Source: Heterodontus francisci
Taxonomy: Eukaryota
Length of the DNA: 64,000 nucleotides
Assembly (NCBI RefSeq): GCF_036365525.1
Contig: NC_090404.1
Span: 4,030,001 to 4,094,000, forward strand
Direction of reading: 5' to 3'
Below the pieces are notes generated by a model that did not search any database, was not told where the DNA came from, and saw nothing but the letters and a program-made list of their open reading frames with translations. The position numbers were made by a program, and so were the translations under genes. Of the stretch, positions 1 through 64,000 are shown piece after piece (the first letter of the stretch is position 1; every line of letters starts with the position of its first letter).

Positions 1-1760
1 AGCAGGGGGGTACTTAAAAAAGTAGTTAGGAGAGAGAAGAGTAGATAAGAAAAAACACTGGCAGGCTAGATAAAGGAAAATTCTAAAGCGTTTTCTAAGT
101 ATATTAAGGGTAAGAGGATAACCAGGGACCAAAGGTGCAATCTCTGTGTGGAGCCGGAGGACATTGGTGAGGTTTTAAATGATTACTTTTAATCTGAGTT
201 CACCATAGAGAAGGTCAATGTTGGTGTAGAGATCAGGGAAGGGGATTGTGATATACTTGAACATATTAGCATTGAAAGGGAGGAAGTATTAGCGGTTCTG
301 GTGGGCTTAAAAGTGGATGAATCCCCAGGCCCAGATGAGATGCATCCCAGGCGGTTATGTGAGGCAAGGGAAGAGATAGCATGGACTCTGACACAAATTT
401 TCAAATCTGCTCTGGCCACAGGAGAGGTACCAGAGGATTGGAGGACAGCGAATGTGGTACCATTATTCAAGAGGGGGAGTAGGGATAAACCAGGGAATTA
501 CAGGCCGGTGAGTGTAACATCAGTGGTAAGGAAATTATTGGAAAAAACTCTGAGGGATAGGATTAATCTCCACTTGGAGAGGCAGGGATTAATCAGGGAT
601 AGGGAGCATGGCTTTGTCAGGGGGAGATCGTGTCTAACTAACTAGATTGAATGTTACAAGGCGGTGACTCAATGGATAGATGAGGATAAAGCAGTTGATA
701 TTCTACATGGACTTCAGTCAGGTTTTTGATAAGGTCCCACATGGGAGATTGTTTAAAAAGATAAGATCTCATGGGATCCAGGGCAATTTGGCATATTGGA
801 TCCAAAATTGGCTCAGTAGCAGGAGGCAGAGGGTTATGGTTGAGGGTTGTTTTTGCAAGTGGAAGCCTTTGACCAGTGGTGTACCGCAGGGATCGGTGCT
901 GGGACCCATACTGTTTGTAGTGTACATTAATGATTTAGGCGTGAATATAGGAGGTGTGATCAGTAAGTTCGCAGATGACATGAAAATTGGTGGTGCCGTA
1001 AATAGTGAGGAGGATGGCCTTCCATTACAGGACGATATCGATGGGCTGGTAAGATGGGCAGAACCGTGGCAAATAGAATTTAATCCTGAGAAGTGTGAGG
1101 TGATGCATTTTTGGAGTACTAATCAGGCAAGGGAATATATCGTGGATGGCAGGACCCTATGAAGTACAGAGGGTCAGAGGGACCTTGGTGTAATTGTCCA
1201 TAGATCACTGAAAGCAGCAGCACAGGTAGATAAGATGGTTAATATAAAAGCAAAGTACTGCGGATGCTGGAAATCTGAAACAAAAACAAGAAATGCTGGA
1301 ATCACTCAGCAGGTCTGGCAGCATCTGTGGAAAGAGAAGCAGAGTTCACGTTTCAGGTCAGTGACCCTTCTTCGGATAAGATGTTTAGCAGGGCAGATGA
1401 AAATTATTAGAGGCATTTATGGGATCGATAGGAAGAAACATTTTCCCTCATGCGGATAGGTCAATAACTAGGGGACATAGATTTAAGATAAGGGGCAGGA
1501 GTTTTAGAGGGGAGTGGAGGAAAGAAAATTCACCCAGAGGTTGATTGGAATCTGGAACACACTGCCTGAAGAGGTTGTAGAGGCAGGAACACACACGACA
1601 TTTAAGAAGTATTTAGATGAGCACTTGAAATGCCATAGTATACAAGACTATGGGTCAAGTGCGGGCAAGTGGGATTAGTTTTGGACAGGTGCTTGATGGT
1701 CAGCGCAGGGGCGCTGGGCCGAAGGGCCTGCTTCTGTGGTGTAAAGCTCTATGACTCTAT
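1..1760 (+). mobile_element. Decayed CR1 LINE, ORF2 (RT) to 3' end, interrupted by a Penelope-end fragment
   Basis: Broken ORFs with CR1 RT motifs ([30 protein letters not shown]); 3' stem-loop GGGCCGAAGGGCC and tail ctctatgactctat at about 1747-1760. Confidence 0.9.
1244..1376 (-). mobile_element. Penelope-like element terminal fragment with hammerhead-like core
   Basis: Same motif as the ends of the Penelope RT/GIY-YIG fragments at 24220, 40900 and 42305; minus strand reads CCGAAGA-AGGGTC-ACT-GACCT-GAAACG. Confidence 0.6.
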
Positions 1761-2240
1761 AGGATTCTTGACTTTATGAGCCGAGGCATTGAATATAAGA
1801 GCAGGGAAGTTATGATGGAGCTGTATAAAACACTGGTTAGGCCACAGCTGGAGTACTGTGAACAGTTCTGGGCACCACACTATTGGAAGGATGTGATTGC
1901 ACTGGAGAGGGTGCAGAGGAGATTCAGCAGGATGTTGCCTGGGCTGGAGCATTTCAGCTCTGCAGAGAGACTGAAAAGGCTAGGGTTGTTTTACTTAGAG
2001 CAGAGAAGGCTGAGGGGGAACATGATTGAGGTTTACAAAATAATGAGGGGCGGTGATAGGTTAGATAGGAAGAAAATGTTTCCCTCAGCGGAGGCGCCAA
2101 TCACCAGGGAGCATAGATTTAAGGTAAGGGGCAGGAGGTTTAGAAGGGATTTGAGGAATTTGTTTTTCACTCTGAGGATGGTTGGAATCTGGAATGCACT
2201 GCATGAAGAGGTGGTGGAGGCAGGAACCCTCACAACATTT
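1761..2240 (+). mobile_element. CR1 ORF2 C-terminal fragment
   Basis: ORF 1776: LYKTLVRPQLEYC..W.PH..LERVQRRF. Confidence 0.9.
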
Positions 2241-2432
2241 ACACTATATTACACTAGACCATGTTTCAGTTATGACTGGACTTCGTTGCATCTCTGTTTA
2301 TATTACACTAGACACTATCTCTGTTCTTACTGCACCAGTCCCTGTCTCTGTTTATATTACACTGGACCCTCTCTCGGTTTATATTACACTGGGCCATGTT
2401 GGTTTTTCACTGCACTCGGCCATGTTTCCAGT
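2240..2432. repeat. Degenerate ~30-bp minisatellite (tctgtttatattacactRgac); reverse-complement relatives at about 3380-4030 and 13940-14260
   Basis: Recurrent tatattacact motif; gtgtaatataa/cagagacag in the other two blocks. Confidence 0.6.
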
Positions 2433-3126
2433 AGATGAAGAGATATAATTATAAATAAAGATGTTAGACTGGAAATTGGTATCAGGTTACGGCCGAATGG
2501 ACGCTTTTGGCTCGGCCGCCCTTTCTACCCAGGGCCTGGTGTTCAATTTCATTGCAGTCAACGGAGTTGCTGTGTCTCCCGGGTGGTCAATCCAATTGCG
2601 ACGCTTTCTGTGCCACTGCCTGAAACCAATTTCCATCTTGTGTGTCTGTGTGTTTGGCGGGTGCAATCATTTGCTGTATGGAAGAATACCTTTAATCTTG
2701 TTAATACCTATCAGTAGCTTATGTGAAATTTCTAATTGCTCTGGTATTATGTGGGTAATATTTGTGTTGAAAGGATGGGCTGAATCTTGCAACAAGCTCC
2801 CAGAGACGGACTGGGTGGGATTGAAGGACAGGACTAAAGGTCAGTAATAGTGTACTGCACTTTACAACACTTGGTAACAAACTCTGTTGTGTTAAAGTGT
2901 ACTAATTCACACTTGTGTTGTACTGTGACAATTCCTCACTTTTTAATGTTCAGGATATTTTAGTCGCTGCGGGATTTTCAATTTCGAGTTCACCTGACCT
3001 CGTGATTGTGTTCGAAACAGCCTGGAACAGTGACCCCGCAGCCCCAACCGACAGGCTGCCGCAGGGTCCTAATGTCCACCAAGTTCAATCATCTGATCAA
3101 CAGGGACAACTGAAATGAAAACACAC

Positions 3127-3278
3127 NNNNNNNNNNNNNNNNNNNNNNNNNNNNNNNNNNNNNNNNNNNNNNNNNNNNNNNNNNNNNNNNNNNNNNNNNN
3201 NNNNNNNNNNNNNNNNNNNNNNNNNNNNNNNNNNNNNNNNNNNNNNNNNNNNNNNNNNNNNNNNNNNNNNNNNNNNNN
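3127..3278. other. Assembly gap (152 N)
   Basis: Run of N. Confidence 1.
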
Positions 3279-4696
3279 ATTGCAAGGTGGTTCCACATCG
3301 TTATATAATCTATTTCACTCGATTGTTTCTGCATTTTATTTCCTTTTATTCAAACTGTAATTGCAGATTGTTTAATACCGTGTGATATAAACAGAGATAT
3401 GGCCCCGTGCAATTATAACAGAGAGACAGGACATCAGGTGAAACTATAAGAACCATGTCTTGATGTAATCGTTATTGAAACAATACTTCGTACAATAATA
3501 ACTGAAAGTGGTTATAGTGCAAGACTAACAGAAGCAGGGTTAGCATTCACAATACCAGAAACATGGTCCTACTGAAAAGTGACAGAGACAAAGTCTCCAG
3601 CAATAATAATAGAGGTGTGCACTAGAATTGGAATAACGGACAGGTTATTTTTCTAAAAATAAGAATGGCAATGTGTAACAATTACACAGACAGGGTCTAA
3701 TACAATAAGAGTAGAGGCAGGATCCAGAGTATAACAGCAAAGACGTGGCTTACTTTGAGTGTAACAAAGGCAGTGTTTGATCCAATAATAACAGAGGCAG
3801 GCTGCAGTGTATTACTGAACACATCACTATATCCAGTGTGATGATAACACAGTCAGTATCCAGTGCATCAAAACCAAAGCTTTGGTCTCCTATCATAGTG
3901 CAAGTGAGTCAGAATCTATTGACATAACGTCAAATACTTTGCCTAACACCTCATAACAGAGTCAATGTCCACTGCAGTTTGAATGGGATGGGCTTAGTGT
4001 AATAACGCAGGCACTGTCTGGTGTAATGGGAGCTGGGAAAAGATCATGTCAGCATTGACACTCTCAGCCTCAGTCAGAAGGTGTGGGATCAAGCCCCACT
4101 CCAGACACTCGACTGCATAATCTAGGCCGATGCTCCCGTTGCCAATATAAATGCAAGTCGTTCTGTTCTTTTGCCCACTATTTTGTTAGACTCAGAAGGA
4201 GTGAGGGGAATGGCAGATGGAGCAATTCTAGGCAATTTCTCCATCTAGCGAGGCAGGGGTTCTGGTGACATAATTGCAAGTTTGACGTGACTGCCCACTC
4301 CTAAAAGACCTCTTCGCCCTCTCCCACTAATAATCACAGAGGTCGGCTCAAGGGTATCAATAACAAAGGCTGCCTTTACTGCAGGAACTCTTACCTTGAG
4401 AGAGGCAGGGGGTCTAATAAACACCCGATTGTAATAGGAAGACAAAGAGCAGGTAAGCACTGACGTTTTGAGCCTAGTACAGGCTTCTGTGTTATGGTGA
4501 GTGAAACAGGGAGTAGTGTGAAAAAATAGGAATGGAAACATCATGACAGGCACATGTGGCTGACTCCACCTGACTAAGCTGATGCACAAAAGGGGGTGAC
4601 CATGAGGACAGGGCGTACTCCAGAGATTTCTGATATCTGAGGTGGCAATGGTGCATGTCTCAGAGGAACTGAAAAGAAACTGTTTCTTCTCATCTG

Positions 4697-5165
4697 TCAG
4701 CTGTGCCTCAGTTTTTACAACGCTCACCTTTGAGTCATAAGCTTCCAGGTTCAAGACCCAATCCGGGGCTTGAGAGCAAAAATCAAGGCTGATACAGTAG
4801 TGCAGCATTGAGGGAGCACAGCACTGCCAGAGGTGCCGTCTTTCAGATGAGATGTTAAACCGAGGCCCAAATCTACTTGCTCGGGTGGATGTAAAAGCTC
4901 TCTGGTACTATTTGGAAGAAGAACAAAGGAGTTATCCCCAGTGTCCTGGTCAAGGTTTATCCCTCAATCAACATCACAAAAACAGATTATCTAGTCTTTA
5001 TCGCATTGCTGCTTGTGGGAGTTTGCTGTTTGTAAACTGGCTGATATGTTTCCTGCATTACAACAGTGACTACACTTCAAAAGTACTTCATGGATTCTAA
5101 AGCATTTTGAGATGTCCGGTGGTTGTGAAAAGCGTGATATAAATGCAAGTCTTTCCTTTCCTTTT
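4697..5165 (+). mobile_element. tRNA-derived SINE, DeuSINE/SacSINE-like
   Basis: B-box ggttcaagaccc, central gaggtgccgtctttcagatgagatgttaaaccgaggccc, tail tatataaatgcaagtctttcctttc; partial copy at about 4050-4160. Confidence 0.7.
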
Positions 5166-6289
5166 TGCAGTCGCTGTGTTGCACAGGAACATCGGGGCCG
5201 GATCTGACAATTCGTAGAAACCAATGTTTTAAATCTTTTGCTAAAGCCAATTAAATTCAAAGTTCAAACCTCACCAGAGGAAAGTTCAGAGTTGTGCAAA
5301 AATGAGTGAGCTGTCCAATTAATCCCATTGTTCATATCGCTGCCAATTTGCACCCCCCACCCCCACTCCACCACAACCATCTTTATGGCAACAAAACCAA
5401 AAGGGGAGATGACAAGAATTTTGTTTTAATACAGAGATTTTCTGTGATCTGGAATGCACACCATGAAAGGGTGCTTGAAGCAGATTGAACAGTAACTTTC
5501 AAAGGGAACTGGATAAATACCTGAGGGGAGAGGGGAGATTGTTGCAGGATTCACCCCATCCTTTCAACACAAATATTACCCACATAATACCAGAGCAATT
5601 AGAAATTTCAAACAGCTACTGATAGCTATTAACAAGGTTAAAGATATTCTTCCAGACAGAAAATGATTACACCCGCCCTATTTTGAACACTTCTATTAAA
5701 TAGTAACACACGCAGGTGGAGAGAGAGAGAGAGAAAGAGAGAGAAAAACAGACACTTTTAAAAAGGCAGAAACACGAGGTGGTGAGAGATAAAAGCTGAG
5801 AAATAGAGAAAACAAGGAACACACAGAGAGAATGGCATAAAATTAAAGGGAGCAAACTGCCAGCTGCCGGTTTCAGAGAGCAGAGGGAGCTCAGTGACTG
5901 ATCCACAGACATGGTCAGTTATGTCCGGAAATGGAGACTCGAAACAGAAACAACAGGTTCATTTGTAAATGTCACCACAATGTGATCTGTGTGACTCTGC
6001 ACCGACTCTGTGGACAGATATAGGCCGCCTTGGCATATGTTTCCACCAGATTGTGGCCCCTGGATTTATTTTCTGCTCAGAAGTGAGATGTGTGGTTTGG
6101 AACCGGCAGAAGAGAAACAGGAAGTTGTGTTGCCTGAGAATGAAATAGCAGGTGTCAATTTCAGGTTGTCACCATAAACAGTCTTCCTGCCTGTGAGGGT
6201 GGATTCAATCTGACAGCACCAAGAACAAGCTCACAAATTGCTTCTGGTCTCAACATCGCGTTCACCTCCATTCACATTTAATTCACATT

Positions 6290-6845
6290 TGATTCAGTGA
6301 GTTCAGTCTGCGAGAGAGGAGAGAGGTTCATTGAGTTCAGTCTGAGCAAGAGGAGAGAGGTTCAGTGCGTTCAGTCTGAGAGGAGAGAAATTCAATGAGT
6401 TCAGTCTGAGACAGTGCAGAGAGGTTCAGTGAGTTCAGTCTGAGAGAGAGGAGATTGATTCAGTGAGTTCAGTCTGACAGAAAGGAGAGAAATTCAATGA
6501 GTTCCGTCTGAGAGACAGGAGAGAGATTCAGTGAGTTCAGTCTGAGAGAGAGGAGAGAGATTCAGTGTGTTCAGTCTGAGAGAGAGGAGAGAGGTTCAGT
6601 GAGTTCAGTCTGAGAGAGAGGGGATAGGTCCAGTGAGTTCACTCTGAGCGAGAGAAGAGAGATTCAGTGAGTTCAGTCTGAAGGAGAGGAGAGAGATTCA
6701 GTGAGTTCAGACTGAGAGAGAGGAGAGAGATTCAGTGAGTTCAGTCTGAGAGAGAGGAGAGAGATTCGGTGAGTTCAGTCTGAGAGAGGAGAGAGCTTCA
6801 GTGACTTCATTGCATCTGAGAGAGAGGTTCAATGAGTTCAGTGAC
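6290..6845. repeat. ~32-bp minisatellite (ttcagtgagttcagtctgagagagaggagagaR), about 17 units
   Basis: Directly visible tandem units. Confidence 0.9.
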
Positions 6846-7419
6846 AGACGTGTTCGCCTGGGAATTGGAAGAGTCTGTGTGAGATCACTTTCTCAACAAG
6901 ACCACACAACAGAATGTGTTGTGAATAGGTGTTATCGTTATTGAATGATACGTAATGCTATTACATTTTGAATAAATTGAAATTGAATAAAATGTTGTAA
7001 AACGCTTTGTGCACATAATCACTTATGTTCGTGCAATGCATTGCATGCATTGAGAAGTATGTGTTCTGGGCGCGCCGTATCCACACACAACACACACACA
7101 CATGTGCCTCACACACGGTCACCCACAAACCACACAACCACACCCACAGAGCATACCACACACATGCACATATGCACACACAGAAACATTTTGTTTTAGC
7201 TGGTTTCAGTTGCACCACTGAACTAGTTGATGAAAATCTAATCAGTTGGACATTAGGAACTTACGGCAGCCCATCTGGTGGTGCTGGGAGGACACGGTTC
7301 CAGACTCTGTCCAACACAATCTGTGGGTCAGGCGAAAGTTAAACAGAAATTCCTGCAGAAAAAAAAAATCCTTAACATTAAAAAAAAAATTATCAGCAAT
7401 GGAGACAGTACAACACAAA

Positions 7420-10400
7420 TATCATAGAGTTATGCAGGACACAAACAGGCCCTTCGGCCCATTGTGTCTTTCCCGTTCATCAAGCACCTAACTATTCTAA
7501 TCCCATTTTCCAGCCATTGGATCAGAGCCTTGTATAATATGGCGTTTCAGGTGCTCATCTATGTACTTCTTGTTGTGAGGGTTCCTGCCTCTACCACCTC
7601 TTCAAGCAGTGCATTCTCGATTCCAACCACTCTCTGGGTGAAAATGTTTTCCTCAAATCCACTCTAAACCTCCTGCACCTTACCTTAAAACTATGCCCCC
7701 TGGTTACTGACCGCTCGGCTAAGGGAAAATGTTTCTTCCTATCTAACCTATCAATGCCCCTCATAATTTTGTCTCCCTCAATCATATCTCCCCTCACCCT
7801 TCTCTGCTCCAAGGAAAACAACCGTAGCCTTTTCAGTCTCTCTGCATAGCTGAAATGCTCCAGCCCAAGCAGCATCCTGGTGAATCTTCTCAGCACCCTC
7901 TCCAGTGCAATCACATCCTTCCTATAGTGTGGTGCCCAGAACTGTGCACAGTACTCTAGCTGTGGCCTAACTGGCATTTTATACAGCTGCATCATAACCT
8001 CCCTGCTCTGAAATTCTATGCCTTGGCTCATGAAGGCAAGTATCCCATATGCTTTCCTAACCACCTTATCTACCTGTGCTGCTGCCTTAAGTGATCTATG
8101 GACAAGTATACCAAGGTCCCTCTGACCCTCTGTATTTCCTAGGGTCCTACCATCCGTTGTATATTCCCCTGCCTTGTTAGTCCTCTCAAAATGCATCACA
8201 TCACACTTCTCAGGATTAAATTCCATTTGCCAAAGCTCCACCCATCTTACCAGCCCATCAACATCGGCCTGTAATCTGAGGCTTTCCTCCTCACTATTTA
8301 TGACACCACCAATTTTCGTGTCATCTGCGAACCTACTTACCATACCTCCTATGTTCACGTCTAAATCAATAATGTACACTAAAAACAGCAAGGGTCGCAG
8401 CAACAATCCCTGTGGTACACTATTGGTCACAGGCTTCCACTCACAAAAACAACCCTCGACCATGACCCTCTGCCTCCTGCCACTGAGCCCATTTTGGATC
8501 CAATTTGCCAATTTGCTTCTTGACCAATCTCCCATGTGGGACCTTATCAAAAGCCTTACTGAAGTCCATAAATACTACATCAACTGCTTTATTCTCATCT
8601 ACAAAATGTCATCACCGCCTCAAAAAATTCACTCAAGCTAGTCAGACACGATCTCCCACTGACAAAGCAATGCTGACTATCCCTGATTAATCCCTGCCTC
8701 TCCAATTGGAGATTAATCCTGTCCCTCAGAGATTTTTCCAATAGTTTCCCAACCAATGATATTAGACTCACTGGCCTGTAATTACCTGGTTTATCCCTGC
8801 TACCCTTCTTAAATAATGGTACCACATTCGCGGTCCTCCAATTCTCTGGTACCTCTCCTGTGGCCAGAGAGGATTTGAAACTTTGAGTCAGAGCCCCTGC
8901 TACCTCCTCCCTTGCCTCACATAACAGCCTGTGTTACATCTCATCTGGGCGTGGGGATTTGTACAGTTTTAAGCCCGATATAACTGCTAATACTTCTTCC
9001 CTTTCAATGCTAATATGTTCAAGTATATCACAATCCCCCTCCCTGATCTCTACACCGACATCGTCCTTCTCCATAGTGAACACAGATGAAAAGTAATCAT
9101 TTAAAACCTCACCTATGTTCTCCGGCTCCACACACAGAATGCCACTTTGGTCCCTAATGGGTCCTACTCTTTCCCTGGTTATCCTCTTGCCTTCAATATA
9201 CTTGCAAAACGCCTTAGGATTTTCCTTTATCTTGCCTGCCAGTGTTTTTTCATGTCCCCTCTTCGCTCTCCTAATTACTAATTTAAGTACCCCCCGACAA
9301 TTTCGATACTCCTCTAGTGCCTCCACTGTTTTCAGCACACTGAATGTGCCATAAGTTTCCGTTTTTTTACTGATCCAATCCTCTATATCCCTTAACATCC
9401 AGGGTTCCCTGAACTTGTTGGTTCTACCCTTCACCTTACTGGTTACATGTTGGCTCTGAACTCTCACTATTTCCTCTTTGAATGACTCCCACTGATCTGA
9501 TGTCGACTTTCCTACAAGTAGCTGCTCTCAGTCCACTTTGGCCAGATCATGTTTTATCATCCGAAAATCGGTCTTCTCCCAATTCAGAACCTTTATTTTC
9601 CGTCCATCTTTGTCCTTTTCCATAACTACCTTAAATCTTGCAGAGTTATGGACACTATCCCCGAAATGTTCCCCCACTGACACTTCTCCCACTTGTCCGG
9701 CTTCATTCCCTAGGATTAGGTCCAGTACTGTCCCTTCTCTTGTTTGGACTATCTACGTACTGGCTCAAAAAGCTCTCCTGTATGCATTTTAAGAATTCTG
9801 CCCCCTTTAAGCTATTTGCACTGAGTCGATCCCAGTTGATATTGGGGAAGTTGAAATTCCCTGCTATTATTACCCTATTATTTTTACATCTCTCTGAGAT
9901 TTGCCTACATATCTGCTCCTCTATCTCTCCCTGACTATTTGGAGGCCTGTAGTACACTCCCAGCCAAGTGATTGCCCCATTTGTGTTTTTAAGTTCTACC
10001 CATTTGAGGAACCTTCTAAGATATCATCCCTCCTCATTGCAATAATTGACTCCTTGATCAACAGTGCAAGGCCAACTCCTCTTTTACACCCTCCCCTATC
10101 AGGCCTGAAGATTCTATTCCCTGGGATACTGAGCTGCCAGCACTGCCCTTCCCTCAACAATGACCCTGCGACAGTAATAATACCATATTCCCATGTGTTA
10201 ATCAACACCCTCAATTCATCTGCCTTACTTGTAAGACTCCTTGCATTAAAATAGATGCAATCCAGCCTTGAATTTTGCACTTGTGCCTTAACAGGTCTAT
10301 ATTTGCTCTGCCTTCCAGATTGACTCAGTTTATGTCGATGACTGTGCATCACCCTCCACGATACCTACACTCAGTATCCCATCCCCCTGCCAAGTTAGTT

Positions 10401-10780
10401 TAAACCACACACCCCCACACCCAGCAACAGCACCAGCAAACCTCCCAGCAAGGATGTTGGCCCGTTCTGGTTCAGGTGCAACCCGTGCAACTTGTTCAGG
10501 TCCCAAATTTGCTGGAAACAGACCCAGTGATCCAGGAAACTAAAGCCTTCCCTCCTGCACCACCTCCTCAGCCACGCATTCATCTGCTCTATCCTACTAA
10601 TCCTATACTCACCAGCACGTGGCACCGAGAGTAATCCAGGGATTACAACCTTTGAGATCCTGCTTGTTAATCTTCTTCCTAGCTCACTAAATTCTTGTTA
10701 CAGGACCTCATCCCTCTTTTCACCTATGTCGTTGGTGCCAAAGTGTACTACGACCTCTGACTGTTCCCCTCCCCTTTCAG
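7420..10780 (-). mobile_element. Decayed long CR1 (ORF1 C-terminus, ORF2, 3' end)
   Basis: Minus ORFs 10395-10625 (esterase end, LHGLHLNQ...GLN*), 9996-10352 (CIYFNARSL, APE), 7591-8550 (RT). Confidence 0.92.
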
Positions 10781-11220
10781 AATATGTATTAGTAAACTTT
10801 GACACAACAGAGTGTGTCACTAAGTAATGTAAAGCGCAGTGCACTATTGCTCACCTTTAGTCCTGTCCCTCAATCCCAGTTCATCTCTGGGAGACTGTTG
10901 CAGGATTCAACCCATCCTTTCAACACCAATATTACCCACATAATAAAGAGCAATTAGAAATTGAAAACAGCTGCTGATAATTATTCACAAAACTAAACGT
11001 ATTTTTCGTACGAAAAATGAATAATTCCTCACACACAAATGTTTATCTTTATATGTATTAATATGTATGACTGTCACTGTCGTCCCATCTAGCTATATGT
11101 CTGTCTATCTCCCAATCTATCTGTTTGTCTGTCGCGCTATATGGCTAGCCAGCTATCAAGCTATTTGTGTGGCTATTTGTCTATCTATCTATCTATCTAT
11201 CTATCTGTCTATCTATCTAT

Positions 11221-13730
11221 CAGAATATAAGAAATAGGAGCAGGAGTCGGTCATTCAGCCCCTCGAGCTAGCTTTGTTGTTCAATCAGATTATGGGCTGA
11301 TCTGCTCATGACCTTAACTCCACTTTCCTGCCTGTCCACCATAACCCTTGACTCTCTTATAAAGCAAAAATTTGTCCAACTCACCTTTGAATATATACAA
11401 TGACCCAGCTTCCACTGCCCTCTGGGGAAGAGAATTCCAACCACTAACGACCCTCTGAGAGAAGAAATTCCTCTTCCTCCGTCTTAAATGGGAGACCCCT
11501 TATTTAGAGACTGTGCCCCCGAGTTCTAGATTCCCCTATGAGGGGAAACATCCTCTCTGCAGCTACCCTTTCAAACCCCCTCAGAATCTTATATGTTTCA
11601 ATAAGGTCATCTCTTATTCTTCTAAACTCCAATGAGTATAGGCCCAACCTACTGAACCATTTCTCATACGACAGCCCTTCATCCCAGTCACTGGACTAGT
11701 AATCCAGATGCCCAGGCTAGTGCTCTGGGGACATGGGTTAGAATCCCACCACGGCAGATGGTGAAATTTGAATTCAATTAATAAACCTGGAATTGTAAAT
11801 ACTAGTCTAATGTTGACCATGAAACCATGTCGATTGTTTCTAAAAACCCATCTGGTTCACTCATGTCCTTTCAAGAATGAAATCTGCCGTCCTTGCCTTG
11901 TTTGGCCTACATGTGACTGCAGGCCCAGAGCAATGTGGTTGACTCTTAAAATGCCCTCTGAAATGGCCTCGCAAGCCATTCAGTTCAAGGCCAAATAAAG
12001 ATGGGCAATAAATGTTCCCTTAGCCAGAGATGCCCATATCCCATGAACAAATAAAAGAAAGGGAATCGGCCTCGTGAAACTTCTCTGAACTGCTTCCAAT
12101 GCAAGTACATCCCTCCTTCTGTAAGAAGACCAAAACTGTACCAATGCCCTGTGCAGTTGTAGCTAAATTTCCCTACTTTTATACACCACCGTCCTTGCAA
12201 TAAACACCAACATTCCATTTGCCTTCCTTATTACTTGCTGTATCTGCATGCTAACTTTTTGTGATGCCTGCACAAGGATACCCAGATCCCTCTGTACCAC
12301 AGCATTCTGCAGTCTCTCTCCCTGTAAATATTATTCTGCTTTTCTATCCTCCTGCATTAAACTCCATCTGCCAAATTCTTGCCCAGTCTCTTAACCTATC
12401 TATATGTCTTTGCAGACAGTTGTGTCTTCCTTACAACTTGCTTTCCGAACAATTGTCCACAAATTTGGCTACATACACTCGGTCCTTTCATCCAAGTCAT
12501 AAATATAGATTGTAAATAGTTGAGGCCCAAGCACTGATCCCTGTGGCAGTCCACTAGTTATGGTTTGCCAACCTGAAAATGTGCCACTTACCCTGTCTCT
12601 CTGTTTCCTGTTAATTATCCAATCCTCTATGTATGCGAACATATTACCCCCAACACCATGAGCTCTTATCTTGTGTAATAAACTTTTTTGTGGCAGCTTA
12701 TCGAACGCCTTTTGGAAATCCAAAAACACATCTGTTGGTTCCATATTCTCCACCCTGCTTGTTACATCGTCAAAGCACTGCAATAAATTTGCCAAATACA
12801 ATTTCCTTTTCATAAACCATGTTGACTCTACCTGGCTGCATGATAGAGTCATAGAGTCATAACGGTACAGGAGGAGGCCATTCAGCCCACCGAGTCCATG
12901 CTGGCTCTCTGGAGAGCAATCCAATCAATCCTGTTCACCAGCTCCATCCCTGTTGCCCTGAAAATGTATTTCTCTCAAGTGCTCATCCAATTTCCTATTG
13001 AAATCATTCATCATCTCTGCTTCCACACTCTCGTGGGCAACAAGTTCCATGTCATTACCACTCGATGTATAAAGCAGTTCATCCTTATATAACCACTGCA
13101 TCTGTAGCCAAAAACCTTAAAATTGTATCCTCTAATCCTTGCACCATCAGCGAATGGGAATAGATTTGCTTTATCTACTCTATCCAAACCTGTCATAATC
13201 TTGCATACCTCTATCAACTCTCTCCTCAGTCGCCTTTGCTCCAAGAAGAACAACACCAGATTCTCCAACCTAACCTTGTAGCTAACATTCCTCATCTCTG
13301 GGGCCATTCTTATAAATCTCCTCTGCACCCTCACATCCTTCCTAAGTGTGGTGACCAGTACTAGATGCAATACTTTAGTTGTGGCCTAACCCGAGCTTTA
13401 CAGAGGCTCAGCAGAACATCCCTGCCTTTGTGCTCAATGCTTCTATTTTTGAAGCCCAAGATCGCAAATGCTTTGTTAACTCCTCTCTTACTATGTCCTG
13501 CTACGTTGAACGATCTATACACATGAACCTCCAGTTCCCTCTGCCCCTGGACACTCTTTGGAACTGTAACATTTGGTCTATACTGCCTCGGCTTACCCCT
13601 TTTGTCAAAATGCATCGCCTCACATATCTCTGTAATAACTTCCATCTGCCACTTGCCTGTCCGTTATACTTGCCTATCTATGTACTTTTGTAGTTGATTT
13701 GTATCATCCTCATTGTCTGCCAAATGATTT
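11221..13730 (-). mobile_element. Nested decayed CR1 fragments with an inserted SINE at about 11686-12060
   Basis: Minus ORFs with [23 protein letters not shown]; tRNA-like B-box gggttagaatcccacc at about 11735. Confidence 0.8.
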
Positions 13731-16700
13731 TCTAAATGACCTGTTTCTATTTCCTCAATCATGAATTCTAGCATTTTTCCAATGACACATGTTCGGCTAA
13801 CCTGGCTATAGTTCCCTGCTTTCTGTCACCTTCTTTCTTGAATCTTGGTGTTGCATTTGCGTTTTTCCCTCTATCTATCTATCTATCCATCCATCAATGT
13901 GGCTGTCTATCTATCAATCTTTGTCAGAGATGTTTTACAGTGCAGCAATAAATAAGATAGGACCTGGTGTAATATAAAAAGAGACAGGAGTGAATGCAGT
14001 CTTGACTGAGACAGGGCTGTGGGTAATATAATTTGAGACTGGGCCTTGTGCAGTAATAACTGAGACATTGCCGAGTGTAAAATAACCAGATACATGGTCT
14101 AGCCGAGTAATAATCTGGACATGCTTTAGTGTAATATAAGCAAGGACTGAGGGCGGCCTAGTGGAATATAAACAAAAAGAAGGTCATTTAAATAAAAAGT
14201 ATGTGAGGGCCTTGTGTAATGTAACCAGAGACATGTTCTCGAGTAATAGAGACATAAACAGTCAATTTTATTGCAAACAGAAACACCAGTTAATATAGCA
14301 AGAACTGAGAGAGGGCCAAATGATGCTAATAAAGCTGCATGACCTCAAATAAAATAAACGAAGAGAGATTTTTACTTCAATATCCTTCCTAATAGCATTG
14401 TGGGTGTACCTACTCCACAGGGACTGCAGCGGTTCAAGAAAGCAGCTCACGATCACCTTCTCAAAGGCAATTATGGAACGACAATTAATGTTGGCCTGGC
14501 CAACGACACCCACAACCCATTAAACCAATAAATAAAATAGACTTTCACTGCCATCCGCTGGCCAGACATTGCCATTGCTCCTACTGTGAAAATGTCAATG
14601 TCGCTAACTGTTTCTGTCGTAATGTATCAAGAAACAACTCAACTAATTCCAGATGAACGTGGCCGATTTGTGCCTCGATACATCAGGAACAGTGCAAAGC
14701 GGTTGAATTCCAGTTTATGTATTTTTGTTGATCTTGGTTCAAGGGAGGAGTGTTGACCAGGACACAGTGTGGAACTATGGGACTTTTAATGTCCACCTCA
14801 ACAAAAAAGGGGTGGGGGAGAGATTATTGTTTCAAAATGTCCCTGGAATGATATTGCCCTTTCATTAATGGACCCATTGGAAGCCTGGTTAATATACTCA
14901 GTTTCTGAAGCTGACATGGAATCCACAAATTACTGATTCTGAAATCAGAGTCAAGTTGTGTTACCCAAGTTGCTGCTGAAATGTTTCCTGTGTCCAGGTG
15001 ACATTTTATATCCACATTGGTGAATACCATTGCTGTTACGCTTCCGTATACTGATATCACAAATAGCAACTTCTGGATTACAATTACAAAACTTTTGATT
15101 GATACAATTGAAATTCATTGAATCATGGAATCTGACAGCACAGAAGGAGGCCATTCGGCCCATCGTGGCGGCTGCTTGAAAGAGCTATCCAATCAGTTCC
15201 ATTCTCCTGGTCTTTCTCCAAAGTCCTGAAAATCTTTCCTTTTCATGTAATTATACAATACACTTTTGAAAGTTACAATTGAAAGTGGTTACACCAACCT
15301 TTCAGGTAATTCATTCCAGCTGATAACTCGCTGAACTTTTAAATAAAACTCCTCATCTTCTCCCTTCTTCATTTACCATTGATTCTAAATCTGTGTCCTC
15401 TCGTTATCAACATTCCTGCCAGCGGAAACTTTGTCATGGATATTTTTCCATGCGATTTGTGTGGTTTGGAACAGGGAAATGTTTGTTCGAATGAGTGAGT
15501 TCAGAGGATTCAGTATTTCACCTTCTTCCTCAGCACCTGAGGCCAAGAAGTTAGATGTTGATGTTGAGTAGCTGATATCAGCATTACCTGACACGGGAAA
15601 GGTCCCTGGTCACTTGGGAAACATTTCATTCAGTTTGTGACAGGGTGTTGCTGGTTTACTAACAGTAATGCAAACTATTAACATTCGCCTGACAGATGAA
15701 CTGTTTTGTGATAAAAGCAGAAAGCACTGCAAATACTCAGCAGGTCTGGCAGCATCTGTGGAGAGAGTAGCAGAGCTAAATTTTCAGGTCTGTGACCTTA
15801 ACTCAGAACACAGATCAGCACTTTCTATTTTCATTTCAGACTTCCATCATCGGCAGTTTTTCCTTTTATTGAACGCTTGCTTCCCTGGTCAGGAAACAAA
15901 CCCGGCCGTGGCGGCAGGAACTCCCAATTCTAACCACTAGACCATCAAGCAACAGGACCTGCGACCTCCGGAGCCATTGTTGATATAATTGAAGGTATCG
16001 GTGTTAATTTCTTAATTTAATTTGTGCTGGATGCAAAACCATTTCATAACGCTGCTGCTTCCAGATCTATTTAAATGTGTCTGTATATTTCGTTCACGTT
16101 TCGAGTCAGTCTGTCTTCATTCTGAAAGTACTTTCTGCCTGTTTATTTCCCTCTTACTTTTCATTTACACCTAAATATTATCACGGTCTTGTGTTTTATT
16201 TCTCTCTTTGGGAAATATTGTGCTGTTCCTTTAAGACTGTAAAAGATCAGTGCAAACCTTCAGGCAGTAGGTTCCGGAGGGTCAGTGAGCCAGGGTGCAT
16301 TCCGATTGCCAAACAGCAGCCACAGAGAAAGAGAGGACACGAGATTCAATGTTACAGGTTAGACTTTTAAAATTAGCCGAACAACTGTCAGAAGCGGAGC
16401 TCTGAGACAATTTAAAATGAAAAAAACTGTGTTATTTCTCTCTCAAAATTCTACAAAGCGTCAAGCCGAATTAATTCTATAAAAAATAAGAAAAGGCTTC
16501 TTCTTTCACAACAGGTTTTTGATATCTGCTGTGTTCATTGCTGGAAAAAAAAGAAGAGGTTAATGCAACAACTGCCGAACTGCTGAACCTTTATATTTGA
16601 GGTATCCTTTTTCTCATGGGACCATGGAAGACTGCAAGTGAATTTTGACTGCAGTGGATTGGAAGACCAGTCGAAAGAATCGTAACTTACAGAGACTTGT

Positions 16701-16769
16701 TTATTTGTTCTATTTCTGAGAGGAAGATACACTTACAAATCAACAATCTTTTAAAACCGAGTTTCTGTA

Positions 16770-19630
16770 ATCATAGAGTGATAGAGCACAGAAGCAGGCT
16801 CTTCGGCCCATCCTGTCCACGCCGGCCATCAAGCAACTATCCATTCTAATCCTATTTCCCACCATATGGCCCATAGCCTTGTATGCTATGGCGTTTCAAG
16901 TGCTCATCAAAATACACACTGCAGCCTCATAGCTCTAGGGACCTGGGTTCGATTCTGAGTACTGCCTGTGTGTAGTTTGCAAGTTCTCCCTGTGTCTGCG
17001 TGGGTTTCCTCTGGGTGCTCCGGTTTCCTCCCACATGCCAAAGCCTTGCAGGTTGATAGGTTAATTGGCCATTATACGTTTCCCTTAGTATAGGTAGGTG
17101 GCAGGGAAATATATAGGGACAGGTGGGGATGTGGTAGGAATATGGGATTACTGTAGGATTAGTAAAAATGGGTGGTTGATGGTCGGCACAGACTCGGTGG
17201 GCCGAAGAGCCTGTTTCAGTGCTGTATCTCTAAACTAAACTAAAATTCGCAAATGTTGTGAGGGTTCATGCCTCCACCAAAATTTCAGGCAGTGTGTTCC
17301 AGATTCCAACCGCACTCTGGGTGGTTTGTTTTCCTCAAATCCCATCTAAGCCTCCTTCCCCTTATCTTTAATCAATGCCCACTGGTTATTGACACCTCTG
17401 CTGAGGGAAATCGTTTCTTCCTATCTACCCAAACTATGCCCCTCATAACTTTCTACCCCTCAATCAGGTCCCCCCTCAGACTTCCCTGCGCTTAGGAAAA
17501 CAACCCTAGCCTATCCACTCTCTCTTCACTGCTCAAATGCTCCAGCCCAGGCAACAACCTGGTGAGGCTCCTCTGCACCCTCTCCAGAGCAATCACATCC
17601 TTCCGATAGTGTAGCGACCAGAATTGTACAGAGTACTCCAGCTGTGGCCTAAATAGTGTTTTATACAACTCCATCATAACTTCCCTGCTCTTATATTCTA
17701 TGCCTTGCATAATATAGGCAAATATCCCAAATGCCTTCCTAACCACCTTATCTACCTGTGCTGCTGCCTTCAGTCTTCAGTGATACATGGACAAGTCCGC
17801 CAAGGCCCTTGTGACTCTCTGTACTTCCTAGGGACCTACAACACATTGCATATTCTCCTGCCTTGTTAGTCCTCCCAAAATGCATCTCAGGATTAAATTA
17901 TATTTGCCACTGCTCTGCTGATCTTATCAGCCCATATATATCGTCCTGTAATCTAATGCTATCCTCCTCACTATTTACAACACCACCAATTTTCGTGTCA
18001 TCTACAAATTTACTGATCATACCTCCTATATTCACGTCTAAATCATTAATGTACACCACAAACAGCAAGGGTCCCAGCCCCGATTCCTGTGGTACACCAC
18101 TGGTCACAGGCTCCCAATCGCAAAAACCACCAACCACAACCCTCTGCCTCTTGTCATTGAGCCAATCTTGGATCCAATTTGCCAAATTATCCTGGATCCC
18201 ATGGGCTCTTATCTTCTTTCCCAATCTCCCTTGCGGGACCTTATCAAAAGCCTTACTGAAGCCCATGTAGACTACATCAACTGCTTTACCCTCATCGACA
18301 CACCTAGTGACCTCCTAGAAAAATTCAATCAAATTTGTTAGACACGATCTCCCTCTGACAAAGCCATGCTGACTATCCCTTATTAATCACTGCCTCTCCA
18401 AGTGTAGTTTAATCCTGTACATCAGAACACTTTCCAAACGTTTCCCAACGACTGGTAATGGACTCACTTTCCTGCAAGGACCTAGTTTATCCCTACTTCC
18501 CTTCTTGAATAATGATACCTCATTCACTGTCCCCCAGTCCTCTGGCACTTCTCTTGTGGCCAGAGAGGTTTTGAAAATTTGTGTCAGCGCCCCAGTAATC
18601 TCCTCGCTTGTCTCACAAATCAGACTGGGTTACATCTCATCTGGGTCTGGGGATTTATCCACTTTAAAGCCCACTAAAACCGTTCATACCTCCTCCCTTT
18701 CAATGCTAATTTGTTCAAGTATATCACAATCCCCCTCCCTGATCTTTTCACCTTCATCGTCCTTTTCCAATGTGAACACAGATGGAAAGTAATCATTTAA
18801 AACCTCACCTACATCTTCCAGCTCCACACACAGATTGCTGCTTCGGTCCTTAATGGGCACTACTTGTTCCCTGATTATTCTCTTGCCATAAATATACTTA
18901 TAAAATGCTTTGGGATATTCCTTTATCTTGCCCACCCGTGTGTTTTTCATGCCGCCTCTTCCCTCTCCAATTTTTTTTTAACTGCACCCCGACACTTCGT
19001 CTCCTCCTCGAGGGCCTCCACAGCTTTCAGCAATATGCCGTTGGGCTCCTTTTGTTTTCCTTATTCAATCCTCTATATCACTTGACATCTTGGGATCCCT
19101 AGACTTATTGGTCCTACCCTTTACCTTTACTAGAATATGTTGGCTCTGAACTCTCACTATTTCCTTTTTGAATGACTCTGATATATTCTTTTCTGAAAGT
19201 AGCTGATCCCAGTCCAATTTGACCAGGTCCTGTTTTATAATATTTGAAAGTGGCCTTCCCCCAGTTCAGTACCATTATTTCCGGTCCATCTTTATCCTTT
19301 TCCATAACTACCTTAAATCTTACAGAGTCCTATCCCCGACATGCTTCCCCACTGACGCTTCTACCAATTTGGTGGCTTCATTTTCGAAGCGCAGATCCTG
19401 CATGGCCCCTTCTCTTGAAGGACGTTCTACGTGCTGGCTAACAAAGATCTCACAGATGCACTTTAAGAATTACGCCCCCTTTAAACCTTTTTCACTGAGA
19501 CTATCTCAGCTAATATTGTGGAAGTTGAAATACCCTACAATTATTACCCTATTATTTTTACACCTCTCTGAGATTTGCTGACATATCTGCTCCTTTATCT
19601 CTCCGTGGCTGTTTGGAGGCCTGGAGTGCA
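16770..19630 (-). mobile_element. Decayed CR1 ORF2 to 3' end
   Basis: Minus ORFs 17898-18266 (FSKAFDKVP, KFVDDTK), 17492-17746, 18684-18950. Confidence 0.9.
16916..17245 (+). mobile_element. V-SINE (HE1-like) with CR1-derived tail
   Basis: B-box gggttcgattct, V-domain gtttgcaagttctccctgtgtctgcgtgggtttcctc..gggtgctccggtttcctccca, CR1 stem-loop and (taaac)n tail. Confidence 0.8.
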
Positions 19631-20960
19631 CTTGGGGGTACTCATTCAAGGAATGCACAAAATGAATATGCAAGTGCAGCAGGCGATTAGGAAGGCAAAT
19701 GGAATGTTGGCCTTTATTACAAGGGGGTGGAAATACAGGACGAAAGAAGTCTTACTGAAACACTGTCTGCATTTTTGGTCTCCACATTTAAGAAAGGAAT
19801 TTTTTATTCGTTACATGGGATGTGGGCGACGCTGGTCAGGCCAGCATTTATTGCCCATCCCTAATTGCCCTTGAGAAGGTGGTGGTGAGATGCCTTCTTC
19901 AACCGCTGCAGTCCATGTGCGGGTCGGTTCGCACAGTGCTATTAGGAAGGGAGTTCCAGGTTTTGATGCAGCGACAGTGAAGGAACAGCGATCTCGTTCG
20001 AAGTCAGGGTGGTTTATGGCTTGGAGGGGATCTTGCAGGTGGTGGTGTTCCCAACCATTGCTGCCCTTGTCCTTCTAGATGGTAGAGGTCGCGGGTTTGG
20101 AAGGGTTAGGGTTTTCCCCCTGATTCCCATTGATTCCAGTTTTACTAGGGCTCCTTGGTGTCGTTCTCGGTCAAATGTTGCCTTGATGTCAAGGGCAATC
20201 ACTCTCACCTCACCTCGAGAGTTCAGCTCTTTTGTCCATGTTTGAACCAAGGCTGTAATGAGGTCTGGAACTGAGTGGCCCTGGCGGAACCCAAACTGAG
20301 CGTCACTGAGCAGGTTATTGCTGAGCAAGTCCCGCTTGATGGCACTGTCAATGCACTAGTAATCCAGAAACGCAGGGTATTCCCTTATGGGGAGGAGTTC
20401 GAATCCTACCATGGCAGAAAGAGGACTCAAAGCAAAATACTGCGGATGCTCGAAATCTGAAATAAAAACAAGAAATGCTGGAACCACTCAGCAGGTCGGG
20501 CAGCATCTGTGGAGAGAGAAGCAGAGTTAACGTTAAGGGACATTGACTATGATGAGAGGTTGAGTAAATTGGCCGATATTCTCTGGAGTTTAGAAGAATG
20601 AGAGGTCTTCTAATTGACAGGGTGGAAGCTGAGAGATGGTTTTCACTGGTCAGGGAATGCAGAAAACTGGGACACAGCCTTAGGATAAGGGAAAAATCAT
20701 TCAGGCGTCAGATGAGGAGAAATTACTCCACTCAAAGCTTTGTGAATGTTTGGAATTCTCTACCACAGAGGGTTGTGGATGCTCCATTATTGCATACATT
20801 TAAGGCTGGGATAGATAGTTGTTTGGCTTCGCAAGGATTCAAAGGGTACGGGGAGTGGCAGGAAAGTGGCGTTGGAGCCCAAGATCAGCCATGATCGTTT
20901 TAAATGGCGGAGCAGTCTCGATGGACCATATGATTTACTTCTGCTCCTATTGCTTGTGCT
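19630..20960. mobile_element. Mosaic: CR1 (+) fragments, a CR1/L2-clade RT fragment (-, about 19800-20350) and a Penelope end (about 20428-20535)
   Basis: Minus ORF 20014-20328 QFGFRQGHS...LDIKATFDR; plus ORF 20598 VNVWNSLPQRVV. Confidence 0.75.
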
Positions 20961-21234
20961 CTTGTGGGAGCTCCCTTGGGCAGTGGTATTTGGCAAATAA
21001 CCCTCTGGCTGGGTAATCTTTTGCAAGTTTCGATTGGATGCTGCTTTAATGCAACTGATGCATTTAAAACTTGCCTCCTCCCAACTGAATAGAATTCCGC
21101 AAGTGTTGTTGTCGAGAGTTGTCATCATTTGCAATTTCAGTGAGATCTTTGTTTCACAGCAGAGGCTGTTTATCGGTGTGACAGCGCCCACTGGTGAGCA
21201 CTAATCGGAACTCTCATTCTGGAGTTTTTGACGA

Positions 21235-23240
21235 GAACATCGGAGCAGGAGCAGTCCATGCAGCCAATCGAGCCGACTCCGCCATTCAACACGATCTTGG
21301 CAGATCATCCACTTCAACGACTTTTCCCACGCTATCTCCCCTTTATGCCATTGACGTCTAGAAATCATGTTAATGATTGCTTTAAATATCCTCATTGACT
21401 GAGTTTCCACAAACCTATGGGGTAGAGAATTCCAAAGATTCACAACCCTCTGAGTAATGACATTTCTCCTCATCTCTGCCTGAAGTGGTTTCACCCTGAT
21501 TTTGAAATTGTGCCCCCTGGTTCTAGATCCCCCAACAATGGGAAACATCTGCCCTGTCTATCCCCTGAAGTATTTTGTAGGTGACAATGAGATCATCTCT
21601 CATTCTTCGAAACTCTAGAGAATACAGGCCCAGGTTCCCCACTCTCTTTTCATAAGGCAGTCCTGCCATCCCGGGAGCAAGCCTGGTGAGCCTCGTTGCA
21701 CTCTCTCTTTGGTAATAATATCCTTCCTCAGTAAGGGAACCAAAACGGCACACAATCCTGCAGGTGCTGTTTAACCGAGGTTCTATACAATTGAAGCCAG
21801 ACTTCACTAGTCCCGTACTCAAAACCTCTTGCAAAAAAATCTAACATATCATCAGCCTTCCTAATTGCTTGTTGCACCTGCATGTTCACTTTCAATGACT
21901 TATTGACGAGGACACCCAGGTCTCTTTTACATCTGCTTTTATTTTAGAGATACAGCACTGAAACACGCCCTTCGTCCCACCGAGTCTGTGCGGACCATCA
22001 ACCACCCATTTATACTAATGCTACACTAATCCCATAATTCCACCACATCCCCACCTGTCCCTATATTTCCCGACCACCTACCTACACTAGGGGCAATTGC
22101 TAATGGCCAATTTACCTGTCAACCTGCAAGTCTTTGGCATGTGGGAGGAAACCGGAGCAGCCGGAGGAAACCCACACAAACACAGGGAGAACTTGCAAAC
22201 TCCGCACAGGCAGTACCCAGAATTGAACCCGGGTCGCTGGAGCTGTGAGGCTGCGGTGCTAACCACTGCATTATTTAATCTCTTACTATTTAAGAAATAC
22301 TCTGCCCATCTATTCCTCCTAGCAAAGTGAATAACCTCACATTTTTCCACATTATGTCCATCTGCCACGTTCTTGCCCACTCACTAGGTCTCTCCAAATC
22401 CCCTTGAAGCCGCTTTGCATCTTCCTCACAACAGACATTCCCGTCTAGTTTTGTGTCATCCACGAACTTTGAAATATTGCATTTGGTTCCCATATCTAAA
22501 TCATTGACATATATTGTGAACAGCTGGAGCCTAAATACTGATAATCGCGGTACCTCACTGGTCACAGCCTGCTAATGCGAGAATTACCCATTTATTACTA
22601 CTCTCTGCTTTCAGCCTGTTAACAAATGCTTAAACTACTCCAGTATATATTACCTCCTATCGCATGTGCTTTCATTTTGCTGACCAACCTCCTGTGGGGG
22701 ACTTTATCAAAACGTTCTGAAAATCCAAAACACTGGGATACGAACATAGGAGTTCGGAGCAGGAGTCGGCCACTCAGCCCCTCGAGCCTGCTACACCATT
22801 CAATAAGTTTATGGCTGAACTGATTATTGCACATTACCACCTACCCCCGATCATCTTTCACCCCCTTGCTTATCAAGAAGCTATCTCCCTCCGCCTTAAA
22901 CATATTAAAAGACTCTGCTTCCATTGCCTTCTGAGGAAGAGAGTTCCAAAGACCCACGACCCTCTGAGAGAACTGGGATGAGAGAGGGATATACAATATC
23001 AGGTCCCATGGACTTATCAGCATTTAGCCCTATTAATTTCTCCAATACAACCTTCTTACTAACACCAAATTCCTTCAATTACTCATTCTCCCTAGTCCCT
23101 TGAATCTCTAAAGCTGGGAGATTTATTATACCTTCCTCAGTGAAGACTGACACAAAGTAAACATTTAGCTTCTCTACCATTTCTCTATTCCCCATTTTAA
23201 ATTCACTTGAATCTGCCTGTAATGGACCCACATTTGCCTT
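21235..23240 (-). mobile_element. Decayed CR1 with nested V-SINE (about 21935-22270, minus)
   Basis: Minus ORFs with KFVDDTK, FDKVPHRRL, QRVVNLWNSLP; reverse complement of the V-SINE core. Confidence 0.8.
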
Positions 23241-24219
23241 AGCCTAACGAGTACGATGCATCCCTGAAGTAGTGCGGGGCTCATGGCGCAGAAATGCAAG
23301 GTGATGTTGGAGATCAGGGCATTGCCAATCGCTAGCTCAGTAACCTTGGCATCTTTTGTCAACATAGAAACAAACCAATTAATGATGTTGGTGTTCCTGT
23401 GTACATTCCCTCCATTAAGATGAAGCATATACTGTGCCGGCTGCCCAGCGTGCTGACTGCACCAGTACATATAAGTGTGAGAATCGTTTCTCTTTTCAAG
23501 CTACACAGTCGTGTGATGTTACTTTTCTCTTCAATTGTCATTTCAAGGACAGTCTGTTCAATTGTGTCTTGGTGGTTCAATTATAAGAGAAGATCATAGT
23601 AATAGTCATGATTAGAAGCATTATCATCACCACCATCTCAATGAACATAATTATCATCATTTGACCAATAATGAAACCTAGGTTGCAGCTGGGAAAATGC
23701 ATTTTTGCGTGAAAGGATACATTACAGTAAAGTAATTTAATGATGATTAACAGTGGGAGCCTGTTCCATATGATGCTTTCTGAGTCTGTAACTCTGCAGT
23801 CTGGAAAATCCGCTGTCTGAGCGAACGCATTTCCTAACCCACTGACCTTCTAACTCAGCCAGTGCCAAACAGGGAACAGCGACAGCAATTTCTCCATAAA
23901 CACAGGGGCAGCAAGGCGGCTCAGAGCCAGAGCAACTGAAGTTTTGCGGGCGGGGCTGCCGCGGGGGCAGTGTTGACACATGGAGGATTCATTTGTAAGG
24001 AACTGAATTCATTCATAATGTCGCAATCTGAAATTGTATAACTCTGCCTGTCTCTAAGAGTTGTTTTACTTGCGTAATTATTGCACATTCGCTACAAGCA
24101 GGCTTGCGATATGAAAGACAGAATTATTATATTATTTACAAGTTACCGAAATCTTCATCAGTGAAGTGGGTTAAAACTCGGGTGGGAATGTAACGGTGGG
24201 AAATGGAATGAAATGGTAA

Positions 24220-24772
24220 TAAAAGCAAAATACTGCAGATGTTGGAAATCTAATAGGACAAGGTCACAGAAAATAACTGAGCAGCAGGTCATGGACCAAA
24301 GGCAGCGGTATGTTACTGGTGTGGTCACATACAAGCGTTAGTGCAGAGAGGGTGCACATTGACAGAAAATGAACAGCCCTGACCCCAAGCACAAGCATGA
24401 AAAAAACTGTGAGTAGGCACAATAGAAACAAACGAAGCAAATTAAAATAAAATAAAAGAAACAAATAACAAAGAAAAAAGAAAAAATAACTAAGAATAAA
24501 AATTAAAAGGTGGGTCCGTCATGCACTGAAATTTTTGAACTCAATGTTCAGTCCGGCAGGCTGTAGTGTGCCGAATCGGTAACTGAGATGCTGTTCCTCG
24601 AGCTTGCGTTGACGTTCACTGGAACACTGCAGCAACCCCAGGACAGAGATGTGGGCATGAGAACAGGGGTTGTATTGAAATGGACAGCAACCGGAAGCTC
24701 GGGGTCATGCTTTCGGACTGAGTGGAGGTGTTCTGCAAAGCGGTCACCCAATCTGCGTTTAGTCTCCTCGAC
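24220..24772 (-). mobile_element. Penelope-like element 3' fragment (GIY-YIG end plus UTR)
   Basis: Minus ORF LGDRFAEHLHSVRKHDPELPVAVHFN, typical of PLE endonuclease. Confidence 0.8.
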
Positions 24773-25089
24773 ATTGGGGACGGAAGTGGCTGTTCAGAGA
24801 TGTAGAAATGGACGAGAGAAGAAATTCCAGCCGGTCTAATAACAACCCGGCGCTGTTTCTTCCTTTCCAGGTTCTGTGAGGTCGCAGTCTCTGTTTCTGA
24901 AGTTAAGACTGGAACCGCCGAGATTAAACTCTGCCTGACACCACTTATTGTCCTGATCACAGGTCGGTACCATTATAAACTCCCTGCAACATTCGCCAAT
25001 CATCATTAAATTTCCCATCTCCAGCTGCGGGTCACTTTCACTTTATTATACTTCATCTAACATGCTGTGTGTCCGCTGTTTATTTTCAG

Positions 25090-25389
25090 AGATGGGTAAC
25101 AGAGACTCAGGGCTCCAGTAAGAACAAGGAGTTGGATCAGTAAATTTAGCAATAATCTATAGTTGTTCTGCATGGTTTCACTTGCCAGCTGTAACCTGTT
25201 CTGGTATCACCAGTATCCACACCGAGCTCCTTAGTATCTGTTCAGAACCGAAAGTCACGAAAATAAGGAAACGGCTCCCGGTTTTGAACACTTCAGCGGT
25301 AATCTCAACCGGATGCAAGGCACTTTTCTCCTGCCTATGAAAGGCTTGAGGATCACAGACAACGACTATTATTACTGCACCATAAGACC
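25090..25389 (+). pseudogene. TCR V-alpha/delta-like pseudogene V1
   Basis: Acceptor ttttcag at 25089; ...DSGLQ*...; LFWYHQYPHRAP*YLF...HFSGNLN...ITDNDYYYCTIRP; perfect heptamer CACAGTG at 25390-25396 but no recognisable nonamer. Confidence 0.8.
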
Positions 25390-26273
25390 CACAGTGAATA
25401 AGATTCCTCGAGCAGAACACAGGTCGGCATTAAGGGTGGGCGCCAAGTAAATACAAGGGATTGAATCCCAGAGAGTTTGCACAGAAAATGAAGGGAATAT
25501 GCACTTTTTCCGAGCTGTTTTCTCAGTCAGTGCTCTCACCGTTGTGAAATGTAACATTTTTGTAGAATTTGTATCGAGGCTCAAATTCAGATATTCCCAG
25601 CGACCTGTTAACAATGACTTGCAGATCTCTGGGATGAATAACAGGATCGATCTGTCCAAGTAACATATCCGTCAGGCCACATCTTGCAAAGTTTCTGGAA
25701 TTGCATTGGTAACAAAAGCAGCTGAATGAAATCATCACTTTACTGGTACAAGTTGAACATAAGTGATACCGCACACCGATTTGAAGAGGAGTGGCTACTT
25801 ATAATGTCCCTGATAGCCTTCGGACTGTAGCAATGATGTTCATGGTTGGGAGGGTATTCATTCATACCAGGGCTTGAGAGCAAATCGAATTATTTCACCT
25901 TAATTAGAGAGAGATCTATTTCTCATATAACATAAAGATATCCAGTTAGACAACAATGGAGACAAAGTGAGAAAGAAGCAGAAAGACTGACAACGAGATA
26001 AAGAACAAGCGACTGAGACAGGGAGAAAGACGCACAAACGTATTCAGGGAAGAAAGTATTGGTGAGACAAAGCAGTAATTAGTCCTCAACGAACCTGATT
26101 GGTTCACAGTTGACATAATATCTGAGCCACCAGCCAACGTAACCCAGAGAAACACCCGTCCGTTTTCCAATAAGTTTATTCTGCCTCAATCAAAGGTCAT
26201 TCTTCAATATCGGATTGGAAAATTAACAATTAAAGCATTCTGCTATTTTCAGTCGAACGCTAAACCAGACAGC

Positions 26274-26701
26274 ATGTGCTTCCTACGTTTCTTACTGATG
26301 ATACTGGTCTTGTTGTCCGGTGAACCTATGTTTAAATGATCAGTGTGTCCTCCATTGGTTATATTCAGTCTTTTGATTTTGACTTCTGTGCATTGTTACA
26401 GGAATGAGTGGTGACGATTCAGTGTCCCTGGACCCACTTGAATTAATGGTTCAGGAAAGACGGGCAGTAATTCTGAACTTTAGTTACACGACAGCGTAGC
26501 CTGACTTAAATCTCTTCTGGTACATGCAGTATCTGAGGGAAGCTCCGAGATTTTACTGAGAACATGCGGCATGATACAGGGGGATAAATCTCCAGATTTT
26601 CCAGATTCTGGTGAATTGGACAAAGAAAAGAAAACAGTTCCTTCAAAAGTCGACGGGGCTCTTGTCTCTGACTCTGCGGTGCGTTACTGTGTCCTCCGCC
26701 T
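26274..26701 (+). pseudogene. TCR V-alpha/delta pseudogene V2 (leader 26274-26319, V exon 26402-26701)
   Basis: 46-nt leader MCFLRFLLMILVLLS-G, GT..AG intron; GDDSVSLDP...LNFSYTTA*PDLNLFWYMQY, frameshift, ...DSAVRYCVLR; first Cys lost. Confidence 0.9.
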
Positions 26702-26740
26702 CACACTGTCAGAGGAGCGCAGTCAGTCAGTACAAACATG
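26702..26740 (+). other. 23-RSS of V2
   Basis: CACACTG + 23 nt + ACAAACATG. Confidence 0.85.
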
Positions 26741-27492
26741 TCAAAGGATTCTCACCTCCTCTCACTGAATCTGGATTGTTATCTGATAATGGAACACAAA
26801 CCAAACTATGAAGATAAACACATGGGTCAATTTATAGATGGGTAGTTCATTAAACAGTTAGAAAGATAAATGGACAGTCTCCCCGCCTTCACTTTCTCCT
26901 TCAATGATCTCTTCCTCTTTTGTTTGAAAGTATCCAGCTGCTGCAGACAAGCGCCTGTGAATTCCGGCTGTGGAGTCTGTGAGTATAAAGCTCAGTGTGT
27001 TTCACAGCTCAGTAACGGGTTGGTTCTTGTTCGTTTGGGAGCTGAATGACGAGATAGTTGGACATTAGCACTTCAGTCATCACACCGATTGCCCGACTGC
27101 AATATAACCAAGAGGTGGATCGGATCAGGAAGAATATAAAACAGTTAACTCTGGATATAACTTTAAATTAAACTGTGGAATTATAGCTTAGGGACACGGG
27201 TTCAAACTATGAAAGGTCATTTCAGGACCGGTATCAGGAAATTCTTCAGCAATCAATCCGTGGAATCAGGTTCCAGATGCAACAGAAGAGGGTCAAACCT
27301 GGGAATAATTTCATAAATGATGGATATTCCAAAGGCGAAGGTTGGAGCGGGATGGGGTTGGAGGCATGTTGGTGTTAAACAGTCTATCCTAAGAGTGGCA
27401 GAATTCCAACTCCCGCCCTGCATGATCCTGTGATCTTGTAATCAATCGCAGGAGTCGGCAATTTGTTTTGGACATGCAGTCGCTTGTAGTCA

Positions 27493-27506
27493 CCAGCAGA
27501 GGGCAC
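27493..27506 (+). promoter_or_regulatory. CTCF-binding motif
   Basis: CCAGCAGAGGGCAC matches the core consensus; upstream TGCAG module at 27475-27479. Confidence 0.65.
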
Positions 27507-28720
27507 TAAATGTCTTCACTGTGTTGGTGTCAATGTGGCAGCGACTGCAGCTTCAGTATTGAGTAACTTTGCTAAAGAAGCGGATTGAAGAAAAGTTTCA
27601 GTAACAGAACCATTCATTTCAAATGGAAGTTGTTTTTATCGATGTCATGATGAAGGAATAAAATATTATTACTAATGGCGATATTCTGCATTTTGTAAGA
27701 AGCCAATCACCACAGAATCACTAAGTCCATTTGTTGCGACACTCCGCCACTCTCCTCAAAGCTGTCAATTATTCCCTATTGCATTCAAGTAAAAGGCGCT
27801 GGCTGTCTCGTTTATCTGCAGAACAACTGCAAACTTGTTATGCTGGCTGTGGGAAATTCTAATGAGCAGTGCACAGCTCTTCTCGTGGAATTCAATGGCA
27901 CAGATGCCAGGCCAACATGAATTATTTTCCTCATGCACCAGCCTCACAGACTGGCTCTGTTAAAGGGCCAACATTGAGTTTTAACCCCGTCCCGTTCCCT
28001 GTTGTGAGAGCAATTTCATTGGACTCCCTGTTCACTTCTCTGATGTCATCAATTCTGGATGAAAGGACCGAAGAGCTGATTGGATGAATTGCAATACTAA
28101 TGCGCTGAGTGCTGATTGGATGAACTGGAGAATAAAGGATTTGTGATCTGATTGGACGAATTAAACAACAAAGACGCGTCAGTTGACTGGATGTCACCTG
28201 CTGTCCATGCCAGCAATGGACCTATCGGGAGAAAGGCTGGAATTCGAACAGCATCTTCTAAAGGCCTGACGAAAACAATTCCAGCTTCAATCAGTTCAGT
28301 TCATATCAGCCCACAACTGTCTGAAAACATCTTGGATGTTACTTTATATTTATTCCTCACAGCTGCAGCTCTCTTAACTGGGAAGTTCACAATTTACACA
28401 AGGCCGTCTTTCACATCTTGATCATATAGTTCATCGGTCTGTTCCCTGAAGACAAGGGTAACAATCGATTGATCAGAAGCAATCCGGATCTACCTTGAGT
28501 CTGAACACTGTTTGAGCAAACTCGACAAGCTCCCCGAATAAGAGAAATTTGAAGAGTTGAGCTGAGATTACAGGGGAATGGCTGACAGACATGTTCCTCC
28601 CCACCAGGGCTAATGACAGACACCGATAGACACACGAGTATTACACCCACAGGTCGTTTGTCGGCTTCCCTTTACAGTCGATCCCAGCACCTTCCTGTTA
28701 CAGCTTCTGAACTGTGGAAA

Positions 28721-29133
28721 GTGTATTTGTATTTACCTGTCCTGATTTCTCAGTTAAGTATTGGGGGTGACGGGCTGATTCTGGGAGATAGACGTTGGTT
28801 AATTTAATATTGCTCTGTTCTTGCAGGACATTGTCGAGGAGACTCCGTTTCACAGTAACCAGCTGTAATCATAGTAAGTGAAGGAGACGATGTTCGGTTG
28901 CACTGTGATTATACAGCTACAAGCAGCAGCAATCCTTATCTATTCTGGTACCGTCAGTATCCCAGTGGATACATGGAATATCTGCTGCAAAGAAACAAAT
29001 ACAGTGAGGACCGAGAAAGATTTCCAGAGGACCGTTTTTCAGCGGAGCTCGATGATTCGATCCGAACCGTCCCGCTGAAAGAATCTAAAACAGAACTGAC
29101 AGACTCTGCGGTGTACTACTGCACACTGAGACC
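28721..29133 (+). pseudogene. TCR V-alpha/delta pseudogene V3 (leader 28721-28766 starting GTG, V exon 28827-29133)
   Basis: GDSVSQ*PAVIIVSEGDDVRLHCDYTATSSSNPYLFWYRQYP...DRFSAELD...TDSAVYYCTLRP; both canonical Cys and Trp present; single TAA at 28856-28858. Confidence 0.93.
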
Positions 29134-29172
29134 CACAGAGACACAGAGCTGGGCTGATCCTGTACAAAAACT
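29134..29172 (+). other. 23-RSS of V3
   Basis: CACAGAG + 23 nt + ACAAAAACT. Confidence 0.9.
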
Positions 29173-29258
29173 ATCAGAGAGTCGCTCAACATAACAGCAA
29201 GTTAGGGAAACATTGTGATTGGAGGCGAGTGTCTGCATTAGTGATGAGAACTTGTACT

Positions 29259-32200
29259 TCATTTCCCGGCGGAGCAGCAGGAGAAGGTAGCGACTCTTCG
29301 TTGGGTGAGTGAAGGCATCAGGAGCTGTGTTTTAAAAGTAAGTACTTACTGTTTTACTTACTGTTTTCCTTGTCTTTGAGTTTCTTTTGGCGCCGGAGGA
29401 ACCGGAAGCTGGTCGGCAGCGAGGACTCCTGGGTAGGTATTTTCCTTAAAGGTGCGGAGCTCCGTGGACTCGGCCTCATTTCCCGGCGGAGCAGCAGGAG
29501 AAGGTAGCGACTCTTCGTTGGGTGAGTGAAGGCATCAGGAGCTGTGTTTTACAAGTAAGTACTTACTGTTTTACTTACTGTTTTCCTTGTCTTTGAGTTT
29601 CTTTTGGCGCCGGAGGAACCGGAAGCTGGTCGGCAGCGAGGACTCCTGGGTAGGTATTTTCCTTAAAGGTGCGGAGCTCCGTGGACTCGGCCTCATTTCC
29701 CGGCGGAGCAGCAGGAGAAGGTAGCGACTCTTCGTTGGGTGAGTGAAGGCATCAGGAGCTGTGTTTTAAAAGTAAGTACTTACTGTTTTACTTACTGTTT
29801 TCCTTGTCTTTGAGTTTCTTTTGGCGCCGGAGGAACCGGAAGCTGGTCGGCAGCGAGGACTCCTGGGTAGGTATTTTCCTTAAAGGTGCGGAGCTCCGTG
29901 GACTCGGCCTCATTTCCCGGCGGAGCAGCAGGAGAAGGTAGCGACTCTTCGTTGGGTGAGTGAAGGCATCAGGAGCTGTGTTTTAAAAGTAAGTACTTAC
30001 TGTTTTACTTACTGTTTTCCTTGTCTTTGAGTTTCTTTTGGCGCCGGAGGAACCGGAAGCTGGTCGGCAGCGAGGACTCCTGGGTAGGTATTTTCCTTAA
30101 AGGTGCGGAGCTCCGTGGACTCGGCCTCATTTCCCGGCGGAGCAGCAGGAGAAGGTAGCGACTCTTCGTTGGGTGAGTGAAGGCATCAGGAGCTGTGTTT
30201 TAAAAGTAAGTACTTACTGTTTTACTTACTGTTTTCCTTGTCTTTGAGTTTCTTTTGGCGCCGGAGGAACCGGAAGCTGGTCGGCAGCGAGGACTCCTGG
30301 GTAGGTATTTTCCTTAAAGGTGCGGAGCTCCGTGGACTCGGCCTCATTTCCCGGCGGAGCAGCAGGAGAAGGTAGCGACTCTTCGTTGGGTGAGTGAAGG
30401 CATCAGGAGCTGTGTTTTAAAAGTAAGTACTTACTGTTTTACTTACTGTTTTCCTTGTCTTTGAGTTTCTTTTGGCGCCGGAGGAACCGGAAGCTGGTCG
30501 GCAGCGAGGACTCCTGGGTAGGTATTTTCCTTAAAGGTGCGGAGCTCCGTGGACTCGGCCTCATTTCCCGGCGGAGCAGCAGGAGAAGGTAGCGACTCTT
30601 CGTTGGGTGAGTGAAGGCATCAGGAGCTGTGTTTTAAAAGTAAGTACTTACTGTTTTACTTACTGTTTTCCTTGTCTTTGAGTTTCTTTTGGCGCCGGAG
30701 GAACCGGAAGCTGGTCGGCAGCGAGGACTCCTGGGTAGGTATTTTCCTTAAAGGTGCGGAGCTCCGTGGACTCGGCCTCATTTCCCGGCGGAGCAGCAGG
30801 AGAAGGTAGCGACTCTTCGTTGGGTGAGTGAAGGCATCAGGAGCTGTGTTTTAAAAGTAAGTACTTACTGTTTTACTTACTGTTTTCCTTGTCTTTGAGT
30901 TTCTTTTGGCGCCGGAGGAACCGGAAGCTGGTCGGCAGCGAGGACTCCTGGGTAGGTATTTTCCTTAAAGGTGCGGAGCTCCGTGGACTCGGCCTCATTT
31001 CCCGGCGGAGCAGCAGGAGAAGGTAGCGACTCTTCGTTGGGTGAGTGAAGGCATCAGGAGCTGTGTTTTAAAAGTAAGTACTTACTGTTTTACTTACTGT
31101 TTTCCTTGTCTTTGAGTTTCTTTTGGCGCCGGAGGAACCGGAAGCTGGTCGGCAGCGAGGACTCCTGGGTAGGTATTTTCCTTAAAGGTGCGGAGCTCCG
31201 TGGACTCGGCCTCATTTCCCGGCGGAGCAGCAGGAGAAGGTAGCGACTCTTCGTTGGGTGAGTGAAGGCATCAGGAGCTGTGTTTTAAAAGTAAGTACTT
31301 ACTGTTTTACTTACTGTTTTCCTTGTCTTTGAGTTTCTTTTGGCGCCGGAGGAACCGGAAGCTGGTCGGCAGCGAGGACTCCTGGGTAGGTATTTTCCTT
31401 AAAGGTGCGGAGCTCCGTGGACTCGGCCTCATTTCCCGGCGGAGCAGCAGGAGAAGGTAGCGACTCTTCGTTGGGTGAGTGAAGGCATCAGGAGCTGTGT
31501 TTTAAAAGTAAGTACTTACTGTTTTACTTACTGTTTTCCTTGTCTTTGAGTTTCTTTTGGCGCCGGAGGAACCGGAAGCTGGTCGGCAGCGAGGACTCCT
31601 GGGTAGGTATTTTCCTTAAAGGTGCGGAGCTCCGTGGACTCGGCCTCATTTCCCGGCGGAGCAGCAGGAGAAGGTAGCGACTCTTCGTTGGGTGAGTGAA
31701 GGCATCAGGAGCTGTGTTTTAAAAGTAAGTACTTACTGTTTTACTTACTGTTTTCCTTGTCTTTGAGTTTCTTTTGGCGCCGGAGGAACCGGAAGCTGGT
31801 CGGCAGCGAGGACTCCTGGGTAGGTATTTTCCTTAAAGGTGCGGAGCTCCGTGGACTCGGCCTCATTTCCCGGCGGAGCAGCAGGAGAAGGTAGCGACTC
31901 TTCGTTGGGTGAGTGAAGGCATCAGGAGCTGTGTTTTAAAAGTAAGTACTTACTGTTTTACTTACTGTTTTCCTTGTCTTTGAGTTTCTTTTGGCGCCGG
32001 AGGAACCGGAAGCTGGTCGGCAGCGAGGACTCCTGGGTAGGTATTTTCCTTAAAGGTGCGGAGCTCCGTGGACTCGGCCTCATTTCCCGGCGGAGCAGCA
32101 GGAGAAGGTAGCGACTCTTCGTTGGGTGAGTGAAGGCATCAGGAGCTGTGTTTTAAAAGTAAGTACTTACTGTTTTACTTACTGTTTTCCTTGTCTTTGA

Positions 32201-32933
32201 GTTTCTTTTGGCGCCGGAGGAACCGGAAGCTGGTCGGCAGCGAGGACTCCTGGGTAGGTATTTTCCTTAAAGGTGCGGAGCTCCGTGGACTCGGCCTCAT
32301 TTCCCGGCGGAGCAGCAGGAGAAGGTAGCGACTCTTCGTTGGGTGAGTGAAGGCATCAGGAGCTGTGTTTTAAAAGTAAGTACTTACTGTTTTACTTACT
32401 GTTTTCCTTGTCTTTGAGTTTCTTTTGGCGCCGGAGGAACCGGAAGCTGGTCGGCAGCGAGGACTCCTGGGTAGGTATTTTCCTTAAAGGTGCGGAGCTC
32501 CGTGGACTCGGCCTCATTTCCCGGCGGAGCAGCAGGAGAAGGTAGCGACTCTTCGTTGGGTGAGTGAAGGCATCAGGAGCTGTGTTTTAAAAGTAAGTAC
32601 TTACTGTTTTACTTACTGTTTTCCTTGTCTTTGAGTTTCTTTTGGCGCCGGAGGAACCGGAAGCTGGTCGGCAGCGAGGACTCCTGGGTAGGTATTTTCC
32701 TTAAAGGTGCGGAGCTCCGTGGACTCGGCCTCATTTCCCGGCGGAGCAGCAGGAGAAGGTAGCGACTCTTCGTTGGGTGAGTGAAGGCATCAGGAGCTGT
32801 GTTTTAAAAGTAAGTACTTACTGTTTTACTTACTGTTTTCCTTGTCTTTGAGTTTCTTTTGGCGCCGGAGGAACCGGAAGCTGGTCGGCAGCGAGGACTC
32901 CTGGGTAGGTATTTTCCTTAAAGGTGCGGAGCT
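29259..32933 (+). repeat. 217-bp tandem monomer array (16.9 units) forming the CR1 5' end
   Basis: ATTTCCCGGCGG recurs at 29261, 29478, 29695 ... 32733 (period 217); units almost identical. Confidence 0.98.
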
Positions 32934-33110
32934 GAGTAAACCCGAGCCACTACACATGTAGTGTCTCCCACCCATCCTCCTCCTCTAACCTAATAATAAG
33001 ACCCTTTTTACCCTCCTCCTCTAACCAAAAAGGACTGAGCAGGTAAGCTATTTACTGTTTTTGTTAATATCTATAGTTGTACTTAACTAAGGGGTAATTG
33101 AATAAAAGAA

Positions 33111-34031
33111 ATGGCAGCCAGTGTAGTGTATTGCTCCTCCTGCAGAATGTTCGAGGTGAGGGGAACCTCCGGTGACCCTGCCGACTTCACCTGCTGGAAG
33201 TGCATCCGTCTCCAGCTCCTATCAGACCGTGTTAGGGAATTGGAGCTGGAGCTGGATGAACTGAGGATCATTCGGGAAGCTGAGGGGTTGATAGATAGAA
33301 GCTACACGGAGGTCGTTACTCCACAAATCAAAGGCAGCTGGGTAACAGTTAGAGGTGGGAAGAGGTCAGTGCAGGGATCTCCTGTGGTCGTTCCCCTCAA
33401 CAACAAGTATACAGTTTTAGATACTGTTGGGGGGGACGGCCTATCGGGGGCAGGCTGCAGTGACCGGGCCTCTGGCACGGGGTCCTGCACTGTGGCTCAG
33501 AAGGGAAGGAGGGAGAATGGGAGAGCACTAGTCATCGGGGACTCGATGGTGAGGAGTACGGACAGGCGGTTCTGTGGGCGCAGGCGAGACGCACGGATGG
33601 TTTGTTGCCTCCCTGGTGCCAGGGTCCGTGATGTTTGTGATCGCGTCTTCAGGATCCTTAAAGGGGAGGGGGAGCAGCCAGAGGTCGTGGTGCACATTGG
33701 CACCAACGACGTAGGAAGGAAGGGTGGCACAGATGTTAGAAGTGAGTTTAGGGAGTTAGGCTGGAAGCTGAAAGCTCGGACGGACAGAGTTGTTATCTCT
33801 GGTTTGTTGCCGGCGCCACGTGATAGTGAGGCTAGGAATAGGGAGAGAGCACAGCTGAACACGTGGCTGCAGGAATGGTGTAGGAGGGAGGGCTTCCAGT
33901 TCTTGGATAATTGGACTGCATTCTGGGGAAGATGGGACCTGTTCAAACAGGACGGGCTGCATCTGAACCAGAGGGGCACCAATATCCTGGGAGGGAGGTT
34001 TGCTAGTACTGTTCGGGAGGGTTTAAACTAG
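33111..34031 (+). CDS. CR1 ORF1p (CxxC..CxxC zinc finger, leucine zipper, SGNH-type esterase), 306 aa
   Basis: CSSC/CWKC, LQLLSDRVRELELELDEL, VIGDS, HIGTND, DGLHLN motifs. Confidence 0.95.
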   Translation: MAASVVYCSSCRMFEVRGTSGDPADFTCWKCIRLQLLSDRVRELELELDELRIIREAEGLIDRSYTEVVTPQIKGSWVTVRGGKRSVQGSPVVVPLNNKYTVLDTVGGDGLSGAGCSDRASGTGSCTVAQKGRRENGRALVIGDSMVRSTDRRFCGRRRDARMVCCLPGARVRDVCDRVFRILKGEGEQPEVVVHIGTNDVGRKGGTDVRSEFRELGWKLKARTDRVVISGLLPAPRDSEARNRERAQLNTWLQEWCRREGFQFLDNWTAFWGRWDLFKQDGLHLNQRGTNILGGRFASTVREGLN

Positions 34032-36919
34032 TTTGGGAGGGGGATGGGAACCGGACTTGTAATCCAGGGACCAGTGGGTCCACTCAGAAAGACAAAGAGT
34101 GTAGTGAGGTATTGGGGAAGGTAGCACTGTCACAGAGGACAGATGGGCACGGAGAAGGATTAAAGTGCGTATACTTCAACGCAAGAAGCATCAGGAATAA
34201 GGTGAGTGAATTGAAGGCGTGGATGGGCACTTGGGACTACGATGTTGTGGCCATCACTGAAACGTGGATAGGTGAGGGGGAGGAATGGTTTTTGGAGGTA
34301 CCTGGTTATAGATGTTTTCATAAGATTAGGAATGGTGGTAAAAGAGGTGGGGGGGTGGCATTGTTAGTTAGAAATAGTGTAACAACTGCTGAAAGAATTT
34401 TCGAGGAGGATCTGCCGACTGAGGCACTGTGGGTTGAGGTCAGGAACAGGAAAGGAGCAGTCACCTTGATGGGAGTTTTCTATAGGCCCCCCAATAGCAG
34501 CAGGGAGGTGGAAGAGCAGATTGGGAAACAGATTTTGGAAAGGAGCAGAAGTCACAGGGTAGTAATTATGGGGGATTTCAACTTCCCAAATATTGATTGG
34601 CAACTCTTTAGATCGAATAGTTTGGATGGGGTAGTGTTTGTGCAGTATGTCCAGGAAGCTTTTCTGACTCAGTATGTAGACTGCCCGACCAGAGGGGAGG
34701 CAATATTGGATTTGGTACTAGGTAATGAACCAGGGCAAGTGATAGAGCTGTTGGTGGGCGAGCACTTTGGAGATAGTGATCACAATTCTGTAGCATTCAC
34801 TGTGGTAATGGAGAGGGATAGGTATGTGCAACAGGGCAAGGTTTACAATTGGGGGAAGGGTAGATATGATGCTGTCAGGCAGGAACTGAGGAGCATAAGT
34901 TGGGAGCATATGCTGGCAGGGAAGGGCACGGTCGAAATGTGGAACTTTTTCAAGGAGCAGATAGTAGGGGCCATTGATAAGCATGTCCCTGTCAGACAGG
35001 GAAGGGATGGTCATGTGAGGGAACCGTGGTTGACAAGAGAGGTTGAGAGTCTTGTTAGGAAGAAGGATGCGTATATAAAGTTGAGGAAAAAGGGCACAGG
35101 CATAGCTCTGGAGGGATACAAGATGGCCAGGAAGGATCTGAAGAAAGGGATTAGGAGAGCTAAGAGAGGGCATGAAAAATGCTTGGCGGGTAGGATAAAA
35201 GAAAACCCCAAGGCCTTTTACGCGTATGTCAGAAATATGAGGATGACCAGGGGGACCATAGGTCCGGTCAAGGACAATAGCGGTAGACTGTGTGTTGAGC
35301 CGGAAGAGATAAGTGAGGTTTTGAATGAGTACTTCTCTTCGGTATTTACGAATGAGAAGGGGTGTATTACTGAAGAGGACGGTGTGAAACAGACTGGTAA
35401 GCTCGAGGAAGTGCTCGTTAGGAGGGAAGATGTGTTGCGGTTTTTGAATAACTTGAAGATAGACAAGTCTCCCGGGCCTGACGGGGTATATCCAAGGATG
35501 TTATGGGAAGCAAGGGATGAAATTGCAGAGCCGCTGGCAATGATCTTTTCATCTTCTCTGCTGACGGGGGTGGTACCAGGTGATTGGAGGGTGGCAAATG
35601 TTGTGCCCCTGTTCAAGAAAGGGAATAGGAACAACCCTGGGAATTACAGGCCAGTTAGTCTTACTTCGGTGGTAGGCAAGTTGATGGAAAAGGTGCTGAG
35701 GGATAGGATTTCTGAGCATCTGGAAAGACACTGCTTGATTCGGGACAGTCAGCACGGTTTTGTGAGGGGTAGGTCTTGCCTCACAAGCCTGATTGAATTC
35801 TTTGAGCAGGTGACCAAGCAAGTGGATGAGGGTAAACCAGTGGATGTGGTGTACATGGATTTTAGTAAGGCATTTGATAAGGTCCCCCATGGTAGACTTA
35901 TGGAGAAAGTCAGGAGGCATGGGATAGTGGGGAATGTGGCCAGTTGGATTAAGAATTGGCTAACTGATAGAAGGCAGAGAGTGGTCTTAGATGGTAAATA
36001 CTCAGCCTGGAGCCCAGTTACCAGTGGCGTGCCGCAGGGATCAGTTCTGGGTCCTCTCCTGTTTGTGATTTTTATTAACGACTTGGATGAGGAAGTCGAA
36101 GGGTGGGTCAGTAAATTTGCAGATGATACAAAGGTTGGTGGAGTTGTGGATACCGAGGAGGGCTATTGTCGTCTGCAGGGGGACTTGGATAGGTTGCAGT
36201 GCTGGGCTGAAAAGTGGCAGATGGAGTTTAACCCTGAAAAGTGTGAGGTCGTCCATTTTGGAAGGACAAACATGAATGCAAAATACTGGGTTAACGGTAG
36301 GGTTCTTGGGCATGTGGAGGAGCAGAGAGACCTTGGGGTCTATGTGCATAGATCATTGAAAGTTGCAACTCAAGTGGATAGGGCTGTGAAGAAGGCATAT
36401 GGGGTGTTAGCGTTCATTAGCAGAGGGATTGAATTTAAGAGCCGTGAGGTGATGATGCAGCTGTACAGGACCTTGGTAAGGCCTCATTTGGAGTACTGTG
36501 TGCAGTTCTGGTCGCCTCATTTTAGGAAGGATGTGGAAGCCTTGGAGAGGGTGCAGAGGAGATTTACCAGGATGTTGCCTGGAATGGAGAATAAGTCTTA
36601 CGAGGAAAGGCTGAACATTCTAGGCCTCTTCTCATTAGAAAGGAGAAGGATGAGGGGTGACATGATAGAGGTTTATAAGATGATCAGGGGAATAGATAGG
36701 GTAGACAGTCAGAAACTTTTTCCCCGGGTGGAGCAAAGCGTTACAAGGGGTCATAAATTTAAGGTGAAGGGTGGGAGATATAAGGGGGATGTCAGGGGAA
36801 GGTTCTTTACCCAGAGAGTGGTCGAGGCATGGAATGCCTTGCCCGGGGAAGTTGTTGAGTCAGAAACTTTAGGGACTTTCAAAAGGCTTTTGGATAGGTA
36901 TATGGATAAAGGAGAATGA
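34028..36919 (+). CDS. CR1 ORF2p (APE endonuclease + reverse transcriptase); frame open from 34007, no AUG before 34223
   Basis: CVYFNARS, ITETW, GDFN, SDH (APE); [32 protein letters not shown] (RT); no stops. Confidence 0.95.
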   Translation, partial: LVWEGDGNRTCNPGTSGSTQKDKECSEVLGKVALSQRTDGHGEGLKCVYFNARSIRNKVSELKAWMGTWDYDVVAITETWIGEGEEWFLEVPGYRCFHKIRNGGKRGGGVALLVRNSVTTAERIFEEDLPTEALWVEVRNRKGAVTLMGVFYRPPNSSREVEEQIGKQILERSRSHRVVIMGDFNFPNIDWQLFRSNSLDGVVFVQYVQEAFLTQYVDCPTRGEAILDLVLGNEPGQVIELLVGEHFGDSDHNSVAFTVVMERDRYVQQGKVYNWGKGRYDAVRQELRSISWEHMLAGKGTVEMWNFFKEQIVGAIDKHVPVRQGRDGHVREPWLTREVESLVRKKDAYIKLRKKGTGIALEGYKMARKDLKKGIRRAKRGHEKCLAGRIKENPKAFYAYVRNMRMTRGTIGPVKDNSGRLCVEPEEISEVLNEYFSSVFTNEKGCITEEDGVKQTGKLEEVLVRREDVLRFLNNLKIDKSPGPDGVYPRMLWEARDEIAEPLAMIFSSSLLTGVVPGDWRVANVVPLFKKGNRNNPGNYRPVSLTSVVGKLMEKVLRDRISEHLERHCLIRDSQHGFVRGRSCLTSLIEFFEQVTKQVDEGKPVDVVYMDFSKAFDKVPHGRLMEKVRRHGIVGNVASWIKNWLTDRRQRVVLDGKYSAWSPVTSGVPQGSVLGPLLFVIFINDLDEEVEGWVSKFADDTKVGGVVDTEEGYCRLQGDLDRLQCWAEKWQMEFNPEKCEVVHFGRTNMNAKYWVNGRVLGHVEEQRDLGVYVHRSLKVATQVDRAVKKAYGVLAFISRGIEFKSREVMMQLYRTLVRPHLEYCVQFWSPHFRKDVEALERVQRRFTRMLPGMENKSYEERLNILGLFSLERRRMRGDMIEVYKMIRGIDRVDSQKLFPRVEQSVTRGHKFKVKGGRYKGDVRGRFFTQRVVEAWNALPGEVVESETLGTFKRLLDRYMDKGE

Positions 36920-37000
36920 TGGGGTATAGATTAAATTGTCCTTGACAGAGGACAAAGGATCGGCACAACATTCTGGGCCGAAGGGCCTGTTCTGTGCTGT

Positions 37001-37296
37001 ATGTTCTATGTTCTATGTTCTATGTTCTATGTTCTATGTTCTATGTTCTATGTTCTATGTTCTATGTTCTATGTTCTATGTTCTATGTTCTATGTTCTAT
37101 GTTCTATGTTCTATGTTCTATGTTCTATGTTCTATGTTCTATGTTCTATGTTCTATGTTCTATGTTCTATGTTCTATGTTCTATGTTCTATGTTCTATGT
37201 TCTATGTTCTATGTTCTATGTTCTATGTTCTATGTTCTATGTTCTATGTTCTATGTTCTATGTTCTATGTTCTATGTTCTATGTTCTATGTTCTAT
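37001..37296 (+). repeat. (ATGTTCT)n CR1 3' tail, about 42 units
   Basis: Perfect 7-mer microsatellite following the CR1 3' UTR. Confidence 0.98.
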
Positions 37297-37479
37297 TAAT
37301 GTTAATATACAGTTATCCTTATTCCTGCAATGTTTCACTTTTCAAATAATGATCTAATTTCCTTTTAAAAGTAACGATTGAATCTACCTCCACCAACATT
37401 TGCAGGCAGTGTATTATGGAGTTTAACATCTCGCTGAATAAAGGCAAAATTCTCTTCCTTTTTCCTCTGTTTCTTTTTG

Positions 37480-38812
37480 CAAGTATCTATGTGTTTTTGC
37501 AGATTGGCAACACCGGACAGCCCGCTTCTACCTCCTTCCGAAAATTCACAAACAAGACTGTCCTGGCAGACCCATCGTTTCAGCCTCTTCCTGCCCCACT
37601 GAACTTATTTCTTTCTATCTTGACTATCTTTTCTCAACTGGTCCAGTCTCTTCCCACCTGCATCCGTGACTCTTCTGAAGCCCAACATCGTTTATGGCAA
37701 TTTCCAGTTCCCTGGCCCAAACCGCCTCCTCTTCACGATGGACGTCCAATGTTTCTGCACCTCCATCCCCCACCAGGAAGGTCTGAGGGCTCACCCCTTC
37801 TTCCTTGAACAGAGGTCTTCGTTATGCCTGCCTTTTTGTGGGATATGTCGAACATTCCTTGTTCCAGTCCAACTAAGGCCCCCTGACCCAACTCGTTTTC
37901 CGGTATATTGATGATTGAATGGGTGCCGTTTCCTGCACCCGCCCGAACTGGAAATCTTTATCAACTTTGCTTCTAATTTCCACCCTTCTCTCTCCTTTAC
38001 ATGGTCCATCTCCGACACATCCCTTCCCTTCCTTGACGTCATTGTCTCCATCTCTCGGGATTGGCTGTCTAATATAAGCCCACAGACTCCCATAAATACC
38101 TCGACCACACTTCTTCACACCCTACCTCCTGTAAGGACTTTATTCCATTATCCCAGTTTCTCGGTCTCCATCGCATCAGTTCTGATGATGCAACCTTCGG
38201 CAACAGCGCTTCTGACCCGCGACAGGGTTCCCCTTGTCCTCACTTTCCACCTCACCAGCCTCCATATCCAAAGGATCATCCTCCACCATTTCTGCCACGT
38301 CCAGCGTGATGCCAATACCAAACGCAGCTTCCCCTCCCCTCCCATGTCAGCATTCCGAAGGGATCATTCCCTCCACGACACCGTAGTTCACTCCTCCATT
38401 ACCCCCAAAGGCCGTCCCCTTCCTATGGCTCCTTCCCATGCAATCACTGGAGGTGGAATACCTGCCCCTTTACCTCCTCTCTCCTCACTATCCAAGGCCC
38501 GAAACACTCCGTTCAGGAGAAGCAGCGATTTACTTGTACTTCCTACAATGCAGTATACTGTATTCGCTGCTCGCAATGCAGTCACCTCTGCACGAGGGAG
38601 ACCAAAGGCAGATTGGGTGACCGCTTTCGGGAACACCTCTGCTCAGTCTAAAAACATGCCCCGAGCTTCTTGTCGCTTGTCATTTCATTACCCGCACCCG
38701 CTCCCACCCATACAAAGTCCCGCCGCCTCCCTTCCTCCACCCACCCCCCCCCCCCCACCCCCCAACTCTGCTCTCTTGCCGAATTCTCTGTCCTGGACTT
38801 GCAGCAGTGTTA
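37480..38812 (+). mobile_element. Penelope-like element fragment (RT + GIY-YIG), decayed
   Basis: LLFTMDVQ..TSIPHQEGL, RYIDD, LPFLDV, RVPLVLTFH, VYCIRCSQC. Confidence 0.85.
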
Positions 38813-40620
38813 CGTGTGCTGTGGATAGAGTGGAACCAGTGGATGGAGCTTACTTAGGTTTCCAGAAGGCATTTGATAAGGTGCCACAGCAAAGGTTATT
38901 GCAGAAAATAAAACCTCATGGTGTAGGGGGTAACATATTGACATGGACAGAAGATTGGTTAGCTAACAGCAACAGAGAGTATGCATAAATAGGTCAGTTT
39001 CTGAATGGCAAGATGTAACGAGTGGTGTGTCACAGGGATCTGTGCTGGGGCCTCAACTTTTTACAATTTATATAAATGACTTAGATGAAGGGACCGAAGG
39101 TGTGGTTGATAAACTTGCTGATGACACAAAAATGGCTGGAAAGTAACTTGCGAAGAGGACATAAGAAGGCTACAAAGGGATGAAGATAGGTTAAGTGAGT
39201 GGGCAAAGATCTGGAAAAGTGAGTATAATGTGGGAAAGTGTGAGATTGTCCTCTTTGGCAGGAAGAATAAAAAAGAAGCAGGTTATCTAAATGGTGAGAG
39301 ATTTCCGAGCTGTGAGATGCAGAGGGATCTGGGTGCCCTAGTGCATGAATCGCAAAAGGTTAGTATGCAGATACAGCACATAATTAGGAAAGCTAATAGA
39401 ATGTTATCATTTAATTGAATACAAAAGTAAGCAGGTTATGCTTCAGCTATAAAGGACGTTGGCGTGACCACATCTGGATTACTGTGTACAGTACTGGTTC
39501 CTCATTTAAGGAAGGATGTAAATACGTTGGAGGCAGTAGAGAGATGGTTTCCGAGACAAATACCTGGAATGGATGGGCTTTCTTACCAGGAAAGGTCCTG
39601 GGGAAAATTGATATACAGAGAGATTTGGGTGTTCAGGTCCATTGTTCCCTGAAGGTGGCAACGCAGGTCAATAGAGTGGTCAAGAAGGCATACGGCATGC
39701 TTTCCTTCATCGGACGGGGTATTGAGTACAAGAGTTGGCAAGTCATGTTACAGTTGGATAAGAGTTTGGTTCGGCCACATTTGGAATACTGCGTGCAGTT
39801 CTGGTCGCCACATTACCAAAAGGATGTGGATGCTTTGGAGAGGGTGCAGAGGAGGTTCACCAGGATGTTGCCTGGTATGGAGGGCGCTAGCTATGAAGAG
39901 AGGTTGAGTAGATTGGGATTATTTTCATTAGAAAGACGGAGGTTGAGGGGGGACCTGATTGAGGTGGACAAAATCATGAGAGGTATAGACAGGGTGGATA
40001 GCAAGAAGCTTTTTCCCAGAGTGGGGGATTCAATTACTAGGGGTCGCGAGTTCAAAGTGAGAGGGGAAAAGTTTAAGGGGGATATGCGTGGAAAGTTCTT
40101 TACGCAGAGGGTGGTGGGTGCCTGGAATGGGTTGCCAGCGGAGGTGGTAGACGCGGGCACAATAGCATCATTTAAGATGTATCTAGACAGATACATGAAT
40201 GGGCAGGAAGCAAAGAGATACAGACCCTTAGAAAATATTCGACATGTTTAGATAGAGGATCTGGATCGGCGCAGGCTTGGAGGGCCGAAGGGCCTGTTCC
40301 CATGCTGTAATTTTCTTTGTTCTTTGTTCTTTGAAAGATAGGATAAGGTCGGCTTGCATCCGCTGGAATTTAGAGGAGTAAGAGGCGACTTGATTGAAAC
40401 ATATAATATCTTGAGGGGGCTTGACAGGGTGGATGTGGAAAGGATGCTTCCCCTAGTGGGAGAATCTCGAACTGTCACTGTTTAAAATTAAGGTGTCGCC
40501 CATTTAAGACCGAGATGAGGAGAATATTTTTCTCTCAGAGGGTCGGCAGTCTTTGGATTCCTCTTCCTCAAAAGGCAGTGGAAGCAGAGTCTTTGAATAT
40601 TATTAAGGCAGAGTTAGATA
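38813..40620 (+). mobile_element. Decayed CR1 containing a younger 5'-truncated CR1 (39595-40332) with GAAAG TSD
   Basis: GAAAG at 39590-39594 and 40333-40337; insert ends in (TTCTTTG)n; host resumes in register. Confidence 0.85.
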
Positions 40621-40901
40621 TTTTATTTCTTTTCGTTTTTTAACCATGTGTCTGCCCACTTTTTGTTCGTGTTTGTGCTTTTGGCTTGGGCTGTTCATTA
40701 TTCTGTCATTTAACATCCTCTCTGCACTAATGCTTCGTCCTTCACCACAAGATTGGCACTCTCTTTGCCTTTGCCTTTGCCCCATGACCTCCTTGTCTGT
40801 TAATCGCTGACCATCTGTCCTATCAACACTTTCCCTTTTGTTCCCTTTACCCCCAACCCCGCTTTATTTGTATCTAAGCTATTACATTTCTAAACTTTGC
40901 C

Positions 40902-40938
40902 AATTCTGATGAATTGTCTGTGACATGAAACGTTAACT
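40902..40938 (+). ncRNA. Minimal type I hammerhead ribozyme motif in a Penelope-like 3' UTR
   Basis: CTGATGA-[ATTGTC TGT GACAT]-GAAA-CGTT-AACT; palindromic ACGT stem III. Confidence 0.6.
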
Positions 40939-41177
40939 CTGCTTCTCTCTCCACAGATGCTGAGTGTTTCCATCACGTTTTATTTTTATGAATGTTTTTG
41001 TGTCCAGCTGTTACTGACCCTCCCTCACACGGGCAACAGTTTCTCGTTATTCACTCTATCAAAATCCATTTTTTTTCAAATGTCACTCAGTGATCTTTTA
41101 TTCTTTAAATTTTATCCTGCTTTTGTTGGGATTTACTATTCACACATTCTCTAAATGTTTCTCTCTCTATCCTGCAG

Positions 41178-41483
41178 AGAGCGGCCTTGAAGGCATCACT
41201 CATCAACCAAAAGAAAATGTGACAGCTCGGGGAGGAGTGATCTCCACCATGACCAGCTCCTATACTGAGGTGACGAGAGTTTGCCTGGACTGGTACCGGG
41301 ATGGTCTCTCCGTGGATCCGGAGAAATTCTCATCCACTGCACCGACGGGTTCATTGACAATTCGTCTTTTGCAACTCGGCGCTTCACCACATCTTTGGTC
41401 AAAAAATACACAGCCATCAGTGAAACAGTTTCACAGGTGGCAGCTGCCGATACCAGGAAATACTTCTGAGTCTTAACACCGCA
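41178..41483 (+). pseudogene. TCR V-delta/alpha-like pseudogene V4
   Basis: Acceptor cctgcag at 41177; EGITHQPKENVTARGGVISTMTSSYTEVTRVCLDWYR, frameshift, LIHCTDG...RFTTSL...VSQVAAADTRKYF*(TGA for Cys)VLTP. Confidence 0.8.
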
Positions 41484-41522
41484 CACAGCCGTGTAGGTTG
41501 GGAAAGAGCCTGTACATAAACT
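41484..41522 (+). other. 23-RSS of V4
   Basis: CACAGCC + 23 nt + ACATAAACT. Confidence 0.8.
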
Positions 41523-42304
41523 GAAGATGTAATGACAAGAATACTGTGTCAGTGAACTCGCGGTATCATTGTCTTTCATGATCGCTACTGAGTGCAATGG
41601 TCCAATGGAGAAGCGTAACAATTCTTTCATCCATTTTTCCCTCAGTGTATCATAAACGGACAGATTGACAATTTTATCGAACATTGTGCACCCAAAGGAT
41701 TTTATTTTTGTTGACCACAAATTACCGATATCTCAAACACTTGGACTCCCAAATTCCTTCATTCCTCCGCAAGAGTCAGCGTCAGAATCAATGACACCAT
41801 TTCTGGCACAGAATTCCACATTCATACTTCTTACTTTGTGATAGACTTCCTTTTATTGAAAAGTCAATCTTCTGCTGTTTGAAAGCTCACACTATTGGCT
41901 ATCTTTATTGTCGCTGTTTCCACAGGGAAAAGCAGAGCTTCTTCTTTGCTTTGCATTGTTACAGTCCATTTTACCAGATTGTGTTGATGAGCGGTCACCT
42001 CCTCCTGGGAATGCCCCGCCCACCCACCCCCAACACCTTGGATTCAGTCTCCAATCCTCTCAGTGATCCTCTCCGCTCAAGAGGACACCTGTCGGGACCC
42101 AGGAACCTCCCGGCAGAAAGGAGGTTCTGTTTGGAATGACTCCGTGATTGACTGGGCAGAGGAGGGCTGAGGCTCCCACAATTCACAGCAGCTATCAAAC
42201 GCCTGGGATGTCGCTGACAGTGACGTTTCAGTCAATGATATTGCATTTGCGAATGTGTGGGTCGTGAGCCATCTGACATCAGCAAACAAGACCTTCAAGT
42301 TTTT

Positions 42305-43230
42305 GAAAGCAAGAAATGCTGGAAATACTCAGTAGGTCTGGCAGCATCTGTGGAGAAGAAGCAGAGTTAATGTTCACTGGAACGGACAGAGATGTGAGCT
42401 TGAGAGTGGGGGGACTGTTGAAACCGCAAGCAACCGGAAGCTCGGGGTCATGCTTTCAGGCTTGGCGGAGGTGTTCCACAACGCGGTCACCCAGTTTGCG
42501 TTTGGTCTCCCCAATGGAGAGGAGACCATATTGTGAGCAGCGAATACAGTATACTACAGTGAAAGAAGTATGAGTAAATCGTTGGTTCACCTGAAATGAG
42601 TGTTTGGGGCATTGGATAGTGAGGAAAGAGGAGGTAAAGGGGCAGGTATTACACCTTCTGCGATTGCAGGGGAAGGTGCCTTGGGAAGGGGACGAGGTGG
42701 AGTGGGTAATGGAGGAGTGGACCAGGGTGTCGCGGAGGGAATGATCCCTTCAGAATGCAGACATGGGAAGGGAGGGGAAGATGCATTTGGTATTGGCATC
42801 ACGCTGGACGTGGCGTAAATGGCGCTGGATGATCCCTTTGAATATGGAGACTGATGGGGTAGAAACTGAGGACAAGTGGAACCCTGTCGCGGTTCTGAGA
42901 GGGGGGAAGGAGTGAGGGTAGGGGTGCGGGAAATGGGCCGGACATGGTTGAGGGTCCTGTCAACCAGAGAAGGGGGAATTCCTTGGTTGAGGAAAAGGGG
43001 AAGTCATATCAGAAGCGCTGTCATGGAAGGTAGCATCATCAGAGCAGATCCATCGGAGACAGAGAAACTGGGAGATTGGAATGGAGTCCTTACAGGAGGC
43101 TGGGTGTGATAAAGTGTAGTCAAGGTGGCTGTGGGAGTCGGTGGGCTTATAATGGATATTAGCAGATAGCCTATCCCCAAAGATGGAAACAGAGAAGTCG
43201 AGGAAGGGAAGGGCAGTGTCGGAGATGGAC
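42305..43230 (-). mobile_element. Penelope-like element fragment
   Basis: Minus ORF LPFLDFSVSIFGDRLSANIHYKPTDSHSHLDY..SHPASCKDSIPISQFL. Confidence 0.85.
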
Positions 43231-43984
43231 GGTTTCCCATGATATTTCCTGAATCTGTAACTCTGCAATGCAGGAGCATCTCTGACGGAGCAGAAATACA
43301 AATCCCACTCCCCCAACACTGCTGATCCAACCAATGACAAGAATGGACCCGCGGCAGCACTCCCTCCAATAACACAATCGGTTCAGAGCAAGAGCAGCAA
43401 ACGGAAGTTGTGGGCGAGGATGCCGCAGACTCAAAATTTGAGTGAAGTGTGAGGCGACACTCTGCTGCACTCGGAACTGATTGAGCGGGAATAGTGTCTG
43501 TTGAATCTCCAGAATTCTGTGGCTATTCTCCACCTGCTTACTGTTCAGTTGACTGGGAAATTTAGAGTGGAAGGAGAATGAAGGTACCAGAATAATAGAA
43601 TCTGAGAGCACAGAGTGAGGCCATTCGGCCTATACTCCCTATGCCTCTTTGGAAGAGTTCACTAATTCATACCTCACCCCCTACATTTTTCGCATTGTCC
43701 TGTTTTGTTGTTCATTTTCAAGTATATATAGAAATCCCTTTCGGAAATTACTGTTCAATCTGCTTCCACCACCCTTTCAAGCAGTACATTCCAAATCTTA
43801 ACAAATCACCGTGTATTAAATATAACTCAATTTTCCCTGTCATTTTTCTGCAACTCTTTTAATTTGGAGTCCTTGGGATACACAATTTTATGCCAGTGGA
43901 AACAGTTACGTGCAATCTACTCTATACTGATATATGGAGAACAATCCCAGCTTTCTCTCGTCCCTCTGCATAAACGTTCATCAT

Positions 43985-45100
43985 TTTACTTATTCTTTAA
44001 TCGGAGGTGGGCATCTCTGGTGAGGTCAGTATTTAATACCTGTCTCTACTTGCCTTTGATAAGGTGGTGGTGAGCTGCCTTCTTGAACTACCGCAGTCCT
44101 GGGGGTGCAGGTTCACCCACAGTGCTATTAGGAAGGCAGCTCCAGGATTTTGACCCAGCAACAGTGAAGGAACGGCGCTTTCGTTTCAAGTCAGGATGGT
44201 GTGTGGTTTGGAGGGGAACTTGCAGCTGCTGGCATTCCTAAGTTTCTACCGTCCTTGTCCTTCTAGGTGTTAGAGATCACGGGAATGGAAGGTACTGTCC
44301 AAGGCGTCTTGGTGCGTTGCTGCAGTGCATCTTGTAGATGGTACACACTGCTGCTACTGTGTATGGGTGGTGGAGTGAGTGAATGCTGAAGGTTGTGGAT
44401 GTGGTGCCGATCAAGCGGGCTGCATTCTCCTGGATGGTGTCGAGCTTCCTGTCTGTTGTTGGAGCTGCACGCATACAGGCAAATGGAGGGTATTCCATCA
44501 CACTCCAGACTTATGCATGTAGGTGGAGGACAGGCTTTGTGGAGACAGTAAGTTAGTCACTCGCTGCAGAATTCCTCGCCTCTGACCTGCTCTAGTAGCC
44601 ATAGTACTTTTATGGCTGGTCCAATTCAGTTTCTGGTCAATGATAACCTGCAGAATTAGGTCCGTGGGGGGTTCAGCAATGGCAATGGTATTGTACATCA
44701 AGGGAAGATGGTTCGATTCTCTTTTGTTTGAGATGGTCATTGCCTGGCTCCTGCGTTGTGTGAAGTTTACCTGCCACTTATCAGCCCAAGCCTGGATGTT
44801 GTCCAGATCTTGCTGCATCTGGATACGGACTGCCGCGAATGGTGCTGAACATTGTGCAATCCTCAGCGAATATACCAATTCTGACCTTATTATTGAAGGA
44901 AGGTCATCGACGAAGCAGCTGAGGATGGTCTTTCCTAGGACACTACCCTGAGGAACTCATGCAGTGATGTCCTGGGACTGAGATGATTGACCTCCAACAA
45001 CCACAACCATCTTCATTTGTCCAGGTATGACTCCAACCAGCGGAAATGTTCCCCCTTGATTCTCATGGGCACCCGTTTTGCTCAGGCTCCTTGATGCTCT
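43985..45100 (-). mobile_element. CR1/L2-clade non-LTR RT 3' fragment
   Basis: Minus ORF MQQDLDNIQAWADKWQVNF...IDQKLNWTSH; same family as 19800-20350. Confidence 0.8.
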
Positions 45101-48100
45101 ACTCCTGCTACCATTTTGGTTTACTTCCTCTGCACTCGCACCAATGTCTTGAGATTCTTTTTCAATAGTGGGGACAGCTGTTAAGCTAACAGGCATATAA
45201 TTTCCTGCTGTCTGTCACACCCCTTTTTGCGAGTTTTCAATCCTCTCGGAGGTTTCCAGAATCTAGGGTATTTTGGGAGATTGCAACCAATACATCCACT
45301 ATCTCTACAGCGACTTCTTTTAAAGGGAGATGGAGTGGAGCAATGTGAGGGGATCCCTCGGCTGGTGTTCAGTGAGTTCAGGAAGATGGTATCAGAGGGA
45401 ATGGAGCATGGAGAGAAGATTCCTGGGGTGATCTTCGGTGAGTTCAAGGAGATGGTGTAAGAGGGAATAGAGCAGAACAAAGAGGAAGTTCAACTGAGGC
45501 GGGGGGGGGGGGGGGGTGGAGGCAGGGGGGTGCGGAGGGCAAATAACGAGGTATAGTAGAAATGATGGAGGCAGTGATTCAACATGTGCATAACAGAAAA
45601 GTGGACACTGTGTGTGTATCTGACAGAACAGGTGGACAGTGTGGTTTGTGTATATAACAGTAAATTTGAAGTTAGAGTCTATGTGTCAGATAGACCTCAG
45701 AATCCGGGGCTCATTCCTACCGTTTGTCCTCCCTCTTGTGTCTACCAGACTCTGGGAGTCATCCCAGCAATTGAATTGATTCAAATTCATTGAAACCCTA
45801 ATTAACTATTTAATTAATAAATAGAGGAGCAACTAATCCGGAGGGAGGAGATTACTGCATTTAATATTTATAGTAGAAAGCTAGCGCTAGGGACCATATA
45901 GTTAATTGTAACTTTATTTAGTAAGGATTTAATAAGTATTTCTTTTAAATTAATGTATTAATTAGTGCTAGAAATGTCTGTTAGAGGGGTAAAGTGCTTC
46001 ACCTGTGAGATGTGGGAGGTCCATGACACTTCCAGCATTGCGGACAACGTCATCTGCAAGAAGTGTACCCAATTGCAGCTCGTCACAGACCGCATGTATC
46101 GGTTGGAGCAGCAATTGGATGCGCTTAGGAGCATGCAGGTGGTGGAAAGCATCATAGACAGGAGTTTTAGAGATGTGGGTACACCCAAGGTGCAGGCAGA
46201 TGGATGGGTGACCGCTAGAAGGGGCAGGCAGTTAGTGCAGGAATCCCCTGTGGCTGTCCACCTCTCTAACAAGTATACCGTTTTGGATACTGTTGGGAGG
46301 GATGGCCTATCAGGGGAAAACAACAGCAGCAGCCACAGCAGTGGCACCACGGCTGGTTCTGTTGTTCAACAGGGAGAGACAAAGCGCAGAAGAGCATTAG
46401 TTCTTGGGTACTCTATAGTCAGGGGCACAGATAGGCGCTTCTGAGGTCGTGAAAGAGACTCTAGGATCGGATACTGCCTTCCTGGTGCCAGGTTCAATGA
46501 TGTCTCTGAATGGGCAGGGGGCATTCTGAAGGGGAAGGTGAACAGCCAGAGTTTGTGGTACACACTGGTACCAACGACATAGGCAGGAAGAGTGACAGGG
46601 TTCTGCAGGAGGAATAACTTAGGTTGTAAGTTAAAAAACAGGACCTCTCGGGTTGTAATTTCGGGATTACTCTCTGTGCCACGTGCCAGTGAGGCGAGAA
46701 ATAAGAAGATAGTGCAGCTGAACACGTGGCTAAACAGCTGGTGCTGGAGGGAGGGTATCAGATATCTGGATCATTGGGATCTCTTCCGGGGCAGGTGGGA
46801 CCTGTACAAGAAGGACGGGTTGCATCTAAACTGGAGGGGCACAAATGTCCTGGCCGCAACTTTTGCTCACGTCACTCGGGAGGGTTTAAACTCGTGTGGC
46901 AGGGGGGAGGGAACAAGAGCAGTTGGTCAGCAGGTGAAGCAACTGAGGGGGAACTAGTAAATAAGGCCAGTAAGACTGAGAGGAAGAGCAGGCAGGGAGA
47001 TGTTGCTGAGCACAGCGGGACTGGTGGTCTGAAGTGCATTTGTTTCAGTGCGAGAAGTATAACAGGTAAGGCAGATGAAATTAGAGCTTGGATTAGTACT
47101 TGATGTTGTTGCTATTACAGAGATTTGGTTGAGGGAAGGGCAGGATTGCCAACTAAATGTTCCAGGATTTAGAAGCTTCAGGCGGGATAGAGGGGGGTGC
47201 AAAAGGGGTGGGGGAGTTACATTACTGGTTAAGGAGAATATCACAGCTGTACTGCGGGAGGATACCTCGGAAATCTCATGCAGCGAGGCATTATGCAGAG
47301 CTCAGGAATAGGACGGGTGCAGTCACAATGTTGGGGGTTTACTGCAGGCCTCCCAACAGCCAGCGGGAGAGAGAGAGAAGCATATATGTAGATAGATTTT
47401 GGAAAGATGTAAAAGCAACAGGTTTGTTGTGGTCGGTAATTTAAACTTCCCCTATATTGACTGGGACTCAATTAGTGTTAGGGGCTTGGATGGGGCAGAA
47501 TTTGGAAGGAGCATCCAGGAGGGCTTCTTGAAACAATGTGTAGATTGTCCAACTAGGGAAGGGGCCGTACTATACCTGGTATTGGGGAATGAGCCCAGCC
47601 AGGTTGTCGAAGTTTCTGTAAGGGAGCATTTCCGGAACGGTAGCCATAATTCCGTAAGTTTTAAGGTTCTTGTGGATAAGGATAAGAGTAGTCCTCCGGT
47701 GAAGGTGCTAAATTGGAGGAAGGCTAATTATAACAATATTAGGCAGGAACTGAAGAATTTAGATTGGGGGCGGCTGTTTGAGGGTCAATCAACATCTGAC
47801 ATGTGGGAGTCTTTCAAACGTCAGTTGATTAGAATCCAGGACCGGCATGTTCCTGTGAGGATGAAAGATAACTTTGGCAAGTTTTGGGTACCTTGGATAA
47901 CGAGGGATATTGTGAGCCTAGTGAAAAAGTAAAAGGAAGCATTCGTAAGGGCGAGAAGGCTGGGAACATACGAAGCCCTTGAGGAATATAACGAAAGTAG
48001 AAAGCAACTTAAGCAAGGAGTCAGGAGGGTTAAAAGCGGTCATGAAAAGTCTTTGACAAACAGGATTAAGGAGAATCCCACGGCTTTATATACGTATATA

Positions 48101-50240
48101 AAGAACAAGAGGGTAGCAAGGGTAAGGGTTGGCCCACTCAAGGACAGAGGAGGAAATCTATGCGTGGAGCCTGAGGAAGTGTGCGAGGTACTAAATGAGT
48201 ACTTTGTATCAGTATTCACCCAAGAGAAGGACTTGGTGGATGATGAGGCCGGGGAAGGGAGTGTAGATAGTCTGGGTCATGTCGATATCAAAAAGGAGGA
48301 GCTGTTGGGTGTCTTGAAAAACATTAAGATCGAGATGTCCCCAGGGCGTGATGGGATCTACTACCCCAGAATACTGAGGGAGGCAAGGGAGGAAATTGCT
48401 GGAGCCTTGACTGAAGTCTTTGTATCCTCATTGGCGACAGGTGAGATCCCAGAGGAGAGGAAAATAGCCAATGTTGTTCCTTTGTTTAAGAAGGGTGGTA
48501 AGGATAATCCAGGAAATTAGAGGCCGGTGAGCCTTCCGTCAGTGGTAGGGAAATTATAAGAGAGGATTCTTCGGGACAGAATTTATTCCCATTTGGAAAC
48601 AAATGGACTTATTAGCAAGAGGCAGCTTGGTTTTGTGAAAGAGAGGTCGTGTCTCACTAACTTGATCGTGTTGTTTGAGGAAGTGACGAAGATGATTGAT
48701 GAAGGAAGGGCAGTGGAAGTTGTCTACATGGACTTAAGTAAAGCCTTTGACAAGGTCCTTCATGGCAGATTGGTACAAAAGGTGAAGTTACACGGGATCA
48801 GAGGTGAGCTGGCAAGATGGATGCAGAACTGGCTCGGTCAAAGAAGTCAGAGGGTAGCAGTGGAAGGGTGCTTTTCTGAATGGAGGACTGTGACTAATGG
48901 TGTTTTGCAGGGATCAGCGCTGGGACCTTTGCTGTTTGCAGTATATGTAAATGATTTGGAGGAAAATGTAGCAGGTCTGATTAGTAAGTTTGCGGATGAC
49001 ACAAAGGTTGGTGGAGTTGAGAATAGTGATGAGGATTGTCAGAGGATGCAGCAGGATATAGATCGGTTGGAGACATAGGCAGAGAAATGGCAGTTGGAGT
49101 TTAATCCGGACAAATGTGAGGTAATGCATTTTGGAAGGTCTAATACAAGTGGGAAGTATACAGTAATGGCAGAACCCTTAGGAGTATTGACAGGCAGAGA
49201 GATCTGGGCGTACAGGTCCAAAGATCACTGAAAGTGGCAAAGCAGGTGGATAAGGTAGTCAAGAAGGCATATGGCATGCTTGCCTTCATCGGTTGGGGCA
49301 TAGAGTATAAAAATTGGCAAGTCATGCTGCAGCTGTACAGAACCTTAGTTAGGCCACACTTGGAATATTGCATACAATTCTGGTCGCCATACCACCAGAA
49401 GCATATGGAGGCTTTGGAGAGGGTACAGAAGAGGTTTACCAGGATGTGGCCTGGTCAGGAGGGTATTAGCTGCCAGGAGAGGTTGGATAAACTCGAATTG
49501 CTTTCACTGGAACGACAAGGTGGAGGGGTGACATGATAGAGGTTTACAAAGTTATGTGTTGCATGGGCAGAGTGCTTAGTCGGAAGGTTTTTCCCAGGGT
49601 GGAAGAGTCAGTTACTAGACGACATAGGTTTAAGGTGCGAGGGGCAAAGTTTAAAGGGGATGTTTCCCGGCGGAGCAGCAGGAGAAGGTAGCGACTCTTC
49701 GGTGGGTGAGTGAAGGCATCAGGAGCTGTGTTTTAAAAGTAAGTACTTACTGTTTTACTTACTGTTTTCCTTGTCTTTGAGTTTCTTTTGGCGCCGGAGG
49801 AACCGGAAGCTGGTCGGCAGCGAGGACTCCTGGGTAGGTATTTTCCTTAAAGGTGCGGAGCTCCGTGGACTCGGCCTCATTTCCCGGCGGAGCAGCAGGA
49901 GAAGGTAGCGACTCTTCGGTGGGTGAGTGAAGGCATCAGGAGCTGTGTTTTAAAAGTAAGTACTTACTGTTTTACTTACTGTTTTCCTTGTCTTTGAGTT
50001 TCTTTTGGCGCTGGTCGGCAGCGAGGACTCCTGGGTAGGTATTTTCCTCAAAGGTGCGGAGCTGAGTAAACCCGAGCCACTACACATGTAGTGTCTCCCA
50101 CCCATCCTCCTCCTCTAACCTAATAATAAGACCCTTTTTACCCTCCTCCTCTAACCAAAAAGGACTGAACAGGTAAGCTATTTACTGTTTTTGTTAATAT
50201 CTATAGTTGTACTTAACTAAGGGGTAATTGAATAAAAGAA

Positions 50241-51161
50241 ATGGCAGCCAGTGTAGTGTATTGCTCCTCCTGCAGAATGTTCGAGGTGAGGGAAACCTCC
50301 GGTGGCCCTGCCGACTTCACCTGCTGGAAGTGCATCCGTCTCCAGCTCCTATCAGACCGTGTTAGGGAATTGGAGCTGGAGCTGGATGAACTGAGGATCA
50401 TTCGGGAAGCTGAGGGGTTGATAGATAGAAGCTACACGGAGGTCGTTACTCCACAAATCAAAGGCAGCTGGGTAACAGTTAGAGGTGGGAAGAGGTCAGT
50501 GCAGGGATCTCCTGTGGTCGTTCCCCTCAACAACAAGTATACAGTTTTAGATACTGTTGGGGGGGACGGCCTATCGGGGGCAGGCTGCAGTGACCGGGCC
50601 TCTGGCACGGGGTCCTGCACTGTGGCTCAGAAGGGAAGGAGGGAGAATGGGAGAGCACTAGTCATCGGGGACTCGATGGTGAGGAGTACGGACAGGCGGT
50701 TCTGTGGGCGCAGGCGAGACGCACGGATGGTTTGTTGCCTCCCTGGTGCCAGGGTCCGTGATGTTTGTGATCGCGTCTTCATGATCCTTAAAGGGGAGGG
50801 GGAGCAGCCAGAGGTCGTGGTGCACATTGGCACCAACGACGTAGGAAGGAAGGGTGGCACAGATGTTAGAAGTGAGTTTAGGGAGTTAGGCTGGAAGCTG
50901 AAAGCTCGGACGGACAGAGTTGTTATCTCTGGTTTGTTGCCGGCGCCACGTGATAGTGAGGCTAGGAATAGGGAGAGAGCACAGCTGAACACGTGGCTGC
51001 AGGAATGGTGTAGGAGGGAGGGCTTCCAGTTCTTGGATAATTGGACTGCATTCTGGGGAAGATGGGACCTGTTCAAACAGGACGGGCTGCATCTGAACCA
51101 GAGGGGCACCAATATCCTGGGAGGGAGGTTTGCTAGTACTGTTCGGGAGGGTTTAAACTAG
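50241..51161 (+). CDS. CR1 ORF1p (copy B), 306 aa
   Basis: Three amino-acid differences from copy A ORF1. Confidence 0.93.
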   Translation: MAASVVYCSSCRMFEVRETSGGPADFTCWKCIRLQLLSDRVRELELELDELRIIREAEGLIDRSYTEVVTPQIKGSWVTVRGGKRSVQGSPVVVPLNNKYTVLDTVGGDGLSGAGCSDRASGTGSCTVAQKGRRENGRALVIGDSMVRSTDRRFCGRRRDARMVCCLPGARVRDVCDRVFMILKGEGEQPEVVVHIGTNDVGRKGGTDVRSEFRELGWKLKARTDRVVISGLLPAPRDSEARNRERAQLNTWLQEWCRREGFQFLDNWTAFWGRWDLFKQDGLHLNQRGTNILGGRFASTVREGLN

Positions 51162-54054
51162 TTTGGGAGGGGGATGGGAACCGGACTTGTAATCCAGGGA
51201 CCAGTGGGTCCACTCAGAAAGACAAAGAGTGTAGTGAGGTATTGGGGAAGGTAGCACTGTCACAGAGGACAGATGGGCACGGAGAAGGGTTAAAGTGCGT
51301 ATACTTCAACGCAAGAAGCATCAGGAATAAGGTGAGTGAATTGAAGGCGTGGATGGGCACTTGGGACTACGATGTTGTGGCCATCACTGAAACGTGGATA
51401 GGTGAGGGGGAGGAATGGTTTTTGGAGGTACCTGGTTATAGATGTTTTCATAAGATTAGGAATGGTGGTAAAAGAGGTGGGGGGGGGTGGCATTGTTAGT
51501 TAGAAATAGTGTAACAACTGCTGAAAGAATTTTCGAGGAGGATCTGCCGACTGAGGCACTGTGGGTTGAGGTCAGGAACAGGAAAGGAGCAGTCACCTTG
51601 ATGGGAGTTTTCTATAGGCCCCCCAATAGCAGCAGGGAGGTGGAAGAGCAGATTGGGAAACAGATTTTGGAAAGGAGCAGAAGTCACAGGGTAGTAATTA
51701 TGGGGGATTTCAACTTCCCAAATATTGATTGGCAACTCTTTAGATCGAATAGTTTGGATGGGGTAGTGTTTGTGCAGTATGTCCAGGAAGCTTTTCTGAC
51801 TCAGTATGTAGACTGCCCGACCAGAGGGGAGGCAATATTGGATTTGGTACTAGGTAATGAACCAGGGCAAGTGATAGAGCTGTTGGTGGGCGAGCACTTT
51901 GGAGATAGTGATCACAATTCTGTAGCATTCACTGTGGTAATGGAGAGGGATAGGTATGTGCAACAGGGCAAGGTTTACAATTGGGGGAAGGGTAGATATG
52001 ATGCTGTCAGGCAGGAACTGAGGAGCATAAGTTGGGAGCATATGCTGGCAGGGAAGGGCACGGTCGAAATGTGGAACTTTTTCAAGGAGCAGATAGTAGG
52101 GGCCATTGATAAGCATGTCCCTGTCAGACAGGGAAGGGATGGTCATGTGAGGGAACCGTGGTTGACAAGAGAGGTTGAGAGTCTTGTTAGGAAGAAGAAG
52201 GATGCGTATATAAAGTTGAGGAAAAAGGGCACAGGCATAGCTCTGGAGGGATACAAGATGGCCAGGAAGGATCTGAAGAAAGGGATTAGGAGAGCTAAGA
52301 GAGGGCATGAAAAATGCTTGGCGGGTAGGATAAAAGAAAACCCCAAGGCCTTTTACGCGTATGTCAGAAATATGAGGATGACTAGGGGGACCGTAGGTCC
52401 GGTCAAGGACAATAGCGGGAGACTGTGTGTTGAGCCGGAAGAGATAAGTGAGGTTTTGAATGAGTACTTCTCTTCGGTATTTACGAATGAGAAGGGGTGT
52501 ATTACTGAAGAGGACGGTGTGAAACAGACTGGTAAGCTCGAGGAAGTGCTCGTTAGGAGGGAAGATGTGTTGCGGTTTTTGAATAACTTGAAGATAGACA
52601 AGTCTCCCGGGCCTGACGGGGTATATCCAAGGATGTTATGGGAAGCAAGGGATGAAATTGCAGAGCCGCTGGCAATGATCTTTTCATCTTCTCTGCTGAC
52701 GGGGGTGGTACCAGGTGATTGGAGGGTGGCAAATGTTGTGCCCCTGTTCAAGAAAGGGAATAGGAACAACCCTGGGAATTACAGGCCAGTTAGTCTTACT
52801 TCGGTGGTAGGCAAGTTGATGGAAAAGGTGCTGAGGGATAGGATTTCTGAGCATCTGGAAAGACACTGCTTGATTCGGGACAGTCAGCACGGTTTTGTGA
52901 GGGGTAGGTCTTGCCTCACAAGCCTGATTGAATTCTTTGAGCAGGTGACCAAGCAAGTGGATGAGGGTAAACCAGTGGATGTGGTGTACATGGATTTTAG
53001 TAAGGCATTTGATAAGGTCCCCCATGGTAGACTTATGGAGAAAGTCAGGAGGCATGGGATAGTGGGGAATGTGGCCAGTTGGATTAAGAATTGGCTAACT
53101 GATAGAAGGCAGAGAGTGGTCTTAGATGGTAAATACTCAGCCTGGAGCCCAGTTACCAGTGGCGTGCCGCAGGGATCAGTTCTAGGTCCTCTCCTGTTTG
53201 TGATTTTTATTAACGACTTGGATGAGGAAGTCGAAGGGTGGGTCAGTAAATTTGCAGATGATACAAAGGTTGGTGGAGTTGTGGATACCGAGGAGGGCTA
53301 TTGTCGTCTGCAAAGGGACTTGGATAGGTTGCAGTGCTGGGCTGAAAAGTGGCAGATGGAGTTTAACCCTGAAAAGTGTGAGGTCGTCCATTTTGGAAGG
53401 ACAAACATGAATGCAAAATACTGGGTTAACGGTAGGGTTCTTGGGCATGTGGAGGAGCAGAGAGACCTTGGGGTCTATGTGCATAGATCATTGAAAGTTG
53501 CAACTCAAGTGGATAGGGCTGTGAAGAAGGCATATGGGGTGTTAGCGTTCATTAGCAGAGGGATTGAATTTAAGAGCCGTGAGGTGATGATGCAGCTGTA
53601 CAGGACCTTGGTAAGGCCTCATTTGGAGTACTGTGTGCAGTTCTGGTCGCCTCATTTTAGGAAGGATGTGGAAGCCTTGGAGAGGGTGCAGAGGAGATTT
53701 ACCAGGATGTTGCCTGGAATGGAGAATAAGTCTTACGAGGAAAGGCTGAACATTCTAGGCCTCTTCTCATTAGAAAGGAGAAGGATGAGGGGTGACATGA
53801 TAGAGGTTTATAAGATGATCAGGGGAATAGATAGGGTAGACAGTCAGAAACTTTTTCCCCGGGTGGAGCAAAGCGTTACAAGGGGTCATAAATTTAAGGT
53901 GAAGGGTGGGAGATATAAGGGGGATGTCAGGGGAAGGTTCTTTACCCAGAGAGTGGTCGAGGCATGGAATGCCTTGCCCGGGGAAGTTGTTGAGTCAGAA
54001 ACTTTAGGGACTTTCAAAAGGCTTTTGGATAGGTATATGGATAAAGGAGAATGA
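51158..54054 (+). pseudogene. CR1 ORF2 (copy B) with a +2 G frameshift in a homopolymer at about 51479-51487
   Basis: G9 here versus G7 in copy A; otherwise open; could be a sequencing error. Confidence 0.85.
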
Positions 54055-55535
54055 TGGGGTATAGATTAAATTGTCCTTGACAGAGGACAAAGGATCGGCA
54101 CAACATTGTGGGCCGAAGGGCCTGTTCTGTGCTGTATGTTCTATGTTCTATGTTCTATGTTCTATGTTCTATGATGTGCGAGGCAAACTCTTTACACAGA
54201 GGGTGGTGAGTGCCTGGAACCTGCTGCCGGGGGAGGTGGTGGAAGCAGGTACGATAGTGACGTTGAAGAGGCATCTTGACAAATGCACTAATAGGATGGG
54301 AATAGAGGGATACGGTCCCCGGATGTGCAGAAGGTTTTAGTTTAGACAAGCATTGTTCATTTTTCTTTGAATTGTGCCTCCTTCTTTGTCTAATAGGCTT
54401 CAGGATCAGGAAGTCATTCCCAGGGGTTGTCCTCTCTGATGTATTCGATAGTCCCTTGAATGTGGGCTCCCTGTTGTGGAAAATGGACCCCAGGCTCTTG
54501 GGATAATTCCCAGCATTTATTCTTAATGGTCTATCGTTCCAGATATTCATTAGTCTTGAGGAATCATTCCCAGGGTTTATTGTCTCTCGTGTCTGTGTTA
54601 TATTTCTAACCTGGTCAGTGCCTGCCCTGGGAGCGTTTGCTGGTGCAGTGTAGAGGGAGCTTTACTGTGTATCTAACCCGGGCTGTGCCTGCCCTGAGAG
54701 TGTGTTTTGCGGCAGTGTGAAGGGAGCTGTCCTCTGCATTATCCCGTAAACTACCTATCCTGGGAGTGTTTGATGGACAGTATTCTTTCATATACTACAC
54801 TGCTCTTTAATGCAACCTGGCACCTGACTGTGACAGACCATGGGAGGTGCTCCTCTTCGCTGTGCGGCCATTCCGACCCTGGGCATTGGCATTTTGAGGC
54901 AGAAGGAAAGGTGGCTATATTCTGATGAGCCACTGGATGGCACAGCAGCACCATCACCGAAAGACTTTTGGTTCAAACACAAACCAGACAGGACTGGTGG
55001 AAAACAGCTGTCAGGAAAAGGGAAAATGTGTAATCGGTAAAATGGAGCGTGTGAATGGGCCTTGGAGCAGGGAATTGAGCAAAGTCAAGTTAGTCCATTT
55101 GTTACTCAAGATTTATTCACAATTTCAAAAAAAACATTTTACAGAAACATTTTTAAAGGGTCCAAAGTGAATTTAGCACCTGTGAGTCACATTGAGGACA
55201 AAACACATGCGATCTGAGCTGTAGACTACTTCTAAAATTGTTACAGATCAGAGAGAAAACAGGGGCTCAACATAAAGAGAAGGAAACAGTTGCAAATAAG
55301 GGATAGTTATTTATTTACAGATGAAATTCAAACTATTGTGAAACTCGAAGGTGCATAGACATTATCGGTAAGATTATCTGACACAATTCAAAGAGAAAAA
55401 CGGAAACAATGTTTATGATCTTCTCAGCTACAGATTCTGAACCATAAACTGACGGCAATTTACTTTTACAGTTTGTTTGATAATGCAGAGATGTTAAAAA
55501 ATAAGGAAAATCCAGGGCGGCCGAAATTCGATCGA

Positions 55536-55544
55536 TCACTTAAC
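55536..55544 (-). CDS. IGHM: IgM membrane exon TM2 (VK*)
   Basis: ttttacag|GTT AAG TGA; AATAAA signals downstream at about 55310 and 55112. Confidence 0.92.
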   Translation of the reverse strand, partial: VK

Positions 55545-55676
55545 CTGTAAAAGAGGGATAAAAGAATGAAGCAGAGATTTCGTGGTCTTGGACATTCATC
55601 TCAGAACGATGACATTTTAGAGATTTGTTAAACAGCTTCATTTAATTTGAAATGTGAGTGGATTGAATATTCTCAC

Positions 55677-55804
55677 CTTCACCAGAGTGACGGCAGCGCT
55701 GTAAAAAATGCTCAGGAAGAACAGGATGATGAATGTGGAAGCGGTTGTCCAGATGTTGCCGCTCTCTTCCTCATTGTCTTCAATCCAGATGTGGCCTGAG
55801 TAAT
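55677..55804 (-). CDS. IGHM: IgM membrane exon TM1
   Basis: (D)[42 protein letters not shown]|gtgag; CART motif. Confidence 0.96.
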
Positions 55805-56279
55805 CTTCGGGTTTTTAGAGGAGAAATATATTTAGATCGTTCATTAATCCAGGATATAAGATTGTCAATTTGCACTCGCAGAGTTCTTCCTTAAGCCATT
55901 ATTTTGCTCTCTAATTTAATTTTCAATTTGTATCCATTGTGAAGTTAATCACTCTCAGCAATCTACCTCTGTTACTAACCCCACAGCCATTCTTCCCATA
56001 TGATCCTCGTCCAGGCCCTGTTGGAAAATATGATATTTCTTTCTTCAGGGTCAGGCGCTATTCTAGTCTGGATCAATCTTGTTCTATCATTCGGGATATC
56101 GATGGAATTTTACTGATCAATATCGATAGTTTTGAGATTTTCATTGGTGCTGGGTAAGAGATTGGATGCAAGTTCTAATCTTGTTTATTTGTGATGGAAG
56201 TTGTTGGTCAATCATTAACTGACCTCAGTTTCTAAGTGAAAACTTTGCTTCACTGTGTTTGTAGGTCCAACATGTATGA

Positions 56280-57290
56280 GGGAATATGTTGGAAAAGGTG
56301 CCCATTCAAACAGTGCATTTGAATGCAACTTTCACATATCGCCTGGTGCTTTTATTTGTACGCTTTAATACATGTGTATGTGTGCATAAGTATCTGTTAC
56401 TTTGCATCACTCAGTGCGTGTCCATGGCTTGTGTGTGTGAGATTTAATGTATGTTTTAATGCATTTCTTTGTGCACCCGCCTGTGAATGTATCAATGTGC
56501 GTATTTATATCTTGATGCCTGTGTGTTGTGTCCCTGTATGTTAGTATGTGCTTATGTGCCAATGTGTATCAATGTGTGTTTTCAAGTGGCCGCGTGTGTG
56601 TGTATGTGCATGTGCGTGTGTATAAAATATATCATCCTTAATGTTTTGTCTTCATTCATCCATGTGTGTGCATGAGCATGATAATGTTTGTTTTTGTGTG
56701 TGGTTTGGTCCCCATGCGTGCTTCATGTTGTGAGCATTTGTGTTGACAGATGTCTTTATGTTTTCCTGTGCGTCAATGTGTGTTTATGTTTCCATGTGTG
56801 CGTATGCGTTTGTTAATGTTTGTTTTTGTGTGCTTCTGTCCCCATAAGTGTGATAATGCGTCTGCTTTTGTGTTGATGTCTACGTTTATGCATTAATATG
56901 TGTGATTATGTGTACATGTGTGCTAATGTGTGTGTTATGTGCATGTTTTTGCATCCATGTATGTGTCATAATGTTAATGTTGGTGTCTATTTGTGTGTGA
57001 GTGATCGTGTTAATGTGTCTGTTTAAATGTTTGTGTGCAGATGTGTTTGTCTGTTAATGTGCGAGTATGTTTCCATCTAGCTGTGTTTATGTCTATGATA
57101 ATGAAAGCTTTTCCGTCTATGTTTCTGTGTTTGTGAGACTGTACTAATGTGTACATTTATGTTTATTTTTGCGTGGGTGACTGTGAAGTGTTTATATCTG
57201 CGTTTGAGTCTGTTTGTGTGTGTAGGTGTAAGTGTGTGGTTGTGCATTTGAGTGTGTTTATGTGTGTGTTTTTGTCTGTGTGCCTGTGCA
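56280..57290. repeat. TG-rich low-complexity tract in the CH4-TM1 intron
   Basis: Degenerate (TG)n. Confidence 0.85.
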
Positions 57291-57461
57291 TCTTTATTCT
57301 TGTTCAAAGTTTTACAGAGAATAAATAACCGGGTCTGACCCTGACCGTGTGCATTATGGAGAATATTCTTCACTGTTCTGTGTATAAATGTATTCTGTGC
57401 GAGATGTCATCTGACATCATCTGAATGACTGTAACAATGCAACTGATGGATAAAAAAGAAG

Positions 57462-57610
57462 TTCTGGAAATACTCAGCAGGTCAGACAGCAGCTGTGGAC
57501 AGAGAAGCAGAATTAACGTTTCAGGTCGGTGCCCTTTTCACACACCTGAAATGTTAACTCTTCTTCTCTCTCCACAGATGCTGCCTGACCTGCTGAGTAT
57601 TTAAGCATTT
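57462..57610. repeat. Inverted repeat of two Penelope-end fragments
   Basis: aaatactcagcaggtcag...ttaacgtttcaggt / acctgaaatgttaac...ctgacctgctgagtattt. Confidence 0.8.
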
Positions 57611-58573
57611 TCTGTTTTTATTTCAGATTTCCCCTATCTGCAATATTTTGCTTTTATTTCCATGAAACTGATGGGCCACAGAAACATCAGGAACAGGAGA
57701 TGATTAAATCTTCAGCTAGATTTAGATGATTATGTTATTAGAATTTAACAGGAAACCGTGAATGATATTACGTTACATAAATATATATTTTACAATGTGA
57801 TTCCCATGTGGAAAGTTTAAAATCTTCGCACACTGCGCTCGAAGCCGACTTTGTACTGATGGCATTTGAGTCCATTTAATAGAGAGCAGGGGGAGTGGGA
57901 GTATAAGGTTTACAAATGTCCTTGCCCCTTTTTCTGTTGGAGGAAATGTGGCGAGGAGCTACAGTCAGTTCACAATTCTCTTTCCCGTCTGTCTGTTGCA
58001 GAAGTACCGTTGCAGTGGATTCACAAGTACCCTTTCCTCTTCTCTGTTTGGGAAGTGGGGTGCAGTGTTTTAGTAAATTCCTCTTCCCCCTCTTTCTGAT
58101 GGGGGATTTTGGGAAGATTTCGTATTCGTGTGTGGCCATCACTTCAGTTCCCAGTGCGCATGATGCTGCAACTAAAAACTGACCCTATTCTGAAGGGATG
58201 GCCAACACGAGAAGCAGGTACACCGAGATCTAAATGCACTGCGTATTTTTGTTGGTAAGGAGAAATGTCCAGATTCCCCATCTCCTCCTTCCCGGCCCCC
58301 CACCCCTGTCCCCCTCTAATGCTCCCCACCGCCTCCCCCTCCTCCAACAGGAGGAAAGTTGCTGAAATACTTCCACAGAATCCAATAATGAATCAGGTTT
58401 ACTCTGTGAATTATTATGTGCTGGAAACACTGGTTGTAGAAGACTTGGGCCCGAGACCTGCAAATATCATGCTTTGATGAAAAGACCTACACTTAGCAAA
58501 TGTGGGAAGCACAATTAATTGAGCTGTTGTGTATTTAAATCGCGATTGGAAGAAAAGGTCTTTGTTGTGTTTT

Positions 58574-58579
58574 TTTATT
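58574..58579 (-). terminator. Poly(A) signal of secretory IgM mRNA
   Basis: AATAAA on minus strand about 30 nt after the secretory stop. Confidence 0.8.
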
Positions 58580-58607
58580 TAAGAATTGAAATGCAATCGA
58601 GAAATTC

Positions 58608-59002
58608 TCATTGACATGAATTAACGGTGTCCAACAGTGCAAGGGAAATGTTCACAAAACTCGGTTTACCGCTGGATTTATTAACTGTTCTGTTGATGAT
58701 CTTCAAGGGGATCGCTTCATGTCCCACCACACAGGAGTAAGAAGCGCCGCTGGCCCACTCCTCCGCTGCAATGGATAACAGGCTGTAGATGAAGAAGGAG
58801 CTATTGTCGTTCTCCGCCATCACCTCGGTGTTCTTGTAGTTGCCGGGATTCACCGACTTGTCATTGACAGTCCACTTGACGAAGATCTCTCGGGGGGAGA
58901 AACCTCGCACTAAGCAGGTGAGGGAGAGGAACCTCTCAGCGGAGACTTCTTCTGCTGGGGGCAGGAGAACAGACACAGACGGTTCCCGCAGATCTTTCCA
59001 TG
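58608..59002 (-). CDS. IGHM: IgM CH4 + secretory tailpiece (internal donor for the membrane form after 58670)
   Basis: ttttcag|(A)[15 protein letters not shown]...[10 protein letters not shown]...[15 protein letters not shown]...[22 protein letters not shown]; NIS glycan site, penultimate Cys, G|GTAAA donor. Confidence 0.97.
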
Positions 59003-59472
59003 CTGAAAAATTAAAATAAATGTCAATAAACTGGACAATTTCAGAGACAATGACACCGGTTGTTAAATGTGAGAGAAATTGTGAAGGTTTTCCTTTTCCT
59101 CTCTGGGGCCTGTGCTGTTTTCCAGCTGGCGCAGAGGCGCTGCAATCCTGCTCGCCGAGAACATAAAGGATTTGACTGGAAAATTACATAGAACTTGCAG
59201 CACAGGAGCAGGCCATTAGGACGAGCTAGCCTCTGCTGGTGTTTATGCTGCACACGGACCTCCTCCCACCTTACTTCAGCTCTTTCTATTCCTTTCTCCA
59301 TAATCTACGTATCTAGCATCACCTGAAATGCATCACCTCTGGCCCCAGGGAGGTTCAATAGTGAATTACAATTAAATTATCAGCGTAATCCATTCAACCA
59401 CTTAATTGGGCCTTGCACAAACACCGGCAAGAAGCACAACCTCTGACTTATTGCTTCAATCACATTGCTCAC

Positions 59473-59778
59473 CTTCCTTGTGGATGGAATCTCTGAGAGG
59501 AGTCGGCAGATCCTGATGGCTCACCACACAGTAGAACACAGCCTCACTCAGCCAGGCTTGTGTCGAGATGTCTACAGTGCTGATCACGCTATCAGGATCC
59601 TCTCCGGGTTGGACGGCAATCTCTGATTTCAAAGGCTTCTGTTCTTGTGTCCAGGACACGTTGACACCATAAGGAGCATTAGACACGACGCAGGTTAAGG
59701 TGACCGTCGCCTCCAGTAAGACCTGTTCTATTGATGGTGGCAGTAGTTTAATTACTGGATGATTGCACTCGGAAGAAT
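59473..59778 (-). CDS. IGHM: IgM CH3 exon
   Basis: ctacag|(D)[15 protein letters not shown]...LTCVVS...[22 protein letters not shown]|gtgag; 306 nt, phase 1. Confidence 0.96.
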
Positions 59779-60284
59779 CTGTAGAACAGAAATGAGAGTC
59801 AAAGAAATCTCCATCTTCAGGATCAGGACGCGAGTATTTAACTATCACTTTCTTCAGGAGGGGAAAAACACCTTTCACTTCAACACTGTCGTTCATGGGA
59901 AGGGCAACGATTTGTAAAATCTGGGACATCCAAGCGGATCACATCTCTGCTGAATATAATGGCTCTGTCACCCGAGGACATGAGCTACACATGAAATTCA
60001 TACTGGCTCAAAACGAATGAAATTACGAATTTTAGGACCAACTGGAAACAAAGTTAATGTTCTGGTGCCTTGTCAGTATATTTGGGGAGATGAAAATGTT
60101 CAGCAACCAGTCAGAGGAGGGGCGAAAGGTCGGTAAAATGCAGTCCCAAGGTTTTTGCTTTTGTGTGGTGAGGAATAATTCGCAATACTGGACGAGATAG
60201 TTTTCTAATATCTGCCACGAGTGAGTATTTCTCATGTGTCCGCCTGGAGATAGAAGGCGATCTGACCACAGGACTGTAATAAGA

Positions 60285-60820
60285 GCATAAGAATAAGAGT
60301 GGGCCATTCAGCCCCTCGAGCACGTTCCGCCATTCAATTACACGATGGCTGAATTGTATCTTAATTCTGTTTACCCATATATAACCCTTAATACCCTTAC
60401 CTGTCAGAAATCTATCACTCGCAACATTAAAGTTTTCAATGGATGTCAAGCTTCTAAAGTGAGTTGGGGGTGAGAATTCCAGATTACCGCTATCTACTGT
60501 GTGAATACTCCCTTCATGATATCATTCCTGAATGACCATGGTCTAATCTGAAGGTTATGCCCCCTGGTTCTGAAGTTCCTCACCAGAGGAAATATTTTTC
60601 TCCATTGACTCCATCAATTCCAGTAAACATCTTAACCACCTCAATTAGATCACACTTTAATCTTCTATACTCAAAGCAATACCAGTTTGGCCTGTGAAAC
60701 CTGTCCTCATAACTTAACCCGATCAGCCCCGTTATCATTATGGTCAATTCTTGTTCCACCACTCCCAAGGCCAATACATTCTTCCTGTGCTCTGCAGTCC
60801 AGAATTGAACACAGTTTTCT
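60285..60820 (-). mobile_element. Decayed CR1 3' fragment in the CH2-CH3 intron
   Basis: LENCVQFW...SYEDRF...DLIEV. Confidence 0.75.
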
Positions 60821-61182
60821 AAAGAGGGTAGATGCTCTTTCTGGCACCTGATTCCGAGGCCGTTACCAAGAAAGGGTTCCAGATGCCGATTGCTGCTCCG
60901 TGTATGATTAGCCCATTCAGGAGAAAGCTGATATGCAGGCCACCTCACTCACTATATGACATCACAGTAGAGCTAAACATTCTTTCATGATGTGATGACA
61001 TGTTGAACCGTGAGCAATCCTAATTTCTAATTTCTAAATCCTAAACTCACAGCGAAATGACACATAAAAACTGCACGATGGCGATTTAGAAATTGTTCTT
61101 TGTACAAACTCCAATAAATTCCTGACTTTCAGTAACATGGAGTACAGAAAGATGTGGAGTTTCCTGGGACTGTGCCTCTTAC

Positions 61183-61500
61183 CTGGAGATCCGGTGATGT
61201 TTCGGCTTTGGGTGACCGCTTGATGGGAGACCTGGCAGGTATAGACCGTGTTGGTGAACCATTCCCGAGCGGGGACTGTCAGCCGACTGGTCGCTGAGAA
61301 GTTCCCGTTCGTTTCACAGGCGGGAGAGGTGACGAAGCCCGATTCCATGGGATGTCCATCCTTCAACCAACTCACGGTTATTGCTTCTGGATGGAAATCG
61401 ATGATTGAACACACGACAGTCGCAAATCTGCTGCTTCTGATTTCTTCACTGGAAGTCTGGGTGAGGATAACAGTTGGATGGACGATGTCACCTTTACAAT
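61183..61500 (-). CDS. IGHM: IgM CH2 exon
   Basis: ttgaag|(D)[14 protein letters not shown]...[20 protein letters not shown]...[21 protein letters not shown]|gtaag; 318 nt. Confidence 0.96.
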
Positions 61501-61712
61501 CTTCAAGAAAAAACATGTTAGACATTTCTAGAAGAACTTAATAACTAATACAAACTGTTCTGATATTTTAACAGGTGATTTGCATCAAGCAGGCACTAAC
61601 TGATGTTTCCAGGGGTCTGAACTGTGCACAACACTCTAAATGTGGAATAGCCAAAGTTCTACACAAGATCCTTCTCGCTTTTCTGTTTTTCCACAGTTTC
61701 CACAACACTAAC

Positions 61713-62009
61713 CTATAATTTCCTTGATCCAGAGCGACTCTCCGCGTCGAACCTCGCAGTAGATTTTGCTGCTTCCCACCTCTGACTCGGTGATGGTTAA
61801 TTGGCTGCTCAGGGTGTAGGTTCCCTTCTTGTTCAGCACTGACGGGTAAGTCTTCAAACCAGTGGTGATCGGTTCTTCACCTTTCTTCCAGGAAACGCTG
61901 GTGATTTGGGGGATGTAGTCCATCGCCAAACAGCCGTAGGCCATGGAGCCGTCGGTGTTGGGTTGTTCACAGGAGCACAGGCCGTAAAGGGTTGGGGGAG
62001 ACGGTGTCG
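61713..62009 (-). CDS. IGHM: IgM CH1 exon
   Basis: ttcctag|(A)[42 protein letters not shown]...[18 protein letters not shown]|gttag; 297 nt; resembles horn shark mu CH1. Confidence 0.97.
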
Positions 62010-63477
62010 CTAGGAAAGAATGTCAAATTGAACAATTTAGACTGTGATTCATGCTTATTCAGTAACCAGACATCTCGCAATTCGACTCCAGCTGGAAACT
62101 GATTCCAACATTTTCCGATTAAAACCTTCATCCACATTTGAGCTTCGATCAGTTACATCATTTGGTGATCATCACCTGTCGGTCCCCTGGTCAAGAACAC
62201 ACCTCTCTTTCAGGACTTGTCACATTACAAAAGTAAGAGCCTTTTGAAGTTATCTCAATAAGGTATTTTTCATTGGATTAAACTGAAAGAGGAGTTTCCC
62301 CGCTTTGTTCGGCCAATATTTATATCTAAATCAACAGCACTTGGTCAAAAAACACGCGGCATTTAGTTTTTGGAAATTTCTTCTCTGCAAATTGACATCT
62401 GGGTTTCGCCGCACCTCCACCTCCTCCCAGCGCCCCTCCCCACCACCAGCAGAGCACCCCGCACCCCCCCAACCCCCACTCCCCCTCCAAAAAAATAGCA
62501 ACTACTCTGAAAAAGTGCCATTGGAATGCGTGCTTATAAAATGAATTTAAGACTGTAAACTTGAATACCAGGCAAATTCATTCCATTATTTTCCCATAAA
62601 AACCTACAATACATCTGAGCATGCTTATGACCCAGGGTGATAAATTCATAGACATGATAGCTGAGAAGAAGGCCATTCGCTCCATCAGGCCTGTGAAAGA
62701 TGACTCCAGCGATCCCGCTGACCTTCCAATTCCTAATCTTCTTTTCAAAATTTCATTTTATCCAGCTATTTTAGATTCTATTTACAGCCCTCTTTCTGAT
62801 AGGACATTCCAGATCCTAACAACCCCCTGTGTAGAAGAGTAGATTCATCCCCTCTTCCTTCATTCTTTTGACGCTGATTTTAAATCAGTGCCCTCTACAG
62901 ACCAACTCACTGATCTGGGCAAATTGGTATCTGAATTTCTGTATAAAAAATTCATTATTCAAAACACCTCTAGCAGACTTCATTTTAATCTTCTATGTTC
63001 CCATAAGAATGAAGAACTTTTACAATAAATAGTTGAAGTCTACTTTAAAATATGGACTGAATCATTTAGTACACAGATTTCAGAGGGGAATTTTTACACA
63101 GCCTAGTTTCTGGAATTAAAGTTTTTAATGACTCGGCAATGACTCTAAGCTACCACTTTCCTTTTCAGTACTTGAAGATTGTGACTTCTGTTCTATATTA
63201 TTCGACTGAATGGATTCTCTGGAGTTTGCTTCTCCCTCCAACTCAAATAATAAACCGAATTAAATCCGATTCCTAAAAATCGGTCATTTGGACTGATGCG
63301 CTTTAAATGGTCCATTTAACTTTCCAAAGTATCTTCCCAGCCCTCACCAGTGAGAACTGGTGTTGCTGACTGTGTCGTTACAGACACATCTTCTTGCTGC
63401 TTGCACCGACAATAATGTGAACATCAGGACAGGTGTCTTCTACAAATATCTGATATTGTCATTACTTACACATTATA

Positions 63478-64000
63478 TGTCCTCAGTACCTTGCTCTACG
63501 GCAGCGAGGCCTGGACAACGTATGCCAGCCAAGAGCGACGTCTCAATTCATTCCATCTTCGCTGCCTTCGGAGAATACTTGGCATCAGGTGGCAGGACTA
63601 TATCTCCAACACAGAAGTCCTTGAAGCGGCCAACACCCCCAGCTTATACACACTACTGAGTCAGCGGCGCTTGAGATGGCTTGGCCATGTGAGCCGCATG
63701 GAAGATGGCAGGATCCCCAAAGACACATTGTACAGCGAGCTCGCCACTGGTATCAGACCCACCGGTCGTCCATGTCTCCATTATAAAGACGTCTGCAAAC
63801 GCGACATGAAATCGTGTGACATTGATCACAAGTCGTGGGAGTCAGTTGCCAGCATTCGTCAGAGCTGGCGGGCAGCCATAAAGACAGGGCTAAATTGTGG
63901 CGAGTCGAAGAGACTTAGTAGTTGGCAGGAAAAAAGACAGAGGCGCAAGGGGAGAGCCAACTGTGCAACAGCCCCAACAAACAAATTTCTCTGCAGCACC
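63478..64000 (+). mobile_element. RTE-clade LINE, 5'-truncated, in the J-CH1 intron
   Basis: Open frame VLSTLLYGSEAWTTY...FHLRCLRRILGIRWQD...RRLRWLGHVSRMEDGRIPKDTLYSEL. Confidence 0.88.

Follow-up and report, generated by a model that had tools for sequence, protein, structure and literature searches.

A shark CR1 element with a 5´ array of 217-bp units laid out like the monomer-plus-tether promoters of mouse L1

The window analysed here, a 64,000-nt stretch of the Heterodontus francisci genome (NC_090404.1, positions 4,030,001 to 4,094,000, forward strand), contains two copies of a CR1 element, denoted A and B. IgM-like constant exons and a TCR-alpha-like V segment also lie in the window. 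The features of copy A, in window coordinates, are as follows:

29259..32933, + strand: 5´ array of copy A, 16.9 head-to-tail units of 217 bp, with one SNP and with T at unit position 43 throughout
29259..29265, + strand: Initiator-like TCATTTC at the 5´ junction of copy A, recurring at the start of each unit
29337..29350, no strand assigned: perfect palindrome, present in each unit, containing the 5´ splice-donor-like GTAAGT and its inverted complement
29402..29408, + strand: ETS-type CCGGAAG at unit position 144, 77 nt upstream of the Initiator A of the next unit
32934..33110, + strand: non-repeated tether of 177 bp between the array and ORF1
32944..32967, + strand: tether hairpin (z = -2.8), within a module (~32937-32990) common to other CR1 families
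33111..34031, + strand: ORF1, 306 aa, with N-terminal Cys pairs and an SGNH esterase
34007..36919, + strand: ORF2 open frame with APE endonuclease and reverse transcriptase (RT), first ATG not before 34223
34022..34028, + strand: TTTAAAC heptamer directly before the ORF1 stop, with ORF2 in the -1 frame
36920..37296, + strand: short structured 3´ UTR and (TGTTCTA)44 tail, the tail at 36988-37296 (309 bp, unusually long)

As judged from its sequence, with an esterase ORF1, an APE-RT ORF2 and a microsatellite tail, the element was confirmed as an intact CR1. Both this identity and the monomer-plus-tether layout had been proposed in an earlier, sequence-only reading of this DNA, and were borne out by the ORF domains, the tail and the 177-bp tether that separates the array from ORF1. 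In Pfam, ORF1 matched Lipase_GDSL_2 (E 5.9e-14), and ORF2 matched Exo_endo_phos (E 5.5e-17) and RVT_1 (E 4.9e-36); ORF1 is also related to the ORF1 esterase of PDB entry 4C1B (E 2.8e-26). Homologues of ORF1 were found in sharks, rays, coelacanth, frogs and turtles. The closest named homologues are those of sharks and rays (69% to Mustelus and Stegostoma), with the exception of the top match (91%), which is labelled Pseudomonas, lies on a 4-kb contig and probably represents contamination; locus searches based on ORF1 found no relative in metagenome, viral or prokaryote genome contigs. A folded 3´ UTR followed by a (TGTTCTA)n tail, with no poly(A), is present in both copies. For copy A, no target-site duplication of 3 nt or more was seen, and no paralogous empty site was found in the window. 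The tether and the start of ORF1 match published shark consensi classed as CR1, and L2 elements are reported to be absent from galeomorph sharks and, in chondrichthyans, to be without ORF1 (PMC13343379).

TRF analysis of the copy A array (period 217, 16.9 copies, 29259-32933) and comparison of the individual units both confirmed the earlier description of 16.9 CpG-rich 217-bp monomers running directly into a unique 5´ UTR. Of the 16 full units, unit 2 alone departs from the other 15, which are identical, by a single SNP at position 77; identity among the units is 99.97%, and unit 17 stops at unit position 203. The unit is 51.5% GC, contains no ATG and carries 12 CpGs, with an observed/expected ratio of 0.87 vs 0.46 for the window; the tether is CpG-poor (0.16), in contrast to the CpG-rich units. 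Within the unit, TCATTTC is the sole sense-strand match to the Initiator (Inr) consensus YYANWYY, in keeping with the Inr fit claimed previously, and it is also one mismatch away from a TCT-type motif. A chance Inr match is frequent, occurring in 71% of random units, and the ETS motif is expected in 2%. We found no match to YY1, TATA, GC-box or DPE at the expected place in the unit, and the search for a YY1 site found neither GCCATNTT nor CCAT in the unit. When the unit motif was searched in metagenome contigs, 0 matches were obtained.

Copy B carries far fewer units and is closely similar to copy A over the rest of its length:

49663..50063, + strand: 5´ units of copy B, 1.9 units, starting at unit position 4-5, with G43 in both
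50064..54173, + strand: body of copy B, with 12 substitutions and 2 indels relative to copy A in about 4.06 kb

The ~1.9 monomers that had been noted for this copy were found at 49663-50063 as described, and the unit/tether junction falls at the same base in copies A and B. The accompanying claim that each monomer carries an ETS/GABP-type motif did not hold for the last unit of copy B, from which a 16-bp deletion has removed it. The two copies thus differ in unit number (16.9 vs 1.9), and they differ at position 43, which is T in 17/17 units of copy A and G in both units of copy B. A 2-bp insertion near 51479 puts ORF2 of copy B out of frame, its tail has 7 units, and its host site is an older CR1, with a target-site duplication of 3-5 nt (49660-49662 / 54174-54176). 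Upstream of the older CR1 at 45974 we observed one diverged duplication with a 66-bp period, in which no similarity to the 217-bp unit was detected.

We then compared the phase of the insertion 5´ ends, using contigs of four public runs (X1, X3, X4 and X8) aligned to one unit plus the tether. Copy A begins at unit position 1, or at up to position 3 if its first letters belong to the flank, and the previous observation that copies A and B start within ~4 nt of each other was confirmed; the chance probability for two such junctions within 4 nt is 0.042, which is suggestive only. A third 5´ junction was detected in an X3 contig, where at least 255 foreign letters, unlike the flanks of A and B, are joined at 32730, corresponding to unit position 217/1. 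All seven partly aligned X3 records were listed, and this was the single long foreign 5´ join within the unit. For X4, the deepest run, the loose ends listed cover 41 of the 77 partly aligned records, and off-phase junctions may lie among the others; one diverged X4 contig was clipped at 32706, too close to the edge for classing. Insertion 5´ ends therefore fall within 5 nt in 3/3 readable junctions, a small sample in which X4 is only partly listed, and chance would give three junctions within 5 nt with a probability of ~0.002 under uniform breakpoints (n=3).

These three junctions bracket the sole sense-strand Inr match of the unit. The precise transcription start that had been proposed at this Initiator was not established, given that the junctions lie at 217/1, 1 and 4-5 and that two of the three include bases 5´ of the Inr A (position 3). 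A start zone that is narrow and rich in pyrimidines would explain these positions as well as microhomology would: transcription may begin at a pyrimidine rather than at the Inr A, or its start may be blurred by microhomology, which is often used in LINE 5´ joins (PMC4245944). X3 is considered RNA by guess only, and its contigs show neither start nor strand.

Head-to-tail unit junctions were present in contigs of 4/4 runs examined, which carry two organism labels. The unit-to-exit depth ratios were 2.8 (X1), 1.9-3.2 (X8) and 2.9 (X3), and ~5.7 for X4, where the ratio was calculated from site depths; contig depth is not copy number, and these ratios are rough. In X4, peaks of summed depth stem from overlapping contigs and from other families, and we derive no start step from them. 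Read in this rough way, the ratios suggest about 2-3 units per element, which resembles the 3-4 monomers of young mouse L1 (PMC9022269), and about 6 in one run, and the 17 units are therefore an outlier of copy A, atypical of the family. The earlier remark that a 3.7-kb array is very long thus stands for this one copy and does not extend to the family. Loose contig ends at 32937-32940 and at 32990 indicate that other abundant families share the tether hairpin module with a different sequence upstream, so that the unit/tether boundary is also a module boundary.

Taken together, phased 5´ ends, CpG-rich units, a single Inr match and unit arrays in related consensi (see below) support a reading of the array as an internal Pol II promoter of the monomer-plus-tether type, convergent with that of mouse L1, and we regard this as probable. 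Each unit would be an internal Pol II promoter with transcription starting at the first bases of the unit, and the ETS site and other upstream sequence would come from the preceding unit. Since a transcript begun in unit n would carry all downstream units, a full-length insertion would begin at a unit start and would retain a working promoter. In this way monomer promoters solve the loss of the promoter that a LINE incurs when it is copied from its own RNA. A start in an inner unit would lose units, however, and arrays would consequently have to regrow by duplication, which for copy A could have occurred by unequal exchange or slippage in DNA, or by the RT re-copying the 5´ unit.

An alternative, which we consider unlikely, is that the units are a satellite-like expansion of the 5´ UTR without a promoter role, with the promoter in the tether or outside and the common phase due to chance or microhomology. 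The copy A array is indeed a recent expansion of one unit, and the part conserved across families is the tether module, but the tether is CpG-poor (o/e 0.16) while the units are CpG-rich, and a promoter internal to the tether would leave the units uncopied in new insertions. Known junctions number three only, and microhomology is often used in LINE 5´ joins (PMC4245944), yet three junctions within 5 nt have a p of about 0.002 on this account. In addition, depth ratios of ~2-6 units per tether are hard to reconcile with large satellite blocks standing apart from the element in the runs examined.

The internal-promoter reading requires that arrays grow, and copy A provides evidence of growth. 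T43 makes up ~3% of the X4 depth and was not seen at that site in the other three runs. All 17 copy A units share this rare allele, supporting recent growth of the array from one founder unit, and only one private SNP is found among the units vs 5.4 expected at the age of the A/B split (P=0.028). In mouse L1, monomers have been suggested to be gained either by unequal crossing-over or by expansion while the cDNA is being made (PMC6454616). Re-copying of the 5´ unit by the RT, in the manner of 3´ microsatellite lengthening, would explain both the 17 head units and the 44-unit tail, since growth of this kind would give one young copy with both near-identical units and a long tail. The homogeneity of copy A and its very long tail may reflect such RT-driven growth, but expansion in situ of an initially short array is just as good a fit.

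Could the 16.9-unit length of copy A be an assembly artefact in a family that truly has 2-3-unit promoters? This possibility, in which only the length is at issue, appears quite unlikely to us. The units are 99.97% identical, no contig spans the array, the depth ratios point to 2-6 units per element, and copy A also carries an unusually long 309-bp tail, all of which would be in line with misassembly. Long arrays do exist in mouse, however, where young L1 elements have 3-4 monomers on average and more than 10 at 7/5765 loci (PMC9022269), and where one array of 50 monomers has been described (PMC6454616). That 50-mer is heterogeneous, in contrast to the homogeneous 17-mer here. A private SNP is also retained in unit 2, and the rare T43 runs through the whole array, where a collapsed consensus would have shown the commonest allele; this argues against such an artefact.

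Very improbable is the explanation that RNA processing at the unit boundary (self-cleavage, a nuclease cut or an RT stop) produces the phased 5´ ends: self-cleaving 5´ ends occur in some non-LTR elements and the first 54 nt of the unit can form a long hairpin from position 1, but shuffled sequences fold about as stably as this hairpin (z -0.67 in copy A and -0.32 in copy B), Rfam returned no ribozyme match and three lncRNA matches far below thresholds, and a cut in every unit would reduce a 17-unit transcript to one unit. With no Rfam match near threshold and ordinary hairpin z-scores, a ribozyme or structured-RNA reading of the unit was rejected.

Related elements were surveyed by eye in 60 CR1 consensi, over the first 400 characters of each; the 60 are a non-random selection from a 1,004-row supplementary table (PMC13343379); the edges of consensi depend on the pipeline used, and many of the 60 begin inside an ORF. 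Clear head-to-tail 5´ units were seen in 8/60. Among shark consensi with an intact tether module, units were clear by eye in 4/8, partial in 2/8 and not visible in 2/8, and the clear units of the tether-sharing consensi are about 70, 90, 100 and 130 bp long and differ in sequence. Four consensi, three from whale shark and one from stingray, appear by eye to start with a pyrimidine tract at the unit boundary, and those of whale shark follow a GGCC or GCCTCC context that resembles the present unit; three other consensi with units (two from dogfish, one from catshark) lack such a start. Four short unit or tether motifs were absent from the first 400 characters of the published consensi. Across sharks, different units thus appear to be attached to a conserved hairpin tether, as are the promoter types of mouse L1. 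A further proposal, that a shark and ray CR1 clade swaps promoter units on the hairpin tether and that its own RT regrows the array in a single insertion, strikes us as possible though rather unlikely.

The 5´ UTR promoters of mouse L1Md A, Tf and Gf are of the monomer-plus-tether type (PMC5381506, PMC6454616, PMC9022269, PMC10620060). As in these elements, head-to-tail CpG-rich units of about 200 bp are followed by a non-repeated tether and then ORF1, and unit number is variable (mouse mean about 3) with rare very long arrays; the three junctions readable here suggest the clustering of insertion 5´ ends at a single unit position that is seen in mouse. Unlike mouse L1, the present element belongs to the CR1 clade, with an esterase ORF1, a microsatellite tail and target-site duplications of 0-5 nt; of the features of the L1 clade, namely an L1-type ORF1, poly(A) and a duplication of about 15 nt, none was found, the duplication being 3-5 nt in B and none being seen in A. 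The units described here also differ from those of mouse in holding splice-donor motifs with their inverted complement and, compared with Tf and Gf, in having no YY1 site at the unit start, the start zone being Inr/TCT-like. YY1 is not universal in mouse, where type A L1 starts near an AP-1 site (PMC6454616). Promoter activity has been demonstrated for mouse L1 and is predicted for the present element.

Among CR1-group elements, a 2026 paper describes in its Fig. 4 legend some ORF1(-) LINEs that carry, close to the 5´ UTR, 1-5 tandem subunits, 100-500 bp long and specific to the species (PMC13343379); the subunits are assigned no function there, and promoter, monomer and tandem have 0 occurrences in the main text. 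The element described here differs from these in being ORF1(+), with up to 17 units and phased 5´ ends. It shares with canonical vertebrate CR1 (chicken CR1-B/F, turtle, shark) the esterase ORF1, the APE-RT ORF2, the hairpin 3´ UTR and the microsatellite tail, the tail unit being 7 nt here vs an octamer in amniote CR1. Differing CR1 5´ UTRs were reportedly described by Haas in 2001. CR1 5´ UTRs function as promoters in reporter assays and differ between subfamilies (PMC4316615, PMC2734521); chicken CR1-B has a single ~240-bp 5´ UTR with E boxes, and for turtle and pufferfish CR1 only a 32-bp direct repeat is reported (PMC2734521). Another non-LTR element, Dictyostelium TRE5-A, has a 200-bp 5´ module with promoter activity, the A-module (PMC3159450). 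TRE5-A differs in belonging to an unrelated clade and in targeting tRNA genes. Its A-modules occur in tandem copies. A literature search by title and start of abstract, with Repbase entries and most subscription papers outside its scope, found no monomer promoters in ORF1-bearing CR1.

Promoters built of monomers have been regarded as peculiar to mouse L1 (PMC6454616). The CR1 group accounts for 22-34% of elasmobranch genomes (PMC13343379), and the exact 5´ UTRs of CR1 are described as hard to reconstruct (PMC4316615). If a second such system has arisen independently in vertebrates, its very young, allele-marked arrays would permit array growth to be tested directly, and a shark system would show whether the turnover of promoters occurs only in mammals, as proposed for L1.

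Finally, we noted hints of splicing near the 3´ end of the tether, at two sites:

33040..33048, + strand: splice donor CAG/GTAAGC, exactly where an X3 contig (RNA by guess) exits the element
33051..33076, + strand: acceptor-like pyrimidine tract and AG, 34 nt before the ORF1 ATG, with an X3 contig starting at the AG

An intron inside each unit was considered and rejected, as no such joint was present in the four runs, where the listed joints are two unrelated skips only. Three runs from the organism labelled B, likewise RNA by guess, contained next to none of the element's words. The X3 contig that starts at the AG upstream of ORF1 is a weak hint of acceptor use. X3 has no cover over 33043-33074, a 34-nt GT...AG stretch across which no contig joins; as an intron this would be very short, and we regard it as a hint only. 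The X3 contig that leaves the element at the donor (depth 142) matches the element exactly over 32961-33042 and continues for ~1.4 kb into other sequence, which was not found in the window; the CAG/GTAAGC exit is one of two AG/GTRAG sites in the 701 bases aligned. This exit would fit splicing of a sense-strand transcript from a 5´ end of this type, and CR1 5´ ends of this kind could serve host sequence as alternative first exons.

A further feature of the CR1 copy with 16.9 units of the 217-bp repeat (copy A) is the junction between ORF1, encoding an esterase-type protein, and ORF2, encoding the endonuclease and reverse transcriptase. The end of ORF1 carries the heptamer TTTAAAC, as do the ORF1 ends at three further sites in the window:

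34022–34031, TTTAAAC with a stop, at the ORF1 end
51152, TTTAAAC with a stop
46885, TTTAAAC
10404, minus strand, TTTAAAC with a stop

At 46885, in an older copy, the heptamer is kept and the stop is lost. The −1 frame is open for ORF2, with no ATG upstream of the ORF2 endonuclease motif. A Leu-Asn C-terminus was present in 81 of 120 ORF1 homologues, from sharks to turtles and frogs, and in 76 of the 85 that carry the C-terminal motif. U_UUA_AAC ranks with the most shift-prone −1 sites (PMC5009743). Programmed −1 frameshifting, for which our literature search found no description at such a junction, is likely at the ORF1/ORF2 junction.

Upstream of ORF1, contigs from public sequencing runs were aligned to one unit and the tether, the non-repeated stretch between array and ORF1. 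In runs X1 and X8, contig depth, which is distinct from copy number, was 3–5 times greater in ORF1 past ~33176 than at the exit from unit to tether, suggesting that, in most elements carrying a copy A-type ORF1, the 5´ end differs or is truncated. One part of the tether and a palindrome in the unit also stood out:

32937–32990, hairpin and CT-rich module
29337–29350, recurring in each unit, splice-donor-like GTAAGT with its own inverted complement

Summed depth of the hairpin module was far above that of the remaining tether in run X4. The module is common to many CR1 families, and among published families the stems, compared by eye, diverge in sequence while retaining pairing. For GTAAGT and its inverted complement, the predicted fold gives pairing probabilities of 0.6–0.99; the pair could mask the donor, or could form a two-strand protein or U1 site. 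Several shark CR1 consensi from the literature, read by eye, likewise show a donor at their 5´ ends with an inverted copy after it.

CR1 sequence also appears in gene models (proteins P0088, P0090 and P0030). Ray models labelled TMEM204 isoforms start with CR1 ORF1 sequence and continue with other sequence, and the whole ORF1 corresponds to one model labelled an RPS24 isoform. Host genes may use CR1 5´ parts as alternative exons.

The copy A insertion point lies 86 nt downstream of a V segment, and other features were noted in the window:

28859–29172, V segment of TCR-alpha/delta-like type, interrupted early by an in-frame stop
29134–29172, its recombination signal, with a 23-bp spacer
58731–61525, minus strand, three Ig C1-set exons
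6291–6827, 34-bp tandem array

The Ig exons lie ~30 kb from the V segment on the opposite strand; the one of the three that was searched best matched IgM heavy constant chains. The 34-bp array (15.9 copies, 84% identity) is an unrelated repeat.

What the first reader, a model, noticed from the sequence alone, without database searches (positions are those of the whole stretch)
34004..34225. CR1 ORF2 may be made by programmed -1 ribosomal frameshifting at U_UUA_AAC, giving an ORF1-ORF2 fusion
Seen: ORF1 ends ...GAG GGT TTA AAC TAG. ORF2 is in the -1 frame, bounded upstream by TAG at 34004-34006. Its first AUG (34223) lies after the first endonuclease motif (CVYFNARS), so AUG initiation would truncate the APE domain. 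The heptamer TTTAAAC (34022-34028) is in the correct X_XXY_YYZ phase and overlaps a second one, G_GGT_TTA. Six nt later a G-tract run begins (GGGAGGGGGATGGG), followed by a GGACC-AGTG-GGTCC hairpin. Established: U_UUA_AAC is the coronavirus ORF1a/1b slippery site, and 3' structures 5-9 nt downstream stimulate shifting; mammalian L1 uses reinitiation instead. Inference: a gag-pol-like fusion of about 1269 aa (306 + 963), joining zinc finger and esterase to endonuclease and RT. I cannot check whether this has been shown for CR1 before.
Basis: partly seen in the sequence, partly recalled or inferred. Interest (0 to 1): 0.82.

Follow-up and report, generated by a model that had tools for sequence, protein, structure and literature searches.

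The report
Conserved frameshift cassette in CR1 LINEs
The first gene of this shark CR1 jumping element ends in a classic "slippery" site (U_UUA_AAC, then a stop, then a G-run), and very different vertebrate CR1 lineages keep it letter for letter, so the reverse transcriptase is probably made by a -1 ribosomal frameshift as an ORF1-ORF2 fusion.

Summary
An intact CR1 LINE lies at 33000-37300. ORF1 (zinc-finger-like N-terminus plus GDSL esterase) ends GGT TTA AAC TAG. ORF2 (APE endonuclease plus RT) is open in the -1 frame from 34007, and its first AUG lies 15 codons after the catalytic Asn.

All four junction-bearing CR1 copies in the window carry T_TTA_AAC in phase, a stop directly after it, and an invariant GGGGG exactly 10 nt downstream. 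So do 57 metagenome loci whose ORF1 is only 27-41% identical. Flanking sequence, including synonymous sites, is scrambled. About 77 ORF1 proteins from sharks to lizards end in x-L-N-stop, and x is almost always a residue whose codon can end in U.

The best explanation is programmed -1 frameshifting that gives a Gag-Pol-like 1269-aa fusion (confidence about 0.66). No conserved stem, pseudoknot or three-tier G-quadruplex was found, so the G-run may be a linear stimulator.

No experiment exists. Reinitiation is not excluded. I found no published report, but key older CR1 papers were not readable. First readers of this scan noted the same motif on other pieces of this genome; those notes are unchecked.

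The parts
33111..34031 (+). CR1 ORF1 (306 aa): Cys-rich zinc-finger-like N-terminus plus GDSL/SGNH esterase; ends ...E-G-L-N-stop
   Evidence: PF13472, E 5.9e-14; near-invariant C8, C11, C28, C31; invariant L305, N306
34004..34006 (+). TAG, nearest upstream stop in the ORF2 (-1) frame. It limits the ORF1/ORF2 overlap to 34007-34028.
34022..34028 (+). Slippery heptamer T_TTA_AAC in X_XXY_YYZ phase with ORF1
   Evidence: Invariant in 15 of 16 lineage representatives (2.0 bits per column). Exact in 57 of the 65 metagenome loci whose ORF1 3' end was recognised.
34029..34031 (+). ORF1 stop codon TAG, directly after the heptamer; this adjacency is conserved (TAG, TGA or TAA)
34039..34043 (+). Invariant GGGGG exactly 10 nt after the heptamer, core of the G-rich tract 34035-34048. 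Candidate linear 3' stimulator.
   Evidence: columns +17 to +21 at 1.66-2.0 bits, no indels, two -1-frame synonymous sites included; no C-run partner, no general G4
34068..34081 (+).
   Evidence: present in the copy A MFE fold, absent in copies C and D; region z = +0.43
34007..36919 (+). ORF2 open frame (-1 relative to ORF1): linker, APE endonuclease (about 34172-34783), RT (about 35621-36313)
34178..34180 (+). Codon of the Asn in the first APE motif (CVYFNARS), upstream of the first AUG
34223..34225 (+). First AUG of the ORF2 frame, 15 codons after the APE Asn
36988..37296 (+). (ATGTTCT)n microsatellite tail of the element
51152..51173 (+). Same cassette in copy B (50130-54173, 99.6% identical to copy A; ORF2 frame broken near 51484)
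46885..46906 (+). Same cassette in diverged copy C (ORF1 52% aa identity): heptamer in phase, stop mutated to TCG, G-run kept
10383..10404 (-). Same cassette in decayed copy D: GGT TTA AAC TAA in the ORF1 frame, G-run kept, ORF2 broken downstream

Best explanation
The ORF1/ORF2 junction of this CR1 LINE carries a conserved recoding cassette: U_UUA_AAC, then a stop, then 7 nt, then GGGGG. Most ribosomes translating ORF1 terminate at the UAG and release the esterase protein ORF1p. A minority slip back one nucleotide on the heptamer (tRNA-Leu from UUA to UUU, tRNA-Asn from AAC to AAA) and continue in the -1 frame. That produces a 1269-aa ORF1-ORF2 fusion with junction ...EGLN|LVWEGDG..., which joins the zinc-finger/esterase module to the endonuclease and reverse transcriptase, as in retroviral Gag-Pol. 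Shown here: the anatomy, the phase, deep conservation including synonymous sites, and the -1 frame as the only open frame from the heptamer into APE. Inferred: that slippage happens, how efficient it is, and that the fixed-distance G-run stimulates it. The G-run would act as a linear element at the mRNA entrance, perhaps through a bound protein, because no conserved stem was found.
For: (1) The heptamer is in the correct phase inside a 22-nt overlap.
(2) The cassette is present in four CR1 copies of three diverged subfamilies in the window, against 0.01 expected by chance.
(3) 57 metagenome loci with ORF1 only 27-41% identical have exact TTTAAAC, always as NNT TTA AAC; 56 of them have a stop directly after it and one (L057) has CGA. 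Eight further loci differ by 1 nt, mostly in decayed copies. One of these, L006, has GTTAAAC, which I recall as the equine arteritis virus shift site.
(4) In 16 lineage representatives the heptamer columns carry 2.0 bits. ORF1 third-codon positions upstream average about 0.3 bit. TTA (one of six Leu codons), AAC and the preceding wobble T are fixed.
(5) About 77 ORF1 proteins from sharks, rays, coelacanth, a teleost, frogs, turtles, a snake and lizards end in x-L-N-stop, with x = G, A, Y, T, S, C or D (all codable as NNU); only 2 have E.
(6) In many lineages the -1 frame has a stop only 1-2 codons before the heptamer, so dual coding cannot explain the motif and the frame change is pinned to it.
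(7) From the heptamer to the APE Asn the -1 frame has 0 stops and the other two frames have 1-8, in 12 copies of 6 lineages.
(8) The first Met lies after the catalytic Asn in copy A and in three other lineages.
(9) Contigs from sequencing runs cross the junction without indel or splice.
Against: There is no experimental product. No conserved stem-loop or pseudoknot lies 5-9 nt downstream. Downstream folds are not more stable than shuffles in most lineages (z = +0.43 for copy A), and Rfam finds nothing. Without a strong stimulator UUUAAAC shifts only weakly (my knowledge). Some lineages do have a Met in the linker before the APE Asn: the conserved M48 in one sauropsid-type group and P0121, P0122 and P0127. 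Independent initiation is therefore possible there. Near-cognate codons exist in the linkers. An ORF1-ORF2 fusion has not been described for any LINE in the literature I could search. Most compared loci are decayed copies from one host sample.
Confidence: 0.66

Rival explanations
1. ORF2 is translated separately by termination-dependent reinitiation or non-AUG initiation in the linker, as proposed for human L1 and shown for SART1. The TTTAAAC and G-run would be conserved for some other reason, for example as part of a reinitiation-promoting site.
For: The stop codon sits next to the start of the open ORF2 frame in all lineages. Published LINE precedents are reinitiation, not frameshifting (PMC3708506 and PMC3894237; PMC5009743). 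Some lineages have a linker Met or near-cognate codons. No classical 3' structure is present.
Against: No start codon is conserved in position or identity across lineages. There is no AUG near the stop, unlike the UAAUG of SART1. Reinitiation does not explain why the Leu codon is always UUA, the Asn codon always AAC and the preceding wobble always U, in exact X_XXY_YYZ phase.
Confidence: 0.2
2. The cassette is an RNA or DNA signal unrelated to decoding. Examples: a weak poly(A)-like hexamer (UUUAAA) with a G-rich downstream element that makes ORF1-only transcripts, a TATA-like internal promoter, or a binding or packaging site for ORF1p or ORF2p.
For: The G-run is constrained at the RNA level, including -1-frame synonymous sites, and has no pairing partner nearby. 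G-rich elements downstream of poly(A) hexamers are known (my knowledge).
Against: Such signals would not need a fixed reading-frame phase with ORF1, an adjacent stop, or the flanking T and C of the heptamer. A selected poly(A) signal would be expected as AAUAAA or AUUAAA. Contigs run unbroken through the site. ORF2 would still lack a start codon in several lineages.
Confidence: 0.08
3. A single-tRNA -1 slip of the P-site tRNA-Asn (AAC to AAA) while the slowly decoded stop codon occupies the A site. This is a termination-pause variant of frameshifting and gives the same fusion product.
For: The stop codon directly after the heptamer is conserved in all lineages, which classical tandem slippage does not require.
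Against: It would need only A_AAC plus a stop, yet the upstream U_UU is equally invariant.
Confidence: 0.05

Closest known systems
Coronavirus/arterivirus ORF1a/1b -1 PRF (U_UUA_AAC; G_UUA_AAC in equine arteritis virus)
   Same: Identical heptamer in the same phase. The downstream ORF encodes the polymerase. The L006 variant GTTAAAC matches the arterivirus form (my recollection).
   Different: The viruses use an H-type pseudoknot about 5-7 nt downstream. Here no conserved structure exists, only an invariant G5 at 10 nt. The zero-frame stop is immediately adjacent. The host is a nuclear LINE, not an RNA virus.
Gag-Pol -1 frameshifting of retroviruses and LTR retrotransposons
   Same: An abundant accessory protein and a rare fusion that carries RT, made from one mRNA. 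X_XXY_YYZ heptamers lie in the gag/pol overlap (PMC5009743).
   Different: CR1 is a non-LTR element. ORF1p is an esterase/zinc-finger protein, not Gag. No protease is present to split the fusion.
Luteovirus/dianthovirus -1 PRF (for example BYDV GGGUUUU-UAG)
   Same: The zero-frame stop codon lies directly after the slippery site (my knowledge).
   Different: Those viruses rely on a bulged stem-loop with long-distance pairing. I did not test long-range pairing here beyond 400 nt downstream and 300 nt upstream.
Protein-dependent PRF with linear or distal stimulators (PRRSV nsp1beta-PCBP on a C-rich motif about 11 nt downstream; cardiovirus 2A)
   Same: An unstructured, sequence-specific element about 10-14 nt after the shift site. 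[quoted passage not shown]
   Different: The motif here is G-rich, not C-rich. No binding factor is known. This analogy is an inference only.
LINE ORF2 translation by termination-reinitiation (SART1 UAAUG; human L1 AUG-independent reinitiation)
   Same: A bicistronic LINE mRNA in which ORF2 expression is coupled to the end of ORF1.
   Different: No overlapping AUG is present. A canonical conserved slippery heptamer is present, and ORF2 is in the -1 frame.

Membership tests
Canonical -1 programmed ribosomal frameshift site | X_XXY_YYZ heptamer in phase with the upstream ORF | tested here: met
   T_TTA_AAC at 34022-34028 with zero-frame codons GGT TTA AAC. Same phase in all 57 loci with the exact heptamer.
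Canonical -1 programmed ribosomal frameshift site | Downstream ORF in the -1 frame, open across the heptamer and without its own conserved start | tested here: met
   The -1 frame is open from 34007 to 36919. There are 0 stops from the heptamer to APE in 12 copies of 6 lineages. No start codon is conserved across lineages.
Canonical -1 programmed ribosomal frameshift site | Stimulatory stem-loop or pseudoknot 5-9 nt downstream | tested here: not met
   No conserved structure was found. Fold z-scores are mostly non-significant. No C-run partner is nearby. Rfam finds nothing. Instead there is an invariant G5 at a 10-nt spacing. Pseudoknots could not be predicted with the tools at hand.
Canonical -1 programmed ribosomal frameshift site | Phylogenetic conservation of the heptamer at synonymous positions | tested here: met
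   2.0 bits per column against about 0.3 bit at neighbouring third-codon positions. ORF1 ends in x-L-N-stop from sharks to squamates.
Canonical -1 programmed ribosomal frameshift site | Observed transframe protein | not testable with these tools
   Needs a reporter assay, mass spectrometry or ribosome profiling.
CR1-clade LINE with esterase ORF1 | ORF2 with N-terminal APE endonuclease and RT | tested here: met
   PF03372 (E 6e-20) and PF00078 (E 6e-36).
CR1-clade LINE with esterase ORF1 | ORF1 with an SGNH/GDSL esterase domain | tested here: met
   PF13472 (E 5.9e-14). Homologues occur across vertebrates.
CR1-clade LINE with esterase ORF1 | 3' end with a short tandem repeat instead of poly(A) | tested here: met
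   (ATGTTCT)n at 36988-37296.
Termination-reinitiation (SART1 / calicivirus type) | Restart AUG overlapping or within a few nt of the upstream stop | tested here: not met
   The first -1-frame AUG is 201 nt after the heptamer in copy A and lies at varied positions, +66 to +267 in most copies, elsewhere.
G-quadruplex-stimulated frameshifting | Four G-tracts able to form a quadruplex just downstream | tested here: not met
   A three-tier G4 is possible in 0 of 16 lineages and a two-tier G4 in 11 of 16. Three lineages have a single G6 run.

The most novel reading that the evidence does not exclude
Esterase-type CR1 LINEs, the dominant LINE of non-mammalian vertebrates, have for hundreds of millions of years made their endonuclease/RT only as a Gag-Pol-like ORF1-ORF2 fusion by -1 frameshifting at U_UUA_AAC. 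The shift would be tuned not by an RNA structure but by a linear GGGGG element held exactly 10 nt downstream, which acts through a bound protein. That protein could be a host G-tract binder or the element's own zinc-finger ORF1p, which would give autoregulation of the ORF2:ORF1 ratio.
Probability: 0.25. Interest if true: 0.88.

Novelty: new variant of a known kind. Interest (0 to 1): 0.8.

Why it matters
How LINEs translate ORF2 from a bicistronic RNA is an open question. Reviews say so explicitly (PMC3894237, PMC3708506) and list reinitiation, IRES and 2A mechanisms, but not frameshifting. A canonical, deeply conserved slippery cassette at the CR1 junction would give the first well-supported case of Gag-Pol-style frameshifting in a non-LTR retrotransposon. 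It predicts an ORF1-ORF2 fusion protein, which changes how CR1 RNP assembly and cis-preference should be pictured. It sets the ORF2:ORF1 stoichiometry. It offers a roughly 25-nt motif that is directly testable in reporters and useful for annotating intact CR1 copies and their ORF2 N-termini. The fixed-distance G-run may also be a new type of frameshift stimulator.

Tried and rejected
For those taxa only the protein ends (x-L-N-stop) are known.
The viral-contig scan found no relatives.
- Rfam found no family at the junction.
- Downstream hairpin or pseudoknot: MFE folds of 16 lineages show no shared structure.
- A local C-rich partner for the G-run is absent within 400 nt downstream and 300 nt upstream in most lineages.
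- A G-quadruplex is rejected as a general mechanism.
- The second heptamer G_GGU_UUA is not conserved.
- An 8-nt complementarity that brackets the heptamer in one sauropsid-type group (GGGCTCAT / ATGAGCCC) is lineage-specific and has a local alternative pairing, so I treated it as chance.
- Natural in-frame ORF1-ORF2 fusions: the protein search returned only chimeric Gnomon gene models (P0037, P0129) that read straight through in the -1 frame (...GFKL...). These are not evidence.
- Read laying gave assembled contigs only, so it shows no expression level, strand or rare isoforms.
- Literature: nine full-text searches found no CR1 or LINE -1 PRF report. Kapitonov & Jurka 2003 is not held. Haas 1997 and Kajikawa 1997 were not looked up; I assumed subscription-journal papers of that age are not held.
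Full report
**1. What is there.**
Window 33000-37300 (+) is a full-length CR1-type LINE.
- ORF1 (33111-34031, 306 aa) has a Cys-rich N-terminus and a GDSL/SGNH esterase domain (PF13472, E 5.9e-14).
- The second frame is open from 34007 to 36919. It holds an APE endonuclease (PF03372) and an RT (PF00078).
- The element ends in an (ATGTTCT)n tail.
- ORF1 ends GAG GGT TTA AAC TAG. TTTAAAC (34022-34028) is in X_XXY_YYZ phase.
- ORF2 is in the -1 frame and is bounded upstream by TAG 34004-34006, so the overlap is 22 nt.
- The first AUG of the ORF2 frame (34223) lies 15 codons after the Asn of the first endonuclease motif CVYFNARS.
- The predicted fusion is 306+963 = 1269 aa.

Every coordinate in the finding is correct. 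The closest named ORF1/ORF2 relatives come from sharks and rays, so the host is probably a shark.

**2. Other copies in the window.**
- Copy B (50130-54173) is 99.6% identical to copy A and has an identical junction. Its ORF2 is broken further downstream.
- Copy C (45974-49664) has an ORF1 only 52% identical. It keeps GGT TTA AAC in the same phase (its stop has mutated to TCG) and the downstream G-run.
- Copy D, on the minus strand, keeps GGT TTA AAC TAA in the ORF1 frame and the G-run.
- The composite pattern TTTAAAC-TRR-N7-GGGGG, with at most 1 mismatch, occurs four times in the window, all at CR1 ORF1 ends. Dinucleotide shuffles give 0.01 expected.

**3. Other lineages, protein level.**
174 ORF1 homologues were found in sharks, rays, skates, coelacanth, a teleost, frogs, turtles, a snake and lizards; the best 120 were listed and their ends examined.
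- About 77 of the full-length ones end exactly in x-L-N-stop.
- The residue x is G, A, Y, T, S, C or D, all of which have NNU codons. Only two have E.
- L305 and N306 are invariant in a 25-sequence alignment with 41% mean identity.

**4. Other lineages, DNA level.**
I therefore scanned metagenome contigs with the ORF1 alignment and obtained 80 loci, whose ORF1 is 27-41% identical to the window's.
- Most loci come from one animal-derived sample. Their ORF1s are nearest to turtle and squamate CR1s, and their ORF2 N-termini look avian-type to me, from memory. Others come from unrelated samples.
- Of the loci that still hold the ORF1 3' end, 57 have exact TTTAAAC, always as NNT TTA AAC. In 56 a stop follows directly (TAG 43, TGA 12, TAA 1); L057 has CGA there.
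- Eight more differ by a single base, mostly in decayed copies. L006 has GTTAAAC, which I recall as the equine arteritis virus shift site.
- In many lineages a -1-frame stop lies only 1-2 codons before the heptamer, for example TAG GGC TTT AAA C. Dual coding therefore cannot explain the motif, and any frame change is pinned to it.

**5. Conservation profile.**
I aligned sixteen lineage representatives without gaps on the heptamer.
- Flanking columns carry about 0-1 bit. ORF1 third-codon positions average about 0.3 bit.
- The heptamer columns carry 2.0 bits, apart from position 0, where L006 has G.
- The next three columns are T-R-R (the stop).
- Columns +17 to +21 are GGGGG at 1.66-2.0 bits, with no indel between heptamer and G-run in any lineage.
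- Two of those Gs are synonymous positions of the -1 frame (the third base of xAG and of the Gly codon GGG), while the encoded residue before them varies (E, Q, K, S, W, L). The G-run is therefore constrained as RNA, not as protein.
- The fixed use of UUA (one of six Leu codons), AAC and a preceding wobble U is likewise a nucleotide-level constraint.

**6. Reading frame evidence.**
- From the heptamer to the APE Asn (39-97 codons), the -1 frame has no stop in 12 copies of 6 lineages. The other two frames have 1-8 stops.
- The -1 translation runs into the endonuclease in every lineage.
- The first Met lies after the catalytic Asn in copy A and in three other lineages.
- One sauropsid-type group has a conserved Met before the Asn, and some shark-lineage ORF2 proteins (P0121, P0122, P0127) start at a linker Met. 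Independent initiation therefore cannot be excluded everywhere.
- No start codon, cognate or near-cognate, is conserved across lineages.

**7. Stimulator.**
- The 120 nt downstream of copy A fold no better than shuffles (z = +0.43). Only one lineage (L007 type, GGGAUGGG/CCCAUCCC) is significant.
- Most lineages have no C-run partner within 400 nt downstream or 300 nt upstream.
- A three-tier G-quadruplex is possible in none of the 16 lineages and a two-tier one in 11.
- Rfam has no match.
- What is conserved is a linear G5 at a fixed 10-nt distance. [quoted passage not shown] By analogy I propose, as inference only, a protein-bound G-run.

**8. Transcripts.**
Sequencing-run data were available only as assembled contigs.
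- A 1381-nt contig from the same organism spans 33662-35042 with two substitutions.
- A 1035-nt contig from a related organism spans 33233-34258.
- A contig from a true RNA library covers 33795-34041.
- No insertion, deletion or joint is reported at 34022-34043.

This argues against a common spliced or edited form. It cannot show rare forms, strand or expression level.

**9. Mechanism and rivals.**
- Best explanation (about 0.66): tandem -1 slippage on U_UUA_AAC gives a minority ORF1-ORF2 fusion, and most ribosomes stop at UAG.
- Reinitiation or non-AUG initiation (about 0.2) fits the published LINE precedents. It does not explain the heptamer's synonymous-site conservation and phase.
- A non-translational signal, such as a poly(A)-like, promoter or binding site (about 0.08), does not explain the phase or the adjacent stop.
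- A stop-paused single-tRNA slip (about 0.05) is a sub-variant that gives the same product.

**10. Novelty.**
- Full-text searches and targeted reading of reviews on recoding and on LINE protein biogenesis found no report of -1 frameshifting for CR1 or any LINE ORF2.
- Only two papers in the library contain "non-LTR", "slippery" and "ORF2" together, and neither concerns this.
- The 2026 survey of CR1-group elements does not mention frameshifts or overlaps.
- Kapitonov & Jurka 2003 is not held in the library. I did not try to retrieve Haas 1997 or Kajikawa 1997. Prior mention there cannot be ruled out.
- First readers of this scan noted the same motif in this window and on other pieces of this genome. 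Those notes are unchecked and I do not count them as support.

Noticed in passing
P0001, P0123: A 'Pseudomonas aeruginosa SGNH/GDSL hydrolase' is 91% identical to this shark CR1 ORF1. A 'Carnobacterium maltaromaticum hypothetical protein' is a CR1 ORF2. Both look like cartilaginous-fish DNA contaminating bacterial assemblies.
   Followed up: no
P0030, P0088, P0090, P0126, P0129, P0037: Gene models named for host genes (ribosomal protein S24, TMEM204, hydroxyacid oxidase 2, MINPP1b) contain CR1 ORF1 or ORF2 segments. P0037 and P0129 read straight through the junction in the -1 frame (...GFKL...). They are probably TE-chimeric or frame-corrected predictions.
   Followed up: partly
window 1-23300, 38800-40620, 44700-54300, 60450-60830: The window is packed with CR1 fragments from several subfamilies. 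Two full-length copies 99.6% identical to each other lie only 13 kb apart (33000-37300 and 50130-54173).
   Followed up: partly
L003:3807-3835: One decayed sauropsid-type copy carries a 15-nt tandem duplication of the junction, so TTTAAACTGAAGGAT occurs twice.
   Followed up: no
window 33996-34123 in run X1 (table 2): Summed contig depth is about 5-fold higher in the junction bin than in the neighbouring bins. This is consistent with many CR1 subfamilies aligning only at the conserved cassette. Depth from contigs is a poor measure.
   Followed up: no
loci of the L029/L017 type, about -17 to +59 around the heptamer: GGGCTCAT upstream of the heptamer is complementary to ATGAGCCC downstream in one sauropsid-type subfamily only. 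The 3' arm can also form a local hairpin. I treated it as a lineage-specific coincidence.
   Followed up: partly
window 3127-3278: A run of 152 N (gap or masked); left untouched.
   Followed up: no
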